The translations under genes and the position numbers were made by a program. DNA of 64,000 nt from an uncultured candidate division Zixibacteria bacterium. GTDB lineage: Bacteria; Zixibacteria; MSB-5A5; UBA10806; 4484-95. Below, piece by piece: positions 1-64,000 of the stretch. Every line of letters begins with the position of its first letter. Within the stretch, counting starts at the first letter, position 1. The stretch is taken from NCBI GenBank assembly GCA_963668625.2, contig CAXXKA010000009.1, positions 23,462-87,461 of the forward strand. The letters are read 5' to 3'. The notes beneath the pieces are model-generated. The model saw nothing but the letters and a program-made list of their open reading frames with translations. It ran no database searches and had not been told where the DNA came from.

Positions 1-1068
1 GTTAGCTTTTACTCGGGCGCCCTCGCCGACCCTGGCTTTATCGGAGATTATGACGTTCTCCTCCAAAACCGCGGCCTCGTTTATGATCGCGCCTTTGCAA
101 ATTATCGCCTCGGAGCTCTGGGCGCGCGGCCCGATGGAGACCTTATCCCAGGCAATTGTCCGGCTTAAATCAGCTTCTCGGCCGATAATCGATTCCGCTC
201 CGACAACCGAATTGAATAATTTCGCCCTCGGCCCGATTTTAGTTTTATGACCAACAATCACAGTGCCGCTGAATTTCGCCCGGGGCGAGATCTGAGCGTT
301 ATCGCCTACCCAAACCACTGCGCCGTCTTTTTCCAGCATCTTGCCGGATTGGCTGACTTTTAGTTTTCCATCAAGCATATCCTGATGGGCAGCCATATAC
401 TCATCGGTATTACCGATATCACGCCAATAGCCCTCAGCTACGAAACCGTACAATCGCTTCTTCTCAGCCAGCATTTTCGGAAACAGGTCCTTGGAGAAAT
501 CATATTCCGTTTGGGGCGGATACAAATCGAGCGCCTCCGGTTCGAGGATGTAGATACCGGTGTTAATCGTATCGGAAAACACTTGCCCCCATGATGGCTT
601 CTCCAGAAATCTTTCTATGCGACCGTTTTCGTCGGTAATCACGACACCATAGGCAAGCGGATTTTCCACTCGGGTGAGTACCATGCTTGCCATCGCTTTA
701 TGCTTTTTATGAAACTTCACCGCCTCGGTCAAATCGATATCGGTGGCAACATCACCGGAAATGATGATGAATCTCTCATCAAGAAATTTCTGGGCGTTTT
801 TCACCGAACCGGCCGTTCCGAAATCGGCCTCAGCCATCACATAATTCATCTTGACTCCCCAGTCGGAGCCATCCTTGAAATGATCTTTTATTTGATCGGC
901 CTGGAAATATAACAATGATGTGATATCCGTAAAGTTATGCTTCTTAAGCAGCTTTACCAGATGTTCCATTACCGGTATGCCCCCCAGCGGTACCATCGGC
1001 TTGGGGATATTCAGAGTCAGGGGTCTTAGCCTGGTACCAAATCCTCCCGCCATGATTACGGCTTTCAT
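1..1068 (-). CDS. NDP-sugar pyrophosphorylase (mannose-1-phosphate guanylyltransferase-like), 3' end outside window
   Basis: Not in the ORF track. Manual translation from ATG at 1068 gives MKAVIMAGGFGTRLRPLTLNIPKPMVP, the NTP_transferase signature. The frame runs towards the window edge. Confidence 0.9.
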   Translation of the reverse strand, partial: MKAVIMAGGFGTRLRPLTLNIPKPMVPLGGIPVMEHLVKLLKKHNFTDITSLLYFQADQIKDHFKDGSDWGVKMNYVMAEADFGTAGSVKNAQKFLDERFIIISGDVATDIDLTEAVKFHKKHKAMASMVLTRVENPLAYGVVITDENGRIERFLEKPSWGQVFSDTINTGIYILEPEALDLYPPQTEYDFSKDLFPKMLAEKKRLYGFVAEGYWRDIGNTDEYMAAHQDMLDGKLKVSQSGKMLEKDGAVVWVGDNAQISPRAKFSGTVIVGHKTKIGPRAKLFNSVVGAESIIGREADLSRTIAWDKVSIGPRAQSSEAIICKGAIINEAAVLEENVIISDKARVGEGARVKAN

Positions 1069-1133
1069 CTACTATATCTCCTCTCTATCGTAACATCCTG
1101 TTACGGATACAAAACTTGTCGGTTCTTTCAAGC

Positions 1134-1811
1134 TTAACCCCTGGTATCGAGTTCCCTTCGGAACGATTTTATTATATCATGGAAATTATTAAAAGGGAAA
1201 TACTTAATCTTCTTCGAATCGAGATATTCCGCTAAAAAGCTTTTTGCGAATACGATATCGGCTTGCTCGGCGGCGTGATTGTCGGAATGACCATCCCCTA
1301 TGAATACCGAGATATCGTCGGCAGCTAAAAGCCTCCTGATCTTCTCGCCCTTGCAGTCGACGCACCGAGGACACACCGACTCATCGTAATAGATAAATTC
1401 GGGATAGAGCATATTATTCTCCACCCTCGTCGGTGTGGCGTAAACTTCAACTCCATCGAGATCGAGACGAGCCAATATTCGCTTGATATAGAAATCGAAT
1501 CCCGCCGAGAGAACTGTCAACTTATAGCCGGCGGATTTACAATAGTCGATGAATTCACCGAAACCCTCGGTTATCTCCCGGCTATCTATGAAATCGTTTA
1601 CTTTGCTTATAGGGCTTGGATTTTCGTTGTAGATATCGCATTCGGTTTGCAGGCATTCGATCGCCGAGGCCTCGCCTCGTCGGTATTTCTGCACTATCGA
1701 TTCGGCCCTGCCCTCGGCAAACAGCTTGAAAAATCTATAGCCGACATCCTCTTTCGTGATCGTTCCGTCGAAATCAACGAAAACGTGATAACTCAAGCGT
1801 ATATCCTCCAT
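1134..1811 (-). CDS. HAD-IB phosphatase, MtnX-like
   Basis: DFDGTIT motif I, LSAG motif II, CK, GDGHSD motif IV. True start may be TTG at 1796. Confidence 0.85.
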   Translation of the reverse strand: MEDIRLSYHVFVDFDGTITKEDVGYRFFKLFAEGRAESIVQKYRRGEASAIECLQTECDIYNENPSPISKVNDFIDSREITEGFGEFIDYCKSAGYKLTVLSAGFDFYIKRILARLDLDGVEVYATPTRVENNMLYPEFIYYDESVCPRCVDCKGEKIRRLLAADDISVFIGDGHSDNHAAEQADIVFAKSFLAEYLDSKKIKYFPFNNFHDIIKSFRRELDTRG

Positions 1812-2068
1812 GCTACCGCCAGGGCAAGAACCAGTAACAAAATAATTACGATAGCACCGTACCTGGTCTCATTATTGCGAAATAGTATGACCATAGTTAA
1901 AACAAGCCCGCTGATCGGTATGATTACGGCCAGCAAAATACCAAGCCGAGTAAACCATACGGAATTTCCGAGACCGGCCATACCGGCCACGATAGCCACT
2001 CCGAATATTAAAGCCATCACCAAGCCTGCGTACTTGAAATAGCGCGAGAGTATGGTTTCTACTTTCAA
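1793..2068 (-). CDS. Small 3-TM membrane protein (DUF1634-like TauE partner)
   Basis: Three hydrophobic segments; overlaps the TauE gene stop by 4 nt. Confidence 0.6.
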   Translation of the reverse strand: MKVETILSRYFKYAGLVMALIFGVAIVAGMAGLGNSVWFTRLGILLAVIIPISGLVLTMVILFRNNETRYGAIVIILLLVLALAVAWRIYA

Positions 2069-2868
2069 AACAGCTCCACTCCCAGTCCCCTTAAACCTAT
2101 ACGAAGCCCGGCATACAATAGCGCGATTATGAACACGATCTTTATGACCCTGGACTTGAGCTTACTGGCCGTTGCCGCCCCCAGAGAGGAGCCGACCAGC
2201 GTACCGATAATAAGCGGTGCGATAGCAGCATAATCTATCAGGTCGTATTCGAGAGTCCCTTTAAGCTGGGCGATGAAATACACCAGCGTTCCGGTAGCGG
2301 CTGTCACGCCTATCATATATGTCGAGGTAGCTACGGCGGCTTTTATAGGGTAACCCAGTATCAGGTGAAGAATCGGTACCTGAACAACGCCACCGCCTAC
2401 TCCCAGGAGCGCCGAGACCATCCCGGCGACCGTGGATAATATCAAGCCGATAATCTTCCTGGCTCCCGATACCACATGTCCCGCTATATCGGTCACCGGT
2501 TGATCCTTGCGATTTATTTTCATCACCATATTTACCGAGGTGTATATCAATACGATTCCGAATATGACACTGACAATCTCCGGCTGAATCGCGATGGCTA
2601 TCAAACCACCGGCAATCGCGCCGACTATAGTGGTTGTCTCGAGGAACAGCCCCATACGGAAATCTACCAGCCTTTTGGTAAGGTAGCGTGAGGCGCCGCC
2701 TATCGAGGTGGCACATACAGCGCATAAACTGGTGGCAACGGCTGCTTTGATCGGTAAGCCGAAAGCGAGATTGAGTATCGGCACCATTACCACGCCTCCC
2801 CCCAAACCAACGAGCGCGCCGAAAAAACCCGCGCCTAAACCGCTGAGAAAGATCGCAATTATTTCCAT
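2065..2868 (-). CDS. Sulfite exporter TauE/SafE family protein
   Basis: Duplicated GxGGG motifs (GALVGLGGGVVMVP, ALLGVGGGVVQVP), AVATS repeats, about 8 TM helices. Confidence 0.9.
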   Translation of the reverse strand: MEIIAIFLSGLGAGFFGALVGLGGGVVMVPILNLAFGLPIKAAVATSLCAVCATSIGGASRYLTKRLVDFRMGLFLETTTIVGAIAGGLIAIAIQPEIVSVIFGIVLIYTSVNMVMKINRKDQPVTDIAGHVVSGARKIIGLILSTVAGMVSALLGVGGGVVQVPILHLILGYPIKAAVATSTYMIGVTAATGTLVYFIAQLKGTLEYDLIDYAAIAPLIIGTLVGSSLGAATASKLKSRVIKIVFIIALLYAGLRIGLRGLGVELF

Positions 2869-2903
2869 GCCGGGATGATAACTATAGCGATTTCAAATTG
2901 CAA
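2869..2903 (-). promoter_or_regulatory. Sigma70-like promoter, probably leaderless, for the TauE gene
   Basis: TTGCAA-N17-TATCAT-N6-ATG on the minus strand, no SD. Confidence 0.5.
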
Positions 2904-2994
2904 GTAAAGATGATGTAAATATTAATAGCCACGGGCTGTCGAGAATTCTTGTTTTTGCGGATGATATTAAATCGTTGTTTTTTGAAGTGCGCCC

Positions 2995-3110
2995 TCAGGA
3001 TGTCGTACCTTCCATCCCGAGGTATCGGGCCGGGATTATCATTGTTAATATACAGTTACGCCCTATATCATCAGAATGGGGCAGGATGAAAGCGGAGCGA
3101 CATGCTGACC
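2995..3110. repeat. Degenerate family C REP-like element
   Basis: ctcaggatgtcgtaccttccatcccgag and caggatgaaagcggagcgacatgctga resemble the halves of the repeats at 27176-27300 and 27543-27667. Confidence 0.55.
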
Positions 3111-3180
3111 ATATGACGATATCGAATAATAAATTTTATCAATGATTGCCACTGGAATCAAACAGTTCACTGAATAAACA

Positions 3181-3193
3181 CCGGACACTAGTG
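3181..3193 (+). mobile_element. Orphan IS4-type right inverted repeat
   Basis: CCGGACACTAGTG is identical to the IRR of the IS at 29261-29273. Confidence 0.5.
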
Positions 3194-3291
3194 ATTCAGG
3201 ATAAACCCATAAACTGATTATTTAACTAAAACAACAATGACAGGTAAGACAATTTTAAGTGATCGAGATAGTAAACAAGCTAATATACGAT

Positions 3292-4932
3292 TTAATACCC
3301 AACCAGCAAATCCCCGTAAACATCGGGGCTTTTCAATACCTCGCCGGCTTTAACTAACTCGGGATCGTTATACTGTCCCGATAACTCCAGTGCGGTTTTC
3401 TCGCCGAAATTGAGCGATACTATATATTCATATAATAGCTTTCGAAGAAGCGGGGTGGCGCTCAGCAACTCGTTAGCGGCATTATTATCGAGAATTTCTT
3501 TGATCTCCCCGAGAGGTTTAGTCATGCGGCTCGGTCCGGGAACAGTATCGACTACGGCTTTAAACTGGTTAAATCTCGAATAAACTTCATCCTGGAAAAC
3601 ATATCCCCTTTCATCGAGATACTCGATGAAATCATCAACGGTTCGGTCCTCGAGTTCGTAATCCACATCAATTCGATGAGTGCTGCAATACTGTTCGACG
3701 AATTCGTTCAAATAACCCGAGGTTATTATCTCATCGATGAGCGGGCTATACTCGAACAACTCCACATATATATCGGGAATAATACCGCCGCCGCCGAAAA
3801 CGGGCCTGCCCGCCTCGGTAAAAAATAGCACCTCGTTATCGCCCTCGGGCGCGGCCAATACCTCGTTATTCAGCCGGTTTTTCTGTATGCATCTATCGGA
3901 GGGCGTGTAATACTTGGCGGTGGTTAACTTGAGCGCCGAGTTATCCGAGAATTTCAAAATCTGCTGAACCAGTCCTTTGCCGAACGAGGTCGAACCGATA
4001 ATCAGTCCTCTATCGTTATCCTGTATTGCCCCGGCAACGATCTCGGCGGCCGAGGCTGTCTGGCCGTTTATCAACACGGTCAGGGCGCCATCTTTATAAA
4101 GGCCGTCCTCGCGAACATCATAGGTACGCATACTGACACCGCCACGGCTTTTGGTCTCGACTATTCTATCGCCTTTTTCCAAAAATAATGCCGCAACCTC
4201 GATAGATTCATATAGCAAACCGCCGGGGTTGTCACGAAGGTCTAATATCAGGCCGTTGACGTTTTTATCCATCAGTATGGAAATGACACTTTTAACCGCG
4301 AATATGCAGCCCTCGGAGAATCGGGAGATTTTAATATAACCATTATTGTGTTGATCGACAAACCAGTATGGCACGGCCTCTATATGTATCTCCTCGCGAG
4401 CCAAAGCAATCGATAGCTCTTTGCTCAACAGCGGCCTGTATAAGGTGATATCGACCAGGGAGTTTTCCTCCCCCCTCAGCAACTTGCGGCAGGCCGAAAT
4501 GGATTTATCGATAACCGAGGTCGTATCTACTCTGACTATTCGATCACCGATTTTAATATTGGCTTTCGAGGCCGGGCTATTTTTGATTACCGAGCAAACC
4601 CAGATACTGTCGCCGGTTTTATCCAGTTCGATACCGGTGCCGGCGTATTCGCCCTGAGTCTCCTGAATCAGGTAGAAATAGTCGTTATCCTCGAGATAAG
4701 TACTGTAAGGGTCCAGCTTATCGAGCATGCCCTCGATACCGGCGTGGATCAGTTTCTGGTCATCCAGGCCGTCCACATACTTATCCGAGACCGTAACCGC
4801 GATTCTATCGAACAGCCGGATAAGCGTATAGAGGTCATCCCCGGAGGCCCAGGCCAGGCTAACCGCTACGATCAGTAAAAAAAAAGGCCCGGTGATCATA
4901 CCGAGCTTTATTTTCAATAGTTTCTCGATCAT
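3292..4932 (-). CDS. ctpA: Carboxy-terminal processing protease, S41A family
   Basis: LDPYS, PDZ domain, DLRDNPGG, TASAAEI (catalytic Ser), SFGKG (catalytic Lys). Confidence 0.92.
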   Translation of the reverse strand: MIEKLLKIKLGMITGPFFLLIVAVSLAWASGDDLYTLIRLFDRIAVTVSDKYVDGLDDQKLIHAGIEGMLDKLDPYSTYLEDNDYFYLIQETQGEYAGTGIELDKTGDSIWVCSVIKNSPASKANIKIGDRIVRVDTTSVIDKSISACRKLLRGEENSLVDITLYRPLLSKELSIALAREEIHIEAVPYWFVDQHNNGYIKISRFSEGCIFAVKSVISILMDKNVNGLILDLRDNPGGLLYESIEVAALFLEKGDRIVETKSRGGVSMRTYDVREDGLYKDGALTVLINGQTASAAEIVAGAIQDNDRGLIIGSTSFGKGLVQQILKFSDNSALKLTTAKYYTPSDRCIQKNRLNNEVLAAPEGDNEVLFFTEAGRPVFGGGGIIPDIYVELFEYSPLIDEIITSGYLNEFVEQYCSTHRIDVDYELEDRTVDDFIEYLDERGYVFQDEVYSRFNQFKAVVDTVPGPSRMTKPLGEIKEILDNNAANELLSATPLLRKLLYEYIVSLNFGEKTALELSGQYNDPELVKAGEVLKSPDVYGDLLVGY

Positions 4933-4957
4933 ATCAAGTATCGAGGAAGATTATCGT

Positions 4958-5584
4958 TCAACTTATGCTATCATCAACAAACTCTCTTATTCTTGCCTCG
5001 ATAGTATTAATATCGTCTAAGCCGTTTACGACCTTAAAGCGAGTATTTCCCTGCGATTGACACTTTGTTGCAATCTGCAAATAGCCATCCCTCACTCGAT
5101 TAAAAAAATCATCCCCCTCGGATTCGATACGATCCTTGAGTTTTCCGCATACCATCAGGCGTTTTAACGATTCCTCGACTGTGATATCTATGAAAAATGT
5201 CAAGTCCGGTTCGAGACCGCCGGTGGCTATATTATTTATGGCCTCTATTTTTTCGACTCCCAAACCCCTGGCGTAGCCCTGATAAGCCGTTGAGGAATCG
5301 GCGAAACGATCGCAAATAACAACCTGTTTTTCAGCCAGGGCCGGCCTGATAACTGTTTCGACAAGTTGAGCGCGGGCGGCGCTGTATAAAAAGAACTCCG
5401 ATAATCCTACCATACCTTTCGAGTCGTTATCCAATAATATTTCGCGGATTTTCTCCGATATCTTCGTTCCGCCCGGTTCCCTGAGAGTTAAAACTTTATA
5501 TCCTTTTTCAGTCAGGTAATTCACCAGAAGTTGACACTGTGTGCTCTTGCCGGATTGATCGATACCCTCGAACGTTATAAACAT
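4958..5584 (-). CDS. tmk: Thymidylate kinase
   Basis: FITFEGIDQSGKST P-loop, REPGGT, CDRFADSSTAYQG. Confidence 0.96.
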   Translation of the reverse strand: MFITFEGIDQSGKSTQCQLLVNYLTEKGYKVLTLREPGGTKISEKIREILLDNDSKGMVGLSEFFLYSAARAQLVETVIRPALAEKQVVICDRFADSSTAYQGYARGLGVEKIEAINNIATGGLEPDLTFFIDITVEESLKRLMVCGKLKDRIESEGDDFFNRVRDGYLQIATKCQSQGNTRFKVVNGLDDINTIEARIREFVDDSIS

Positions 5585-5589
5585 CCTCA

Positions 5590-6453
5590 CTAATCCCTTT
5601 CCGAGAAAACTAAAATTAACGCTAAAATAATCAATGCACCTCCTGTAATAGTACCAATATTCGGCATCTCTTTAAAGATAAAAATTGCCCAAATCGAGGC
5701 TAAAACAGGTTCGGCTACTATAGTAATACCCACTTTGTAGGCTTTCAAATGCTTTATCATATAATTGTATAACGAATGTCCGATAAGGGTCGGGCCGACT
5801 GCCAGCAGGGTAAAATAGAAATAGTCGATCCCCTGATAAGTCGCTAATAGTTTTCCATTTACGAGAAGAATAACGCCCAGCGTTATGGCCGCTACCGAGT
5901 ACACCACATATATATATGGTATCACTCGTAATGAGCCGCGTACGATTCGCCCGAAAAACAGGTAAATAGCAGCCATGATGGCGCCCAGCAACGCCAGAAA
6001 ATCGCCATAAAGATAATCGCTCGATAGGTTCAAGTCGAACCCGGCGATTAAGGCGGTACCGCAAATCGCCAGGGCAATACCGATATAGCCTTTTAGAGCG
6101 GGTTTCTCGCCGAGAAATATTGTGGTGAATGCCACTAAAAATATCGGCTGGGTGGTAACCAGAACTACCGAAGAGGCTATCGAGGTATAATCCAACGAGG
6201 CGATCCAGAAATAAAAATGCCAGCCTAAAGCCAAACCGGAAAGTATGCTGATGATTGTCGTTTTCCTCGTAAACGCGGAAAATTCATGTCGGAATTTAGT
6301 TAAAGCTATGGGAGTTAAGATAACGACAGATATCAGGATACGATAAAAAGCGATCGCGGTAGAGGGCGCCTGGCTGGCGCGAATGATTATCGCCGCCCAG
6401 GATACGGCCAGCACGGCCGGTATCAAAACCAGCCATTTGCGATCCTGTCTCAC
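5590..6453 (-). CDS. DMT/EamA family transporter
   Basis: About 10 TM helices in two EamA repeats (IAFYR, TTQPIF, EPVLASI). Confidence 0.9.
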   Translation of the reverse strand: MRQDRKWLVLIPAVLAVSWAAIIIRASQAPSTAIAFYRILISVVILTPIALTKFRHEFSAFTRKTTIISILSGLALGWHFYFWIASLDYTSIASSVVLVTTQPIFLVAFTTIFLGEKPALKGYIGIALAICGTALIAGFDLNLSSDYLYGDFLALLGAIMAAIYLFFGRIVRGSLRVIPYIYVVYSVAAITLGVILLVNGKLLATYQGIDYFYFTLLAVGPTLIGHSLYNYMIKHLKAYKVGITIVAEPVLASIWAIFIFKEMPNIGTITGGALIILALILVFSERD

Positions 6454-7451
6454 GAGTTAACTGTGCAGTATTGCTCTAGTTTTAAAAGCTGCGAGGAGGT
6501 TCCGATCAGTATCAACGTGTCGCCCTCATCGATAATCATATCAGGCGGCGGATTGTAAAACATCCCTTTGCCATGCTTGCGCGTTCCGATAATCGTGATA
6601 CCCAGTTCGGAGCGTATCCCGGAATCCTTGATTGCCCGTCCAATAAGGCGGGAACCGCCTTTTACCGCTATCTCCTCGACTTTCAAACCATCGGTGGAAT
6701 CCTCCGAGGCCAGGTTCATGAAATCGACGACGTTCGGTCGAAGAGTTGTCTGGGCCATGTAGATACCGGCGTAAACATGAGGCGAAAGAACCTTGGTAGC
6801 GCCTGCCCGCTTGAGCTTGTTATGGGCGCTCATACTATCGGCGCGCGCCATTATAAACAGGTCGGGGTTAAGCTGTTTGGCCGAGATCGTGACATACACG
6901 GCATCCGCCTCATCGGCGATTGTGTTGATAACGCCTTTAGCATTGGCGATATTCGCCACCAGCAATTTATCGTCATCGGCGCAGTTACCGTTGATATATA
7001 GATAACCCGCTTTCTCCATCTCCTCTACCAGTTCCGACATCTGCTCTATGACCACGAACGGCACGTTGTTCAAGCTTAATTCCTTACAAACGGTTTTACC
7101 CACACGCCCAAAACCGCAGATAATATAATGATCTTTCAGCTTTTTCAGTTGTTTTTCCATGATTCTGCTCCCGAATAACTTTTGTATATGCCCCTCCAGG
7201 ATCGATTTAAACAGTATACTGACTAAAAACCCCCAGGCCGGCGCTACGCCAATGAATACGAATAATATCGTAAAAATCTTGCCGGAATCGGTAAGGGGAT
7301 GAACCTCGTGATAACCTATAGTGGCCAGGGTGATAATGGTCATATAGGCCGAATCCAAAAAAGTCCAATCCTCCAATCCCCAGTAACCAAAAGTACCGAC
7401 CAGCATTATGACAGGTAATAGAATTAATGCCCTGATGATATTTTTTTCCAT
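6450..7451 (-). CDS. Potassium channel protein with RCK (TrkA-N/TrkA-C) domains
   Basis: TLATIGY pore motif, ICGFGRVG Rossmann motif, C-terminal TrkA-C. Confidence 0.92.
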   Translation of the reverse strand: MEKNIIRALILLPVIMLVGTFGYWGLEDWTFLDSAYMTIITLATIGYHEVHPLTDSGKIFTILFVFIGVAPAWGFLVSILFKSILEGHIQKLFGSRIMEKQLKKLKDHYIICGFGRVGKTVCKELSLNNVPFVVIEQMSELVEEMEKAGYLYINGNCADDDKLLVANIANAKGVINTIADEADAVYVTISAKQLNPDLFIMARADSMSAHNKLKRAGATKVLSPHVYAGIYMAQTTLRPNVVDFMNLASEDSTDGLKVEEIAVKGGSRLIGRAIKDSGIRSELGITIIGTRKHGKGMFYNPPPDMIIDEGDTLILIGTSSQLLKLEQYCTVNS

Positions 7452-7456
7452 AATAA

Positions 7457-7840
7457 CTATATCGGTTGGCTGAAAATAATTTTCACGTTATCAGGATCGG
7501 TTATCTTGAAAATTCTATGCCCCCAGGATTTATCCTCGGGCCTGGTTGCTCGAATTTGTTCGTACCGTTTAAGTTTGTCATATAGAGAATCGACATCGTT
7601 TACGCTCAGGAATATCTCGGTTTTATTGAATTCGGGGATATAACTGCATTCGGTATTACCCTCGCCCTCGGGATACCAGATAAGCTCGATTAAAGCCTCT
7701 CCGCAGAAAAATAATGCGCCCCAGCTATCGGCTCTCTGCCAGGAGTTTTTTAATTTCAAACCCAATATGTCATGATAAAAATCGAAACTCTTACGATAAT
7801 CATTCGCTTTTATAACTATCCTGTCCAGTTTCATACGCAC
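7457..7840 (-). CDS. VOC/glyoxalase family protein
   Basis: SFDFYHDILGL and SWGHRIFKITDPDN motifs. Confidence 0.85.
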   Translation of the reverse strand: MRMKLDRIVIKANDYRKSFDFYHDILGLKLKNSWQRADSWGALFFCGEALIELIWYPEGEGNTECSYIPEFNKTEIFLSVNDVDSLYDKLKRYEQIRATRPEDKSWGHRIFKITDPDNVKIIFSQPI

Positions 7841-8621
7841 CTCCGGCCAAGGCCAAGCGTGTACCCGGCATTAATGATTTCCTTTCAACCGGCAGCTCAT
7901 CGTTTGCCACGGCATACAAAAGTCCCGGTTTGTTGGATATTATACCATCAACACCCAGGTCGATCAATTGTTTCATGAGATTCGCGTCGTTAACTGTCCA
8001 GGTAAAAACCGGAATGTTTCGAGCATGAAAGCGACTGATGATTTCCGGGGTAATCATTTCGTAGTGAAGGTGGGCAGTATCCGCGCCCAGCATCTCGAAT
8101 ATGAAACTCAACAATATCCGCCCCATGCGATTTACTTTCAATATTCGTTCCTGCCCCACGACCCAACCGGTTTTTAAAGTGCTATCCAGGTATTTGAGTT
8201 TCCTGACTATCCAGGGGCCGAACGAGGATAACAAAACGGAGTCCCGCACATCGAATTCGTATATCATATCGATAACGGCCTGCTCGTAATCGGCGGCTTT
8301 AATCTCGATATTCAAATCGATCCGGTTGCCATAGCGGCTGAGCACCTGCTCCAATGTCGCCAGCTCAAAACCATCTGAACGACAATAATCTCGAAGCTCT
8401 TTGAACGAGGTATGAGAGATAAGTTGCTGTTTTTGTATATCCGGATTGATCTGTGATTCGATCGGCACGAACCAGTCATGATAAATAACCAGTACGCCAT
8501 CGGAGGTACTGCGCACGTCAAGCTCGATCATATCGGCGTTATCGGCAATCGCCCTATCGAATGATATAATCGTATTATCCGGCAGAAGGTGTGAGGCCCC
8601 TCTATGGCCTATTATTCTGAT
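7800..8621 (-). CDS. Glycerophosphodiester phosphodiesterase
   Basis: IELDV, IYHD, NIEIK, WTVND motifs. The catalytic IIGHRGAS lies in frame upstream of the ATG at 8531, so the start is placed at ATC 8621. Confidence 0.85.
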   Translation of the reverse strand: MRIIGHRGASHLLPDNTIISFDRAIADNADMIELDVRSTSDGVLVIYHDWFVPIESQINPDIQKQQLISHTSFKELRDYCRSDGFELATLEQVLSRYGNRIDLNIEIKAADYEQAVIDMIYEFDVRDSVLLSSFGPWIVRKLKYLDSTLKTGWVVGQERILKVNRMGRILLSFIFEMLGADTAHLHYEMITPEIISRFHARNIPVFTWTVNDANLMKQLIDLGVDGIISNKPGLLYAVANDELPVERKSLMPGTRLALAGGAYETGQDSYKSE

Positions 8622-8640
8622 AAAGTCCCCCTGAGAAGAA

Positions 8641-8664
8641 AAGGGCGGTAAAAATACCGCCCTT
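8641..8664 (-). terminator. Hairpin terminator after ino1
   Basis: Perfect 10-bp stem AAGGGCGGTA-AAAA-TACCGCCCTT, followed by a T-rich tract on the minus strand. Confidence 0.7.
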
Positions 8665-8671
8665 AGAATTT

Positions 8672-9853
8672 TTATTTATCCTTCTCCTCGACCAAACCTT
8701 TAATTCTCGTTTGGGAGTCGGAGGTTTCGGCCTTGGCTTTCTTGTCTTTCTTGCCATTACCGTCCGTTTCAACTACTTTGCGGCTGTGTCGCTCGATGAA
8801 CTCCTCGGTTTTGGTACGAGCTTCAGGATCGGTGTACTGTTCCGGGGGGGATTTCATGAAATACGAGGCGGGGCCAAACAGCGTGCCTGAAATTTTGTTA
8901 TCCAGTGCCAGTTTGCAGCAGCGAACGGCATCGATGACGACGCCGGCGGAGTTCGGTGAATCCCAAACCTCGAGTTTGAGTTCGGCATTTAACGGCACGT
9001 TACCGAAAGTGGTACCCTCCATGCGAATATATGCCCATTTGCGGTCGGACAGCCAGGCGACATAATCGGATGGACCGATATGAACGTTATCCGCGCCAAT
9101 ATCATAATCGAGCTGCGAGGTAACGGCGTTGGTCTTGGATATCTTCTTCGATTCGAGACGTCTACGCTCGAGCATATTGTAGAAATCGGTGTTACCGCCG
9201 ACATTGAGCTGGCTGGTACGTTCGAGTTTCACGCCGCGCTCCCTGAACAGGCGAGTTAAAATGCGATGCATGATAGTAGCGCCAACCTGCGATTTGATAT
9301 CATCACCGATCATCGGCAAACCGCGCTGTTTGAAACGATTCTGCCAGTACTCCTCGCGAGCGATGAATACGGGTATGCAGTTCACGAAAGCGCATCCGGC
9401 CGCCAGAATTTGCTCGACATACCATTTGGTAGCTTGCTCTGAGCCGACAGGTAAATAACTGACCACCACATCGGTGCCGGTTTCCTGGAGTATCTTTACG
9501 ATATCATCGGTCGGGCCGGGAGCTTTGGTGATAATTTTGCTCAGGTATTCACCCAATCCGTCATGGGTCATACCGCGATGCACTTTAACGCCGATCTTCG
9601 GCACATCACAGAACTTGAAAGTATTATTCGGCTTGGCATAGATCGCCTCGGATAAATCTTTACCGACTTTGTTGACGTCGATATCGAAAGCGGCGGTAAA
9701 CTCTATATCGGAAATATGATATCCACCGAGATTGACATGCATGAGCCCGGGTACGAACTCATCATCCGCGGCGTTTTTATAATACTCGACGCCCTGTACG
9801 AAGGATGATGCGCAATTACCCACGCCGATTATTGCTACTTTTACTTTTCCCAT
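8672..9853 (-). CDS. ino1: Myo-inositol-1-phosphate synthase
   Basis: [49 protein letters not shown]. Confidence 0.96.
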
Positions 9854-9862
9854 TTTATCTCC

Positions 9863-10498
9863 TTAGTTAGGATTATTTTCAAGTTCAATCTTTTCCAATT
9901 CTCTTTTAACATGCGATACCCGCTGAATTACGGTCACGTTCGAAACTATCGCAATAAAAATTACAACCAGCTTAACGAGGAAATGTTCCACGCTGAAAAG
10001 CCCGCCGATTATACCATCGAATACGGCGGCGCCGGCAATATAAGTAATCCTCTCCGGCCTTTGCATCATGCCAACCTTACAGGCGATTTTCAAAGCGCCG
10101 GCCCTGGCCCTGGTATAAGAGGTTAACAGCGTGCCGGTAATTGTCACGACAATAAGCACATGTATCCAGAGTTCATTGAAATATATAGCTATGCCCAAAA
10201 AGATCAGGATATCGCTGTAGCGGTCGATGGTTGAATCGAAAAAGGCCCCGAATTTACTCTTTTTGCCGGTGTTTCGGGCCACCATGCCATCGAGCACATC
10301 GCAAGTGCCGGCCACTACGATCATCACGCCGCCCCAGAAAAACATACCCCGGGCAAGAAAATACGAGGCTATCAGGGTAATAACCAGCCCTGCCCAGGTA
10401 ATAGTGTTGGGTTGAATACCGGACGCGATCAGCCATCGGCCGATTGGTTCCACTATTTTGAAATAACCGTTGGTGAATTTATCGCCAATTAAGTTCAT
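9863..10498 (-). CDS. CDP-alcohol phosphatidyltransferase (phosphatidylinositol-phosphate synthase-like)
   Basis: PNTIT and DVLDGMVAR..FGAFFDSTIDRYSD signature; SYTRARA..GMMQRPER; immediately upstream of ino1. Confidence 0.9.
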   Translation of the reverse strand: MNLIGDKFTNGYFKIVEPIGRWLIASGIQPNTITWAGLVITLIASYFLARGMFFWGGVMIVVAGTCDVLDGMVARNTGKKSKFGAFFDSTIDRYSDILIFLGIAIYFNELWIHVLIVVTITGTLLTSYTRARAGALKIACKVGMMQRPERITYIAGAAVFDGIIGGLFSVEHFLVKLVVIFIAIVSNVTVIQRVSHVKRELEKIELENNPN

Positions 10499-10810
10499 AA
10501 TTCCTCACTAAAGCCCTCATAATATCCGCCCGAATAATCAAAGTCAAGCGAATTAATCGATATATATTTACCATTTGCCCCGACTTAATTTAGCTAAAAC
10601 ATAAGTCCGAAAACAAGTTATATTTTGCTACGGATAATGGAGCAGAAAATATCGCTACGTTTTTTCACGCCATCGAACAACCCGACACGATCAAATCATA
10701 ATAAAAAAATATAACAATCCTAACTTAACTCATTCAAGTATAACATCTTGATAATTATCGCCGAATATCGGTTAATTAGTTGGGCAAGATATTGAACGAT
10801 AATACCGCTA

Positions 10811-11650
10811 TTATGTCGTTGAAGTTTTTTCGTTTTCTTTTTGAAAATTGCGACCATGTTTTAAATAAAACACGAATCCCGCCACGGTCGAGGCCAGAAA
10901 AGCTATTAATAGAGCCGCTATAGCATCGAGCAGGTAATGGTAGCGAAGATATATTCCCCCCCAGAAAACGGTGGTTAATATAATGAATGAAATAATGATG
11001 AAGGTTTTGCCATAGTCCCAGAGGTAATACGATGAAATAGTCAAAATACAGAAATATAACGAGGGGAACGCCCCCACTCCCGGGGTTAATATCTTGAGGA
11101 TAAATGGAATCACCAGCGAGAATTTCGGCCCGTAAATATTCAGATAATAATAATCCTCGAGCACTCTCCCCGGCCCCATTACCGGGAATACCGAGATTAC
11201 TGTCAGGCAAATCAAGCTGCCCAGAACGATCGCAAATATGAAATTCTCGAAAACATCTATAAGAGCTTTGCGATAAAAAAAGTAGATCGCGAATAATAGC
11301 AAAATAATCCCCATGAAATACATCAGATAGCTGGCCTCGTTAAGCCAGACCTCCATGACTCTTTGAAGAGCAAATGTCGGGTAAATACCCAGAACCGAGC
11401 TTTCCAGATTATAGAACAGGTAATCATAAGTGTTGAAATTCAATATCATAATTTGCGTATCGATAATACGATAGAACACGTAAATCAACGCCAGTGGTAA
11501 TGTATGCTTGGCGAAATGAAACATAGACGGCCTCTGCCCCGGTTTGATAATAGCCAGAAGAAGGACAAGCATCGCCGAACCCAGATAAATAACGGGTAAA
11601 AACAGATGCGCCAAGCCTTTAAATACTATCAGTAATACTATCTGTACCAA
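10811..11650 (-). CDS. PAP2/Aur1-like membrane phosphoesterase (start uncertain)
   Basis: Multi-TM; FPVMGP, GAFPSLY and LRYHYLLD motifs. Confidence 0.7.
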   Translation of the reverse strand: MVQIVLLIVFKGLAHLFLPVIYLGSAMLVLLLAIIKPGQRPSMFHFAKHTLPLALIYVFYRIIDTQIMILNFNTYDYLFYNLESSVLGIYPTFALQRVMEVWLNEASYLMYFMGIILLLFAIYFFYRKALIDVFENFIFAIVLGSLICLTVISVFPVMGPGRVLEDYYYLNIYGPKFSLVIPFILKILTPGVGAFPSLYFCILTISSYYLWDYGKTFIIISFIILTTVFWGGIYLRYHYLLDAIAALLIAFLASTVAGFVFYLKHGRNFQKENEKTSTT

Positions 11651-11716
11651 TATATAGATAAGTAACAGTATATCATTGATATTTAGTTTAAAATTAAAGA
11701 TACCTTCAAAACCTTT

Positions 11717-12397
11717 CTAATTGCCCGCCACTACGATTACGATTTCTCCTTTAACGGTCTTTTCGGAAAAAATTTCGATCAATTCGGATAAGCCGCCATG
11801 ATAATGGCTCTCGAATTTTTTGGTCAATTCCCGGCCAACGAATGCTTGTCTATCGCCTAATTCCTCATGCATCAAATGCAACGTTTTCAACAAACGATAT
11901 GGTGATTCGAAAAAAACCAGCGTCCTTCTTTCGTCGGTCAGTTCTTTCAAGCGTCTTTTCACCTTGCCTTTGGTTCTGGGTAGAAACCCCTCGAAACAAA
12001 ACCTGTCGGTCGGCAGCCCCGAAACCACCAGCCCCGCCAGCATCGAGGAGGCTCCGGGAATAGGGATGACCTCGATTTCGTGCTGGAGACATTCGCGTAC
12101 CAGGTAAAAACCGGGATCGGATATCCCCGGCGTGCCGGCATCCGAGACGACCGCTAAATCCCGCCCCTCAAGTATTTGATCGACCAGCCTCTGCGTAACT
12201 TTCTCTTTATTATGGTCGTGATAGGGTATTTGTTTCGTTTCGATTCCGTATCGGCTCAACAATTGTCCCGTGTGACGGGTATCCTCGGCGGCAATCAGGT
12301 CTACCGATTGCAATATCTCAACCGCCCGATAGGTGATATCGGCCATATTGCCAATAGGCGTTGCCACGACATAAAGCTTACCGTAATCCAAATTCAA
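11717..12397 (-). CDS. rsmI: 16S rRNA C1402 2'-O-methyltransferase
   Basis: LYVVATPIGN, AEDTR, VSDAGTPGISDPG, FEGFLP, ESPYR, RELTK. Confidence 0.96.
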   Translation of the reverse strand: MNLDYGKLYVVATPIGNMADITYRAVEILQSVDLIAAEDTRHTGQLLSRYGIETKQIPYHDHNKEKVTQRLVDQILEGRDLAVVSDAGTPGISDPGFYLVRECLQHEIEVIPIPGASSMLAGLVVSGLPTDRFCFEGFLPRTKGKVKRRLKELTDERRTLVFFESPYRLLKTLHLMHEELGDRQAFVGRELTKKFESHYHGGLSELIEIFSEKTVKGEIVIVVAGN

Positions 12398-12465
12398 TCC
12401 TCATGGAAATAGTTAATGACATCATTATATATGTCAAAACGAGGTGTAAAGACAAATAAAAGATT

Positions 12466-13257
12466 TTATTCAGGCAGCTCGGCAATTACTGTCGGGCTGG
12501 CCTTGAATCTATTTTTCGCGATCGTGGTTTTGATATGCTCGATTATATCGGGGGTAAATCCGAGTTCGATTAATTTATCATCACCGTAATGGCAATCATC
12601 ATAGTAATACAGAAATGTATCCAATAATTCGTAGCTGATCCCCAGTTCTCCCTCATCGGTTTGCCCCGCCCATAAATCCGCGGATGGAGGTTTGGTTATT
12701 ATATTTTCCGGTATGCCCAAATATTTTGCTAATTGACGGATCTGGGTTTTGTAAAGATTGCCCAGCGGATTCATTGCGCAGGCAAGATCTCCGAACAGGG
12801 TACCATACCCCATCATGATCTCCGACTTATTAGAGGTGCCGATTACCAGCGCGCCGAGTTCGGCCGAGATATCGTAAAGTACGCTCATACGTTCACGGGC
12901 CATTTTGTTGCCGCGACGGTTGTTGTCATCCGTGGGGTGAGCCTCGAAATAAGCATCCACCATGGGCGATATATCCACCACCCGTTTTGCGAAACCGAGT
13001 TTATCGATAATTATTCCGGCATCACTGATATTTTCGTAATTGGAGGTTTTATAAGGCAGAATCACGCCGGTTACATTACTAGCTCCGATAGCCTTTTCGG
13101 CTAAAAACGCTGAGACAGCCGAATCGATACCACCTGAAACGCCCAGTACCAGTTTGGAAAACCCGGTTTTATTCAGGTTATCGCGGATAAAACCAACCAG
13201 ATAATTCGTGATTTTTTCCTCGTTTATCTTTATGCCGTCAGGAGAATCTATTTTCAT
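12466..13257 (-). CDS. nadE: NH3-dependent NAD+ synthetase
   Basis: GVSGGIDSA, NKMARERM, GTSNKSE, PPSADLWAGQTDE. Confidence 0.95.
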   Translation of the reverse strand: MKIDSPDGIKINEEKITNYLVGFIRDNLNKTGFSKLVLGVSGGIDSAVSAFLAEKAIGASNVTGVILPYKTSNYENISDAGIIIDKLGFAKRVVDISPMVDAYFEAHPTDDNNRRGNKMARERMSVLYDISAELGALVIGTSNKSEIMMGYGTLFGDLACAMNPLGNLYKTQIRQLAKYLGIPENIITKPPSADLWAGQTDEGELGISYELLDTFLYYYDDCHYGDDKLIELGFTPDIIEHIKTTIAKNRFKASPTVIAELPE

Positions 13258-13451
13258 TTTATTGTCCTTTCAAATCTATCTTCCCAAACTGTATAAGTAG
13301 ATCAAAAGTAGCAGGCTTAAAAAGAATTATCAAGAACAAATAAGAATTATTAATAAATCCGCTAATTATGAATATAATTATCATAATAGGATTGACATTG
13401 TAGCCTTCAACCGGTATGTTTAGCAAAATCAGCTTACAGATTGGAGGAGAA

Positions 13452-13877
13452 ATGGCATCCGTAAACAAAGTGATCTTGATTGGAAATTTAGGCAAAGACC
13501 CGGAAATTAGATATACACCTTCAGGACAAGCAGTAGCAACATTCTCGATGGCCACCACCAGAAAATGGCGCGATAAGGAAGGCAACCCTCAGGAGCAAAC
13601 CGACTGGCATAATATTGTCGTTTGGGGCAGACAAGCCGAAAACGCCAACCAGTACCTTAAAAAAGGCAGTCCGGTTTTCATCGAGGGTCGCATTCAAACC
13701 AGAAATTATGATGATAAAGAGGGCCAGAAACGCTGGATCACCGAGATTGTCTGCCTGAGCATGCAGTTTTTGGGCAGAGCCGGCGATAGTGGCGGCGCAA
13801 GCTCGAGTCCTGCTCCGCAACCACAGGAAGCTCCTCCGGATATCACCGGCGGCGATGATGATGATCTGCCGTTCTAA
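13452..13877 (+). CDS. ssb: Single-stranded DNA-binding protein
   Basis: MASVNKVILIGNLGKDPE, C-terminal DDDLPF; GGAG SD before ATG 13452. Confidence 0.97.
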   Translation: MASVNKVILIGNLGKDPEIRYTPSGQAVATFSMATTRKWRDKEGNPQEQTDWHNIVVWGRQAENANQYLKKGSPVFIEGRIQTRNYDDKEGQKRWITEIVCLSMQFLGRAGDSGGASSSPAPQPQEAPPDITGGDDDDLPF

Positions 13878-13973
13878 ATATCCCGGAACGCAATCGTTAA
13901 GCTATCATTTATATTCACTTTGCAATCAGTATATATTTGCAGATAGTGAGTAAAACGCATTTTGGAGGATTTC

Positions 13974-14408
13974 ATGCCAGAGGCAAAAGACGGCGATAAA
14001 GTAAAAATTCATTATACCGGTAAAGTTGAAAACGGCGAGCAGTTCGACAGTACGATTGGCGGCGAGCCGCTCGAGGTAAATATCGGCACTGCCGGTATTT
14101 TTCCGGCGGTGGAACAAAGCCTTATCGGCATGAAACCCGGCGATAAAAAGACCATAACGCTTCATCCCGACCAGGCTTTCGGCGGCCATCTGGAGGCGAT
14201 GGTGCTGGTTATTGATGATGAAGTGCTGCCCCCTGATTGCCCCCGCGAGGTAGGTACCCGTCTGAAAAACAAGCAGCCTAACGGGCGCATGGTGGATGTT
14301 ATGATTACCAAAGTCGAAGGCAATCAGGTCACGCTGGATGCCAACCATCCACTGGCCGGCAGGACCCTGACCGTGGATTTAGAGCTGGTAGAGATAGTTT
14401 CCGAATAA
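13974..14408 (+). CDS. FKBP-type peptidyl-prolyl isomerase (SlyD/FkpB-like)
   Basis: VKIHYTG, FDST, GMKPGD, LDANHPLAG. Confidence 0.92.
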   Translation: MPEAKDGDKVKIHYTGKVENGEQFDSTIGGEPLEVNIGTAGIFPAVEQSLIGMKPGDKKTITLHPDQAFGGHLEAMVLVIDDEVLPPDCPREVGTRLKNKQPNGRMVDVMITKVEGNQVTLDANHPLAGRTLTVDLELVEIVSE

Positions 14409-14613
14409 TATTAGATGATATAGGTTTACGGGAATAATCCGTCGCTTTTTCAGCAAGTCGATATTCTAATATAATGCCTCTGCAACTTATTGTGGATTAT
14501 CACTACTGTGTAATTTGGAACTAATACATTACCTTTAGATAAGAATATAAAATGCTGGCATTTATCGAAATTAAATATATATTAAACCAATCTTTCAAAA
14601 ATGTAACTAAGTA

Positions 14614-15105
14614 ATGAAAGGTGTGGGCAAAGGTTTAAAAAGAACAACTATGAACCATCATGAAAGCAACAATGGAATGCAAAACGTTTTCACCAAATTA
14701 GTTACAATCCTGCTATTCGTATTAATCTCCGCCTCGGTATTATCCGCCTGCGAAATATATTTCAGCGTGATCGGCGAGGAAAAAGAGACCTACGAAGCCG
14801 GAGATGAGATAGTCGTGTTAATGGAGGTCAAATTCACGCATCGCGTATGCCCCGAGGGAATCGAGAATACTGATTTCGCAACCGATGGTATCGATATTTT
14901 AGCCGCCACCAAATGGAAAGAACCCTCTCCTAATGTCTGGAAACGCAAGCTCAAATTGAAAGTTGAGGGCAACGAAAAAGGCAAGATAATGCTTTCGGCG
15001 ACACGCACTTGCGACAAAGAAGGCGGTTTCGGAGCGATAGATTTTAAAACCACGCCGTTGAATGTAGCCACAAAAGGAACTGCCGCCCAGGCGGATAAGA
15101 ACTAA
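14614..15105 (+). CDS. Secreted hypothetical protein, first gene of the Fe-S operon (start may be a later ATG)
   Basis: Hydrophobic signal segment ending VLSA/C; beta-rich mature part with 3 Cys and a Lys-rich strand. Confidence 0.7.
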   Translation: MKGVGKGLKRTTMNHHESNNGMQNVFTKLVTILLFVLISASVLSACEIYFSVIGEEKETYEAGDEIVVLMEVKFTHRVCPEGIENTDFATDGIDILAATKWKEPSPNVWKRKLKLKVEGNEKGKIMLSATRTCDKEGGFGAIDFKTTPLNVATKGTAAQADKN

Positions 15106-15116
15106 TCACATAAATT

Positions 15117-16259
15117 ATGCGATTTACTCCAAGGCGTACTACAAACCAGAGCAACCTGATTCTTTTCTCGATAATTTTCATCATATTTTTTATCTCACCG
15201 TCGCTCACGAGTCACATTTGTGCAGAGCAAACGGTTGAGGTTACCGAGACGTCCGAGGATGAATTCGAGGAATTCACCGAGGATGACCGATTAGAGGAAT
15301 TTAGCGATGATGATGAGTTCGAGGAATTCGATGAGACGAAGGAGAAATCGGGTAATTTAGATTGTGCGAGCAATCCCAACTCCTGCTCCGGCTGCGGTCC
15401 CGGGGTTAAAAGCCGCGAACAGATGTACCTTAAAAAAGCGCTTGACTGGACACTGGGTATACTGGGATTCACACTTTTAACCGGCGTGCTGGTTCGTTTC
15501 AGGTCGCTTCGTAACCTGAGGGGTTTTTTCCTGATCGGCTCGATCTCTATTTTAGGTTTTTACAAAGGCGCTTGCCCCTGCCCTATCTCGAGTTTTTCGA
15601 ACCTGTTTCTGGCGGGTTTCGGTGTCGATATCCCCTGGCAACACCTGGTGTGGTTTTTGGGCTTGATACCTATCACCTACCTGGTAGGCAAAGTCTGGTG
15701 TGGCTGGATATGCCATCTCGGGGCGCTGCAAGAGGTGCTTTTCATACCGGGACGGTTGAACGTTTTTAAAGGCGACCGCGCCCAACGTATCATGAAAATT
15801 TTCAGATGGCTGTTACTGGCCACGCTCATCACACAGCTTCTAATCACGAAAACATACATGTTCGATAAAATCGATCCGTTCCGGGTGGCGTTCAACCTTC
15901 TCTCGATAAACACCACCGGCTGGATTCTCCTGGGTCTGTTAATAATAAGCTCGCTTTTTATCTATCGCCCGTTCTGCCGCTCTGCCTGTCCTATCGGGCT
16001 GGTTCTCGGTTGGGTATCGAATATCCCCGGAGCCTCGATAATCGGCGTAAAAGGCGAATGCCGCAACTGCAAAGTCTGCAGCAACGCTTGTAAGGTAGAT
16101 GCTATCCATCGATACGAGAAATACAGCCTTCTGGATAATAAGGAATGCATAGCTTGCGGCGACTGTCTCGATACTTGTCCCAAAAAAGGGCTGGCTTTCG
16201 TGCGCAGCGGTAAAACTCATAAATCGGTAGTTAAGTATGAAAATACGGACGCTCGTTAA
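15117..16259 (+). CDS. NapH/MauN/NosR-like membrane 4Fe-4S protein
   Basis: Multi-TM; CPCP, WCGWICHLG and RPFCRSACP motifs; C-terminal CRNCKVCSNAC and CIACGDCLDTCP; N-terminal acidic repeat. Confidence 0.85.
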   Translation: MRFTPRRTTNQSNLILFSIIFIIFFISPSLTSHICAEQTVEVTETSEDEFEEFTEDDRLEEFSDDDEFEEFDETKEKSGNLDCASNPNSCSGCGPGVKSREQMYLKKALDWTLGILGFTLLTGVLVRFRSLRNLRGFFLIGSISILGFYKGACPCPISSFSNLFLAGFGVDIPWQHLVWFLGLIPITYLVGKVWCGWICHLGALQEVLFIPGRLNVFKGDRAQRIMKIFRWLLLATLITQLLITKTYMFDKIDPFRVAFNLLSINTTGWILLGLLIISSLFIYRPFCRSACPIGLVLGWVSNIPGASIIGVKGECRNCKVCSNACKVDAIHRYEKYSLLDNKECIACGDCLDTCPKKGLAFVRSGKTHKSVVKYENTDAR

Positions 16260-17613
16260 TCTTATAATACTATTAACATTCGTTACCCTGGCAAAACCGG
16301 TTTCGGCGCAATGGACATGCCGCACCAAGCTGCCGGCGTATCTAAAACCGATATACGACACGGTTCCCATTTACTGGGCGGCCGAGATAACACTCGCTCC
16401 GGGCAGGCTGGAAAGCCGGGATATAATCAACACACAGGCATTCTTAGGTTTGGATTTCACCAAAGGAAAACATCAGTTGTACGCCGAGGGCGGCTGGAAA
16501 ATGTGGCGCACCAGAGAGGATGGCCAGGAATACGACAAAAACAGGTTCGGGCCACGCGAGCTTTATTACCGTTACGGTGGAAATCAAGTTTCGTTGATAG
16601 CCGGCTTTCATTCGATGACCGCCGGTGATAATTTCCTGATTAGCGAAAAGGCCTCGGGGATGAGTTTCGATTACGCTACCGGCAAGTTCAAATTAAAAGC
16701 CAGGTTCGCCTCGGTCGATAAAGATTACTCGCGTTACGGCACGTTCTGCAGTGTGCGTTATATATATGATGTCCTCCCGCATCGAAAGCTTACATTACCC
16801 GGTGATAAATTCGGAGATACGAATTTCGGTAGTGTCGTGCTATCGTTTATACCATCGCAAAAAATACGAAAGCCAGAAAAGAAAAGTCAGCCAGAAAACG
16901 ATCTGAATGAAACCGATGAGTTCGAGGATTTTTCAGAGGATGACGAGTTCGATGAATTCACTGAAACGAATGAGTTCGACGAATTCCTGGAGAGCGATGA
17001 ATTCGAGGTTATCGATCAATCTAAAAATAAAAAAGACGATGGCCTCGGAGTCGACCTCTCGATACGGGAGTTCGGCCTGGTAGTCTACTCGCAATTCGGG
17101 CAGGACAATCGATACGAGGCGAAATATGCCGGGCTTATACTTAATTTCAGTATCTCGAACTCGCTCGATTTCAACAACGAACTTTTATTTCAATCGGACA
17201 GTGATAAAAAAGCTTTGATATTCTGCAATGAAGCGGCCTATGCGCATATCTGGGGCTCCGGCAGCCGAACCGAGTTTTCGGTTAAGTATTACGGCCGGGA
17301 GAAAATCGATGACGGGGCACAGGTGATGCTCGCCAATACCAATCTGTTTATCGGCGAGTTGGCCCGTCTTGATGCTGTCGATATGCCGCTGTTACAAACG
17401 GCGTTCAAGCATAATTTCCCGAAAATCCAGACGCATATAAAATTACAATACGCTACGCAATTCGAGTTCGATCATATAAAAGAATACAATCTGGCAATCG
17501 GTAAGACGTTTTTCGGCCATGCCAAGCTGACCGGCATGTATAGCATTCTCGAGGCGAATTCAATAGATGATACTTATCGGATGGTACGGTTAGAACTCCG
17601 GATGACTTTTTAG
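16237..17613 (+). CDS. Probable outer-membrane beta-barrel protein
   Basis: Sec signal (VSA|Q), alternating amphipathic strands, C-terminal MVRLELRMTF beta-signal; overlaps the upstream gene. Confidence 0.65.
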   Translation: MKIRTLVNLIILLTFVTLAKPVSAQWTCRTKLPAYLKPIYDTVPIYWAAEITLAPGRLESRDIINTQAFLGLDFTKGKHQLYAEGGWKMWRTREDGQEYDKNRFGPRELYYRYGGNQVSLIAGFHSMTAGDNFLISEKASGMSFDYATGKFKLKARFASVDKDYSRYGTFCSVRYIYDVLPHRKLTLPGDKFGDTNFGSVVLSFIPSQKIRKPEKKSQPENDLNETDEFEDFSEDDEFDEFTETNEFDEFLESDEFEVIDQSKNKKDDGLGVDLSIREFGLVVYSQFGQDNRYEAKYAGLILNFSISNSLDFNNELLFQSDSDKKALIFCNEAAYAHIWGSGSRTEFSVKYYGREKIDDGAQVMLANTNLFIGELARLDAVDMPLLQTAFKHNFPKIQTHIKLQYATQFEFDHIKEYNLAIGKTFFGHAKLTGMYSILEANSIDDTYRMVRLELRMTF

Positions 17614-17645
17614 GATTCGAGAATGAAAGTTTCGCGGGAGATATC

Positions 17646-19643
17646 ATGAAACATACGATAGATAAAGACAGGCGCAAATTCGTAAAGCAAGCCTCGGTCG
17701 CGACTTTAGGCGGAGCGCTTACTACCCTGTTCCCTGTTCTCTCCGGCTGCAGCCTGGAACCGTACGGAACCTACGAGATCGTACAATCGAAATGTATCGG
17801 TTGCGGTGAATGCCTGCCGTTTTGCAATCAGGATGCTATCGAGCTGCCGCGAAAATCAATCTACACTATCGTATCCGAAAACTGCCGCGAATGCCGTGAC
17901 TGCGTTCCCACCTGCGATCAAAACGCTATCGAGGTTGCCGCCGTGTTGTACGGTATCATCCTGCAGGATTGCGTAGAGTGCGGCGACTGCGTAACTATCT
18001 GTCCAGATGAGGCTATAGAGATCGCTATCATACGATTCCTGATCGATCAGGAACTCTGCCGGGATTGCGGACAGTGCGTTCCGGTCTGCCCCGAAAGCGC
18101 CATCGAGATATCCGTGGTCAATCATATAATAAACGGCGAAACCTGCCGGGATTGCGGCCAATGCTTGAACAAGTGCGAGGATGAGGCTATCGATATATCG
18201 GTGATCGATCACGAAATCGATACCCAAAACTGCCGGAACTGCGGCCAGTGTCTGACACTATGCGAGCAGTCGGCAATAGATATCTCGGTGATAAACCATC
18301 GCATAAACACCACCAACTGCAGAAACTGCGGTCAATGTGACAGCTTGTGCGAGCAAAACGCCATCGAAATATCGGTTATCGATCATGCTATCGATACCGA
18401 AACCTGCCGGGATTGCGGCCAATGCGTACCCCTGTGCGAGCAGGATGCGTTCGAGATATCGGTGATAGATTACGCCATAATTACCAACTATTGTGTGGGC
18501 TGCGGAGACTGTATAGATATATGCCGGCTCGAGGGCAGCGATTGCATATCCTATATCGGGGGAATCGATTACTATCGCGTATCATCAAACTGCCATTGCA
18601 ATCCGCGATGGTGCAGGAGCGCCTGTCCCGAGGGCGCTATAACGATCGTTAGCGGGCGCGCAGTAATTAACCATGAGCTGTGCACACGATGCGGCGCCTG
18701 CGCGGATGCCTGCCCGTATGATTATATCACTCCCTGCCGGGTTCAATTGGATGAGGATGCTTGCGTACATTGCAGTGGATGTTTCACGGCCTGTGGCGAG
18801 GGCGCTGTCAGACGGAATATCCCCTCCGATCATCACGACCCGCGTATCAATTCCGAAAGATGTAATAACTGTGGCGATTGTATTACCGAGGAGTTCTGTC
18901 AATTCACCGCCATTGAGGAGGTCGTGCCGCAAAACCATCACGATCCCGTTATAAACCTGGATTCGTGCAATAATTGCGGCGACTGCCTGACCGAAAGTTT
19001 CTGCCAGTATAACGCGATAGAACAGGATATACCATCCAACTATCATGACCCGGCTATAGATCATGAGCTATGCAATAATTGCGGCGACTGCCTGACCGAA
19101 AGTTTCTGCCAGTACGGCTCTATCGTAACGGATGTCCCGGATGATTATCATGAGCCCTCGATAAACAGCGAGCTTTGTACCAACTGCAATGATTGCGTAC
19201 TGGAAAATTATTGCGAATACGGCGCAATCGAAAGAGATGTCCCCGAGGAATATCACGAACCCGTGATCAACACCGAGCCATGTAACAATTGCGGAATATG
19301 CCTGACAGAGAATGCCTGCGAGTACGGCGCTATCGAAAAGCATTTCCCGGAGGAATATCACGATCCGCGAATTGACACGGACAAATGCAGCTTATGCGGT
19401 GATTGTCTCGAGGAATACGAATGCCCTTACGCAGCGATCGAGAAACAGTTGCCGGAGGATTACGCACCGCCGAGAATCAACAGCCAATCGTGCACCAGTT
19501 GCGGCGACTGCTCCGAGTCGTGCCCAGAGGACTATGATGCTATAGATATCGAACTATTCAAGGCTGAGATAAACACCGATAATTGTACTAAATGCGGCAA
19601 ATGTGAAACTCATTGTCGTTTCGATGCCATAGTTGAGGATTAA
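17646..19643 (+). CDS. Tat-exported lipoprotein polyferredoxin with 20 Cys4 ferredoxin motifs
   Basis: DRRKFVK Tat motif, LSGC lipobox at Cys35, 19 CxxCxxC-x3/x5-C motifs plus one variant (CHCNPRWCRSAC); GGAG SD. Confidence 0.9.
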   Translation: MKHTIDKDRRKFVKQASVATLGGALTTLFPVLSGCSLEPYGTYEIVQSKCIGCGECLPFCNQDAIELPRKSIYTIVSENCRECRDCVPTCDQNAIEVAAVLYGIILQDCVECGDCVTICPDEAIEIAIIRFLIDQELCRDCGQCVPVCPESAIEISVVNHIINGETCRDCGQCLNKCEDEAIDISVIDHEIDTQNCRNCGQCLTLCEQSAIDISVINHRINTTNCRNCGQCDSLCEQNAIEISVIDHAIDTETCRDCGQCVPLCEQDAFEISVIDYAIITNYCVGCGDCIDICRLEGSDCISYIGGIDYYRVSSNCHCNPRWCRSACPEGAITIVSGRAVINHELCTRCGACADACPYDYITPCRVQLDEDACVHCSGCFTACGEGAVRRNIPSDHHDPRINSERCNNCGDCITEEFCQFTAIEEVVPQNHHDPVINLDSCNNCGDCLTESFCQYNAIEQDIPSNYHDPAIDHELCNNCGDCLTESFCQYGSIVTDVPDDYHEPSINSELCTNCNDCVLENYCEYGAIERDVPEEYHEPVINTEPCNNCGICLTENACEYGAIEKHFPEEYHDPRIDTDKCSLCGDCLEEYECPYAAIEKQLPEDYAPPRINSQSCTSCGDCSESCPEDYDAIDIELFKAEINTDNCTKCGKCETHCRFDAIVED

Positions 19644-19876
19644 GCGGCAGCATCTGATTTAAAACTTTTTATCCGTATCGCCTAAGTATACCTCAAAACT
19701 TTTAAGCTCATTCATAACCAGCTCAGGAATCATTGAAATTTCTTGCCGGAAATGCCAATAAATAATATATTTTACATTATGGTTCGGGGATACTCTGGAT
19801 TTCGGATATTTACTCAGGTGATGAAATTATATAGTCGTTAGCTATAACTTGATTATAGATACCTAGAAGAGGCGAT

Positions 19877-20302
19877 ATGAAAAAAATTATCTGCATAATG
19901 CTCATCCTTACCTTTTCCAACCTGGTAATCGCTCGTAAATACTACACCTCGGATGATTACTATAAAGGCAAAATTGATGGCTCAAAATATGCCGAGGAAA
20001 ACTACTCAGGCGGAGGTTGGGTACCGCCCGGGTTTATCGGTGGATTCACTTTAAGCTTAATCGGAGCAGGATTAGCCCTGGGCGCCAGCCAGAAATTCTC
20101 GCTTGGACTCACCGATCAAGCTAAACTCGATATATCCCAGAAAGAAGAGGATTATCAAGCGGGATTCGAGGATGGTTACAAAGAGAAAGTCAAAAGCAAA
20201 AGGCTGGTGCCTGTAATTATCGGCAGCTTGGTTGGGATCGTTTTAGCGATCGGCCTGTTTTACGGCCTGGAGGAGGCAGGTGATGATGAGGATGACGATT
20301 AA
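19877..20302 (+). CDS. Hypothetical membrane protein
   Basis: Signal peptide, Gly-rich hydrophobic segment, C-terminal TM and acidic tail; GAGG SD. Confidence 0.65.
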   Translation: MKKIICIMLILTFSNLVIARKYYTSDDYYKGKIDGSKYAEENYSGGGWVPPGFIGGFTLSLIGAGLALGASQKFSLGLTDQAKLDISQKEEDYQAGFEDGYKEKVKSKRLVPVIIGSLVGIVLAIGLFYGLEEAGDDEDDD

Positions 20303-20376
20303 CAGCCACTCATATAACTATACCATTCAACAGGTTAACTTAATTTTCAGAAATATTGAAATTTCCTGAAACACCC

Positions 20377-20392
20377 TACGAACTATTTCGTA
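20377..20392. promoter_or_regulatory. Palindromic operator for the BlaI-like repressor
   Basis: TACGAA-ctat-TTCGTA inverted repeat about 50 bp upstream of the repressor gene. Confidence 0.65.
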
Positions 20393-20444
20393 ATTAATAT
20401 AGAGTGTATAACGAATAATATCAATTTTAAAATAAGGAATTATC

Positions 20445-20825
20445 ATGGCTCCAAGTCCAAACAAACCAACATCAGCTGAACTTGATATTCTCCGGGCGCT
20501 TTGGAAAATCGGCCCTTGCTCGGTTAAGGATGTCCAGAATTTTCTTCAGGATGAACGCGGCTATACGACTATATTAAAACTTCTACAGATTATGACAACC
20601 AAGAAACTGGTAAAACGCGTAAAAAAGGATCGTGCCCATATATATCAGGCCTCATACAGCGCCGATCAAACCCAGCGCAGTATGATCTCGGATTTGCTAA
20701 ATCGGGTTTTTGATGGTTCCTCGAGCAAACTTGTCATGCAGGCGTTATCAACCAGGAAAGCCTCGAAAGATGAGTTGGCGGAAATCCGAAAGATGCTCGA
20801 TAATTTAGAAGGAGATTTAAAATGA
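20445..20825 (+). CDS. BlaI/MecI/CopY family repressor
   Basis: AELDILRALW, GYTTILKLLQIM, FDGSSSKLV. Confidence 0.93.
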   Translation: MAPSPNKPTSAELDILRALWKIGPCSVKDVQNFLQDERGYTTILKLLQIMTTKKLVKRVKKDRAHIYQASYSADQTQRSMISDLLNRVFDGSSSKLVMQALSTRKASKDELAEIRKMLDNLEGDLK

Positions 20826-23323
20826 TCGATTCAATCATTCAAATGATTAAACCGATTGCCATCCCCATCTCCTGGACTCTCATCCATTCGCTCTGGCAGG
20901 CATTAGTTATAGCGGTGGTGCTTACCCTGGCGTTGTATATTTTTCGACGCTCAAGTTCCAGATTCAAATATATTCTGGCGCTGGGCGCGCTGGGAACGAT
21001 TCTTCTGGGTTCGATCTCGACTTATTATCTCTACTCTGTTGACCATGAATACGCAAAAATGTTAAAAACCGAGACAATCACTCCGGTAACTACCGCTTCG
21101 GCTTTGATCGGCCTCGAAGAACCGGCAGTGGCGGAGACGCCATTCGAGGGAAACTCCGTTTCTGTGAGCTCAAACGGCTATGACGCTCTTATCTGGTTGT
21201 TCGTGCTCTGGGTGGTCGGCGTACTTACGCTTACTATATATAATTTCATCAGTTGGCAATGGACACGTTATTTCACCACGACATTGATACAGCCGATTTC
21301 GGAGAAATGGCAGGAGCGTTTCGATGATCTGTGCTATCGTCTTAAAATGGATCGAGCCGTACGGCTGATAGAGTCCAAATTGATACAATCACCCTGCGTA
21401 ATCGGTTGGTTCAAACCGATTATTCTGGTACCGTCCGGAATATTCACGGGATTCAATACCCAGTATCTCGAGATGATTTTAACTCACGAACTGGCGCATA
21501 TCAAAAATTACGATATCCTGATAAATTATTTCCAGAAATTCATCGAGACATTATTATTTTTCAATCCCTCGGTCTGGTGGATATCCAGGAAAATCAGGTT
21601 CGAGCGTGAACATTGTTGTGATGACCTGGTGGTTTCAACATATAACGATAAATTGAAATACGCCCATGCCCTGGCCGATCTCGAGCAGTTCCGGCAGAAA
21701 CAATTCGGTTTCGCGATGGCGGCCAGAGGCGGCTCTCTAATCGGTCGTATAAAACGGCTTATCGGTAAATCGGAAAAATCGAATTACCGTTCGGGTCTGG
21801 GAGCGGTGCTGGTAACAGCTTTCTCGCTCATGCTGATTGTCGGGATCTGCCTGTTTGCGGTCGACGATTCCGAGGTAGCTATAGCTCAAACATCGAATAC
21901 CAATCTTCTGAACATACCGCCGGAGAATTACACTTTGAAAGGTTATTGGGATATGGCCTGGTACGGCGACAAAGTCGATATTAAAATGAGTTTCCGCAAT
22001 AGCAACCAGTACGATCGAACGTTCTGGTACGATGAGTTAGTCGGTCTCGAAAAGGAACAAGATATCAAATTCACGATGGTGAAGGATGCCGGTACGGTAT
22101 ATTTCGAGGGTACCATGGATAAGATCGGCAATGAGTGCCTCGGCTCCGGTAATTGCTGGTTCGTAGCTAACATTGATTTTATTGATGAGATCGCGAAACT
22201 GGGCTATCGCAACTCCGGTGAATACGATAACGCACAGGATAAGCTTCTAAACCTGGCCTTATCGAACATGAGCCTGGAATACGCTCGCCAGATAAAGCAA
22301 TTGGGACATGACGATTTGACTATCAATGAATTAATCAAGCTGCATTATCATGGCGTGAGCGTGGAATATATCGCCGAACTGGAGCAAGTGGGCTATAGCA
22401 AGTTAACATCACGCGAACTTCTTAGAATGAAAGACCATGGCGTTGATGCTTATTTTATTTATGCCTTGCATAAATATGGCTATAATGAAATCCAAGTGGA
22501 TGAGCTCATTAAATGCAAGGATCACGGCGTCAACGCCAGGTTTATCGAGAAAATGATTGCCCTTGGTTACGAGGACCTTTCATTAACGGAATTAGTGCGG
22601 ATGAAAGATCATGGCGTGGATGGTGAATACGTAAAGAAGATATCCGAGAGCGGCTTGGAGTTTATCGAGGCCGATGAAATGGTGAAACTTCGAGATCACG
22701 GCATTGACCATGAATTCATAAAAGAAATGCAAAAGCTGAAAGGCAGCAATTTAACGCCCGAGGAATTGATCAAGCTTCACGATCATGGTGTATCCGCAAG
22801 CTATATCGAAACGATACATACCAGCGGTTATGCTAATTTTACTCCTCATGAAATTATCAAAATGAGTGACTATGGCGTAACCGGTGAGTTCATCAAACAG
22901 CTATCCGAAAGCGACTATGATTATTTCAGCGCGGATGAAATCGCCAAGATGTGCGCCTATGGGGTTAACGGTGATTTTATTGAGGCGCTGGCCAGGTGTG
23001 GCTATGATAATTTAACCGGCAACGAGATTGCTAAAATGAGTAGCTACGGCGTCAATGCCGATTATATCGAAGAAATTAAAAAAAGCGGCTATGATGATTT
23101 AACACCACAGGAATTGATCAAACTTCGCGAATACGGCGTGAGCGGAGATTACTTGAACGCTCTGGCGGTTGTTGGATATAAAAAAATAGAGCCGGGAACA
23201 ATAGTCAAGATGCACAACTATGGTGTGGATGCCGATTATATCAAGGATGTTAACGAGGATTTGGGTAAAAAACTTTCGCCGGAAAAATTGATAAAATATA
23301 AAAACACCAGCTATTACAACTAA
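20822..23323 (+). CDS. BlaR1-like M56 metallopeptidase with C-terminal 29-aa repeats
   Basis: LIHSLWQ, HELAH, FFNPSVWW, EREHCCDD; about 12 repeats of the type ELIKxxDHGVxxxYI. Confidence 0.9.
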   Translation: MIDSIIQMIKPIAIPISWTLIHSLWQALVIAVVLTLALYIFRRSSSRFKYILALGALGTILLGSISTYYLYSVDHEYAKMLKTETITPVTTASALIGLEEPAVAETPFEGNSVSVSSNGYDALIWLFVLWVVGVLTLTIYNFISWQWTRYFTTTLIQPISEKWQERFDDLCYRLKMDRAVRLIESKLIQSPCVIGWFKPIILVPSGIFTGFNTQYLEMILTHELAHIKNYDILINYFQKFIETLLFFNPSVWWISRKIRFEREHCCDDLVVSTYNDKLKYAHALADLEQFRQKQFGFAMAARGGSLIGRIKRLIGKSEKSNYRSGLGAVLVTAFSLMLIVGICLFAVDDSEVAIAQTSNTNLLNIPPENYTLKGYWDMAWYGDKVDIKMSFRNSNQYDRTFWYDELVGLEKEQDIKFTMVKDAGTVYFEGTMDKIGNECLGSGNCWFVANIDFIDEIAKLGYRNSGEYDNAQDKLLNLALSNMSLEYARQIKQLGHDDLTINELIKLHYHGVSVEYIAELEQVGYSKLTSRELLRMKDHGVDAYFIYALHKYGYNEIQVDELIKCKDHGVNARFIEKMIALGYEDLSLTELVRMKDHGVDGEYVKKISESGLEFIEADEMVKLRDHGIDHEFIKEMQKLKGSNLTPEELIKLHDHGVSASYIETIHTSGYANFTPHEIIKMSDYGVTGEFIKQLSESDYDYFSADEIAKMCAYGVNGDFIEALARCGYDNLTGNEIAKMSSYGVNADYIEEIKKSGYDDLTPQELIKLREYGVSGDYLNALAVVGYKKIEPGTIVKMHNYGVDADYIKDVNEDLGKKLSPEKLIKYKNTSYYN

Positions 23324-23692
23324 TAGATCAGATTGATCAACATCAAGCTGCCATTCCGGCCCATGAGAGTTACATCCCACTAATGAGAGAACCGAAGTGG
23401 TAAAGCATCAGTAGGTCAGCGAGCCGTGGCTCCTGGCTAACCCGCGTTGAAAGAGGCAGAGCACGAACAGACTATCGGCATAACTTATGTAAAGCAGCGC
23501 ATCTTAACGAGTGGCACGAGAGAACAACATATCACTGTAAAACCGAATAGTCCTCCTCGAATAAATCAAAACCCGTTTTTCAATCGAATCAATAAATATT
23601 GACATACGATAATGCATACGCTAAAATAGCCGAGTTCGATTTAAAATTACAGATTGTTTTCAATTTACCGACTTGTTCATGAGGTATTAACA

Positions 23693-24196
23693 ATGGCAGA
23701 TGATATCAAGGAGAAAGCCCCGATCTGGTTTCCTATCGCGCCGATTGTAGTGTTCGTATGTGTGTACTGCATGCTTTTGCTTGGCGGCAAAATCGTGAGC
23801 CGGCTCAATCTAACGGATGATTTTAACCTCCCCTATTTCGCAGGCTATATGATTGGCGTTCCCCTGGTAATTGTCGGACTGGTATTTTTCTTGTGGGGAT
23901 TCGTGCAGCTTCGGCCGGCGGCGGCAATCGGCTTTGCCAGGAAACTTCGCGATACCGGGGTCTATGGTTGCTGCCGTAACCCGATGTATTTCGGATTGAA
24001 CGCCGTACTCTGGGGAGTCGGCCTGTCACTGGGCAAGCTTTCAATCCTGATCGCGGCGTTTATCTGGTCTATGCTGAATTTCCTGAGTGTGACATTATGG
24101 GAGGAAAAACAGATGCTGGGGAAATTCGGTGACGAGTATATCGACTACAAAAAGCGGGTACCCAGGTTCATTCCAATAAAATTCAGACGAGGGTAG
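23693..24196 (+). CDS. Isoprenylcysteine carboxyl methyltransferase/PEMT family protein
   Basis: GVYGCCRNPMY, EEKQMLGKFGDEYIDYKKRVPRFIP; GAGG SD. Confidence 0.85.
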   Translation: MADDIKEKAPIWFPIAPIVVFVCVYCMLLLGGKIVSRLNLTDDFNLPYFAGYMIGVPLVIVGLVFFLWGFVQLRPAAAIGFARKLRDTGVYGCCRNPMYFGLNAVLWGVGLSLGKLSILIAAFIWSMLNFLSVTLWEEKQMLGKFGDEYIDYKKRVPRFIPIKFRRG

Positions 24197-24443
24197 AAGC
24201 TGCCTGTCATTGTGAGAGAGCGAAGCGGACGAAGAAATCCCTCGAATAGCATACGCCGGCTAATGAGGTACTCCCCCCTGGTTCCAAAGCGCTGCTTTAG
24301 AACCAGCTCGTATTCGGTAACATCATTTAAATTCTACTGTAAATCGGCAACATTACGAAACGGCGCTTCGTAACGAGAGGCAGGATACACTACACTCCAC
24401 CACCGTTTCCCCGAGGTAACAGGAATCCTTAGTTGCGATGCCC

Positions 24444-24520
24444 GGAATCCTTTCCTGACACCTGATTACATGCAGGATTTCGCCGGAAAAGGATGAACAA
24501 AGGACTTCGTCCGCCCAACG
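24444..24520 (+). repeat. Family D REP-like repeat, copy 1
   Basis: ggaatcc-ttcctgacacc...gatgaacaaaggacttcgtccgccca is shared with 33569-33651. Confidence 0.7.
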
Positions 24521-24534
24521 AGTGGAATTATGTG

Positions 24535-25182
24535 CTATCCACTACCGCCGTTATTAAAATAATCCATATCCAGACATTTCAACTCGAACGATCTAACCGG
24601 CGATACCCCTACGTTGAAATCGATCATCATGTTGGCCAGCTTTAAGCCGTCTATAAGCACGATATTGATATCGATGCTGGAGGCGTAGAGTATCGCCTCG
24701 GAGGAGAACTCGGAGGTGGTGATAAACACTCCCTTACGCGCACGCTTACCCTGCAACGCTCCGGCGAATTTCTGTATCTCGGGACGGCCAACAGTACCTC
24801 GCCATCTCTTGGCCTGTATGTAGATAACATCCAGCCCCAGTCTATCCTCGTTGATTATACCATCGACGCCCTCATCATAGCTCCCGCCCACAACCTGCCC
24901 GGCCTCCTCCCGCGATCCGCCATAGCCCATTTTCACCAACAGATCGACCACCAGTTTCTCGAAATAATCCGGTGGTATGGTTTTCACGTACTGCAGTATC
25001 TCATCGATGAGCGCTTTTTTCGCGCCCTGGTAGAGAAGGTCAATCAGCTCCTCGGGATTATTACCGCCCTTGATCACCTCGATATCCGAGGCGCAATCTA
25101 AAAGCGCAATCTTAAACAACTGATGTTCCGGTTTGGATATAGACACTTTGCTGACCTTTAGAGAAGGACCAAAACAACTCAA
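24535..25182 (-). CDS. mrr: Mrr-family type IV restriction endonuclease, catalytic domain only
   Basis: FEKLVVDLLVKMGYG, DEGVDG, YIQAKRW, GRPEIQKFAGAL; no N-terminal wHTH domain. Confidence 0.8.
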   Translation of the reverse strand: MSCFGPSLKVSKVSISKPEHQLFKIALLDCASDIEVIKGGNNPEELIDLLYQGAKKALIDEILQYVKTIPPDYFEKLVVDLLVKMGYGGSREEAGQVVGGSYDEGVDGIINEDRLGLDVIYIQAKRWRGTVGRPEIQKFAGALQGKRARKGVFITTSEFSSEAILYASSIDINIVLIDGLKLANMMIDFNVGVSPVRSFELKCLDMDYFNNGGSG

Positions 25183-25352
25183 TCACATACAGGAATAATA
25201 TAAGGTATATAGAACTAGATGTCAATGAGAATTTTATTGTAGCGGTTGAATGATAACCGTAAATCAAGCCTACTGAGGGCTTGACTAACACGCGCTTGAT
25301 ATAAAACTCAGTGATTGGCGGATATCCTGAGGCTTTTTAAATCGGACGGGAC

Positions 25353-25600
25353 GTAGGTCGGTGAGCCGTGTCCCGTAGGGGTGGCTGCGCCAGCTCCCGA
25401 CACGGGGTGGGGATATGCGCTGGTTCGAGCCTATCCCTATCGCCTGGCGGTTCCTCTGGAGCTACAGCTCCAGCATTTAGGCCCTGTGGGCTGGGTTACT
25501 CGGCTGCCCGCCGGTGGTGGGATGATGGTTTGTGCTTTGCACTGGTGGCCCTTCTCGTTCCCAAACTCCGGTTTGGGAACGGGATTGCCTGCGCAACTCG
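25353..25600 (+). repeat. Composite REP-like mosaic (families A, C and B)
   Basis: GTAGGTCGGTGAGCCGTGTCCCGTAGGG matches 27792; ctcgttcccaaactccggtttgggaacgggattgcc matches 26961 and 27321. Confidence 0.8.
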
Positions 25601-25995
25601 TAGGTTATATGTTCATTCACCGGGATGGGAAGCAAGAGAGAATGAATACTATGGAGATTTCGGTGAATAAGGGGGAAAAACTGCTGGTGTTTCAACCTGC
25701 TCCGCTATATCGCCGGTCTAATATTTTTACCTACGTGTTCGAACTTTTTACACTAAGATGAATATAATATGACATACTGGGTAGGAGACTAGAATTTGTC
25801 GCAACGAGGTAGAAGTATTTTTTTTAAAACCTTCGAAAATCAATTTTATTATTCCGGTAGATTCGCGAAAGATATCGATAATCCCCACAACAATAAAAAA
25901 CTGTTATACAAATATGAAGCTTAAATTGCTATAACCACTTTTAATCTCATTTCCAAAACTTTATAAAAATCAAATTATTTGAAAGAGAGTTTGTT

Positions 25996-26898
25996 ATGCA
26001 AAATCCTAAGCTTAAAAACACTAAGTATGAATATAGTATTGAAAAGTTAAGATTTTATTTAAGTTATATATATCATAGATTCCTAGTATTATTTGAAACA
26101 AAAAATCCGAAAATAAAATTATTTTTGCTTAATAGTATTTATTCGTTTATAAATTTAATCTGCCTGTTTACCAAAAACTATGATCTAATCAAAAAGTTTA
26201 ATAAAATAAGCGACATAGATTATGCGGAAACAATATTTGGAAAATTTAATATAAAAAAATACACGACCGATTCGTTAATAGTTGCACCATCTTACGAGCG
26301 AAGAGACGTAGATTTTTTAATTAAAAAAGTATCTCAAGAAATACTTAACAAGAACAAGATTTTATTTTTAGATATTGGTGCAAGTTTTGGCTATTATTCA
26401 ATACTATTGTCGAATTATTTTGCAAATGATGAACTATTAAAAATATATAGTTTCGAGCCAATACCCAGTAACAGATCTTTATTTGAAAAGAATATCAAAT
26501 TAAATGATTGCAAGAATATAAAAGTATTCCCTTTTGCTATATATAATGAAAATGATATAGACATTTCTATGAAAATAGTAGAAGGAGCTAACTCACAAAG
26601 TCATATATCACTTGATATGCAAAATAATAATACAGAGCTGGTTAGAGCAAGAACTATAGATAGCCTGCTATTAAGTGAAGTAAATGATATTGATACTGTT
26701 TTTATAAAATTAGACGTAGAGGGATATGAAACAGAAGCCTTGATTGGCGCAAAGAATTTCTTAAAATTAAAGAAAAGAGTTTATCTGATGGTTGAAGATT
26801 TTTTAAACCATAGAGTTATAGAATTTTTGGAAAACTGTGACGCTACTTTCTTAGGGAAATTTAGTAATTACAACAGCTGGTGGAAGTTTCGGACATAA
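25996..26898 (+). CDS. FkbM family SAM-dependent methyltransferase
   Basis: LDIGASFGYYS, SFEP, IKLDVEGYE; visibly AT-rich. Confidence 0.9.
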   Translation: MQNPKLKNTKYEYSIEKLRFYLSYIYHRFLVLFETKNPKIKLFLLNSIYSFINLICLFTKNYDLIKKFNKISDIDYAETIFGKFNIKKYTTDSLIVAPSYERRDVDFLIKKVSQEILNKNKILFLDIGASFGYYSILLSNYFANDELLKIYSFEPIPSNRSLFEKNIKLNDCKNIKVFPFAIYNENDIDISMKIVEGANSQSHISLDMQNNNTELVRARTIDSLLLSEVNDIDTVFIKLDVEGYETEALIGAKNFLKLKKRVYLMVEDFLNHRVIEFLENCDATFLGKFSNYNSWWKFRT

Positions 26899-26960
26899 AT
26901 AGGGTTTGCTGAATAATTATGAACATCATAGTTTAGCGATAGATAGCTTTGTTCTGCCTC

Positions 26961-27919
26961 CTCGTTCCCAAACTCCTGTTTGGGAACGGGATTGCCCGAG
27001 AAACTCCTGTTTCGAATTTAAAAACGGGCGGGGCGCAAGTCGGTGAGCTGTAGCTCCCGACATGGGGCGGGGAAATGTGGCTGAGTCGAGCGTATCCCTA
27101 TCGCCTCGCGGCTCCTCAGGAGCTACAGCTCCTGAGCTACTCACCGGCCCGCATATAATGGTAGATAGCCTCACAATACCTCAGGAGGAAAGCGAAGCGA
27201 CATCCTGAGGTGCTGCCCGCCGGAGATGGGATTATGGTTTATGCTTGACTGCTGGTGGCTGAGCGTCAGGATGTCGTTCCTTCCCTCCTGACGCAGGTGA
27301 AGTAGTGGTTGCCAAACCACCTCGTTCACAAACTCCAGTTTGGGAACGGGATTGCCCGAGAAACTCCGGTTTCGAGTGGTAAGATTAGTATATTTGATTA
27401 GACAAAACAAAGTTTTTATCGCAAGTGGGTTCCCAAACTCAGTTTGGGAACCAGAGAAGAATCAAAACGGGTCGATCTTAGATCGCCCCCTACGAGTTCA
27501 CATCTTTTTTGACTCAGCTTGATAAACTGCGACATCCTCACGATACCTCAGGAGGAAAGCGAAGCGACATCCTGAGGTGCTGCCCGCCAACAGTGAGATG
27601 ATGGTTTATGCTTTGCTGCTGAGGGTCGAGCGTCAGGATGTCGTTCCTTCCATCCTGATACAGGTGGACATTACCAGTCATTGCGAGGACCGGAGGCACG
27701 AAGCAATCCGCCAAATAGCAATAGGCTGTTTCCTATATTGATAAGTCCCATAGTTAACAGACGATCTGAGGTTTGCTAAAACGGGCTGGGCGTAGGTCGG
27801 TGAGCCGTGTCCCGTAGGGATGGCTATGCCAGCTCCCGACACGGGGCGGGGAAATGCGGCTAATTCGCGCGTATCCCTATCGCCTCGCGGCTCCTCAGGA
27901 GCTACAGCTCCTGAGCTAC
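26961..27919 (+). repeat. Cluster of REP/REPIN-like elements (B at 26961, 27321, 27429; A at 27035 and 27792; C at 27176 and 27543; E at 27677)
   Basis: Several near-identical palindromic units visible directly; element A spans GTAG(27792) to CTAC(27919). Confidence 0.85.
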
Positions 27920-28007
27920 TTGGCTGACTATTGATATTTATATGGAGTTATTTTAACTTGACTTTATGGCAATGATTTATATTATATTGTTATCAACTAA
28001 AGTAAGT

Positions 28008-29273
28008 CACTAGTGTCCGGGCTTTGAGGCTGGCTTGACAGACCTCCTATAATAAGGGTGTAAACGCTAATTATAACACCTTTGTTTACAGGAGGTTAAA
28101 AATGCAAGGGAAGGTTACAATACTTCGCCAGATAACGCAAATGATTTCTCGATACGATTTCCAAAAAGCAGTTTCGACTGGCAAAGGGCGGCATTTCACG
28201 GTTTCTTTCGGCTACTGGTCGCACCTGGTGGCGATGATATTCGGGCAATTATCGGAGCAGCAATCGCTGCGTGATCTGGTCTTGAATCTTTCCCGTCAGG
28301 CGCATAGGTTTTACCATCTGGGTATGTCAAAGATACGCCGTTCGACTTTTTCGGATGCCAACAATCATCGGCCCTCGGCAATATACGAGAACTTGTTTTA
28401 CATATTATTGAATCGTTACGGTTGTCATTTTCAAGGCAAAAACCGGAAGCTGGGGAATAAATTATACTCAGTTGATTCGACGGTCATAGATTTGTGTCTG
28501 GGGTTATTTTATTGGGCTAAATTCAGAACGACCAAGGCCGGTGTCAAGCTTCATGTCAGGTTAAACCATGATGGTTACATCCCTGATTTTGCGGTTGTCA
28601 CCAATGCCAATATTCATGATTCCAGAGTCAGGAAGATGTTCAATTTACCGGCTGGCAGTATCGTGACTTTCGACAAAGGCTACAATGACTACAGTCTTTT
28701 CAAGTTATTAAATGATAAGGGGATAATCTTTGTCACGCGGCAGAAGAATAACGCTAAATACAAAGTAATCAAACGGTGTAGAACTAATCGTAAGCAAGGA
28801 GTCACCTCCGATCATTGGATTGAATTTACCGGTTTTTACTCCAAGCAAAAATGTTCGATTAGGCTGAGACGAATCCGTTATATCGATAAAGAAACCGGTA
28901 AAGTTTATGTATTCCTGACCAATGATTTCAAACATGCCGCCTCGACTATTGCCGACATTTATAAGCAGCGCTGGCAGATAGAATTGTTTTTTAAAGCGTT
29001 AAAACAGAACCTTGTGATCAAGACTTTCTGGGGTACCTCCAAGAACGCAGTATATTCCCAGATCTGGGTGGCTTTGATAATCTATTTGTTAATGAGCGCG
29101 CTGAAATACAAATACAAAATATCGGCCTCAGTTGGAAAGTTAATTCAGAGAATCCGGTCATTCGTGTTTGAAAAAGATGATGTCCTGAGATTCCTTAAAG
29201 ACCAAATACCAATCCCAATACAAATCGCTCAAACATCTCAAATTAACCTGTCCCTAAAGGCCGGACACTAGTG
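28008..29273 (+). mobile_element. Complete IS4-family insertion sequence
   Basis: IRL CACTAGTGTCCGG (28008) and IRR CCGGACACTAGTG (ends 29273); 9-bp direct repeat AAAGTAAGT at 27999-28007 and 29274-29282. Confidence 0.95.
28102..29271 (+). CDS. IS4 family DDE transposase
   Basis: DUF4372-like N-terminus, VDST, FDKGY, YKQRWQIELFFKALKQ. Confidence 0.96.
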   Translation: MQGKVTILRQITQMISRYDFQKAVSTGKGRHFTVSFGYWSHLVAMIFGQLSEQQSLRDLVLNLSRQAHRFYHLGMSKIRRSTFSDANNHRPSAIYENLFYILLNRYGCHFQGKNRKLGNKLYSVDSTVIDLCLGLFYWAKFRTTKAGVKLHVRLNHDGYIPDFAVVTNANIHDSRVRKMFNLPAGSIVTFDKGYNDYSLFKLLNDKGIIFVTRQKNNAKYKVIKRCRTNRKQGVTSDHWIEFTGFYSKQKCSIRLRRIRYIDKETGKVYVFLTNDFKHAASTIADIYKQRWQIELFFKALKQNLVIKTFWGTSKNAVYSQIWVALIIYLLMSALKYKYKISASVGKLIQRIRSFVFEKDDVLRFLKDQIPIPIQIAQTSQINLSLKAGH

Positions 29274-29359
29274 AAAGTAAGTATTAACTGAATTGAGTTT
29301 TAATAACATAAATAATTAAAGAGGTTGTGACATTTAGATTAAAGAACAAGGGGAATAAG

Positions 29360-30382
29360 ATGAAAAATGCTATCTCACAAGCGTTGCTTATAATTTTATG
29401 TTCAGTCCTAGTAAATGCACAGGATTATCAAACTATAGAACACCATAAAGACATCAAGCGTGCTGAATATTGGGCTACTAAAGGTTATAACTTCGATCCA
29501 TCAAATATGTCTGCTTATTCAATGGATCAAAAAGTTAAAGATATAGAACGCGCAAGATACTGGAAGCAACAGGGTTACTCATTTGATCCTGATTATATGA
29601 CTGCTTATTCTATGGATCAGAAAGTTAAGGATATTGAGCGGGCAAGATACTGGAAGGAACAAGGATATCAATTTGACCCTGACTACATGACCGCTTACTC
29701 TATGGATCAAAAAGCAAAAGATATTAAGCGGGCAAGATACTGGAAGGAGCAAGGATATCAATTTGATCCTGACTATATGACTGCTTATTCTATGGATCAG
29801 AAAGTAAAAGATATTAGACGCGCAAAATACTGGGAGCAACAGGGTTACTCATTTGATCCTGATTATATGACTGCATACTCTATGGATCAAGCTGTTGCTG
29901 AAGATAAGGCACATTCATATCCTCCAAGTGAAAAATCACAAACATTTAATCAGCAAACACAAATGCAATTATATGAAATACCTGAAATAGATTCTAGATT
30001 GAATGATTCAGATAATGATAATGAATTATCCGATGTCACTAATACGGATTCAGATGATGAATATGAAATTAAATATAACCCATTTGACGGACGATTTCAA
30101 TACGTTCCCGAAAATTCTCAGATTAAATATAATCCGTATGAAAACCAGTTTTCTTACCAGCGCGAGCAGGATGTAATAAAATATAACTCTTTCGAAAACG
30201 AGTTTCAATATACAGATCCAAATGCTACGCTTCATTACAATGCTTATGAGAACATATTTGAATATGGAACGCAAGATTCCCAACTCAAATATAATCCTTT
30301 TTCGAACAAATTTGAACGAGTCCCAGCAGATTCTAAATTACGATATAATCCATTTGAAAATACTTTTGATTATGAGAAATAG
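29360..30382 (+). CDS. Secreted tandem-repeat protein (5x30 aa plus 6x18 aa)
   Basis: Signal peptide VNA|Q; repeats KDIERARYWKEQGYQFDPDYMTAYSMDQKV and KYNPFENxFxY. Confidence 0.8.
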   Translation: MKNAISQALLIILCSVLVNAQDYQTIEHHKDIKRAEYWATKGYNFDPSNMSAYSMDQKVKDIERARYWKQQGYSFDPDYMTAYSMDQKVKDIERARYWKEQGYQFDPDYMTAYSMDQKAKDIKRARYWKEQGYQFDPDYMTAYSMDQKVKDIRRAKYWEQQGYSFDPDYMTAYSMDQAVAEDKAHSYPPSEKSQTFNQQTQMQLYEIPEIDSRLNDSDNDNELSDVTNTDSDDEYEIKYNPFDGRFQYVPENSQIKYNPYENQFSYQREQDVIKYNSFENEFQYTDPNATLHYNAYENIFEYGTQDSQLKYNPFSNKFERVPADSKLRYNPFENTFDYEK

Positions 30383-30435
30383 AAATTTGGTCTAGTGCCA
30401 AGATGTTATTCCACAATCCATATCCGTATGTAAAT

Positions 30436-31392
30436 TTAATCATTAATTTTATTCAGATATTGCTCTATCAAGTTATATGAATCGCCAATCATGCCATCAG
30501 GCTTTGTATAAATAAAATTCTTTTTGGATGAATAAATAAACCGCTCCGCCCCAGAGGCAACACGGCTATTAAAATTAGCAGTTAATTTTATATCAGCTTT
30601 GTATTTTTCCTTAGCCTTTTCAAAAGTCCCCATTAACATATAACGCCTATTTAGAGGCATCAGTAAAAATGTTTTATTTAACCCAAATCCAGGGCCAAGA
30701 AAAGATTTAGAATCTTCAAAAAAAGTTAACGATACGGGTCTATCACAACAGATAAAACTTGCAGCAGTAGGATCTTGAATTTTAATCAATGTCCAATTTC
30801 TATCATGCAACATTGGCAATATAATATCAACTGTTTCAAATATCCAATAAACAAGCCATGTTCTATCAATTTTTATATCATATCTATCGCTAAAAATGAA
30901 CTCTTTCATTTCCTCAAAATTTAATTTATCATCTATTTCATACCCTTCTTTTCTCATCTGACTTATAATTGAATTGTATCTTTCTTCTGAGCTAAATGTT
31001 ATTTCCGCTGTAGCTCTAGCGATATCTTCAGTTAGCTTAGATATTACTTTCCTAAAACCTGGTGTTCTTACTGATAGTAAAGCTAGAAAATACATTAGTA
31101 TTTTAAAATCTTCACCTGTAGGGATTTCATTATATTTGATAATATTATTGATAACTGGCGCTGTACCGCTTTCAATTTTAGCAAACATTTCTTCTACAAC
31201 ATTGTTATTTATCTCATTACTATCAATCTTATAATAATCTTTTTGCTTTGCTATTTTTTCAGGCTTACTTTTAAAGCTATTTCCATTTGATGTATCAAAT
31301 ACCCAAAGGTCATCCTCTCTTTTTCCTGAAGGCGTGAATCCCGCTAAGTAGAATTGGGGCACAAAATGATGCATTTTAGGTTCATTAAGCAT
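30436..31392 (-). CDS. DUF4238-family protein
   Basis: N-terminal HHFVPQFYLAGF, VEEMFAKIES, FICCDRPV; AT-rich. Confidence 0.8.
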   Translation of the reverse strand: MLNEPKMHHFVPQFYLAGFTPSGKREDDLWVFDTSNGNSFKSKPEKIAKQKDYYKIDSNEINNNVVEEMFAKIESGTAPVINNIIKYNEIPTGEDFKILMYFLALLSVRTPGFRKVISKLTEDIARATAEITFSSEERYNSIISQMRKEGYEIDDKLNFEEMKEFIFSDRYDIKIDRTWLVYWIFETVDIILPMLHDRNWTLIKIQDPTAASFICCDRPVSLTFFEDSKSFLGPGFGLNKTFLLMPLNRRYMLMGTFEKAKEKYKADIKLTANFNSRVASGAERFIYSSKKNFIYTKPDGMIGDSYNLIEQYLNKIND

Positions 31393-31522
31393 GAAGAAAT
31401 ATATAATATTATTAAGATTTTCAAAATAAAAGAATAAGCGCTCTATTCATTTTATAATAACACATCCCCCCTCCCCCCCAATCTCCTATTGACCGCCGCC
31501 GTTTAAATTATATATTTACCCT

Positions 31523-31837
31523 CAATATAATGATAATGACTCGGGCTTATGCGTGCGCCCGAATGTAAACGATAATTCTCAAGCGGAATTATTGGCCAGG
31601 TGGAGGCTGTACCGGGTGAGGGCACCCGGCTGCTGTAGAGGCTATGCCGAAACACCAGAGGCCATGCGGCGGCAAGTTAGTGTCGCTGCCCGCTAACGCC
31701 GGAGGCTGTACTCCCATTACCTGAACCTTATGCCCTCAATACACTTTGTGGTTGGTACCCATTGGGTGCCAACATGCCGGCGAACCGGGAGGTACGTCAG
31801 CCACAAACAAATCGTTTCTTTACGGAGGATTAATTAA
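31523..31837 (+). ncRNA. Candidate structured cis-regulatory leader of the hutH-like gene
   Basis: Promoter-like TTGACC-N16-TATATT (31489-31516), several GC-rich hairpins and four RGAGGCYRTRC motifs. Confidence 0.45.
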
Positions 31838-33373
31838 ATGTCAATAAAACTTGATGGTTTCTCACTCACGATCGAGGATGTCGAAAAAATAGCCCGCCAC
31901 GGCGAAAAAGTGGAGGTCGCGCCCGAGGCCTGGGATCGTATCAATAAATGCCGGGCGATGCTGAATAAGAAAATCGAGGCCGGCGAGATCATGTACGGTG
32001 TAAACACCGGTATCGGCGAGTTCTCCGAGATCGTCTTAACCGATGAGCAGGTCAAGGATTTCCAGCGTTACCTTATCTACAACCATTCGGCCGGTATCGG
32101 GCAGCCCGCCCCGATCGAGCACGTGCGCGCCGCCATGACCACCCGTATCAATGTCCACTGTCACGGCAATTCCGGCCCGCGCCCGGAGATCACCCAGACC
32201 CTGGTCGATCTTCTAAACAAGGGAGTAACACCGGTAGTCTGCGAAAAAGGCAGTGTCGGCGCCTGCGGTGATCTGGCCCCGATGAGCCAGATCGCGCTCA
32301 TGATGATGGGTGAGGGCGAGGCATTCTACCAGGGCAAGCGTATGCCCTCGGCCGAGGCCATGAAACTGGCCGGCATACCTGTCCCCGGCTTGCAGGCTCG
32401 TGATGGCTTAGCGACTATCAACGGCTCGAATTTGATAGCCGGCATGGGCTGCTTGCAGCTTGTGGATACCGAGCGCGTACTCAAACAGGCCGAGATCGCC
32501 TGCGCCATGACCCTTGAGGCGCTACTGGCCAACATGAAACCCTACGATGAACGCATACATAAACTTCGCGGATTTGCCGGCGCGGTGAAGACCGCCGCCA
32601 ATATCCGCAAGCTTACCGAAAACTCAGATCTGGTGACAGGCAAACTCAAGGTTAAGGTTCAGGATGCCTACTCGATGCGCTCCACCCCGCAGGTGATCGG
32701 CGCGGCGAGAGACCATCTGGCCTACACCCGCAAACAGTTCGAGACCGAGATCAACGGCGTGGGCGATAACCCGATATTCCTGCCCGACGATGATGTCGTA
32801 CTCTCCGGCGCTAATTTCCAGGGCACCCCGATGAGCCTGCCTCTGGATATGGTCGGCGCCTCAATAGCCATGGTCAGCGTACTTTCGGAGAGACGCTTAA
32901 ACCGTCTGTTGAACCCCGCCTTAAGTATAGGCCTGCCCGCCTTCCTGACCAAGGGCGCGGGGATGTTCTCCGGACACATGCTCTCGCAGTACACCGCCGA
33001 TATGCTGATTGTCGAACAGCGCATACTCTCTACCCCATCCTGTATACAGTCGATCCCGGCGGCGGCCGATCAGGAGGACTTTGTCAGTATGGGCATGAAT
33101 GGCGCGCTAAAAACCCGTCAGATACTGGACAACGCTTACGGCGTATTGGGTATCGAGATGATTGCCGGCGCGCAGGCGTTGGATTTCCGCGAATTCAGTT
33201 TCGGAAAAGGCACCCAGGTCGCGCACGATGCCGTCCGCAAGGTAGTCGAGCATCTGGATATAGACCGTCCGCTGTTTACCGACCATAACAACATGGCTGC
33301 GGCGGTTAAGAGTAATGATATCTTGAACGCGGTAGAGGCCGAGGTCGGGCCATTGACTGCCTCGTGGGAATAA
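31838..33373 (+). CDS. hutH: Aromatic amino acid ammonia-lyase (histidine ammonia-lyase-like)
   Basis: YGVNTGIG, GSVGACGDLAP, GLATING, QDAYSMR, DNP, GANFQG, QEDFVSMG; hutI is present in the window. Confidence 0.85.
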   Translation: MSIKLDGFSLTIEDVEKIARHGEKVEVAPEAWDRINKCRAMLNKKIEAGEIMYGVNTGIGEFSEIVLTDEQVKDFQRYLIYNHSAGIGQPAPIEHVRAAMTTRINVHCHGNSGPRPEITQTLVDLLNKGVTPVVCEKGSVGACGDLAPMSQIALMMMGEGEAFYQGKRMPSAEAMKLAGIPVPGLQARDGLATINGSNLIAGMGCLQLVDTERVLKQAEIACAMTLEALLANMKPYDERIHKLRGFAGAVKTAANIRKLTENSDLVTGKLKVKVQDAYSMRSTPQVIGAARDHLAYTRKQFETEINGVGDNPIFLPDDDVVLSGANFQGTPMSLPLDMVGASIAMVSVLSERRLNRLLNPALSIGLPAFLTKGAGMFSGHMLSQYTADMLIVEQRILSTPSCIQSIPAAADQEDFVSMGMNGALKTRQILDNAYGVLGIEMIAGAQALDFREFSFGKGTQVAHDAVRKVVEHLDIDRPLFTDHNNMAAAVKSNDILNAVEAEVGPLTASWE

Positions 33374-33395
33374 TTCAGATATTAACGTAAGTTTT

Positions 33396-33430
33396 AATCG
33401 GCAGATGTCCTCATCTGCCGATTTTATTAT
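33396..33430 (+). terminator. Rho-independent terminator after hutH
   Basis: AATCGGCAGATG-tcct-CATCTGCCGATT followed by a T tract. Confidence 0.8.
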
Positions 33431-33568
33431 CCCCATCATCTCAAAACGAAGCGCTGCTTCATATCGTCGATTGATAGCGGAAGAATGGTTACATTAACTG
33501 CCCCATCCGAAAAGGCTCCCAAGCAGCGCTTATAAGCCAGTAGGTTATGCGAAAACAATTATGTAGCG

Positions 33569-33651
33569 GTGTCAGGAATCCATTCCTGACACCTTATTTC
33601 ATGCTGGATGTCGCCGGGAAAAGATGAACAAAGGACTTCGTCCGCCCAGCG
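33569..33651 (+). repeat. Family D REP-like repeat, copy 2
   Basis: gtgtcaggaatccattcctgacac hairpin plus a tail shared with 24444-24520. Confidence 0.7.
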
Positions 33652-33758
33652 ACGCATGGTACAGTTTTTCACCCCGGTGCTTGAGAATCAGCAGCTTATA
33701 CGAAACATCAAAAATTATTATAATGGAACAAATACCTGCCGACAATCATTACTAATAC

Positions 33759-34982
33759 ATGATGATAGAAAAGTACTTAATAGAGTTATGGGGGATCCTT
33801 CTGGAATTGGGATTCCCTTTGCTTTTAGGGATAATAATCGCCGGCGGGTTACATGTGCTTTTGCCACAGGGATTTATTCACCGCAATTTCGGCGGACGAG
33901 GTTTTAAAAGCATATTCAAAGCCTCACTGATCGGCGTGCCTATGCCGCTTTGCTCATGCAGCGTGATTCCCACGGCTATCGGGCTAAAAAAGGATGGGGC
34001 ATCCAACGGCGCCTCGACCAGCTTTTTAATCAGTACACCGCAAACCGGTGTCGACTCGATCCTGGTCAGCGCCTCGTTTTTAGGTTGGCCGTTCGCGATA
34101 TTCAAACTCGTGGTAGCGTTCATAACCGGGCTTATAGGCGGTTCGGTAGTCGATATATTCGAGCGTAATCAGAAAATAGAGAAAGAGCAATCCGATCCGA
34201 AAGAATCAATAAGGGGGGTTTGGCCCAAAATCAAGGAGGCAATCAGTTTCGGCGTATTCGAGTTGGTGGGCATGATTTACGGCTGGATAATGTTCGGCGT
34301 GCTTTTAGCCGCGCTTATTACCACATTCGTGCCAACCGGCTATCTCTCCGAGATCGCCTGGATTGGCGGTATCGGTGGTCTTCTATTGATGTTGATAATC
34401 TCATTGCCGATGTATGTTTGCGCTACGGCTTCCGTGCCTATCGCGGCCTCGCTTATCGCGGCCGGTATGCCTGCCGGGGCGGCGCTGGTATTCCTAATGG
34501 CCGGTCCTGCCACCAATATCGCCACTATCGGCGCGCTGTATCGCGTGTTTGGCCGTAAGGTTGTAACTATATATGTGGCAACCGTGGCCGTGTTCAGCAT
34601 GATATTCGCCTACCTGTTCAATTTTATATTAGGTGAGGCGGCCACGCAAGCCGTACATGAGCATCACGGAACAAACTGGTTGTATGTAGCAAGCACGGTA
34701 ATCCTTCTGGCTATTATTGCTTACCTGGCATTTAAGGATATCAAAAAAAGATTGGGGAGAACAAAACAATCCGTTATGGAGGATGATTCAATGAAATTAG
34801 AGATAAAAGGTATGACCTGCCCTCACTGTGCCGCCAGTGTCACTAAAGCGATTGAGAGCGTGCCCGGCGTAAACCGGGTAAAAGTATCGCTGGATGACAA
34901 ATCCGCTACGATCGATGGCGAGCCAAACAAGCAACAGTTGATCGAGTCGATCAAGAGCGCCGGTTATGAGGCGATAGGGTAA
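33759..34982 (+). CDS. DUF318/ArsP-family permease fused to a C-terminal HMA domain
   Basis: PLCSCSVIP, STPQTGVD, MYVCATASVP, AGPATN; GMTCPHC in the HMA domain. Confidence 0.88.
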   Translation: MMIEKYLIELWGILLELGFPLLLGIIIAGGLHVLLPQGFIHRNFGGRGFKSIFKASLIGVPMPLCSCSVIPTAIGLKKDGASNGASTSFLISTPQTGVDSILVSASFLGWPFAIFKLVVAFITGLIGGSVVDIFERNQKIEKEQSDPKESIRGVWPKIKEAISFGVFELVGMIYGWIMFGVLLAALITTFVPTGYLSEIAWIGGIGGLLLMLIISLPMYVCATASVPIAASLIAAGMPAGAALVFLMAGPATNIATIGALYRVFGRKVVTIYVATVAVFSMIFAYLFNFILGEAATQAVHEHHGTNWLYVASTVILLAIIAYLAFKDIKKRLGRTKQSVMEDDSMKLEIKGMTCPHCAASVTKAIESVPGVNRVKVSLDDKSATIDGEPNKQQLIESIKSAGYEAIG

Positions 34983-35265
34983 TATGGCCTGAAGCTACTG
35001 AGACGTCGAGCTAGCACACTTGAGGTGGCTGGCAGACATCCCCAGGCTATTCCAAAAGTATGGTTTCTGTGGCCGGCGGACTTCCTCGTCCGCCGGCTTT
35101 CGTTAGCAGGCAAACCGGTTGAGGCACACCGCCCGGGCAAGCGAGGACGCACCCCACCCCACATAATGCCATTATCCCCTCCGGTTATATTGATCTAATT
35201 TTTATTCATCATTGACTCTTAAAGTTAAAATTATCATATTGAGTTAAGTGAATTAGTATTAAAGG

Positions 35266-36651
35266 ATGATTATGGCATTACGTAAAAAAGATATCATTCA
35301 ACTGACTGTTGAGGATCTGGCATTCGGCGGCAAAGGCGTGGCTCATTACGAGGGCAAAGTCGTATTCATCGAGGGCGGACTGCCGGAGGATACGGTTGAG
35401 GCGCTGGTTTATAAAATAAAATCCAGCTTCATAGAGGCCCGGGCGGTGCAGGTATTGAAGCCCTCCCCTTATCGAATCAACCCCGTCTGCAAGCATTTCG
35501 ATATTTGCGGCGGCTGTAGATGGCAAAACTACCAGTATGATCTTCAGTTGAAATACAAAGAAGAGCAAGTCCGGGAGCATCTGGTGAGAATAGGCGGAAT
35601 CGAAAATCCACCTCTGAGGCCGATAATCGCCGCCCGCAAGAACTATTTCTATCGCAATAAAATGGAATACTCGTTTCACGAGGATCGGGAAGGAGATTTG
35701 AAACTAGGGATGCACTACCTCGGTTTCTACGACAGAATTTTCGATATCGAGGAATGCCATCTCCAGTCTCAGACCTCGAACGATATAGTCAATTTCGTTC
35801 GAGAGCAATGCATAGAAAAGCAAATTCCAGCCTATCATATTAAAAACCATACCGGCGTGATGCGATTCCTGGTCATTCGTGAGGGGAAATTCACAAATGA
35901 GAGGTTGGTTAATATTGTCACCGGCGATAATAACGATGGATACGAGGATAAGATAATCAGGCTGGGTAAAGATATTGCCGACAGGTTCGAAGGCATAAAC
36001 AGCATTATCTGGACGATAAACAGCCGAAAGGCCAATATAGCCCAGGCCGATAAATATCCCGAGATGCTCGATAAAGGTGTGATTTTCGGGCGGGATCATA
36101 TCTTCGAGAAACTTAACGAATATAAATTCCGTATTTCCGCCGATAGCTTTTTCCAAACAAACTCTTTTCAGGCGCAACTTCTTTATGACACGGTGTTAGA
36201 ATACGCCGGATTTTCACCGAACGACAGGGTTTGCGATCTCTACTGCGGTACCGGCACTATCTCGATTTATATCTCATCGATGGTGAAATCGGTTGTCGGC
36301 GTCGAGTTGATAGAAAACGCTGTCAAGGATGCCGGGATTAACGCCGAACTTAACTCTATCAAGAACGTTGAATTTAAAGCAGGCAAAGTCGAGGATATTG
36401 TCGGAGAGTTGGGGCAATTCGACAAACTCATAGTCGATCCGCCTCGGGCCGGAATACATCCCAAAGCGTTAAAAGGAATAATAGAACTGGCGCCGAAAGC
36501 TATAGTCTATGTTTCCTGCAATCCCTCCACTCTGGCCAGAGATATCGCCGAGTTGAAGGAAGCGGGTTACAGGTTAGAAAGGTCAGTAGCGGTTGATATG
36601 TTTCCGCAAACTTATCATATAGAATCGGTATCGAAACTTATTCGTGACTAA
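35266..36651 (+). CDS. rlmD: 23S rRNA m5U1939 methyltransferase
   Basis: TRAM domain, CKHFDICGGC, SFFQTN, DLYCGTG, DPPRAG, YVSCNPSTLARD, DMFPQT. Confidence 0.95.
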   Translation: MIMALRKKDIIQLTVEDLAFGGKGVAHYEGKVVFIEGGLPEDTVEALVYKIKSSFIEARAVQVLKPSPYRINPVCKHFDICGGCRWQNYQYDLQLKYKEEQVREHLVRIGGIENPPLRPIIAARKNYFYRNKMEYSFHEDREGDLKLGMHYLGFYDRIFDIEECHLQSQTSNDIVNFVREQCIEKQIPAYHIKNHTGVMRFLVIREGKFTNERLVNIVTGDNNDGYEDKIIRLGKDIADRFEGINSIIWTINSRKANIAQADKYPEMLDKGVIFGRDHIFEKLNEYKFRISADSFFQTNSFQAQLLYDTVLEYAGFSPNDRVCDLYCGTGTISIYISSMVKSVVGVELIENAVKDAGINAELNSIKNVEFKAGKVEDIVGELGQFDKLIVDPPRAGIHPKALKGIIELAPKAIVYVSCNPSTLARDIAELKEAGYRLERSVAVDMFPQTYHIESVSKLIRD

Positions 36652-36664
36652 ATCTGGAGGTAAA

Positions 36665-38350
36665 ATGTTCAGAATTTCAGTTATCCTTATATTGTTCATG
36701 TCACCCTTGTTATTTGCCGGGGCCGCGGATGATTTAAACGAGCTGATCGATGACTATATCGATTACCGGGCGGCATACTATCCGGTCTGGGCAACGGGAG
36801 TCGGTATACACGATTACGACTCGCTTCTAACCGACTACACCTATGATGGTATATTCAAGTACCGTAACGATCTGGCGATCCTTCAACAAAACCTGAATGA
36901 TATAGATATTAAAAAGCTTGAAGGCGATGATTTAATCAACTACAAGCTGCTAAAATCAGATATACTCACCGATGAGTTTTTCCTGCTGAAACATCCAGCT
37001 TACGCCAATTCGCCAACTATATATATACAGGAACCTATTGATGGTATCTATTTCCTGTTAAAAGATAATACCCGCACCATAGCCGAAAAAGCCCCGCTGA
37101 TATTCGAAAGAATGAAAAGAACTAAAGAGTTCATGGATTATCGCTGGGTATACCAGGAGGAGTTCGCCCCTATTCATTATGATGCCGCCGTGGATATGAT
37201 AGACGGCTGTATCGAGTTGATACAGGAAGCCTCCGATTTACTGATGGAGGCAATGCCCGACAGCACCAGAAGGATATCCCGCGTGACCCAGTATCTTATC
37301 CGCGATTACAAGAACTACAAAACATATTGCCAGATCGAAAAGAAAAGCGTTCGCGGCACACATGTAATCGGCAAGGAGGATTTGAACTACCTTCTGCGGG
37401 AATGCTATCTATTGGATACGGATTCTGACTCTCTCAAACGAATCGGCTGGACATGGCTCGAGAAATCCAATCTGGTTCTCGACTCCCTTAACACGATAAT
37501 CAGCGCTGAAAAAAACAGTAAATCCGATCCGGTCGAGGTTAACGAGAATCTTACCAAACAGGATATTCTTGATTATTATCAGATGGAGATAGATGAGACA
37601 GCGCGGTTCATTAAAGAACACGACCTGGTGACGATACCCGAAAAAATCGGCAAATGCATTCCGATCGAGACGCCGGAATACCTTCGCCCAATGCATAAAG
37701 GTATTGCCTATATGCCCGCGCCGGCTTTCTCCAACGATCAAACAGGCTATTTCTTCACCCGGCCGATATCGGATTTGACAGCCGATGCAAAGAGAAAATA
37801 TAGTGCAATGATACAGAATCGAACATTCAAAAGCTCGGTGGTTCACGAGGCCTACCCGGGACATCATTTGCAATTCAGTCTGGCTCATATGAATGATAAT
37901 CCACTCAGAAAAGTTCAGGATAATATGATGCTTTCGGAAGGCTGGGCGCTCTATTGCGAACAGATGATGACCGAACAGGGATTTTTCGAGGGCGATGATT
38001 TGGCCAAACGCTGGAAAGGCGTCTGGGGCGGCATCCGCTACCGCGCGGTCAGGATAATCGTCGATATCTCGTTGGCCGAGGGCACGATGACTCCCGACTC
38101 GGCTCTGGTGTTCATGAACGACAAATTAGGCGAAAACACGGAGTATTTCACCGCCGAGATTCTTCGCTATTGCGCCTATCCGACTATAGCGTTAACATAT
38201 TTAACAGGCAAGTTACAAATTCTGGATATGCTCGAAAAAGCCCGTAAAAAAGAGGGTAAGTCTTTTTCATTAAAAGAGTTTCATGACAAAATCCTGAATG
38301 AGGGATCGATCCCGCCGGCGCTTATAGCCGAAAAATACGACTATAAATAA
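36665..38350 (+). CDS. DUF885 family secreted protein
   Basis: Signal peptide; HEAYPGHHLQ, EGWALYCE, RAVRIIVD, FHDKILNEG. Confidence 0.88.
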   Translation: MFRISVILILFMSPLLFAGAADDLNELIDDYIDYRAAYYPVWATGVGIHDYDSLLTDYTYDGIFKYRNDLAILQQNLNDIDIKKLEGDDLINYKLLKSDILTDEFFLLKHPAYANSPTIYIQEPIDGIYFLLKDNTRTIAEKAPLIFERMKRTKEFMDYRWVYQEEFAPIHYDAAVDMIDGCIELIQEASDLLMEAMPDSTRRISRVTQYLIRDYKNYKTYCQIEKKSVRGTHVIGKEDLNYLLRECYLLDTDSDSLKRIGWTWLEKSNLVLDSLNTIISAEKNSKSDPVEVNENLTKQDILDYYQMEIDETARFIKEHDLVTIPEKIGKCIPIETPEYLRPMHKGIAYMPAPAFSNDQTGYFFTRPISDLTADAKRKYSAMIQNRTFKSSVVHEAYPGHHLQFSLAHMNDNPLRKVQDNMMLSEGWALYCEQMMTEQGFFEGDDLAKRWKGVWGGIRYRAVRIIVDISLAEGTMTPDSALVFMNDKLGENTEYFTAEILRYCAYPTIALTYLTGKLQILDMLEKARKKEGKSFSLKEFHDKILNEGSIPPALIAEKYDYK

Positions 38351-38397
38351 TTAACATAGCTACACTCCCTGCCGATACTATTACAGCAGGGAGAGTT

Positions 38398-39489
38398 ATG
38401 AAAATAGTACACACGTCAGATATTTATTTAGGCAAACAATTTTCGGAATACAATCTGGCCGGCGATAAAATCCGGGCCGGCCTGAAAACGACATTTTCGA
38501 AAATTATCGATTATACCATTAATCAAAAAGCGGATTTACTTATCATTTCCGGTAATCTCTTTAACGATTTAAATATCTCCAGAAACCTACAGGACTATAT
38601 AGCCTCGGAACTTGGTCGTCTTGATCAAATACAGGTTGTGGTCATGCCGGGAATAAGCGATCCGTATGTGGATGGTTCGTTCTGGAAAGTCTGGCAGCAG
38701 ACGAATCAGTATGAAAATATCAAGGCTATCGCCGATCCCGGAAAGCCTTATGTGCAACTGAGCAATCTCGATTGTGCGATTTATGGCATTTTCGATTCGA
38801 CCGGTAACGCCGATAGCGAGGAGAAATTAAAACTTCAAAACGCCACTTACCATATAGGTGTCGCCTGCATGAACATGGATTCGGCGCGAGATAAAATCGA
38901 AAACGCGGGATTGGATTTCAATTATATCGCACTGGGCGGCGAACCTAATTTCATGGACTTATCCGCCTCCGGGATGAAAGCGGCTTACTGCGGATCGCCC
39001 GAGAATATCGATTTCGAGCAGAATGGCGGCGGCAAAATAGCGGTCGTGGAAATCGACGAGCAGAGGAATATAACTGTCACGCCAGAAACGGTCGGAAGTT
39101 TCAATTGGAAAATCGAGAAGATTGAAGCCAAAGAGATTTTGACCAATGATGATTTAGCGGCGAGATTATTAAGCCTTGCCGGGACAGATCCGATCAACAC
39201 GGCTTTACGTGTCACCCTTTCGGGATTGACATTATTCGAGGCCGATCTGGCGCCCGAACTGGTCGAGGAGCAAATGAGAAGTAATTTCTTATGCCTGGAT
39301 ATCATTGATGAGACTAAAGTGCTTCCGGATAATGTTTCCGAGGTCAAAGTTTCGGAAAAGACATTGTTGGGCCAGTATATAAAAGTAATAGCGCAGGAGT
39401 TAAGCTCGGCGGATGAGGAGAAAACCCGGCGCCTGGAGAAATCGGCGAAAGCCGGCCTGGCGCTGTTGCAGGGCAGGGAGATCTGGTAA
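38398..39489 (+). CDS. SbcD/Mre11/YhaO-like metallophosphoesterase with degenerate metal ligands
   Basis: MKIVHTSDIYLG, ISGNLF, MPGISD, YIALGG, YCGSPE. Confidence 0.8.
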   Translation: MKIVHTSDIYLGKQFSEYNLAGDKIRAGLKTTFSKIIDYTINQKADLLIISGNLFNDLNISRNLQDYIASELGRLDQIQVVVMPGISDPYVDGSFWKVWQQTNQYENIKAIADPGKPYVQLSNLDCAIYGIFDSTGNADSEEKLKLQNATYHIGVACMNMDSARDKIENAGLDFNYIALGGEPNFMDLSASGMKAAYCGSPENIDFEQNGGGKIAVVEIDEQRNITVTPETVGSFNWKIEKIEAKEILTNDDLAARLLSLAGTDPINTALRVTLSGLTLFEADLAPELVEEQMRSNFLCLDIIDETKVLPDNVSEVKVSEKTLLGQYIKVIAQELSSADEEKTRRLEKSAKAGLALLQGREIW

Positions 39490-39490
39490 T

Positions 39491-41593
39491 ATGAATCTAG
39501 CCAGTTTACAGCTTAAAAATTACGGTAAGTTCAAGGATTTCTCCTGCAGCCTTACCCCCGGTTTGAATGTTATCAAAGGCGGTAACGAAACCGGCAAGTC
39601 TACCCTGGTGGATGCAATCACCAAGCTGCTGTATACCAGCCCCAATAATTTAGAAAAGATCGTTTTATCGGATACGAAAACCTGGAGCGCCGAGGGCCCG
39701 GTACTGTTGAAAGCTGATATACAAAGTAACGATTTTACAGGCACGATTGAGAAAGATCTGGATTCGGGCGAGGCTAAACTTGCCAACGAGGATTTGAACG
39801 TAACCATAGATGACAGCTCTCGTATCACTGAGATCATAACCGGCGCGATCGGTTTCAATACCGCCGAGTTATTCGAGGCCACCTCATGTATCAGGCAGGG
39901 ACAGATTTCGCATATCGAGGGCTCTATCAAGGCGATCAAGGATAAGCTCGAATCGCTGGTCACTGGCGGTAAGGAGGATCAAGCCGCCTCGCAAATTATC
40001 GAGAAAATCGATCAGCGTATCGAGGAGATATCACGAAGGGATGATGCCAATCCCGGTCAGATGCTGAGACTAGAGACGGTACAGAGTGATATCGACTATA
40101 ATATTGACAAACTGAATCGTGATATCAGCAATATCAACAACTGGCGAAATACTCTTCAACAGGTGCAGGTGGCTTTCACCAACGGCGCAGAGGATTATCG
40201 CAAGAAAAAAGAATCACTTGAGGATGCCCTTCAAGCCCAAACCGCCAAGCAGGAATTGACCCGTTTGAATAAAGAACAACGGGAATCGCTTGCCAATTTC
40301 GAGAAAGTCAAGGATGCCGGCAAGAAAGTCAAAGAGCTTAAAACTCAGTTGGAACAGGCAAAAGACCTGCCCAAATCAGATCGTGATCGTATCGATGAGT
40401 TAGAGTCAAACTTAAAATATCTCAAACCCAAACATCGCGAGATGGAATTGGACATAGAAACCGACACCAAGTCGCTCGATTCGTACAAGATAAGCGGCGG
40501 TGTAGTCGGCCTGGCGATAGTTTCGCTGGTTGGTATAGGCCTCGGCGTAGCCGATTTCATGATGAAATTCACCGGGCTCTTCCTGGAGATAGGTGGCGGC
40601 GGTGCAGCGATGCTTCTATTGTCCCTCTTCCTTATTTCGCGCACAAATGCCAAACGTGCTTTTTTCAAAGATCAGATAAAAGCAAAAACCAATAAGCTCG
40701 AAACTGTCGAGACCGAAATAGAACAACTTAACGCCGAATTGGACGAACTTCTGGAGAAATATCATATAACCTCCGCCGATGAGGCTCGTCAGGCCGTTTG
40801 GAAAAGGTCCGAACTGGAAAGCCAGTTGAAAACCGAAAAGCAGAACTACACTCAATTCCTCGGAGGCTTTTCCGAGGAGGAATTCGAGATCAAATTGCAG
40901 AATCTCGAAAAGGAGATTTTCGACAATAAAATTATCCTGGAAAACCATCAGGAGATGGACGACGATGAGGTAGAACGCTTGAAACAGATAGTCGAGCAAT
41001 TGGGTGAACAAAAAGATAATCTGGAAAAAGAATACAATACGCTCATTCGTCAGATAGACACGGCCGAGGGCGGCTCGGAGTTGTTGGCCAGTTATATGGA
41101 GCGCAAAGCATCCGCCGGTTTGAAAATGACCGAGCTGGTAGAGGAGATATCGATACTCAGCCTGACCAAGGAATGTATCGAGAAGGGCCGTCAAAACGTG
41201 ATGATATCCACGCTGGAGCTTCTGGAGAAACGCACCTCCGAAATATTGGAGATGATAACCAACGGCCGCTACAAGGAGGTCAGGTTCGATAAGTCCTCGC
41301 TGAAATTCGAGGTGTTCTCCAAGGAGAAAAACGACTGGGTGGAGCCTCACCTGGCCTTATCGCAGGCCACTATCGAGCAGATATATCTGACCGCTCGTCT
41401 GGCGCTGACAGAGATTTTAGGCGACAAAGCCAAACCGCCTATCATCCTGGATGACACATTCGACTCGTTCGATCCCGAACGTCACGATGGCGTGATGCGC
41501 CTGTTAAAGCAGATGTCCCTGGACCGTCAGATATTGCTGTTGACCTCGGATGACAATTACGATTCCTGGGCGGACAATACGGTACAGCTTTAG
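39491..41593 (+). CDS. SbcC/Rad50/YhaN-like coiled-coil ABC ATPase
   Basis: Walker A GGNETGKST, long coiled coil with a central hydrophobic hairpin, LSQAT signature, IILDD Walker B. Confidence 0.85.
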   Translation: MNLASLQLKNYGKFKDFSCSLTPGLNVIKGGNETGKSTLVDAITKLLYTSPNNLEKIVLSDTKTWSAEGPVLLKADIQSNDFTGTIEKDLDSGEAKLANEDLNVTIDDSSRITEIITGAIGFNTAELFEATSCIRQGQISHIEGSIKAIKDKLESLVTGGKEDQAASQIIEKIDQRIEEISRRDDANPGQMLRLETVQSDIDYNIDKLNRDISNINNWRNTLQQVQVAFTNGAEDYRKKKESLEDALQAQTAKQELTRLNKEQRESLANFEKVKDAGKKVKELKTQLEQAKDLPKSDRDRIDELESNLKYLKPKHREMELDIETDTKSLDSYKISGGVVGLAIVSLVGIGLGVADFMMKFTGLFLEIGGGGAAMLLLSLFLISRTNAKRAFFKDQIKAKTNKLETVETEIEQLNAELDELLEKYHITSADEARQAVWKRSELESQLKTEKQNYTQFLGGFSEEEFEIKLQNLEKEIFDNKIILENHQEMDDDEVERLKQIVEQLGEQKDNLEKEYNTLIRQIDTAEGGSELLASYMERKASAGLKMTELVEEISILSLTKECIEKGRQNVMISTLELLEKRTSEILEMITNGRYKEVRFDKSSLKFEVFSKEKNDWVEPHLALSQATIEQIYLTARLALTEILGDKAKPPIILDDTFDSFDPERHDGVMRLLKQMSLDRQILLLTSDDNYDSWADNTVQL

Positions 41594-41655
41594 GTAATCA
41601 ATTTAAATTAGTATATAGCTTTATTTTGTTTTAGATGTGTATGAGTGCGTTTGGA

Positions 41656-41740
41656 GTAGCTCAGGAGCTGTAGCTCCTGAGGAGCCGCAAAGCGATATGG
41701 ATGTGCTTAAAGAAACTATGTCGGCGGTTGGCAATTCAAG
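41656..41740 (+). repeat. Family A REP (GTAG plus hairpin), left of the FG-GAP gene
   Basis: GTAG-CTCAGGAGCT-GT-AGCTCCTGAG, the reverse complement of 27894-27919. Confidence 0.8.
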
Positions 41741-41948
41741 CATTTCGTGGGCGGCATACGTCCCCGTATGCCCCTTCCACTCCCTGGTTCCGAAGCGCTG
41801 GGGTTGTTGAAAAAGCCCTGATTAGGTAGTCGCGGTGTCAGGAATCCCTTGCTGGCACTGGCAGCTCCCCAAAACACATTGACATACAAGACAATACCTA
41901 CTATATTATATCAGGTTGTTAACTGCACTCCTTGATTGAGGAATATTT

Positions 41949-43991
41949 ATGCGAGCTTTAATAATTGCTATAATTTTTATGATCACCTCCCCCCTCTGTT
42001 GGTCACAAAACGATGCTTGGGAACAACAGCTTGATGGGTGGCTTGATGGTGTGTATCAACCTTATTTTTTCCTTGGAGGCAGTTTCTATACAAGAATCTC
42101 CTTTGCTGATATTGATGCCGATGGTGACCTGGATTTATTCTATGGCGGTGGTGATGCAGGATCGTTAGTTTATTTTACTAATATTGGTGATGTATATAAT
42201 CCTGTATTTGAACTTACATATGAAGAATTCCCCGGACTGACTAACACAGTAGGCAATGGTTTTGGGGGAACGGTAGATGTTGATTTTGCTGATCTTGATA
42301 ACGATGGCGATCTCGATGTTGGTTATTCAGGGGATTTAGACGGTGGGGGTTCTATTTTTTGGAATGATGGTTCGCCTGAGATTCCGAATTTCATTTATAG
42401 AGAGCCTTTTGGCCCAAGAGCTGGCGCAAGCAGCGTTAAGTTTGTAGATATTGATAATGACGGCGATTATGATTACTTTTCCGGTCATGGCAGCTATCCC
42501 CACCAACTTATATTTGCAGAGAATTATGGTACACCGGAAGAGCCTTATTTTCGTTACCAGGGTGACACGCATAATTATCAAGACTTGTTTTTCAGCCGTC
42601 CATTTAATTTTGATATGGGTGATATTGACAGCGATGGAGATGCCGATTTAATAGTATGTAAACCTCATGGCCCCGTTGCATATTACGAAAATACAGGCAC
42701 CCCTGATTCAGCTTACTTTACCCTTATAACCGATAACTTTTTGCCCGGGCGAGATACAACCGACTGGCTGGAATCTCCCGAATTAGTAGATATAGACAGC
42801 GACGGTGATCTCGATTTATTTTTAGCCGGTGGTTATGCTCATCTGATTTATTTCGAGAACACCGGCACTCCTGATATTTTCAACTATGTTCAACGTTATG
42901 ATACTTTATACTTTTTCGTTCAACCTCGAAGTTTTGGCTCAAATTTAGGTAATTCAGTTGATATCGATAACGATGGTGATGATGATATTGCTCCGGGATA
43001 TGATTTATTCCTAAATGAGAGTATAGGAAGCGATATAAGCTTTACTAAATATGAAAATATACTACCATTTCCTGAAGGATGTTTCGTTGATATGGATGCT
43101 GATGGTGATTACGATTACCTTGCCCCGCAGGGAAGTTATTCGGTTATTCTATACGATAATATTGGAGATAGAAATTGGCCGGAATATTATGAGGGTTATT
43201 CATTATTTCCCCCCGATGGCAGAATAGAGTCGCCTTTTACCTTGGGAACAGGTGATTTAGACAATGATGAAGATTATGACGTTATTATAGGGCATCTAAA
43301 TAGTGATGATATTGAATACTACCGCAATGATGGCTCACCCGAGGAGTGGGAATTTACTTATGCTGGCCCGCTTGAGCTTGAGAATTTTAGTTATACCCGT
43401 TTTTACAATGTTCTTCTGGATGATATTGATGATGACAACGACATCGATCTGTTAATAGGAACCGTTCACTCGGATGTTACGGCACCGCACAAATTATTCT
43501 ATTACGAAAATACCGGATCGCCGGAATCGCCAACCTGGACTTACATTACTGATGATTTTAATGGTTATGTTAGCAACCATAGAAACGATTCAGTAATTTC
43601 CTGCTTGTCAGATGTTGATGATGATGGGGATAAGGATTTATTTGTGACCAACAATCTCGGATTGCAATTATATTTAAATCCCAGAATACAAACTGGAATA
43701 AATGACACAACAATTGAAAGCGCGGAAATAACTCCAACAATGCTATCAGCGTATCCCAATCCCTCAAATTCAGTAGTATCATTTGAATTTCAACTTGACA
43801 GTCCTGCGGTAGTTAGTTTGGAGGTATATAACATCATGGGGCAATTGGTAGAATCTTTAGTAGAGGATTCTCGTTTGGTGGGCAATCATATTTATAGTTG
43901 GGATGCCTGCGGTTTCACAAGTGGAGTTTATTTCGGCAAGCTATCGGTAACGAATGAGGAATACATATCGAAGGTTATTTTAATAAAATAA
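41949..43991 (+). CDS. Secreted FG-GAP/VCBS repeat protein with a T9SS-type/FlgD-like C-terminal domain
   Basis: Many DxDxDGDxD repeats with YxNxGT; C-terminal AYPNP..YNIMGQLV..SGVYF. Confidence 0.88.
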   Translation: MRALIIAIIFMITSPLCWSQNDAWEQQLDGWLDGVYQPYFFLGGSFYTRISFADIDADGDLDLFYGGGDAGSLVYFTNIGDVYNPVFELTYEEFPGLTNTVGNGFGGTVDVDFADLDNDGDLDVGYSGDLDGGGSIFWNDGSPEIPNFIYREPFGPRAGASSVKFVDIDNDGDYDYFSGHGSYPHQLIFAENYGTPEEPYFRYQGDTHNYQDLFFSRPFNFDMGDIDSDGDADLIVCKPHGPVAYYENTGTPDSAYFTLITDNFLPGRDTTDWLESPELVDIDSDGDLDLFLAGGYAHLIYFENTGTPDIFNYVQRYDTLYFFVQPRSFGSNLGNSVDIDNDGDDDIAPGYDLFLNESIGSDISFTKYENILPFPEGCFVDMDADGDYDYLAPQGSYSVILYDNIGDRNWPEYYEGYSLFPPDGRIESPFTLGTGDLDNDEDYDVIIGHLNSDDIEYYRNDGSPEEWEFTYAGPLELENFSYTRFYNVLLDDIDDDNDIDLLIGTVHSDVTAPHKLFYYENTGSPESPTWTYITDDFNGYVSNHRNDSVISCLSDVDDDGDKDLFVTNNLGLQLYLNPRIQTGINDTTIESAEITPTMLSAYPNPSNSVVSFEFQLDSPAVVSLEVYNIMGQLVESLVEDSRLVGNHIYSWDACGFTSGVYFGKLSVTNEEYISKVILIK

Positions 43992-44001
43992 CAAGCAGCA
44001 A

Positions 44002-44165
44002 GTAGCTCAGGAGCTGTAGCTCCTGAGGAGCCGCAAGGCGATATGGAAGCGCTCAAATCATACACATTTCCCCTACCCCGTCCGTACTGGATCCCTTCCT
44101 CCGAAGGGATGACAATTTAATTTTACACTGCTATTAAAGAGTCTATGTCGACGGTTGGCAATTTG
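44002..44165 (+). repeat. Family A REP, right of the FG-GAP gene
   Basis: Same GTAG hairpin in the same orientation as 41656; ctatgtcg(a/g)cggttggcaatt is also shared. Confidence 0.8.
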
Positions 44166-44498
44166 AGGTAGAGCAAGAATCCCTGTGCAGTTGGGTCGCC
44201 TGACCCGACTGCATAACACCACCGAAGATTAATAGCTCTCATCCATTAATTATAAAACGGCTTTGACTGCCATTAACAAACTTTTCTGCCATGAACCGGT
44301 AGGGTGAGGCCAACCTATCTCACGTGCTGATTTTATAGTGCCATCAGAGAGTATATGTCGGCGTTTTATAAATCGAGCAAACGCGAGATTCACTGGCTCC
44401 AAAACTCCGATTTTGGAGCCTGACGTATTCTAAAAACTTCGTTTTGTCATTTGAGTATACGCCAATGATAAATCGAAACGAAGTTTCTTAAATACAAT

Positions 44499-44526
44499 CA
44501 TTCCCAAATCGGAGTTTGGGAACGAG
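44499..44526 (-). repeat. Family B REP
   Basis: ttcccaaatcggagtttgggaacgag, reverse orientation relative to 25555. Confidence 0.65.
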
Positions 44527-44572
44527 CAGAAAATAAAAATCCCCCATCCCCCAAAAACAACGCCAATAACGT

Positions 44573-44601
44573 TTGACAGAGATAATAGCATCCCCTATAT
44601 T
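44573..44601 (+). promoter_or_regulatory. Sigma70 promoter, probably leaderless, for yifB
   Basis: TTGACA-N17-TATATT-N7-ATG(44609), no SD. Confidence 0.6.
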
Positions 44602-44608
44602 ATATTCA

Positions 44609-46147
44609 ATGTTATCCAGAGTTTTCTCCTCAGCGCTGTTGGGAATAGAGGCATACATGGTTGAAGTGGAAATCGATGTATCCCCACAACTTCCCGCTTT
44701 TAACACTGTAGGACTTCCTGAAGGGGCTGTTAAAGAGGCCAAGGACAGGGTCACGGCTGCCGTGAAAAATTCGGGATTCCTCTTCCCCGTTAAAAGAATT
44801 ACGGTAAATTTAGCGCCCGCGGATGTCAAAAAATCGGGCTCGGCGTTCGATCTGCCTATGGCTATCGGTATACTGGCCGCCACCGGCCAGCTCGAATGCA
44901 TGGAGCTGGACACGTTTATATTTGCCGGCGAGCTTGCCCTCGATGGTAAGCTTCGACCCGTGCCCGGCGTGATGTCTATCGCGCTGGAGGCCGGTAAGAA
45001 AGGCTACCGGAGCCTTATCGTACCTACCGAGAATGCCGATGAGGCGGCCATCGCCGATTGTATCGAGGTCATCCCGGCCGAGAGCTTGAACCAGGTGGTG
45101 GACTATCTCGACGGTCACACGGTGCTCGAGCCGCGAGTTGCAAATCTCGGCGATATATTCTCTAAAGGCCGCCAATACCATGTCGATTTCTCCGAGGTTA
45201 AGGGACAGGAGCACACCAAGCGTGCGCTCGAGGTAGCGGCAGCCGGTGGTCATAATATCATCATGATAGGCCCACCCGGCTCAGGCAAAACCATGATCGC
45301 CAAACGCCTGCCGACAATACTGCCCGATATGGAACTGGCCGAATCGCTCGAGACCACCAAGGTATACTCTGCCGGCGGGCACATGATGCCCAACCAGGCG
45401 CTGGTAGCGGCTCGCCCGTTTCGCGCTCCTCACCATACTATCTCGGATGTCGGCCTGACAGGCGGTACCAATCAGCTCGTGCCCGGCGAGGTAAGCTTAT
45501 CTCATAACGGGGTATTATTTTTGGATGAGTTGCCGGAATTCAACAAGAACTCGCTGGAGGCGCTCAGGCAGCCATTGGAAAACGGCTACGTGACTATCAC
45601 CCGGGCGGCAGGCTCGGTTACCTATCCGGCCTCGTTTATCCTGGCAGCGGCTCTTAATCCCTGCCCCTGCGGCTATTTCGGCGATCCCAACCATAACTGC
45701 TCATGCTCAGGTACGCAGATACAAAAGTATATCTCGAAAATATCGGGCCCGCTACTCGATCGTATCGATATACATCTTGAGGTGCCGGCGGTAAAATTCA
45801 AAGATTTATCCAGCAGCGCCGATGGCGAGCCATCCGAGAATATCCGTAAACGTGTAAATAAAGCCCGCCAAATACAAACAAAAAGGTTTGCCGAATACGA
45901 GGGGCTGTTTTGTAACGCACAAATGGAGACCAGAATCGCAAGAGATATTTGCAAAATCGACGAACATTCATTATCATTACTCAAAACAGCAATAACTCGG
46001 CTCGGGCTTTCCGCCCGGGCATACGATAGGATTTTGAAAGTCAGCCGTACGATAGCCGACCTCGAGGGCGCCGAGGAAATTCAGTCGCAACATATCTCCG
46101 AGGCAATCGGTTATCGTAATCTGGACAGAAACTACTGGCAAACATAA
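44609..46147 (+). CDS. yifB: YifB/ComM family Mg-chelatase-like AAA ATPase
   Basis: [46 protein letters not shown]. Confidence 0.93.
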
Positions 46148-46167
46148 AAAATAGCAGGCAAAAAGAG

Positions 46168-47559
46168 ATGGTGAAAAATCAACGCACTATAAGAACGAGT
46201 ATATCACTTTCAGGAGTAGGACTTCACACCGGCGGAGAAACCACGATAACATTTGTCCCCGCACCGATTAACCACGGAGTTACTTTCGTACGCAAAGACC
46301 TGGAGGACTGCCCGGAGATACCGGCCGACATCGATCACGTAGTTGATCTTCAAAGAGGCACCACGCTGGGTAAAAAAGATATCAAAGTTCATACCGTAGA
46401 ACATGTACTGGCGGCGGTTGCCGGGTTACAAATCGATAATATAATAATCGAGCTTTCCAATTCGGAACCCCCGGTTCATGACGGTTCGGCCAAGCCTTTT
46501 TGTGATGCTCTCCTCGAGGCCGGCATTGTCGAGCAGGACGCGCCTAAAAGTTATCTCGAGATAGACACTCCGATATCGTACTCCGAAAAAGATCGCGGCG
46601 TCGATATAGTCGTTACCCCCTCGGAAACCCTGCGTATTACTTTCATGGTAGACTACAAGAATCCGGCCCTGGGCACGCAGTACACCTCGCTGGTCGATCT
46701 TGATGAGGAGTTCGTCGATGAGTTCGCCCCGGCTCGGACATTCTGCTTTTTAAGCGAGGTCGAGCAATTATACGAGGCAGGACTTATTAAAGGCGGCGAC
46801 CTCGATTCGGCGCTGGTCATCGTTGATATGGATTTATCCGATAGCATGAGAAATAATTTACAGGCATTATCCAATTCCAAGCACGATATATTCGTCGGCG
46901 ACTCAGGTATCTTGAGCGATACCCCGCTCCGGTTCTACAACGAACCGGTTCGTCATAAAGCAGTCGATTTAATCGGCGACCTCTCCCTTATCGGCGTGCC
47001 GTTGAAAGCACATATCCTGGCAGCTCGTTCCGGGCACGCGGCCAATGTGGCGCTGGCCAAGAAAATCCGGGGGATTTACGAGAAAAAACTCATCACCTCC
47101 AAATACGGTCAGACAGAGGGAGATTATTTCCTCGATATCAACGCTATCATCAAGGCCATGCCGCATCGCTACCCTATGCTGATGATTGACCGGATTATCG
47201 ATCTGGAGCCGAAAAAGCGTGTCGTAGCGATCAAGAATGTTACTCTTAACGAGCCTCATTTCATGGGACATTTCCCGGAACGACCGGTAATGCCCGGCGT
47301 CCTGATAGTTGAGGCTATGGCGCAGGCCGGTGGTTTCATGCTTCTTAACGCTATCGAGAATCCCGAAAACAAGCTGGTGTTTTTCATGGGCATCGATGGC
47401 GTGAGGTTCAGGAAACCGGTAGTGCCGGGCGATCAGCTTCGTTTCGAGATTGAGATGCTTCAATTCCGGCGCAGCTCGTGCAAAATAGGCGGCAAGGCAC
47501 TGGTTGATGGCAAAGTGGTGGCCGAGGGTACGTTCCTTGCCGTAGTAGTGGATAAATAA
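46168..47559 (+). CDS. lpxC: Bifunctional LpxC / FabZ
   Basis: GVGLHTG, TVEHVLAA, ARTF, RHKAVDLIGD; C-terminal PHRYPM, HFPERPVMPGVLIVEAMAQ. Confidence 0.96.
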   Translation: MVKNQRTIRTSISLSGVGLHTGGETTITFVPAPINHGVTFVRKDLEDCPEIPADIDHVVDLQRGTTLGKKDIKVHTVEHVLAAVAGLQIDNIIIELSNSEPPVHDGSAKPFCDALLEAGIVEQDAPKSYLEIDTPISYSEKDRGVDIVVTPSETLRITFMVDYKNPALGTQYTSLVDLDEEFVDEFAPARTFCFLSEVEQLYEAGLIKGGDLDSALVIVDMDLSDSMRNNLQALSNSKHDIFVGDSGILSDTPLRFYNEPVRHKAVDLIGDLSLIGVPLKAHILAARSGHAANVALAKKIRGIYEKKLITSKYGQTEGDYFLDINAIIKAMPHRYPMLMIDRIIDLEPKKRVVAIKNVTLNEPHFMGHFPERPVMPGVLIVEAMAQAGGFMLLNAIENPENKLVFFMGIDGVRFRKPVVPGDQLRFEIEMLQFRRSSCKIGGKALVDGKVVAEGTFLAVVVDK

Positions 47560-47701
47560 TTTTATAAATACATACTTTTATAAATAGGATTATTGACAAA
47601 AATCAATGTTAATTAATTGATACGCGTATACAACCGATATAAATAAATACGATGTCAATTAGCTTGATCTGAGGGGAAAAAACAATTAGAATAGAGATGT
47701 T

Positions 47702-48976
47702 ATGCAAAAAATAACAGCTACAGCTATCATAAAAAACGCCAAGCAGTTAATCACCCTGTGCAATCGTAAAAATATCGGCCCGCGCGGCGGCAAGGCTATG
47801 TCGGAACTGGGCATTTACCGTAAAGGCTATATCGCCTTTGCCAATGACAGGGTAATCAGTGTCGGCGAAACCAAAAAACTTAATTCCTCGGTGGCGGTCA
47901 CCGATCGTACCAGGATTTATGATGCATGCGATCGGCTGGTTACGCCGGGGCTGGTAGACTGCCATAGCCATCCGGTTTTCGCGGGCAGCCGAGCCAACGA
48001 ATTCGAGATGCGCCTCAAAGGCAAAACTTATCTCGAGATTGCCGAAGCAGGCGGCGGAATCAAGTCGACAGTCAAGGCGGTCAGACGCGCCTCTGCCCCG
48101 AAACTTTTCAATAACGGCTATAAAGTACTCGATGAGATGCTTCGTTGCGGTACGACAACAGTTGAGGGCAAATCAGGTTATGGCTTAACCGTTAAAGATG
48201 AGCTTAAGATGCTTCGGGTTTTGAACAAGTTAAACGAAAAGCATACCGTTGATGTCGTGCCTACTTTTTTGGGAGCACATGAGATACCCGAGGAGTATAA
48301 AGATAAGCCGGACAATTATGTCGGGCTGGTTTGCGATGAGATGATACCGGCGGTGGTAAAAGATAAGCTCGCTCAATTTTGTGATGTTTTCTGTGAGAAG
48401 GGTGTTTTCACCCCCAAACAAACCCGGGCTATTTTCCAAACAGCTCAGGCATTTGGTCTTAAATTGAAACTTCACGCCGACCAGTTTCATTCGACCGGCG
48501 GCGCGGAACTGGCGGCGGAGTTTATGGCCGTATCAGCCGATCATCTGGATATGATAAGCGATGAGGGTATGCATCTTATGAAAAAAGCAGGTATCATTCC
48601 GGTGCTTCTACCGGGAAGCATATTCTGGCTTAAGATGAAAGAGGCCGCCCCCGCTCGCAGGATGATAGATGACGGCCTGGCGGTCGCCCTGGGTACCGAT
48701 CTTAATCCCGGTAGCTCGCCTGTTCACTCCATGCCGGTTATCATGAGCCTGGCCTGTACAGATTTAAAGATGACTCCTGCCGAGGTTTTAACGGCGGCTA
48801 CGGTAAATGCCGCTTATGCTATCGACAAAGGTGATAAAATAGGCAGCCTGGCGCCGGGCAAATTAGCGGATGTGGTTATTTGGGATGCCGAAGATTATCG
48901 GGAGATTCCCTACTGGTTTGGTAAGAACCTGGTGCATACAGTATTTAAGAATGGTCATGAAGTTTTATCCAATTAG
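47702..48976 (+). CDS. hutI: Imidazolonepropionase
   Basis: PGLVDCHSH, RANEF, GGGI, EGKSGYGL, HADQ, SADHL, TDLNPG. Confidence 0.95.
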   Translation: MQKITATAIIKNAKQLITLCNRKNIGPRGGKAMSELGIYRKGYIAFANDRVISVGETKKLNSSVAVTDRTRIYDACDRLVTPGLVDCHSHPVFAGSRANEFEMRLKGKTYLEIAEAGGGIKSTVKAVRRASAPKLFNNGYKVLDEMLRCGTTTVEGKSGYGLTVKDELKMLRVLNKLNEKHTVDVVPTFLGAHEIPEEYKDKPDNYVGLVCDEMIPAVVKDKLAQFCDVFCEKGVFTPKQTRAIFQTAQAFGLKLKLHADQFHSTGGAELAAEFMAVSADHLDMISDEGMHLMKKAGIIPVLLPGSIFWLKMKEAAPARRMIDDGLAVALGTDLNPGSSPVHSMPVIMSLACTDLKMTPAEVLTAATVNAAYAIDKGDKIGSLAPGKLADVVIWDAEDYREIPYWFGKNLVHTVFKNGHEVLSN

Positions 48977-49463
48977 ATTTTTCGCTTTAGCTTTAGCCTG
49001 TTTAGGCCTGGTGATGTGCTCATGCTGGGCTTACTCGTTTTCCTCCTCTGCTTTAAGCAGCGCTAAATCCATTGCTATAAGGCCGGTTGAAAACAAGACC
49101 ACAGAGTATGGTATCGAAGACATGCTCGTGGATGCCTTGATCTCGCAGTTCGAGGAGGATAACGTGCTTAAAGTCGTACCCGAGAGCCAGGCGGATCTGA
49201 TTATGGTGGCCGGTATTACCAAATATGTCCATGAGGCCTCCGACTACGATGAATCTTACACGGTTTCCGAATATACTTGCAGAATCACCCTCGATATGAA
49301 TATCTTCTACAAGAAATCGGAGGAGTTATTGTGGGAGGACAAAGCCCTAACCGATTTCGGCATTTACGCGCCGGGGGATGGTGATTCCGAGGAGGAAGGG
49401 CAAAAAAGAGCCGTGGATAAATTAGTTAATGAAATAATGAACAGAACGGTCAGAGATTGGTAA
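48957..49463 (+). CDS. lptE: LptE family lipoprotein
   Basis: Signal ending in Cys then YSF; KSIAIRPVENKT; alpha/beta pattern of LptE; located near lpxC. Confidence 0.7.
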   Translation: MKFYPIRFFALALACLGLVMCSCWAYSFSSSALSSAKSIAIRPVENKTTEYGIEDMLVDALISQFEEDNVLKVVPESQADLIMVAGITKYVHEASDYDESYTVSEYTCRITLDMNIFYKKSEELLWEDKALTDFGIYAPGDGDSEEEGQKRAVDKLVNEIMNRTVRDW

Positions 49464-49563
49464 AACATTATAGAGACCGAATTTCAGAGTAAATATTTTT
49501 AAATATGCAACCGCCCAAAAAGATTGACTGTTTAATAGAATACAATAAAGTTGGATGGAGAGA

Positions 49564-50589
49564 ATGATGAAAAAGACAACCTTTATAATAATCGCTTTAT
49601 TAACTATGGCGAGTTTCGCGTTCGCGGGTAATTCAGATGCCGGCAAGAACGCTTATACGTTCCTGAAAATCGGTGTCGGCGCCAAAGAGGAATCGATGGC
49701 CGGCGCGTATGTCGGTTTGGCTGATGATCCCAGCAGCCTCAACAACAATCCTGCGGGCCTGGCCGCGCCGATATATGACCTTCAGGCGCCTCGTGATTAT
49801 TATATCGAACAAGCCGAGGGCGAGATCGGCTACGAACCTGATATCAAGCTAATCGAAACCAAACAAAACCGTTTCTTCGCCACCTACATGAATTATATCG
49901 CCGATATCCAGACCGGCTATCTCGGTTATGTACGCAAACTGGATGATCGTTCGACTGTCGGCGCCTCGCTACAATACCAGGATTACGGCTCGATGGAGAA
50001 ACGAAACAGCCTGGGTGAATCGCTGGGTGATTTCAGCTCGTTCGATATGGCGTTCGGTATTACTTACTCGAAGCGAATCAATCAAAAGCTAACCCTGGGA
50101 GTAACGGGTAAATTCATTTTAGAGAAGATCGACACACTCACCTCGGATGCTATGGCGGTTGATATAGGCGGCCTCTATCGTTTCGATCATGGTAGAACGA
50201 GTCTGGGTATTGCCGGTAGGAATCTCGGCTCACAATTGAAAGGTTTCACCAAATCGCATAAAGATCCGTTACCCGCCATGTTCGATTTCGGCCTCTCACA
50301 CAGCCTTCGCGGCATGCCTTTAACTGTCAATGCCGATATTACCATACCGACAGATAACCAGGTCTTTTTCGCAATCGGCGGCCAGTTCGAATCATTCCGG
50401 CCGTTTTTCCTGCGCCTGGGATGGTCCTCAGCCGGGCAGGATTATAAAACCGACTCTGATAATGATAATCTCGGTGGTTTCGCGGCGGGATTCGGATACA
50501 AGTATACCGATTATAATATCGACTACTCGTTATCCTCCTATGCCGATTTAGGAAATGTTCATCGGTTATCTATGAGTGTTGATTTTTAG
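49564..50589 (+). CDS. PorV/PorQ-like outer-membrane beta-barrel
   Basis: FLKIGVGA..MAGA..NPAGL N-terminal motif, beta strands, terminal Phe. Confidence 0.82.
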   Translation: MMKKTTFIIIALLTMASFAFAGNSDAGKNAYTFLKIGVGAKEESMAGAYVGLADDPSSLNNNPAGLAAPIYDLQAPRDYYIEQAEGEIGYEPDIKLIETKQNRFFATYMNYIADIQTGYLGYVRKLDDRSTVGASLQYQDYGSMEKRNSLGESLGDFSSFDMAFGITYSKRINQKLTLGVTGKFILEKIDTLTSDAMAVDIGGLYRFDHGRTSLGIAGRNLGSQLKGFTKSHKDPLPAMFDFGLSHSLRGMPLTVNADITIPTDNQVFFAIGGQFESFRPFFLRLGWSSAGQDYKTDSDNDNLGGFAAGFGYKYTDYNIDYSLSSYADLGNVHRLSMSVDF

Positions 50590-50783
50590 TTATTCGGCGA
50601 ATCAGCAGCAGTTTATCAACTCTATATTATTCATCTATTTAAAATATTTTAGTAAACATATTTATGTAGAAAATAGTATTTAGATTTTGTGCTGACTTCA
50701 GGTTAGAGTGAATTCTACCCTGTTTATTGAGGAAATATTGTTTATTAAGATGAATTACCGCAAACAGATTTGGCTAATAATCA

Positions 50784-52103
50784 CTAGACTGATTTACTAT
50801 CCCCGGTAATTTTACGCGCAATTAACGTTTGAATCCTATGTCCGTCTTTTTTCCACACCTCGAGTGAGAATCCTTTGAAATCATACACATCCCCTTTAGC
50901 CGGTATCTTACCTACCATTGTTGCCAGCATCCCACCAACGGTATCGAACTCGCCCTCCTCCACCTCAACATTGAACTCATCGGCGAACTCATCGATTGGC
51001 ATAGAGGCCAGTACCCTCGCTTTATCGGGATTGATAAACACTATTTTCGACTCCTCCTGATCGTACTCATCCTGAATATCACCGACTATCTCCTCCAGGA
51101 TATCCTCGAGTGTGATCAAGCCGCCGGTGCCGCCAAACTCATCGAGGACAACAGCCATATGAGTTTTATTAAGCTGCATCTCACGTAATAGCTCGACAAT
51201 AGGTTTAGAATCGGGCACGAAATAAGCGGTGCGGATTATATCGCTTAACGTAAACAACTCCCTGTTGGTAAAAACATACAGAAGATCACGGGAGTGAATG
51301 ATCCCCCTGATATTATCGATATTCTCCTCGTAAACCGGGAAACGGCTGAACTTATCCTCGATGGCTATCTTCAAGATATCCTCGACCGGCGCGTTAATAT
51401 CGAACGCTACGATATCGGTTCGAGGTGTCATAGCCCGGCGAACATCGGTACCGGCAAACTCCATCATGGCATGAATGATTTTTCTCTCGTAGTCACTTGA
51501 TGATCCCTCGAGATATCCCTCGCGCAATACCATTTTAATCTCGGATTCGCTGAGCAGGTCGTCCCGCGCCACCTGACCGCGCACTCCAAGCAATGCCAGT
51601 AATATCCCGCTGAGCCAATTAAAAGTAACGATTAAAGGTTTCAGCGTAACCTGAATGGACCACATCGATTTGCTCATGAACAGGGCAAATGATTCCTGAT
51701 TGCCGGGAGTGATTATTCTGGAGAACACTCCGCCTGATATGACGATCACCAAAGCGGTAATAATGATAAGCAAAGCCGCCGCCACCATCTCCAGATAAAC
51801 CGAGTAATGCAGCACGAACGCAATTTGAATCCAATTTCTCATCAGATTAAAACCGGCCAATCCGGTGAAAAACGAAACGGCGCTGATGATAATTACCGAG
51901 ATGATTTTAATAGAGGCGAAAAAACGATCGGGATCGGAACGGATTTGTTTGACCATTTCGGCCCGTTTATCCCCCCTGGAGATAAGCTCTTTTATCCTGA
52001 ACGAGCGGATGGCAACGATAGACTTTTCGGCGGCGATCAAAAGCCCGAGAGCAATAATCGACGCGATAAACACTATCGCGAATATGATAACCTGAGCAAG
52101 CAT
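50784..52103 (-). CDS. HlyC/CorC (CNNM) family Mg/Co transporter
   Basis: DUF21 TM region, MTPRTDI, SRFPVY, VLDEFGGTGGLITLEDILEEIVG, CorC domain. Confidence 0.92.
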   Translation of the reverse strand: MLAQVIIFAIVFIASIIALGLLIAAEKSIVAIRSFRIKELISRGDKRAEMVKQIRSDPDRFFASIKIISVIIISAVSFFTGLAGFNLMRNWIQIAFVLHYSVYLEMVAAALLIIITALVIVISGGVFSRIITPGNQESFALFMSKSMWSIQVTLKPLIVTFNWLSGILLALLGVRGQVARDDLLSESEIKMVLREGYLEGSSSDYERKIIHAMMEFAGTDVRRAMTPRTDIVAFDINAPVEDILKIAIEDKFSRFPVYEENIDNIRGIIHSRDLLYVFTNRELFTLSDIIRTAYFVPDSKPIVELLREMQLNKTHMAVVLDEFGGTGGLITLEDILEEIVGDIQDEYDQEESKIVFINPDKARVLASMPIDEFADEFNVEVEEGEFDTVGGMLATMVGKIPAKGDVYDFKGFSLEVWKKDGHRIQTLIARKITGDSKSV

Positions 52104-52262
52104 CTACAATATTAACTTACCGACCGGCCTTCCGCCGGGCAATCCTCCGTTCGACCGGAGGATGAGTTGAAAACAAGTTAGCTAATCCTTTGTCCGCCGG
52201 GCATTAAAATTATAAAACCAAGCCCACAATAGTCAAGTCTTTATGATTATACTTTTACCGGA

Positions 52263-53468
52263 CTATTTTACTTTCGTTTTTTGGATGTAACGTTTGTATA
52301 TCAATCTGAACTCCCTGAATCCCTCTATCTTTCGCAAGCCGGTGAACGCCAGAATAAGCTCGATAATTATCCAGCCGGCATAAACCAGCAGTATCTCCTC
52401 CCTTATAGAGGGTACCAGAAATTGGATTATAAACAGAAGGAACAGCCCCATGGCCTCATATGCCCTGAATCTCATATTCGACAGGATGAGAAAGCCCAGT
52501 AGCGACTGCGTTGCGGTCAGCAATATTTCCAGGCGATGGTGCCAATCGAAATCGATTTGATAGATACCGCCGCGGGATATACAATAAATTATCGGTATGA
52601 TAGAAACCAACAGGGTCAACTCGGCGATTCCCGAGGAGATCATATTCATCAATGCCATAGGAGCTTTCTTGACAGTTTTAGCCCAGTAAAATGCCGACAC
52701 CTTCTCGGGAAATTCCGACAGAAACGGCGCCACCCACTGCACAAACACGAACGCCGGTACCCCGACAACAACCGATAAACCCAGCATGCTTTCTAAAAAC
52801 GGCCCGGCCACCAAGTAGATACCGGCGGCTCCAGCTAAAAAGCATGACCAGATGATAGCATTGCGCATAAGTCTCTTGCGGGTAAGTACATATCTCGGTA
52901 TAGGTTCGGCCTCATCTACCCGATCTGCCTCCTGAGGCGGCAAGCGAAGTAGGATCGAGACATAGATCAGGTACATCAGTATAAGTATAGCGGCATCATA
53001 AAGCGCCAGGCTGGCTTTGATAACGATTATAAACATGTACAATGTGGGGATAAACAGTCCCATCAACTCAACCGAATGCTCGCGGTCAAGCTTGATCGGG
53101 CCAAGGCTTCGTTTTCTGGTTTTACCTTTTAGATTGAAAATAGCCGAGACATAATAGATTAGCGGCCAGCCCAAGCCAACCAGTAAACGCAGCGCGCCGG
53201 TAAAATTGGCCGTGGCCAGTCCGATATTTTCAGGCGTTGGAACCTGTCCCGCTCGCCAGGCGATAACTCCCTCGACCGCGAACTCCGGCAATGTCTGGAT
53301 CAGGGCAAGCATGGTGAGCGCGAATCCCTGCGAGACTAAAAACTGCGCCGATTCCGCTCCCCAGGCAATTACCATAGCGGATACTATAACTGATGGAAAA
53401 GTCCAAATAGCATTCCAGGCGGAGCTTTTGGCGGCTTCAGCGGTAAGTTCCTTTAATTCGCCTAACAA
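52263..53468 (-). CDS. Na+/Ca2+ exchanger (CaCA) family protein
   Basis: Two alpha repeats, QTLPEFAVE..ANFTG and SEFPE..NMISS; about 11 TM helices. Confidence 0.8.
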   Translation of the reverse strand: MLGELKELTAEAAKSSAWNAIWTFPSVIVSAMVIAWGAESAQFLVSQGFALTMLALIQTLPEFAVEGVIAWRAGQVPTPENIGLATANFTGALRLLVGLGWPLIYYVSAIFNLKGKTRKRSLGPIKLDREHSVELMGLFIPTLYMFIIVIKASLALYDAAILILMYLIYVSILLRLPPQEADRVDEAEPIPRYVLTRKRLMRNAIIWSCFLAGAAGIYLVAGPFLESMLGLSVVVGVPAFVFVQWVAPFLSEFPEKVSAFYWAKTVKKAPMALMNMISSGIAELTLLVSIIPIIYCISRGGIYQIDFDWHHRLEILLTATQSLLGFLILSNMRFRAYEAMGLFLLFIIQFLVPSIREEILLVYAGWIIIELILAFTGLRKIEGFREFRLIYKRYIQKTKVK

Positions 53469-53469
53469 C

Positions 53470-54375
53470 CTATCCCCGGATTATCTTCGCAACTATATCT
53501 GTTTTGGTGATAACGCCGACCAGTTTGCTCTCATCCATGACCGCCACCATCTCGGCTTTCTTGAAAAGCATCAATGCGGCCGCCTCGATAACCGGGGCGT
53601 CTCTCTCCACAGTCACCGGGTTTTTCTGCATGAAATCGGCAACTGTACCTGAGTATTCCTTCTGCAGTAGTTCCTCGAATGATTCGATCTCGGGGATATT
53701 GGCAACGTTCGCGATGAAACTCTTGTAATTCGGCATAGCGAATTTCAACAGCTCCGTTCCGGTAATCTCACCTATCAGCCTGCCATCATGATCGACAACC
53801 GGCAAACATCGCACTTTCTTCTCGAAAAAGATATTAGCCACATCGCGCAATGTCCTGTCCGCGGTGATAGTCACCGGATCGATTGTCATAACATCACCAA
53901 CAGTTATGATTTTTTTCACCTCGATAGCTGATCTATGAATAATATCTATTACTTCCTGTGATGTTTTTGCATCCAGTAAAGCCGGCAGTGTCTCCCGTTT
54001 CCGGGCAAACGAGGCCAGCCCCGAAAGGGTTTGCAGATAGTTTTTCGAAATATTTCTCGGTGTCAGTAGAAGTATGAGAACGTGCACCGGCTTATGATCG
54101 GGAGTTTCCTCCTCTATTCCCTCCGGTATGATGCCTATTGCTGCATGAAGATGGGTTACGGTATTGGTACGGGCATGCGGGAAAGCCACGCCTCTGCCCA
54201 TCGAGGTGCTGCCCAGCTTCTCGCGTTCCCTGACCGCCTCGAATATCTCTTCTTTATTGGTACAGAGATGAGTCTGGCAAAAAAGCTCGACCAGTTGGTC
54301 GATAGCATCCTCTTTCGAGATTGCTTTCATATTCAGCGAGATTAGCTCTGGATTGAAAAGTTTACTCAGGTTCAT
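53470..54375 (-). CDS. PTS EIIA(Ntr/Fru)-domain protein fused to a CBS pair
   Basis: REKLGSTSMGRGVAFPHAR (phospho-His site), then two CBS motifs. Confidence 0.88.
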   Translation of the reverse strand: MNLSKLFNPELISLNMKAISKEDAIDQLVELFCQTHLCTNKEEIFEAVREREKLGSTSMGRGVAFPHARTNTVTHLHAAIGIIPEGIEEETPDHKPVHVLILLLTPRNISKNYLQTLSGLASFARKRETLPALLDAKTSQEVIDIIHRSAIEVKKIITVGDVMTIDPVTITADRTLRDVANIFFEKKVRCLPVVDHDGRLIGEITGTELLKFAMPNYKSFIANVANIPEIESFEELLQKEYSGTVADFMQKNPVTVERDAPVIEAAALMLFKKAEMVAVMDESKLVGVITKTDIVAKIIRG

Positions 54376-55069
54376 TAACAGAATCAACTTTCTCAAGACT
54401 ATCTGTTTTAATATTATATTTATCTAAAATATGCTTTGGGACTTTCGGAGTCAAGCAGTCAGGCGTAATAATACTCCCGGACACGAAAAACTTTATACCC
54501 TGCTCAATGGTCATATCGAGATACATGACCTCGTACTCCGGGAATAACACGATGAATCCCGAAAACGGCGTTGGCGTGGTTGCTATAAATACACTCAGAA
54601 ATTTCCGATCTTCGCCATTGCTACTCATGTTTATTTCATTGGCTAAAAAACCCAGGGCGTACACTCCCCGCCTCGGGTATTCGACCATCACGACAGACTT
54701 GAAGCTTTTGTTCTGGGGAATCGCCAGGGCTTGCATTAGCTGCTTGGCCGCGCCATAAACGAAATTGATAATAGGGATACGCGATAACTGCTTATCCCAC
54801 AAACTGACAAGTTTACGGCCGACATAACTGGAGGCGATTATACCCATCAGGAGTATAAGCATGAAAGTAACGATAAAACCGACCAGTGGAAAATCGTAGT
54901 TCGTGCCGAATAAATCCACGATTAACGGCCGCAGGAGACCATCAATAAACTCCACCAACCACCGTAATAGCACGAACGTCATAATAAGAGGTACCACCAC
55001 CAGCAGTCCCGAAATGAACCTCTTGCGTATTATTCTTTTTGCTTCCGCTACGATTCCCATGAAATCCAA
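54362..55069 (-). CDS. DUF502 family membrane protein
   Basis: FISGLLVVVP, RIPII, VEYPRRG, TTPTPFSGF. Confidence 0.88.
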   Translation of the reverse strand: MDFMGIVAEAKRIIRKRFISGLLVVVPLIMTFVLLRWLVEFIDGLLRPLIVDLFGTNYDFPLVGFIVTFMLILLMGIIASSYVGRKLVSLWDKQLSRIPIINFVYGAAKQLMQALAIPQNKSFKSVVMVEYPRRGVYALGFLANEINMSSNGEDRKFLSVFIATTPTPFSGFIVLFPEYEVMYLDMTIEQGIKFFVSGSIITPDCLTPKVPKHILDKYNIKTDSLEKVDSVNEPE

Positions 55070-55282
55070 ATTAGGTTAAATTGTATTCATAAGTCAATAG
55101 GAATAGCGTTAAAAAACACTATTTGCAATTTTATCGTTACTATATTCTATTTCGGTATTGTCTCGATCTACCAAAGTTAATATTCGTGAATTAATGTTGG
55201 CTTTTATCTAAATTTTCATATTCGGCTACTATTTCGGGGTAAAGATCAACTTTGCCCCTTTAATTTATCAAACATATCTTAT

Positions 55283-55309
55283 AAAAAAAGACCGGGAAAA
55301 CCCGGCCTT
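55283..55309 (-). terminator. Terminator after nuoN
   Basis: AAGGCCGGG-TTTT-CCCGGTCTT plus T tract on the minus strand. Confidence 0.75.
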
Positions 55310-55336
55310 CACTGAATCTTATAAAACTCGATTCGC

Positions 55337-56773
55337 CTAAAAATTAAATATCTTCGAGGCTGCCATCGCCCACTCGTAGAACCAATTCGGTATCACGCAA
55401 ATGATGAGTACCATTATCGTGCTGAACACGAGGCTGGTTTTTACCATACCGGTCAGCATGATCGGCGAATCATCCTCGGGCGCGATGAAAAACATTACCC
55501 GGACGACATTCATATAGTAGAAAAGCGATACCACCGAGGTTAGCACGGCCACTACTACGATACCATACAAGCCCTCCTTGACCGCTGCCGCAAACAACCA
55601 GTATTTAGCGAAGAAACCGGCAGTTGGAGGCAAACCCACCAGGGAAAGCATGAAAATTGTCATGATAACCGCGGCTACCGGTGAGCGTTTTATGAGCCCG
55701 GCATAGTCTTTTATGTTATCCGATCCGGTAACGTTCGAAAATGCAATCACGATTATGAAAGCGCCGATATTGGCGAACAGGTAAGCTAACAGGAATATCA
55801 TCATGGAGCCGACCGAAAGATCGATTCCGGCGGCCAGGGCTACCAACACGTAGCCGACCTGCGCAATCGAGGAATAGGCCAGCATTCTCTTGATATTGGT
55901 CTGCATCAGGGCAACCACGTTACCGATGACCATGGCCAGGATAGCAACCACCTCGAGAATGACCACCCATTCCGACTTGGCGATAAGTAGCGCCTCGAAA
56001 AACAGCCTCACGAAAGCAACCAGTCCGGCCGCTTTGGATGCTACCGATAAGAAGGCGGTGACCGGTGTGGGAGCGCCCTCGTAAACATCCGGGGCCCACA
56101 TGTGGAACGGCGCAGCGGCCAGCTTGAATCCGAACCCGGCTACGAACATCACGATGGCGAAATACGCAGCCAGTTTGGTGCCCGGGCCGATAAACAGCTT
56201 CATGCCGATCTCACTCATTACGGTACTGCCGGTAAGCCCATAGATAAGCGACAGGCCATACAGGAGTATCCCCGAGGAGGCGGCGCCCAGTATGAGGTAT
56301 TTCAATCCGGCTTCGGTCGATTTCAAGTCACGCTTCATGAATGTGGCCAGTACGTATAAGGCGATTGTCGAAAGCTCGAGCGCGACATACATGGAGATCA
56401 GCTCGCCGGCGGATGATAAAAACATCATGCCGGTGGTGCACATTAGCAACAGGCCGTAAAATTCTCCGCGATGTTTCAGATGTTGGGCGACATAATCCAT
56501 CGAGCCCATTATTGTCATGAAAGCGGTACCGATAAAGATCAGCTTGAAACCGATGGCATAGCTATCGACAATAAATGTATCGCCGAAGAATTTGCCTTCG
56601 GGAGTTGTCATGCTAAGTACGAATGTGATAGCCAAACCTACCAGCGATAGAATGCCGGAGTTTTTTGGATGCCTATCTTTGTTGCCAAGGCTGACAAATA
56701 AAATCAGCACTGACCATATAAATAAAAACACCTCCGGTGCGATTAATCTGTAATCTAATGAGCTAAGATCCAT
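55337..56773 (-). CDS. nuoN: NADH-quinone oxidoreductase subunit N
   Basis: EAGLKY, GFKLAAAPFHMWAPDVYEGAP, KRMLAYSSI. Confidence 0.95.
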   Translation of the reverse strand: MDLSSLDYRLIAPEVFLFIWSVLILFVSLGNKDRHPKNSGILSLVGLAITFVLSMTTPEGKFFGDTFIVDSYAIGFKLIFIGTAFMTIMGSMDYVAQHLKHRGEFYGLLLMCTTGMMFLSSAGELISMYVALELSTIALYVLATFMKRDLKSTEAGLKYLILGAASSGILLYGLSLIYGLTGSTVMSEIGMKLFIGPGTKLAAYFAIVMFVAGFGFKLAAAPFHMWAPDVYEGAPTPVTAFLSVASKAAGLVAFVRLFFEALLIAKSEWVVILEVVAILAMVIGNVVALMQTNIKRMLAYSSIAQVGYVLVALAAGIDLSVGSMMIFLLAYLFANIGAFIIVIAFSNVTGSDNIKDYAGLIKRSPVAAVIMTIFMLSLVGLPPTAGFFAKYWLFAAAVKEGLYGIVVVAVLTSVVSLFYYMNVVRVMFFIAPEDDSPIMLTGMVKTSLVFSTIMVLIICVIPNWFYEWAMAASKIFNF

Positions 56774-56829
56774 ATCGTTATCCCGCCTGCTCTTTTACTT
56801 TATTTAAACCTAACATTTTTCAATATCAT

Positions 56830-58086
56830 CTAGGCGGCGATTTTCGCAAACGCGCGCCCGAATCTTTCACTTACGTTTTTATCAGAATACCAGGTGACAT
56901 CCTCCAAACCCTTGCGGGCGTAGTTTTCAGTCTCCTGCTGGTTTTCATACATATACAGAAGAGTCTCGGCAATAGCGTGGCTGTCCTTTTCGGGCACCAG
57001 GTAGCCGTTGACTTTATTTTTTACCAGATCGGTTATGCCACCTGAGGCAGTCGCCAATAGCGGCACACCGGAGGCCATCGCCTCCAATATAACGATCCCC
57101 AGCCCCTCGGACTCCTGATTTTTATCAGTGATGCTGGGAATAACGAATACTTTCGCTTTCTTGATAACCGGAGGCACATCCTCATGTTCCTTTATCTCAC
57201 CACCAAACAGCACGTTTTCCTCGATACCGAGAGATTTTGCCTGCGTTTTGAGATCATCAATGAGCGGACCGAATCCGTAAAGTTTCAACATGGGCGGCTC
57301 GATATTTTTCTCTTTGCACAAACCGATGAACTCTGAAAATCCCTCGACCAGGTATTTATAGCCTTTTCTCTCGGTGAAACGGCCTATACTGAGAATCGTG
57401 TTATCTTTCTCTTTCTCTATCTGATGCTCGAACATATTGTACTCGTACGGCATCGGCATTATTTGCACGTCCAGATATTTATCGACGAACGGCTTGCCGA
57501 ATACCTGCGTGATCGTATTGGCGATCGAGCTCGATACCGTTGTCACCATGCTTGATTTTTTTAAAACCTGGGCAGCGATTAACTTCAGGATGAAATACTT
57601 TTTCTTTCTCAGGATGAATATATCCGTGCCGTGGCTGGTTACCACATACGGTATATCGGTCAGATACGATATTATACAGGCGATAAAACCGTTTGGTATC
57701 CACCAGTGAGCGTGAATCAGGTTTATTCTTCTTCCGTTGTCGGCCGAGGCATTTACCTCGTTTAGGCTTGCAAATATAAGCGAGATGAAATAGCCGAGGA
57801 GTTTGAACATGTTAACCAGCGGTTTTCTCATCATATCATCAATAACACCACCGTAGAATAGATCCTGATATTTTTTAAACCAGTATTTTATTCTAACAAC
57901 CTCTACCCCTTCATAGGTATCGGATGCCGGTACGGGTACATCAAACACGGTTTGTGGCGCAATGACCTTAGCTTTTATATTTTCTGGTAGATGCTTGTAG
58001 ATATTAAGTATGAACCTGCCGGAGTGATCCTGCGGGGTGCGCGGAAAATTGTGCGTAAGCGCCAGTATGTTCAAAGATTTTCCCAT
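56830..58086 (-). CDS. Glycosyltransferase family 4 protein
   Basis: IHAHW, TSHGTD, GRFTERKG, EGLGIVILEAMASG. Confidence 0.92.
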   Translation of the reverse strand: MGKSLNILALTHNFPRTPQDHSGRFILNIYKHLPENIKAKVIAPQTVFDVPVPASDTYEGVEVVRIKYWFKKYQDLFYGGVIDDMMRKPLVNMFKLLGYFISLIFASLNEVNASADNGRRINLIHAHWWIPNGFIACIISYLTDIPYVVTSHGTDIFILRKKKYFILKLIAAQVLKKSSMVTTVSSSIANTITQVFGKPFVDKYLDVQIMPMPYEYNMFEHQIEKEKDNTILSIGRFTERKGYKYLVEGFSEFIGLCKEKNIEPPMLKLYGFGPLIDDLKTQAKSLGIEENVLFGGEIKEHEDVPPVIKKAKVFVIPSITDKNQESEGLGIVILEAMASGVPLLATASGGITDLVKNKVNGYLVPEKDSHAIAETLLYMYENQQETENYARKGLEDVTWYSDKNVSERFGRAFAKIAA

Positions 58087-58140
58087 AAACAAACACAATC
58101 TCTCCCGATTCCCGATTCCAATCAGTCATCCGTAAGTTCG

Positions 58141-59613
58141 TTAACCGGTTATCAGTTTCACCAGATGTTCGACAGTTTCTTTCAAGAACATATTCAAGCT
58201 GGTGGGATAAACACCAACCAATATAGTGAAAATAGCCAGTGGTGTGACAGTAAATATCTCGCGGAAATTGATTTCGGTCAAGCCCTCCCAGCGGGTGTTA
58301 AACTGTCCCAGGAACACTTTCTGAATCATCCTGAGAATATAAACCGCAGCAAACAGCACACCGAAAACCGAAACTATGATAATCCACAATGGAATGTAGT
58401 CCGATTGGAATGAGCCGACGAACACGAGGAACTCCGAGACGAATCCGGACATACTCGGTAAACCCAGCGAGGCCATGCCGAAAAGGACGAATATACCGGT
58501 GTACACCGGCAGTTTCGCGCCCAGTCCGCCGAACGCGGCGATCTCCCTGGTGTGGGCTCTATCGTACAGTACGCCAACCAGAAGGAACAATGCGCCGGTG
58601 ATAACGCCATGCGAAAACATCTGGAACAAACAGCCCGTTATACCCTGCGTGGTCATAGCTGCCATGCCCAGCATACAAAATCCCATATGCGAAACCGATG
58701 AGTATGCCACCAGCTTCTTCAAATCTTTTTGTGCCATTGAAACGAGTGCGCCGTAGACGATACCGATCATACCCAGGATAGCTATAGGTACGGCGAAGAA
58801 CTTGGCCGCCTCGGGGAACATCGGATAGCTAATTCGCAGCAGGCCGTATGTACCCATCTTTAGCAGGATGGCGGCAAGAATAACCGAGACAGCGGTCGGC
58901 GCCTGAACGTGAGCGTCGGGTAACCATGTATGGAACGGCCAGACAGGAACCTTGATCGCGAAACCGATGAAGAAAGCCGCGAATACCCAGAGCTGGAACG
59001 TATGCGCATACATGCTATTCTTGGCGATAAGCTCCATGAAATCGAGCGTACCGGTGGTAAAATACAACGCCAGTATACCGATTAGCATAAACACCGAACC
59101 AAAGAGCGTATAGAGGAAGAACTTGATCGCAGCGTACTCTCGTCTGGGGCCACCCCAAACACCGATCAGGAAGTACATCGGCACCAGCATGATCTCCCAG
59201 AAAATGTAGAACAGGAAGAAATCAAGCGCGGAGAAAACGCCCATCATACCTACCTCGAGAAGCAGGAACCAGGCGAAATACTCTTTGACACGATCTTTTA
59301 TTCCGAATGAAGCTATAATCGCGATGAACGTAATCATACCGGTTAAAAACAGCATCGGTACCGAAAGGCCGTCAGCGCCCATGAAATAGGAGATATTGAC
59401 AGCCGGGAACCATTGGTGACGTTCGATGAACTGCATCGTCCAGGTAGAATAGTCGTAATGATATACGAGGCATATCGATGCTAGAAACGGTATGAACGAG
59501 AAGAAAGCAGCGGTCCATCTGATAGCGGTTACTGCTTCTCTTTTGAAAAACAACAATACTATCACGCCTAAAAGCGGAAAAAATGTCAAAAAACTCAGTA
59601 TTGGAAAGTCCAC
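58141..59613 (-). CDS. nuoM: NADH-quinone oxidoreductase subunit M
   Basis: FYIFWE, KFFLYT, IKVPVWPFHTWLPDAH, LKMG, AYSSVSHMG. Confidence 0.95.
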   Translation of the reverse strand: MDFPILSFLTFFPLLGVIVLLFFKREAVTAIRWTAAFFSFIPFLASICLVYHYDYSTWTMQFIERHQWFPAVNISYFMGADGLSVPMLFLTGMITFIAIIASFGIKDRVKEYFAWFLLLEVGMMGVFSALDFFLFYIFWEIMLVPMYFLIGVWGGPRREYAAIKFFLYTLFGSVFMLIGILALYFTTGTLDFMELIAKNSMYAHTFQLWVFAAFFIGFAIKVPVWPFHTWLPDAHVQAPTAVSVILAAILLKMGTYGLLRISYPMFPEAAKFFAVPIAILGMIGIVYGALVSMAQKDLKKLVAYSSVSHMGFCMLGMAAMTTQGITGCLFQMFSHGVITGALFLLVGVLYDRAHTREIAAFGGLGAKLPVYTGIFVLFGMASLGLPSMSGFVSEFLVFVGSFQSDYIPLWIIIVSVFGVLFAAVYILRMIQKVFLGQFNTRWEGLTEINFREIFTVTPLAIFTILVGVYPTSLNMFLKETVEHLVKLITG

Positions 59614-59630
59614 TTAATCTTCCTCCTCTA

Positions 59631-61839
59631 TCAGATAAATTTCCAGAATATCAAAATCACGGCGCCTAAGAATATCACCATCGCGTATGTCTGGAGTTGG
59701 CCGGTTTGCGTACGTCTGAGAACTTTGCCCAGCGACATTGAGAGCCAGCCTGCGCCGTTAACTGCACCATCTACAACGTAAATATCGAATATCTGCTTGG
59801 CTGTTGCCCACAGCAGAGTTAGTTTGCCGGCTCCGTTTACCGCGCCATCGATAACCAATTGATCGAACCTGAAAAGTTTCTCCATCAGATTGTAAATCGG
59901 GTTAACGAGGATAGCCATGTAAATCTCATCGAAGTAATATTTATTGAGCAGAAGCGTGTACAAGCCTTTGAAACGCGCGCCCATCGCCTCGTAAGATATC
60001 GAACGTTTGTAATACATAAGATAGGCCAGGCCGATACCGCAGCAAGCAACCAGGAACGATCCGATCATCAGGGGATAGTTTATCTCCACGTGATGAGGAT
60101 GGCCATAGAACACGTAATTGCCATAGTTAAACGAGGGTACCGGGTATTCCCCACCAGCCGGCGCCGACAGCCAACACTGCCAGGATCATAAGCGGCACGG
60201 TCATGCTATAGGGCGACTCGTGCGCGTGATCGTAAGCGTGTTGATCCCTGGGTTTGCCACTGAATGTCAGGAACCACAGCCTGAACATATAGAACGCGGT
60301 CATGAATGCGGCGAGAACGCCGATTAGCAGGAACCAGTAATGGCCGCCACCGAAAGCCACCGCGAATATCTCATCTTTCGACCAGAAACCCGAAAGCGGG
60401 AATATTCCCGAAATCGACAACGAGGCGATAAGGAAGGTAGTCGAGGTGATCGGCATCTTCTTATGTAAACCGCCCATATGTTGTATATCGTTGGTATGGA
60501 CGGCGTGAATTACCGAACCGGCGCCAAGGAACAACAGGGCTTTGAAAAATGCGTGTGTAAACAGATGGAAAGTACCGGCGGCATAACCACCAAGTCCGAG
60601 AGCCATCATCATGTAACCTAGCTGCGAAACCGTGGAGAACGCCAGCACGCGCTTGATATCGTTCTGCACGAGTCCTATCGAGGCCGCCATGATAGCGGTG
60701 ATCGCGCCGATAGTGGCCACAACCATAGACATCTCAGGAGATACGAGTATGATCCCCATCAATCGAGCGGTCAAATACACACCGGCGGCAACCATAGTAG
60801 CGGCGTGGATTAACGCCGAAACCGGTGTCGGACCCTCCATAGCATCGGGCAACCATACGTGGAACGGGAACTGCGCCGATTTACCACAGGCGCCGGCGAA
60901 CATCAATATTCCTGCGATACCGAGCATCCACAACATCTTCTTCGCTTCATCTTCACTGCGCTCGGGTTCATCATGAGTGGTAGCCGCCACGTGGGGTTCA
61001 TCTTGATGCTCATAGCTTTCGTCTGGTGTTGCGTGTTCTTGATGTGACCCCTCGGCCGTAATCCCCTCGTGATTTTCATCACCCTCCTCGTGGGATATAC
61101 CGTCAACGTGATGAACTTCGGCAGCCATCACCTCACCACTCGTTGCGTTATGTTCGCCGTGCCCGTCGTGGTCGTCGTAATGTTGATCATGCTGTTCTAT
61201 GAGACCAGCTTGCTGTTTTAAAACTTCTATTTTCTGATTCACCTCGGGCATGGTCGCGGTCCCGATAGTATAAATCATTAAAACCAATCCCAGTACGAAA
61301 CCGAGATCGGCGGCTTTTGTCGTGATAAACGCTTTTTTGCCGGCGTCCGCGGCAACTTTCTTTTCGAACCAGAAGCCGATTAACAGGTACGAGGTCAATC
61401 CCACGAGTTCCCAGAATACGAGCACCAGGACATAAGAGCCGGCCACCACCAAACCCAGCATCGAAAATGTAAACAGCGAGAGATATGCGAAGAATCTGGC
61501 GTACCTGGGATCTCCATGCATGTAGCCGCGCGAGTAAATATGCACCAGCGATGATACGATAGTCACCACCATGAGCATGACCACTGTCAGCGGATCGATA
61601 TATATACCCATCTGGACTTTAAAATCGCTCCATACAAGCCAGTCGATATAATACTGGTAAGGAACTGGATGGGAAATCATCTGAACGAAAGCGATTGCTG
61701 AACATGCTAATGATGTAAGCACCATGGCGATTGCGAAATAGCTGGAGATATTATTATTCCGGTTAAGGAAAAAGACTATCATGATAAACGAGAATAATGG
61801 AAACAGGGGTATTAGCCAGCTAAACTCTACCATCGACAT
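59631..61839 (-). CDS. nuoL: NADH-quinone oxidoreductase subunit L, split by a frameshift near 60130-60140 (ORFs 60127-61839 and 59631-60113)
   Basis: GKSAQFPFHVWLPDAMEGPTPVSALIHAATMV; the C-terminal NKYYFDE..VIDGAVNG..QTGQLQTY continues in the +1 frame. Confidence 0.9.
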
Positions 61840-61840
61840 C

Positions 61841-62155
61841 CTACCATTTCATGAAATTAATCTTATCTACCTCGATACCCTTGAAATTGCGGTAAATAAG
61901 CATCACAATTGCCAAACCAACCGCCGCCTCGGCCGCCGCGATGGAAATAATAAAAATCGTGAAGACCTGACCGGCCAGACCATCAGGGGCTATGAATTTT
62001 GTAAACGCCACGAAATTAATAGCGGCGGCGTTAAAAAGCAGCTCTATCGACATCAATATGGCAACCGCATTTCGACGAGTGAGGAGTCCGAATATCCCCA
62101 GGCCGAACAAAACGGCGCCAAGTATCAAGAAGTGAAGCAGAGTCGGTTCATTCAT
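61841..62155 (-). CDS. nuoK: NADH-quinone oxidoreductase subunit K
   Basis: RRN..MSIELLFNA, AAEAAVGLA. Confidence 0.95.
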   Translation of the reverse strand: MNEPTLLHFLILGAVLFGLGIFGLLTRRNAVAILMSIELLFNAAAINFVAFTKFIAPDGLAGQVFTIFIISIAAAEAAVGLAIVMLIYRNFKGIEVDKINFMKW

Positions 62156-62657
62156 CGGATGCCTCCTCCTGATCGGGTGCGCGCGAGATGACGATAGCTC
62201 CGATAAGAGCCACTAAAAGCACTATCGAAACCACCTCGAACGGCACTACATAAGTCGAGAGCAACTGCCTGCCAAGCTCGTAAATATTCTTATCGGGCAA
62301 TGAGCTATTCACGATCGGCCAGGCGGTTTTAATCATGGTGATAATAGAAAGTCCCATGAAAACCAGAACTATTAATATAGCCGGTACCTTTTGCTCGTTA
62401 GTTTGCCTGATAGCTTTATTAGTAAGCTGATAAGTCAGCATTATAGCGAATATCATTAATATCGTTACCGCGCCTATATATATGAGCACCTGCACACCTG
62501 CTAAGAACTCGGCCCCCAGAAGAACATAGATTCCGGCGATAGAGAACAGAGTCAGGACTAAAAACAGCGCGCAATGGAAAAGATTCTTCATGGTAACTAC
62601 CAACAAACCGGATACCGCCGTAATAAATGCTAAAAGATAAAACAAGGCTAAATTCAT
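62148..62657 (-). CDS. nuoJ: NADH-quinone oxidoreductase subunit J
   Basis: AEFL..QVLIYIGAV..F..ML, PFEVVS. Confidence 0.95.
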   Translation of the reverse strand: MNLALFYLLAFITAVSGLLVVTMKNLFHCALFLVLTLFSIAGIYVLLGAEFLAGVQVLIYIGAVTILMIFAIMLTYQLTNKAIRQTNEQKVPAILIVLVFMGLSIITMIKTAWPIVNSSLPDKNIYELGRQLLSTYVVPFEVVSIVLLVALIGAIVISRAPDQEEASDE

Positions 62658-63268
62658 GATTTATCCTCCGGCTTTTGATTGTCCTCGGGTTTGGCCGGTT
62701 TTGGTTCCGCCTCTGGTTTCGGTTCAACGGCAGTTTTGGTTTCAGACTCTGTGCCGGTCGCGGCTTCCGGTTTAGGAGCGGGTTTGGCAACTTTCTTAGC
62801 AACGCGTTTGCGTTTAGGAGTGTACTTTACATCCTTGCCAATCTCCTGAAGCTTATCCATATCGAACAACAGCGAATCTTTATCGGTAGTGGCGAATTCG
62901 TACAACGGCGCCACCTTGATAGCATCGAAATTGCACACTTCCTCGCATAAACCGCAATAGCAGCATATCAAATTATCGACCTCGAACTTGGTCGGTACCC
63001 GTTTTTTCGTCTCGGGATCTTTCTTGCGCCTGATCGTAATCGCTGCCACCGGGCAGGTTTTCGCGCAAAGCAGACAGGCGGTGCAATTGAGCTTGCCGGT
63101 TTCCTGATCGGAAAGCAAGACAACAATTCCGCGAAAGCGATCGAACATCTGCATCTTCTCTTTGGGGTACTGAAGAGTAACCGAGCGCCCGAAAAGATAT
63201 TTCAGCGTGGTTTTTAAACCGAGAAGCAGGTTATATATACCACTGAATAGTTTACCAAAGTAACCCAT
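62654..63268 (-). CDS. nuoI: NADH-quinone oxidoreductase subunit I
   Basis: TLQYP, RFRG, CTACLLCAKTCP, CCYCGLCEEVC; Pro/Lys/Glu-rich tail. Confidence 0.95.
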   Translation of the reverse strand: MGYFGKLFSGIYNLLLGLKTTLKYLFGRSVTLQYPKEKMQMFDRFRGIVVLLSDQETGKLNCTACLLCAKTCPVAAITIRRKKDPETKKRVPTKFEVDNLICCYCGLCEEVCNFDAIKVAPLYEFATTDKDSLLFDMDKLQEIGKDVKYTPKRKRVAKKVAKPAPKPEAATGTESETKTAVEPKPEAEPKPAKPEDNQKPEDKS

Positions 63269-63270
63269 AA

Positions 63271-64000
63271 TTAAAAGAGATATACTCCTAAGGCTGTTAA
63301 TATGATATTTACGAACGCCAGCGGTAATAACACCTTCCAGGCGAAATCCATCAAATGATCAACTCTGAGTCGGGGATATGTCCACTTGAACCACATGAAC
63401 ACGAACACCAGGAAGAACGACTTGCCCAGGAACCAGACCCACGAAGGAATGAAATCGAGCGCGGGAAGCGGCGGCTGCCAGCCACCCAAGAACAACGTGG
63501 TGGCGATAGCCGAGGCGGTGAACATGTTCAAAAACTCGGCTAAGAAGAACATGGCAAATTTCATACCGGAGTATTCGATATTGAAACCGGCCACTAACTC
63601 CTGCTCGGCCTCGGGTAAATCAAACGGTGTACGGTTTAGCTCGGCGGTGGCGGCTGAGATATAAATCAAAAATCCCAGAAATTGCGGCCAGATATACCAG
63701 TTCCAGATATAAGGTCCCTGGGCCTCGACGAAACCGTACATCGACATCGTCTCGGCCAGCATGATAACACCGATTAAAGACAAAGTCAGCGGAACCTCAT
63801 AAGAAACGATTTGAGCCGCCGAACGCATGCCACCCAACAGAGCATATTTATTGAACGATCCCCAACCCGCCATAAGCAAGCTGATAATCGTGAAACTCGT
63901 TACTGCCAGTATATATAAGATACCGATATTGAGATCGGCCGCGATCAAACCTTTGCCGAACGGGATGACAGCGTAAGCAGCCAAACAAACGGTAAAAACC
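63271..64000 (-). CDS. nuoH: NADH-quinone oxidoreductase subunit H, 5' end outside window
   Basis: RSAAQIVSYE, AELNRTPFDLPEAEQELVAG, PRLRVD. Confidence 0.95.
   Translation of the reverse strand, partial: VFTVCLAAYAVIPFGKGLIAADLNIGILYILAVTSFTIISLLMAGWGSFNKYALLGGMRSAAQIVSYEVPLTLSLIGVIMLAETMSMYGFVEAQGPYIWNWYIWPQFLGFLIYISAATAELNRTPFDLPEAEQELVAGFNIEYSGMKFAMFFLAEFLNMFTASAIATTLFLGGWQPPLPALDFIPSWVWFLGKSFFLVFVFMWFKWTYPRLRVDHLMDFAWKVLLPLAFVNIILTALGVYLF

Follow-up and report, generated by a model that had tools for sequence, protein, structure and literature searches.

What a bacterium does with a very large polyferredoxin that appears to leave the cytoplasm, and that is encoded next to a membrane Fe-S protein, a candidate outer-membrane barrel and a small Cys/His protein, is the question raised by four genes in the analysed stretch of 64,000 nucleotides (the window). 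These genes, termed g1 to g4, and two signals ahead of them are located as follows.

14428..14442, + strand: terminator-like hairpin 3′ of the FKBP gene (consensus match only)
14447..14475, + strand: sigma-70-like promoter match ahead of g1 (consensus match only)
14614..15105, + strand: g1, small Sec-type exported beta-rich protein (ORF listing, homologue alignment)
15117..16259, + strand: g2, polytopic inner-membrane Fe-S protein of the NapH/NosR/CcoG (Fer4_5) superfamily (Pfam, NCBIfam, hhalign)
16237..17613, + strand: g3, exported protein of ~450 aa with outer-membrane beta-barrel hallmarks (alignment, amphipathicity)
17646..19643, + strand: g4, polyferredoxin with Tat-type signal and lipobox (ferredoxin families, motif list)

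The hairpin and the promoter, being consensus matches, say nothing on function. The four co-oriented ORFs (163, 380, 458 and 665 aa in the ORF listing) are tightly packed, with an 11-bp gap between g1 and g2, a 23-bp overlap of g2 and g3 and a 32-bp gap between g3 and g4. The ORF coordinates thereby confirm the layout and spacing claimed in the earlier note, and the motifs named there can be read in the translations (RRKFVK and LSGC in g4, RLELRMTF at the C-terminus of g3, the cysteine motifs and dicluster domain of g2). The absences that it had reported also hold: the haem-binding motif CxxCH occurs 0 times in g4 and in none of the g1 to g3 translations, and family searches of the ~6 kb flanking the operon yielded no hydrogenase, molybdoenzyme or dehalogenase as a catalytic subunit. 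The flanks in the window contain genes for SSB, FKBP, NAD synthase, an RsmI-like protein, lipid synthesis, BlaI/BlaR1 and Mrr; flanks of a housekeeping type are likewise found in G001 and G009.

The same gene order is present in two relatives and recurs among 61 genome loci, which were collected with g3 as seed, and 73 metagenome loci, which were collected with g1, so that the arrangement is not a product of chance. All 54 genome loci assessable for g2 carry it directly upstream of g3, and each of the 49 assessable for g1 includes that gene; of 53 loci assessable for g4, 18 have it after g3 and 35 lack it. For the metagenome loci, g2 came after g1 in 52/53 cases and g3 in 32/38, with seven of the 73 loci carrying g4. 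The g3 tree separates the window's branch, in which 20 of 25 rows include g4, from a second branch in which none of 33 rows does and TetR and HAE3/MMPL genes are found instead. The triad g1-g2-g3 forms the invariant core, to which g4 is not a universal addition. The co-occurrence of all four genes, proposed earlier as a check by synteny, thus stands insofar as they form a conserved unit elsewhere, and falls short insofar as g4 is optional. Besides uncultured Zixibacteria and Bacteroidota, the operon occurs in MAGs labelled Ignavibacteriota, Acidobacteriota, Myxococcota and others. The best explanation is that the four genes are one operon encoding a conserved, as yet unnamed cell-envelope module.

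The most readily classified member is g2, which combines an N-terminal signal with an acidic, probably periplasmic tail and CxxxC(H/P) motifs and has a 2x[4Fe-4S] domain at its C-terminus. Its Pfam matches comprise Fer4_5 (1.6e-11) and dicluster families, with no FMN_bind domain among them, and the motifs CGWICH and CRSACP together with the dicluster domain are kept in 30 aligned homologues. A comparison with the CcoG alignment by hhalign gave 98.8% (E 1.4e-16, 199 columns). The scores against curated families all remained below the respective cut-offs: 70.9 bits for NapH (TIGR02163, cut-off 213.05), 63.6 bits for NapH/MauN (NF007013, cut-off 234), 54.9 bits for NosR (NF046105, cut-off 1000; match to NosR positions 418-662) and 19.6 bits for CcoG (TIGR02745, cut-off 316.7). 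The former description of g2 as a NapH/MauN-type protein is therefore upheld at the level of the NapH/NosR/CcoG superfamily, the curated NapH cut-off not being reached. The Ig-like domain FixG_C (PF11614) was not found in G000.

The small protein g1 was regarded earlier as a bystander, which is contradicted by its constant partnership with g2 (all 49 assessable loci) and by one natural fusion of both. In this single protein (P0182) the g1 domain occupies residues 21-136 (97.7%) and the g2 part residues 183-452 (E 2e-32), an order that would place g1 on the same side of the membrane as the signal-led N-terminus of g2. The true start of g1 is probably the third in-frame ATG at position 14677, which, judging from the alignment and the DNA, would leave a signal of 24 residues, as in the homologues. 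These mostly have A, S or T at position -3, as is typical for signal peptidase I. Mature g1 begins with Cys46, and the alignment columns C46, H76-R77-x-C79, W101 and C133-x-K135-x-G137-G138 are invariant. At 50% identity the family falls into 318 clusters, of which almost all have a length of ~125 aa. Searches against Pfam, NCBIfam and PDB gave no match and no recognisable fold or family, and no homology to FixG_C was detectable (0.4-0.8%, hhalign).

Likewise, no Pfam match was obtained for any of 21 g3 members at E values up to 10, and no homology was detectable against PDB. However, several features of g3 suggest that it is a probable outer-membrane barrel. It lacks hydrophobic helices and has a signal peptide ending in VSA|QW, two invariant cysteines (C28 and C171) and an alternating hydrophobic C-terminus ending in Phe, which is the terminal residue in 16 of 21 aligned clusters. 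The beta-amphipathic fraction of 0.236 lies closer to that of Alginate_exp (0.304) than to that of a helical control (0.061), and the Atlas features are close to those of alginate-export clusters (0.95). Two candidate assignments found no support, namely Alginate_exp itself (PF13372; no profile match, hhalign 1.3%) and a relationship with DUF1302 (no detectable homology, 6.5%).

The periplasmic tail of g2 and a central insert of g3 have acidic Asp/Glu-Phe repeats in common.

15225..15440, + strand: acidic Asp/Glu-Phe repeat tail of g2, residues ~37-108 (motif count, alignment)
16852..17076, + strand: central acidic Asp/Glu-Phe repeat insert of g3, residues ~206-280 (alignment, motif positions)

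The tail contains a 27-bp tandem repeat at 15253-15329, and 30 of 32 g2 homologues have at least two [DE][DE]F motifs within their first 130 residues. The insert is kept in all 21 aligned g3 members, with the motifs at relative protein positions 0.50-0.62. Per 100 aa, the motif density amounts to 1.01 in g2 and 0.67 in g3, compared with 0.08 in 577 neighbouring proteins.

The polyferredoxin g4 contains 83 cysteines (13% of its residues), arranged as 19 regular Cys4 motifs and one irregular group at residues 300-327, so that the earlier count of 20 motifs is fair.

17670..17687, + strand: twin-arginine motif RRKFVK of g4, residues 9-14 (translation, homologue conservation)
17739..17750, + strand: lipobox LSGC of g4, residues 32-35 (translation, homologue conservation)
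18139..18474, + strand: DNA tandem array in g4, 87 bp x 3.9, 68% match (tandem repeat search)
18966..19360, + strand: DNA tandem array in g4, 105 bp x 3.8, 72% match (tandem repeat search)

Among 16 adjacent g4 homologues, 15 have the RR pair and all 16 have the lipobox Cys with L, I, V or M at position -3; TatC is encoded in the genome. Judged by these signals, g4 is very probably exported as a Tat-type lipoprotein, in line with the signal assigned to it before. The two diverged DNA arrays encode cluster units of 29 and 35 aa, which match the motif spacing. Relatives of g4 contain 7 to 19 cluster motifs, and a separate form of 109 aa contains two; this span from 2 to ~20 motifs poorly fits a wire of fixed length. 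The score against the polyferredoxin VhuB (NF045874) was 88.6 bits and thus below the cut-off of 600.

From these findings the operon probably carries electrons into the periplasm. Tentatively, and with a probability slightly short of even, it can be read as a NapGH-like system which delivers electrons to the periplasm and possesses its own outer-membrane channel, with metal cations as the likeliest substrate. This reading rests on the gene order and its conservation, the family membership of g2 and g4, the export signals, the g1-g2 fusion and the shared repeats. The 2x[4Fe-4S] domain and the CxxxC(H/P) motifs of g2 would face the cytoplasm and its acidic tail the periplasm, and g2, supplied with electrons at the inner membrane by quinol or by a donor in the cytoplasm, would hand them on to periplasmic partners. 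The constant partner g1 may provide a substrate- or metal-binding redox site with its invariant Cys/His/Cys/Cys residues. In the window's branch g4 would be a second partner, a lipid-anchored chain of ~20 [4Fe-4S] clusters serving as periplasmic electron relay or buffer. As a dedicated outer-membrane barrel, g3 could give the substrate access to the periplasm or tie the module to the outer membrane, and the Asp/Glu-Phe repeats might attract a cationic substrate or serve as docking sites for a partner shared by g2 and g3. Metal cations would be reduced for homeostasis, detoxification or dissimilatory use. The route of electrons across the membrane in NapH-type proteins is unsettled, which counts against this mechanism, as do the lack of a recognisable fold or family for g1 and of detectable homology between g1 and FixG_C.

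The neighbouring genes speak for metals at some loci. An ECF sigma factor, a zf-HC2 anti-sigma factor and Metal_resist are encoded together in the g4-type loci L007, L038 and L045, a fourth such locus (L051) has anti-sigma and Metal_resist labels, and RND pumps of the CusA/CzcA family score above the cut-off in L038 and L051. DUF2202 occurs in six loci, ArsP_1 permeases show a sub-cut-off likeness to a Cu/Zn efflux family, and in L125 a putative ZIP transporter, read from the sequence and not by family search, lies 21 bp upstream of g1. However, of 20 g4-type genome loci only about five show such a metal context, and of the 73 metagenome loci none does, which argues against the metal reading, as do the housekeeping flanks of the window, G001 and G009. 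Exposed Fe-S clusters are targets of copper toxicity, so that a role of g4 in copper stress fits badly.

The larger sister branch, with its TetR, HAE3/MMPL, LolA-like and DUF1302 context, also argues against metals and points to hydrophobic compounds. It appears distinctly unlikely, though, that the module acts on a hydrophobic or lipid-like redox compound (a quinone, sulfur or a lipid) together with HAE3/MMPL, LolA-like and DUF1302 proteins under TetR control, and g4 would then, with as little probability, be an add-on in one branch. TetR genes are present in 23/61 genome and 33/73 metagenome loci, MMPL genes in 12 and 10, LolA-like genes in 9 and 7 and DUF1302 genes in 11 and 9, respectively, and these genes lie co-oriented and directly downstream of g3; the MMPL neighbour shows a likeness to HAE3 (237 bits, cut-off 351.9 not reached) as well as to HpnN. 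Yet these neighbours are confined to the g4-less branch and absent around the window, the acidic repeats suggest cations over lipids, and adjacency may mean shared regulation only. A storage function of g4, as a periplasmic electron capacitor or thiol-rich metal sponge and not as a relay, is very improbable. Its repeat number, which varies and was expanded by tandem duplication, would fit a dose or capacity function, as would the metal-resistance neighbours of some loci, but a Tat signal suggests that the protein leaves the cytoplasm folded and with its cofactors in place, and its steady association with an electron-transfer protein of the NapH type speaks for turnover and not for storage.

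It is also unlikely that the operon forms a haem-free conduit through the outer membrane, in which g2 oxidises quinol and g4, an Fe-S wire reaching across the periplasm, enters or caps g3, as MtrA does with MtrB; just as doubtfully, electrons would run out to extracellular acceptors or in from extracellular donors. In an equally unlikely variant, the ~20-cluster wire docks on or in a new kind of barrel, with g1 and the acidic repeats as docking and substrate-capture parts. The four-gene unit is kept throughout most of the window's branch and in several phyla by MAG label, and g4 combines export and lipid-anchor signals with an Asp at +2 in no homologue, which by the E. coli sorting rule for lipoproteins would place it in the outer membrane. 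From usual cluster spacing, ~20 clusters could span roughly 20-25 nm. Moreover, the 61 locus layouts show no known catalytic or terminal enzyme alongside the operon, so that the constant periplasmic enzyme partner which the earlier note had named as a refutation is not seen, and in one Opitutaceae MAG the triad adjoins cytochromes with 3-5 CxxCH motifs and a sub-cut-off likeness to MtrC/MtrF domains (26.8 vs 30 bits). Against a conduit stand the lack of g4 in 35 of 53 loci and a whole 33-row branch, its variable length, the invariant g1, which is left without a role, and the multihaem cytochromes that the window genome already has (13 ORFs with at least three CxxCH). In addition, MtrB-type porins have 26 strands and are much larger than the g3 candidate, whose ~360 residues without the insert suggest, as a crude estimate, roughly 16-20 strands, so that a ferredoxin domain may not fit inside.

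The operon unites a NapH/CcoG-type protein, a very large exported polyferredoxin and two families (g1 and g3) without relatives in Pfam, NCBIfam or PDB. Even on the conservative reading it amounts to a new periplasmic redox module whose parts can be put to the test, namely the Cys/His site in g1, the acidic-Phe repeats common to g2 and g3 and a polyferredoxin of variable cluster number. It may also reveal roles of NapH/NosR/CcoG-type proteins beyond those tied to nitrate, N2O and cbb3. Should its substrate be metals, the module bears on metal cycling in anoxic sediments. To our knowledge, every outer-membrane electron conduit described so far relies on multihaem cytochromes; a true conduit would mean extracellular or outer-membrane metal reduction without cytochromes and, in several phyla, a second route of extracellular electron transfer that is built on Fe-S clusters.

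Compared with known systems, the operon resembles MtrCAB, OmbB-OmaB-OmcB and PioAB in that an inner-membrane entry, a multi-cofactor periplasmic protein, a barrel (in the case of g3 a probable one) and a lipoprotein are co-encoded. It differs from these conduits in having no haem motif, an optional cofactor protein of variable length and the extra invariant g1. The cytoplasmic polyferredoxins MvhB and VhuB share the tandem Cys4 motifs with g4, which unlike them has a Tat signal and lipobox and no hydrogenase genes nearby. The trio and pump at some g4-type loci are similar to CnrYXH-type ECF sensing with CzcCBA/CusCBA efflux, the trio being what we take to be the equivalent of CnrYXH; this context is limited to a minority of loci and absent from the window. 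NosR/NirI also combine a signal-led periplasmic N-terminal part, a polytopic CxxxCP core and a cytoplasmic ferredoxin domain, but g2 lacks FMN_bind and nos genes are missing.

CcoG acts as a cupric reductase and contains, besides two [4Fe-4S] clusters, an Ig-like domain in the periplasm (PMC7558416). CcoG/FixG has in common with g2 the homologous membrane core (98.8%), the joining of a Fer4_5 protein with a periplasmic beta-rich domain and, for some loci, a metal homeostasis context (PMC7558416). Unlike FixG_C, g1 is a separate protein encoded upstream and forms the N-terminal end in the sole fusion, and unlike ccoG the operon has no ccoHIS or cbb3 context. From Nap it differs by the lack of NapA/B/C, with no napA/napG or mau genes in the window flanks or the 61 layouts, and by g1 and g3, which have no Nap counterpart. 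Unlike NapH, g2 bears a signal peptide together with a tail of acidic repeats, and it scores far below the cut-off; g4, with ~20 clusters and a lipobox as opposed to the four clusters of NapG, is NapG-like in role only. Still, the earlier statement that characterised polyferredoxins are cytoplasmic was overstated, since NapG is a Tat-exported periplasmic poly-[4Fe-4S] protein with NapH as its partner (PMC5449189). According to the same source, NapH and Tat-exported NapG constitute a quinol dehydrogenase, of which fused forms exist, among them a NapH-NapG ‘polyferredoxin’ of the deltaproteobacterium MLMS-1 (PMC5449189). NapGH pairs, as do g2 and g4, a polytopic Fer4_5 protein, in which CxxxCP-type motifs are combined with a dicluster domain at the C-terminus, with a Tat-exported poly-[4Fe-4S] partner (PMC5449189), and g4 may relate to g2 as NapG does to NapH.

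Genes g1 to g4 form a real, conserved and so far unnamed envelope redox module, a novel variation on systems of the NapH/NosR/CcoG kind. According to the ORF listing, the module is arranged in the window as follows:

14614-15105, + strand: g1, small exported Cys/His protein
15117-16259, + strand: g2, membrane Fe-S protein
16237-17613, + strand: g3, probable outer-membrane barrel
17646-19643, + strand: g4, polyferredoxin

An 11-bp gap separates g1 from g2, g2 and g3 overlap by 23 bp, and 32 bp lie between g3 and g4. Coordinates and spacing thus agree with the four co-oriented, tightly packed genes of the earlier note, and all of the motifs quoted there are readable in the four translations. No description of the module was found in the searched literature; passages of PMC10734462 gave nothing of relevance to it, and those of PMC11966278 no family for FtrD.

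The g3 protein was found in three of the 41 genomes searched, namely that of the window (G000, contig C9), the same-genus genome G001, whose contig belongs to a MAG labelled Candidatus Zixiibacteriota, and the same-family genome G009. Both relatives contain all four genes in an order identical to that of the window. As the flanks differ in G009, the operon is a self-contained unit; its flanks are unrelated in the window, in G001 and in G009, as they are in the long metagenome loci that carry g4. In a word-indexed protein collection the g3 family is small and comprises 21 clusters, the window's own included. A genome scan with single g3 patterns gave no matches; an alignment-based scan, using one genome per species, yielded 61 loci. 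The majority of these are from Bacteroidales MAGs, with the remainder labelled as Ignavibacteria, Melioribacteraceae, Acidobacteriota, Myxococcota, Fibrobacteres, Opitutaceae and Neomarinimicrobiota; a few others are labelled Gammaproteobacteria, Hyphomicrobiales or Anaerolineales, perhaps through binning errors. All carriers of the operon are MAGs.

Gene presence in the 61 g3-seeded loci was scored by tblastn at 1e-5. At every assessable locus g2 lies directly upstream of g3 (54/54) and g1 was found (49/49); a g4 homologue follows g3 in 18 of 53. Two further loci contain g4, one (L052) in which it is cut by the contig end and one (L020) with a minimal form of 109 aa (6831-7160), which bears RRNFLK, a lipobox and just two Cys4 motifs; genes for a second g1 paralogue and an ArsP_1 permease come after it. 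When metagenomes were searched in the opposite direction, starting from g1, the 73 loci obtained had g2 after g1 in 52/53, g3 next in 32/38 and g4 next in 6/23 cases, and at least five of these loci, among them L125 and L139, exhibit g1-g2 without g3. In a quick maximum-likelihood tree, 58 g3 proteins fall into a starred set of 25 rows holding the window, with g4 in 20 and MMPL in none, and a starred clade of 33 rows in which g4 is absent from all, 12 having MMPL, 16 neither and five being not assessable. From these counts it follows that members of the window's branch normally have all four genes described in the earlier note and that the invariant module is g1-g2-g3. In the synteny check proposed there, the gene order recurred in G001 and G009 and the triad throughout the assessable g3-seeded genome loci.

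The membrane protein g2 is matched in Pfam by Fer4_5 (1.6e-11) and by dicluster ferredoxin families. Its alignment to CcoG scores 98.8%, and matches to NapH and NosR lie well under the family cut-offs. FtrD is a NapH-like polyferredoxin. In all 30 of 30 aligned homologues g2 has a cleavable-looking signal, the core GKVxCGWxCxLGAxQE and RPFCxxxCPxGL, a subsequent dicluster domain and an acidic tail with Asp/Glu-Phe repeats. Hydropathy and charge suggest that its N-terminus is periplasmic and its C-terminus cytoplasmic. The frequency of [DE][DE]F motifs per 100 aa is 1.01 for g2, 0.67 for g3 and 0.08 for 577 neighbouring proteins; 30 of 32 g2 homologues have two or more copies in the first 130 residues, and in g3 the motifs are located at relative positions 0.50-0.62. 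In the window the g2 tail is partly encoded by a 27-bp tandem repeat. To our knowledge, the same acidic-aromatic repeat on an inner- and an outer-membrane component is undescribed. The repeats may serve to attract cations or to bind a partner shared by both proteins.

For g1, neither Pfam nor NCBIfam gave a match, searches against PDB and Pfam returned chance-level matches only, and homology to FixG_C was not detectable. The family comprises 318 clusters at 50% identity, with nearly all members being about 125 aa long, and shares invariant Ala-Cys at the signal end, His-Arg-x-Cys, Trp and Cys-x-Lys-x-Gly-Gly. Lys and Arg are thus among the invariant residues; the median net charge is +3 in the family and -3 in the window's protein. 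The listed ORF probably begins too early, an in-frame ATG at 14677 giving a 24-residue signal as in the homologues. Ahead of the invariant Cys, position -3 is mostly A/S/T and position -2 mostly bulky or charged, for which cleavage by signal peptidase I, leaving a free N-terminal Cys, is a better fit than a lipobox; a role of g1 as a lipoprotein that plugs g3 was rejected on the same grounds. One natural fusion, P0182 (458 aa), bears a g1 domain at the N-terminus of a g2-type protein, which suggests that g1 acts on the periplasmic side of g2. It is the only fused form in the best 150 of the 318 g1 matches, and a further search for longer fused forms, a null result of little weight, found none.

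No match for g3 was obtained in Pfam or NCBIfam. All 21 members gave chance matches only against Pfam at E up to 10, and a PDB profile search returned a lone chance match to a V-ATPase (E 0.51). Comparisons by hhalign with Alginate_exp (1.3%), DUF1302 (6.5%), cluster c8 (1.3%) and MMPL (0.2%) were likewise negative, which says little, as two known barrel families reached only 26.6% against each other. The protein has a signal peptide and two invariant Cys, lacks hydrophobic helices and has a C-terminus of alternating hydrophobic residues with a terminal Phe in 16 of 21 members. Its beta-amphipathic fraction, 0.236, lies between those of a helical control (0.061) and the Alginate_exp alignment (0.304); the measure is not specific, since the beta-rich non-barrel g1 reaches 0.245. 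Language-model features place g3 nearest to unnamed and alginate-export clusters (0.95-0.96). From these sequence features g3 is very probably an outer-membrane barrel.

The polyferredoxin g4 is matched by eleven ferredoxin families in Pfam and contains 83 Cys, arranged in 19 regular Cys4 motifs, spaced by 29 aa in the N-terminal and 35 aa in the C-terminal half, and an irregular Cys group at residues 300-327. Its repeats are diverged DNA tandem arrays, and motif number in adjacent homologues ranges from 7 to 19. CxxCH was not found in g4, as the earlier note had stated. The Tat-lipoprotein signals assigned there to g4 also recur as predicted features of the family: a lipobox with L/I/V/M at -3 is present in 16/16 adjacent homologues and RR in 15/16 (RG in L011), and TatC is encoded in G000. 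Querying the word index with residues 1-330 of g4 retrieved mostly generic ferredoxins and missed known homologues, so that the result was left unused.

In the window, housekeeping genes flank the operon, as do a BlaI/BlaR1 pair and the gene of an Mrr nuclease. Directly upstream lies a SlyD-like FKBP isomerase gene (13962-14408), followed by a terminator-like hairpin and, still ahead of g1, a promoter-like site (both consensus matches only). SlyD is linked to Tat signals and metal insertion. The gene is also found in the same-genus genome (L004), not in G009, and owing to this restriction and the terminator-like site after it, it was rejected as an operon member. At 20445-23323 a BlaI-type repressor (Penicillinase_R) precedes an 833-aa BlaR1/M56 peptidase, whose long C-terminal part is built from numerous ELIKLHDHGVS-type repeats, each about 30 aa in length; the pair is missing downstream of the operon in G001 and G009 and was rejected as its regulator. 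The G+C content drops to 0.36-0.40 at 26000-32000, compared to about 0.46-0.48 around it; this stretch, which adjoins the Mrr-type nuclease gene (24535-25182), may be a foreign island.

Neighbours in the branch without g4 were counted over 61 genome and then 73 metagenome loci and include TetR (23/61 and 33/73), HAE3/MMPL pumps (12/61 and 10/73), DUF1302 barrels (11/61 and 9/73), LolA-like carriers (9/61 and 7/73) and Cupins (8/61 and 4/73). The g4 branch has heavy-metal genes in some loci: ECF sigma, zf-HC2 anti-sigma and Metal_resist genes upstream (L007, L038 and L045; L051 by cluster label), CusA/CzcA-family pumps above cut-off (L038, L051) and, in some loci, DUF2202. An ArsP_1 permease, which resembles a Cu/Zn efflux family at a score below cut-off, is next to the triad in L022 (without g4) and L020 (minimal g4), and in L125 (6101-8449) a ZIP-type metal transporter, read from sequence, lies 21 bp upstream of g1-g2 without g3. 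In Opitutaceae/Opitutales MAGs large cytochromes adjoin the triad or a g3 fragment (L061 9543-11114; L062 2527-5049; L066 8572-15396); those of L061 and L062 have 3-5 CxxCH and weakly resemble MtrC/MtrF domains II/IV, with scores below cut-off, and that of L066 falls into the same sequence cluster. G000 itself encodes 13 ORFs with three or more CxxCH (maximum 11). As clustered ORFs at C6:751816-761256 and C10:469174-476204 carry 4 to 11 CxxCH each, this genome has its own multihaem cytochromes elsewhere.

The earlier note proposed a candidate haem-free Fe-S electron conduit across the envelope, with g4 as an MtrAB-like wire. The conservation of the unit, the predicted export of g4 and the lack of a terminal enzyme are in line with this proposal; hydrogenase, molybdoenzyme and dehalogenase genes, of which the note saw none in the operon, are absent from every locus examined. 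However, one entire branch of the family lacks g4, the length of g4 varies tenfold, g3 is of modest size, the invariant g1 is left without a role, and the genome possesses the 13 multi-CxxCH ORFs of its own. These findings count against a literal wire of this kind, and the conduit model as a whole appears unlikely.

For the preferred reading, a redox module of the NapH/NosR/CcoG kind, kinship with NapGH and CcoG points to g2 as a possible electron entry point at the membrane, g1 as the periplasmic protein that always accompanies it and is likely to hold the site for the substrate or a metal, g4 as a putative expanded, lipid-anchored NapG-like relay or buffer and g3 as what would be a dedicated passage through the outer membrane. 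Metal cations are the leading guess for the substrate, because of the kinship of g2 with CcoG, the invariant Cys/His set of g1, the acidic repeats and the heavy-metal neighbours, which only a minority of the loci have; the sister branch, with its TetR/MMPL surroundings, points in another direction. In the sections of PMC5449189 concerned, NapH is described as a four-helix protein that is inserted by Sec and bears [4Fe-4S] clusters on the cytoplasmic side, and NapG as a Tat-exported protein with four periplasmic clusters, both together constituting a quinol dehydrogenase of which fused forms are known. According to the corresponding sections of PMC7558416, the cupric reductase CcoG contains two [4Fe-4S] clusters and, in the periplasm, an Ig-like domain whose role is unknown. 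Among systems of known function, NapGH is closest to the g2-g4 pair, with CcoG being another relative of g2.
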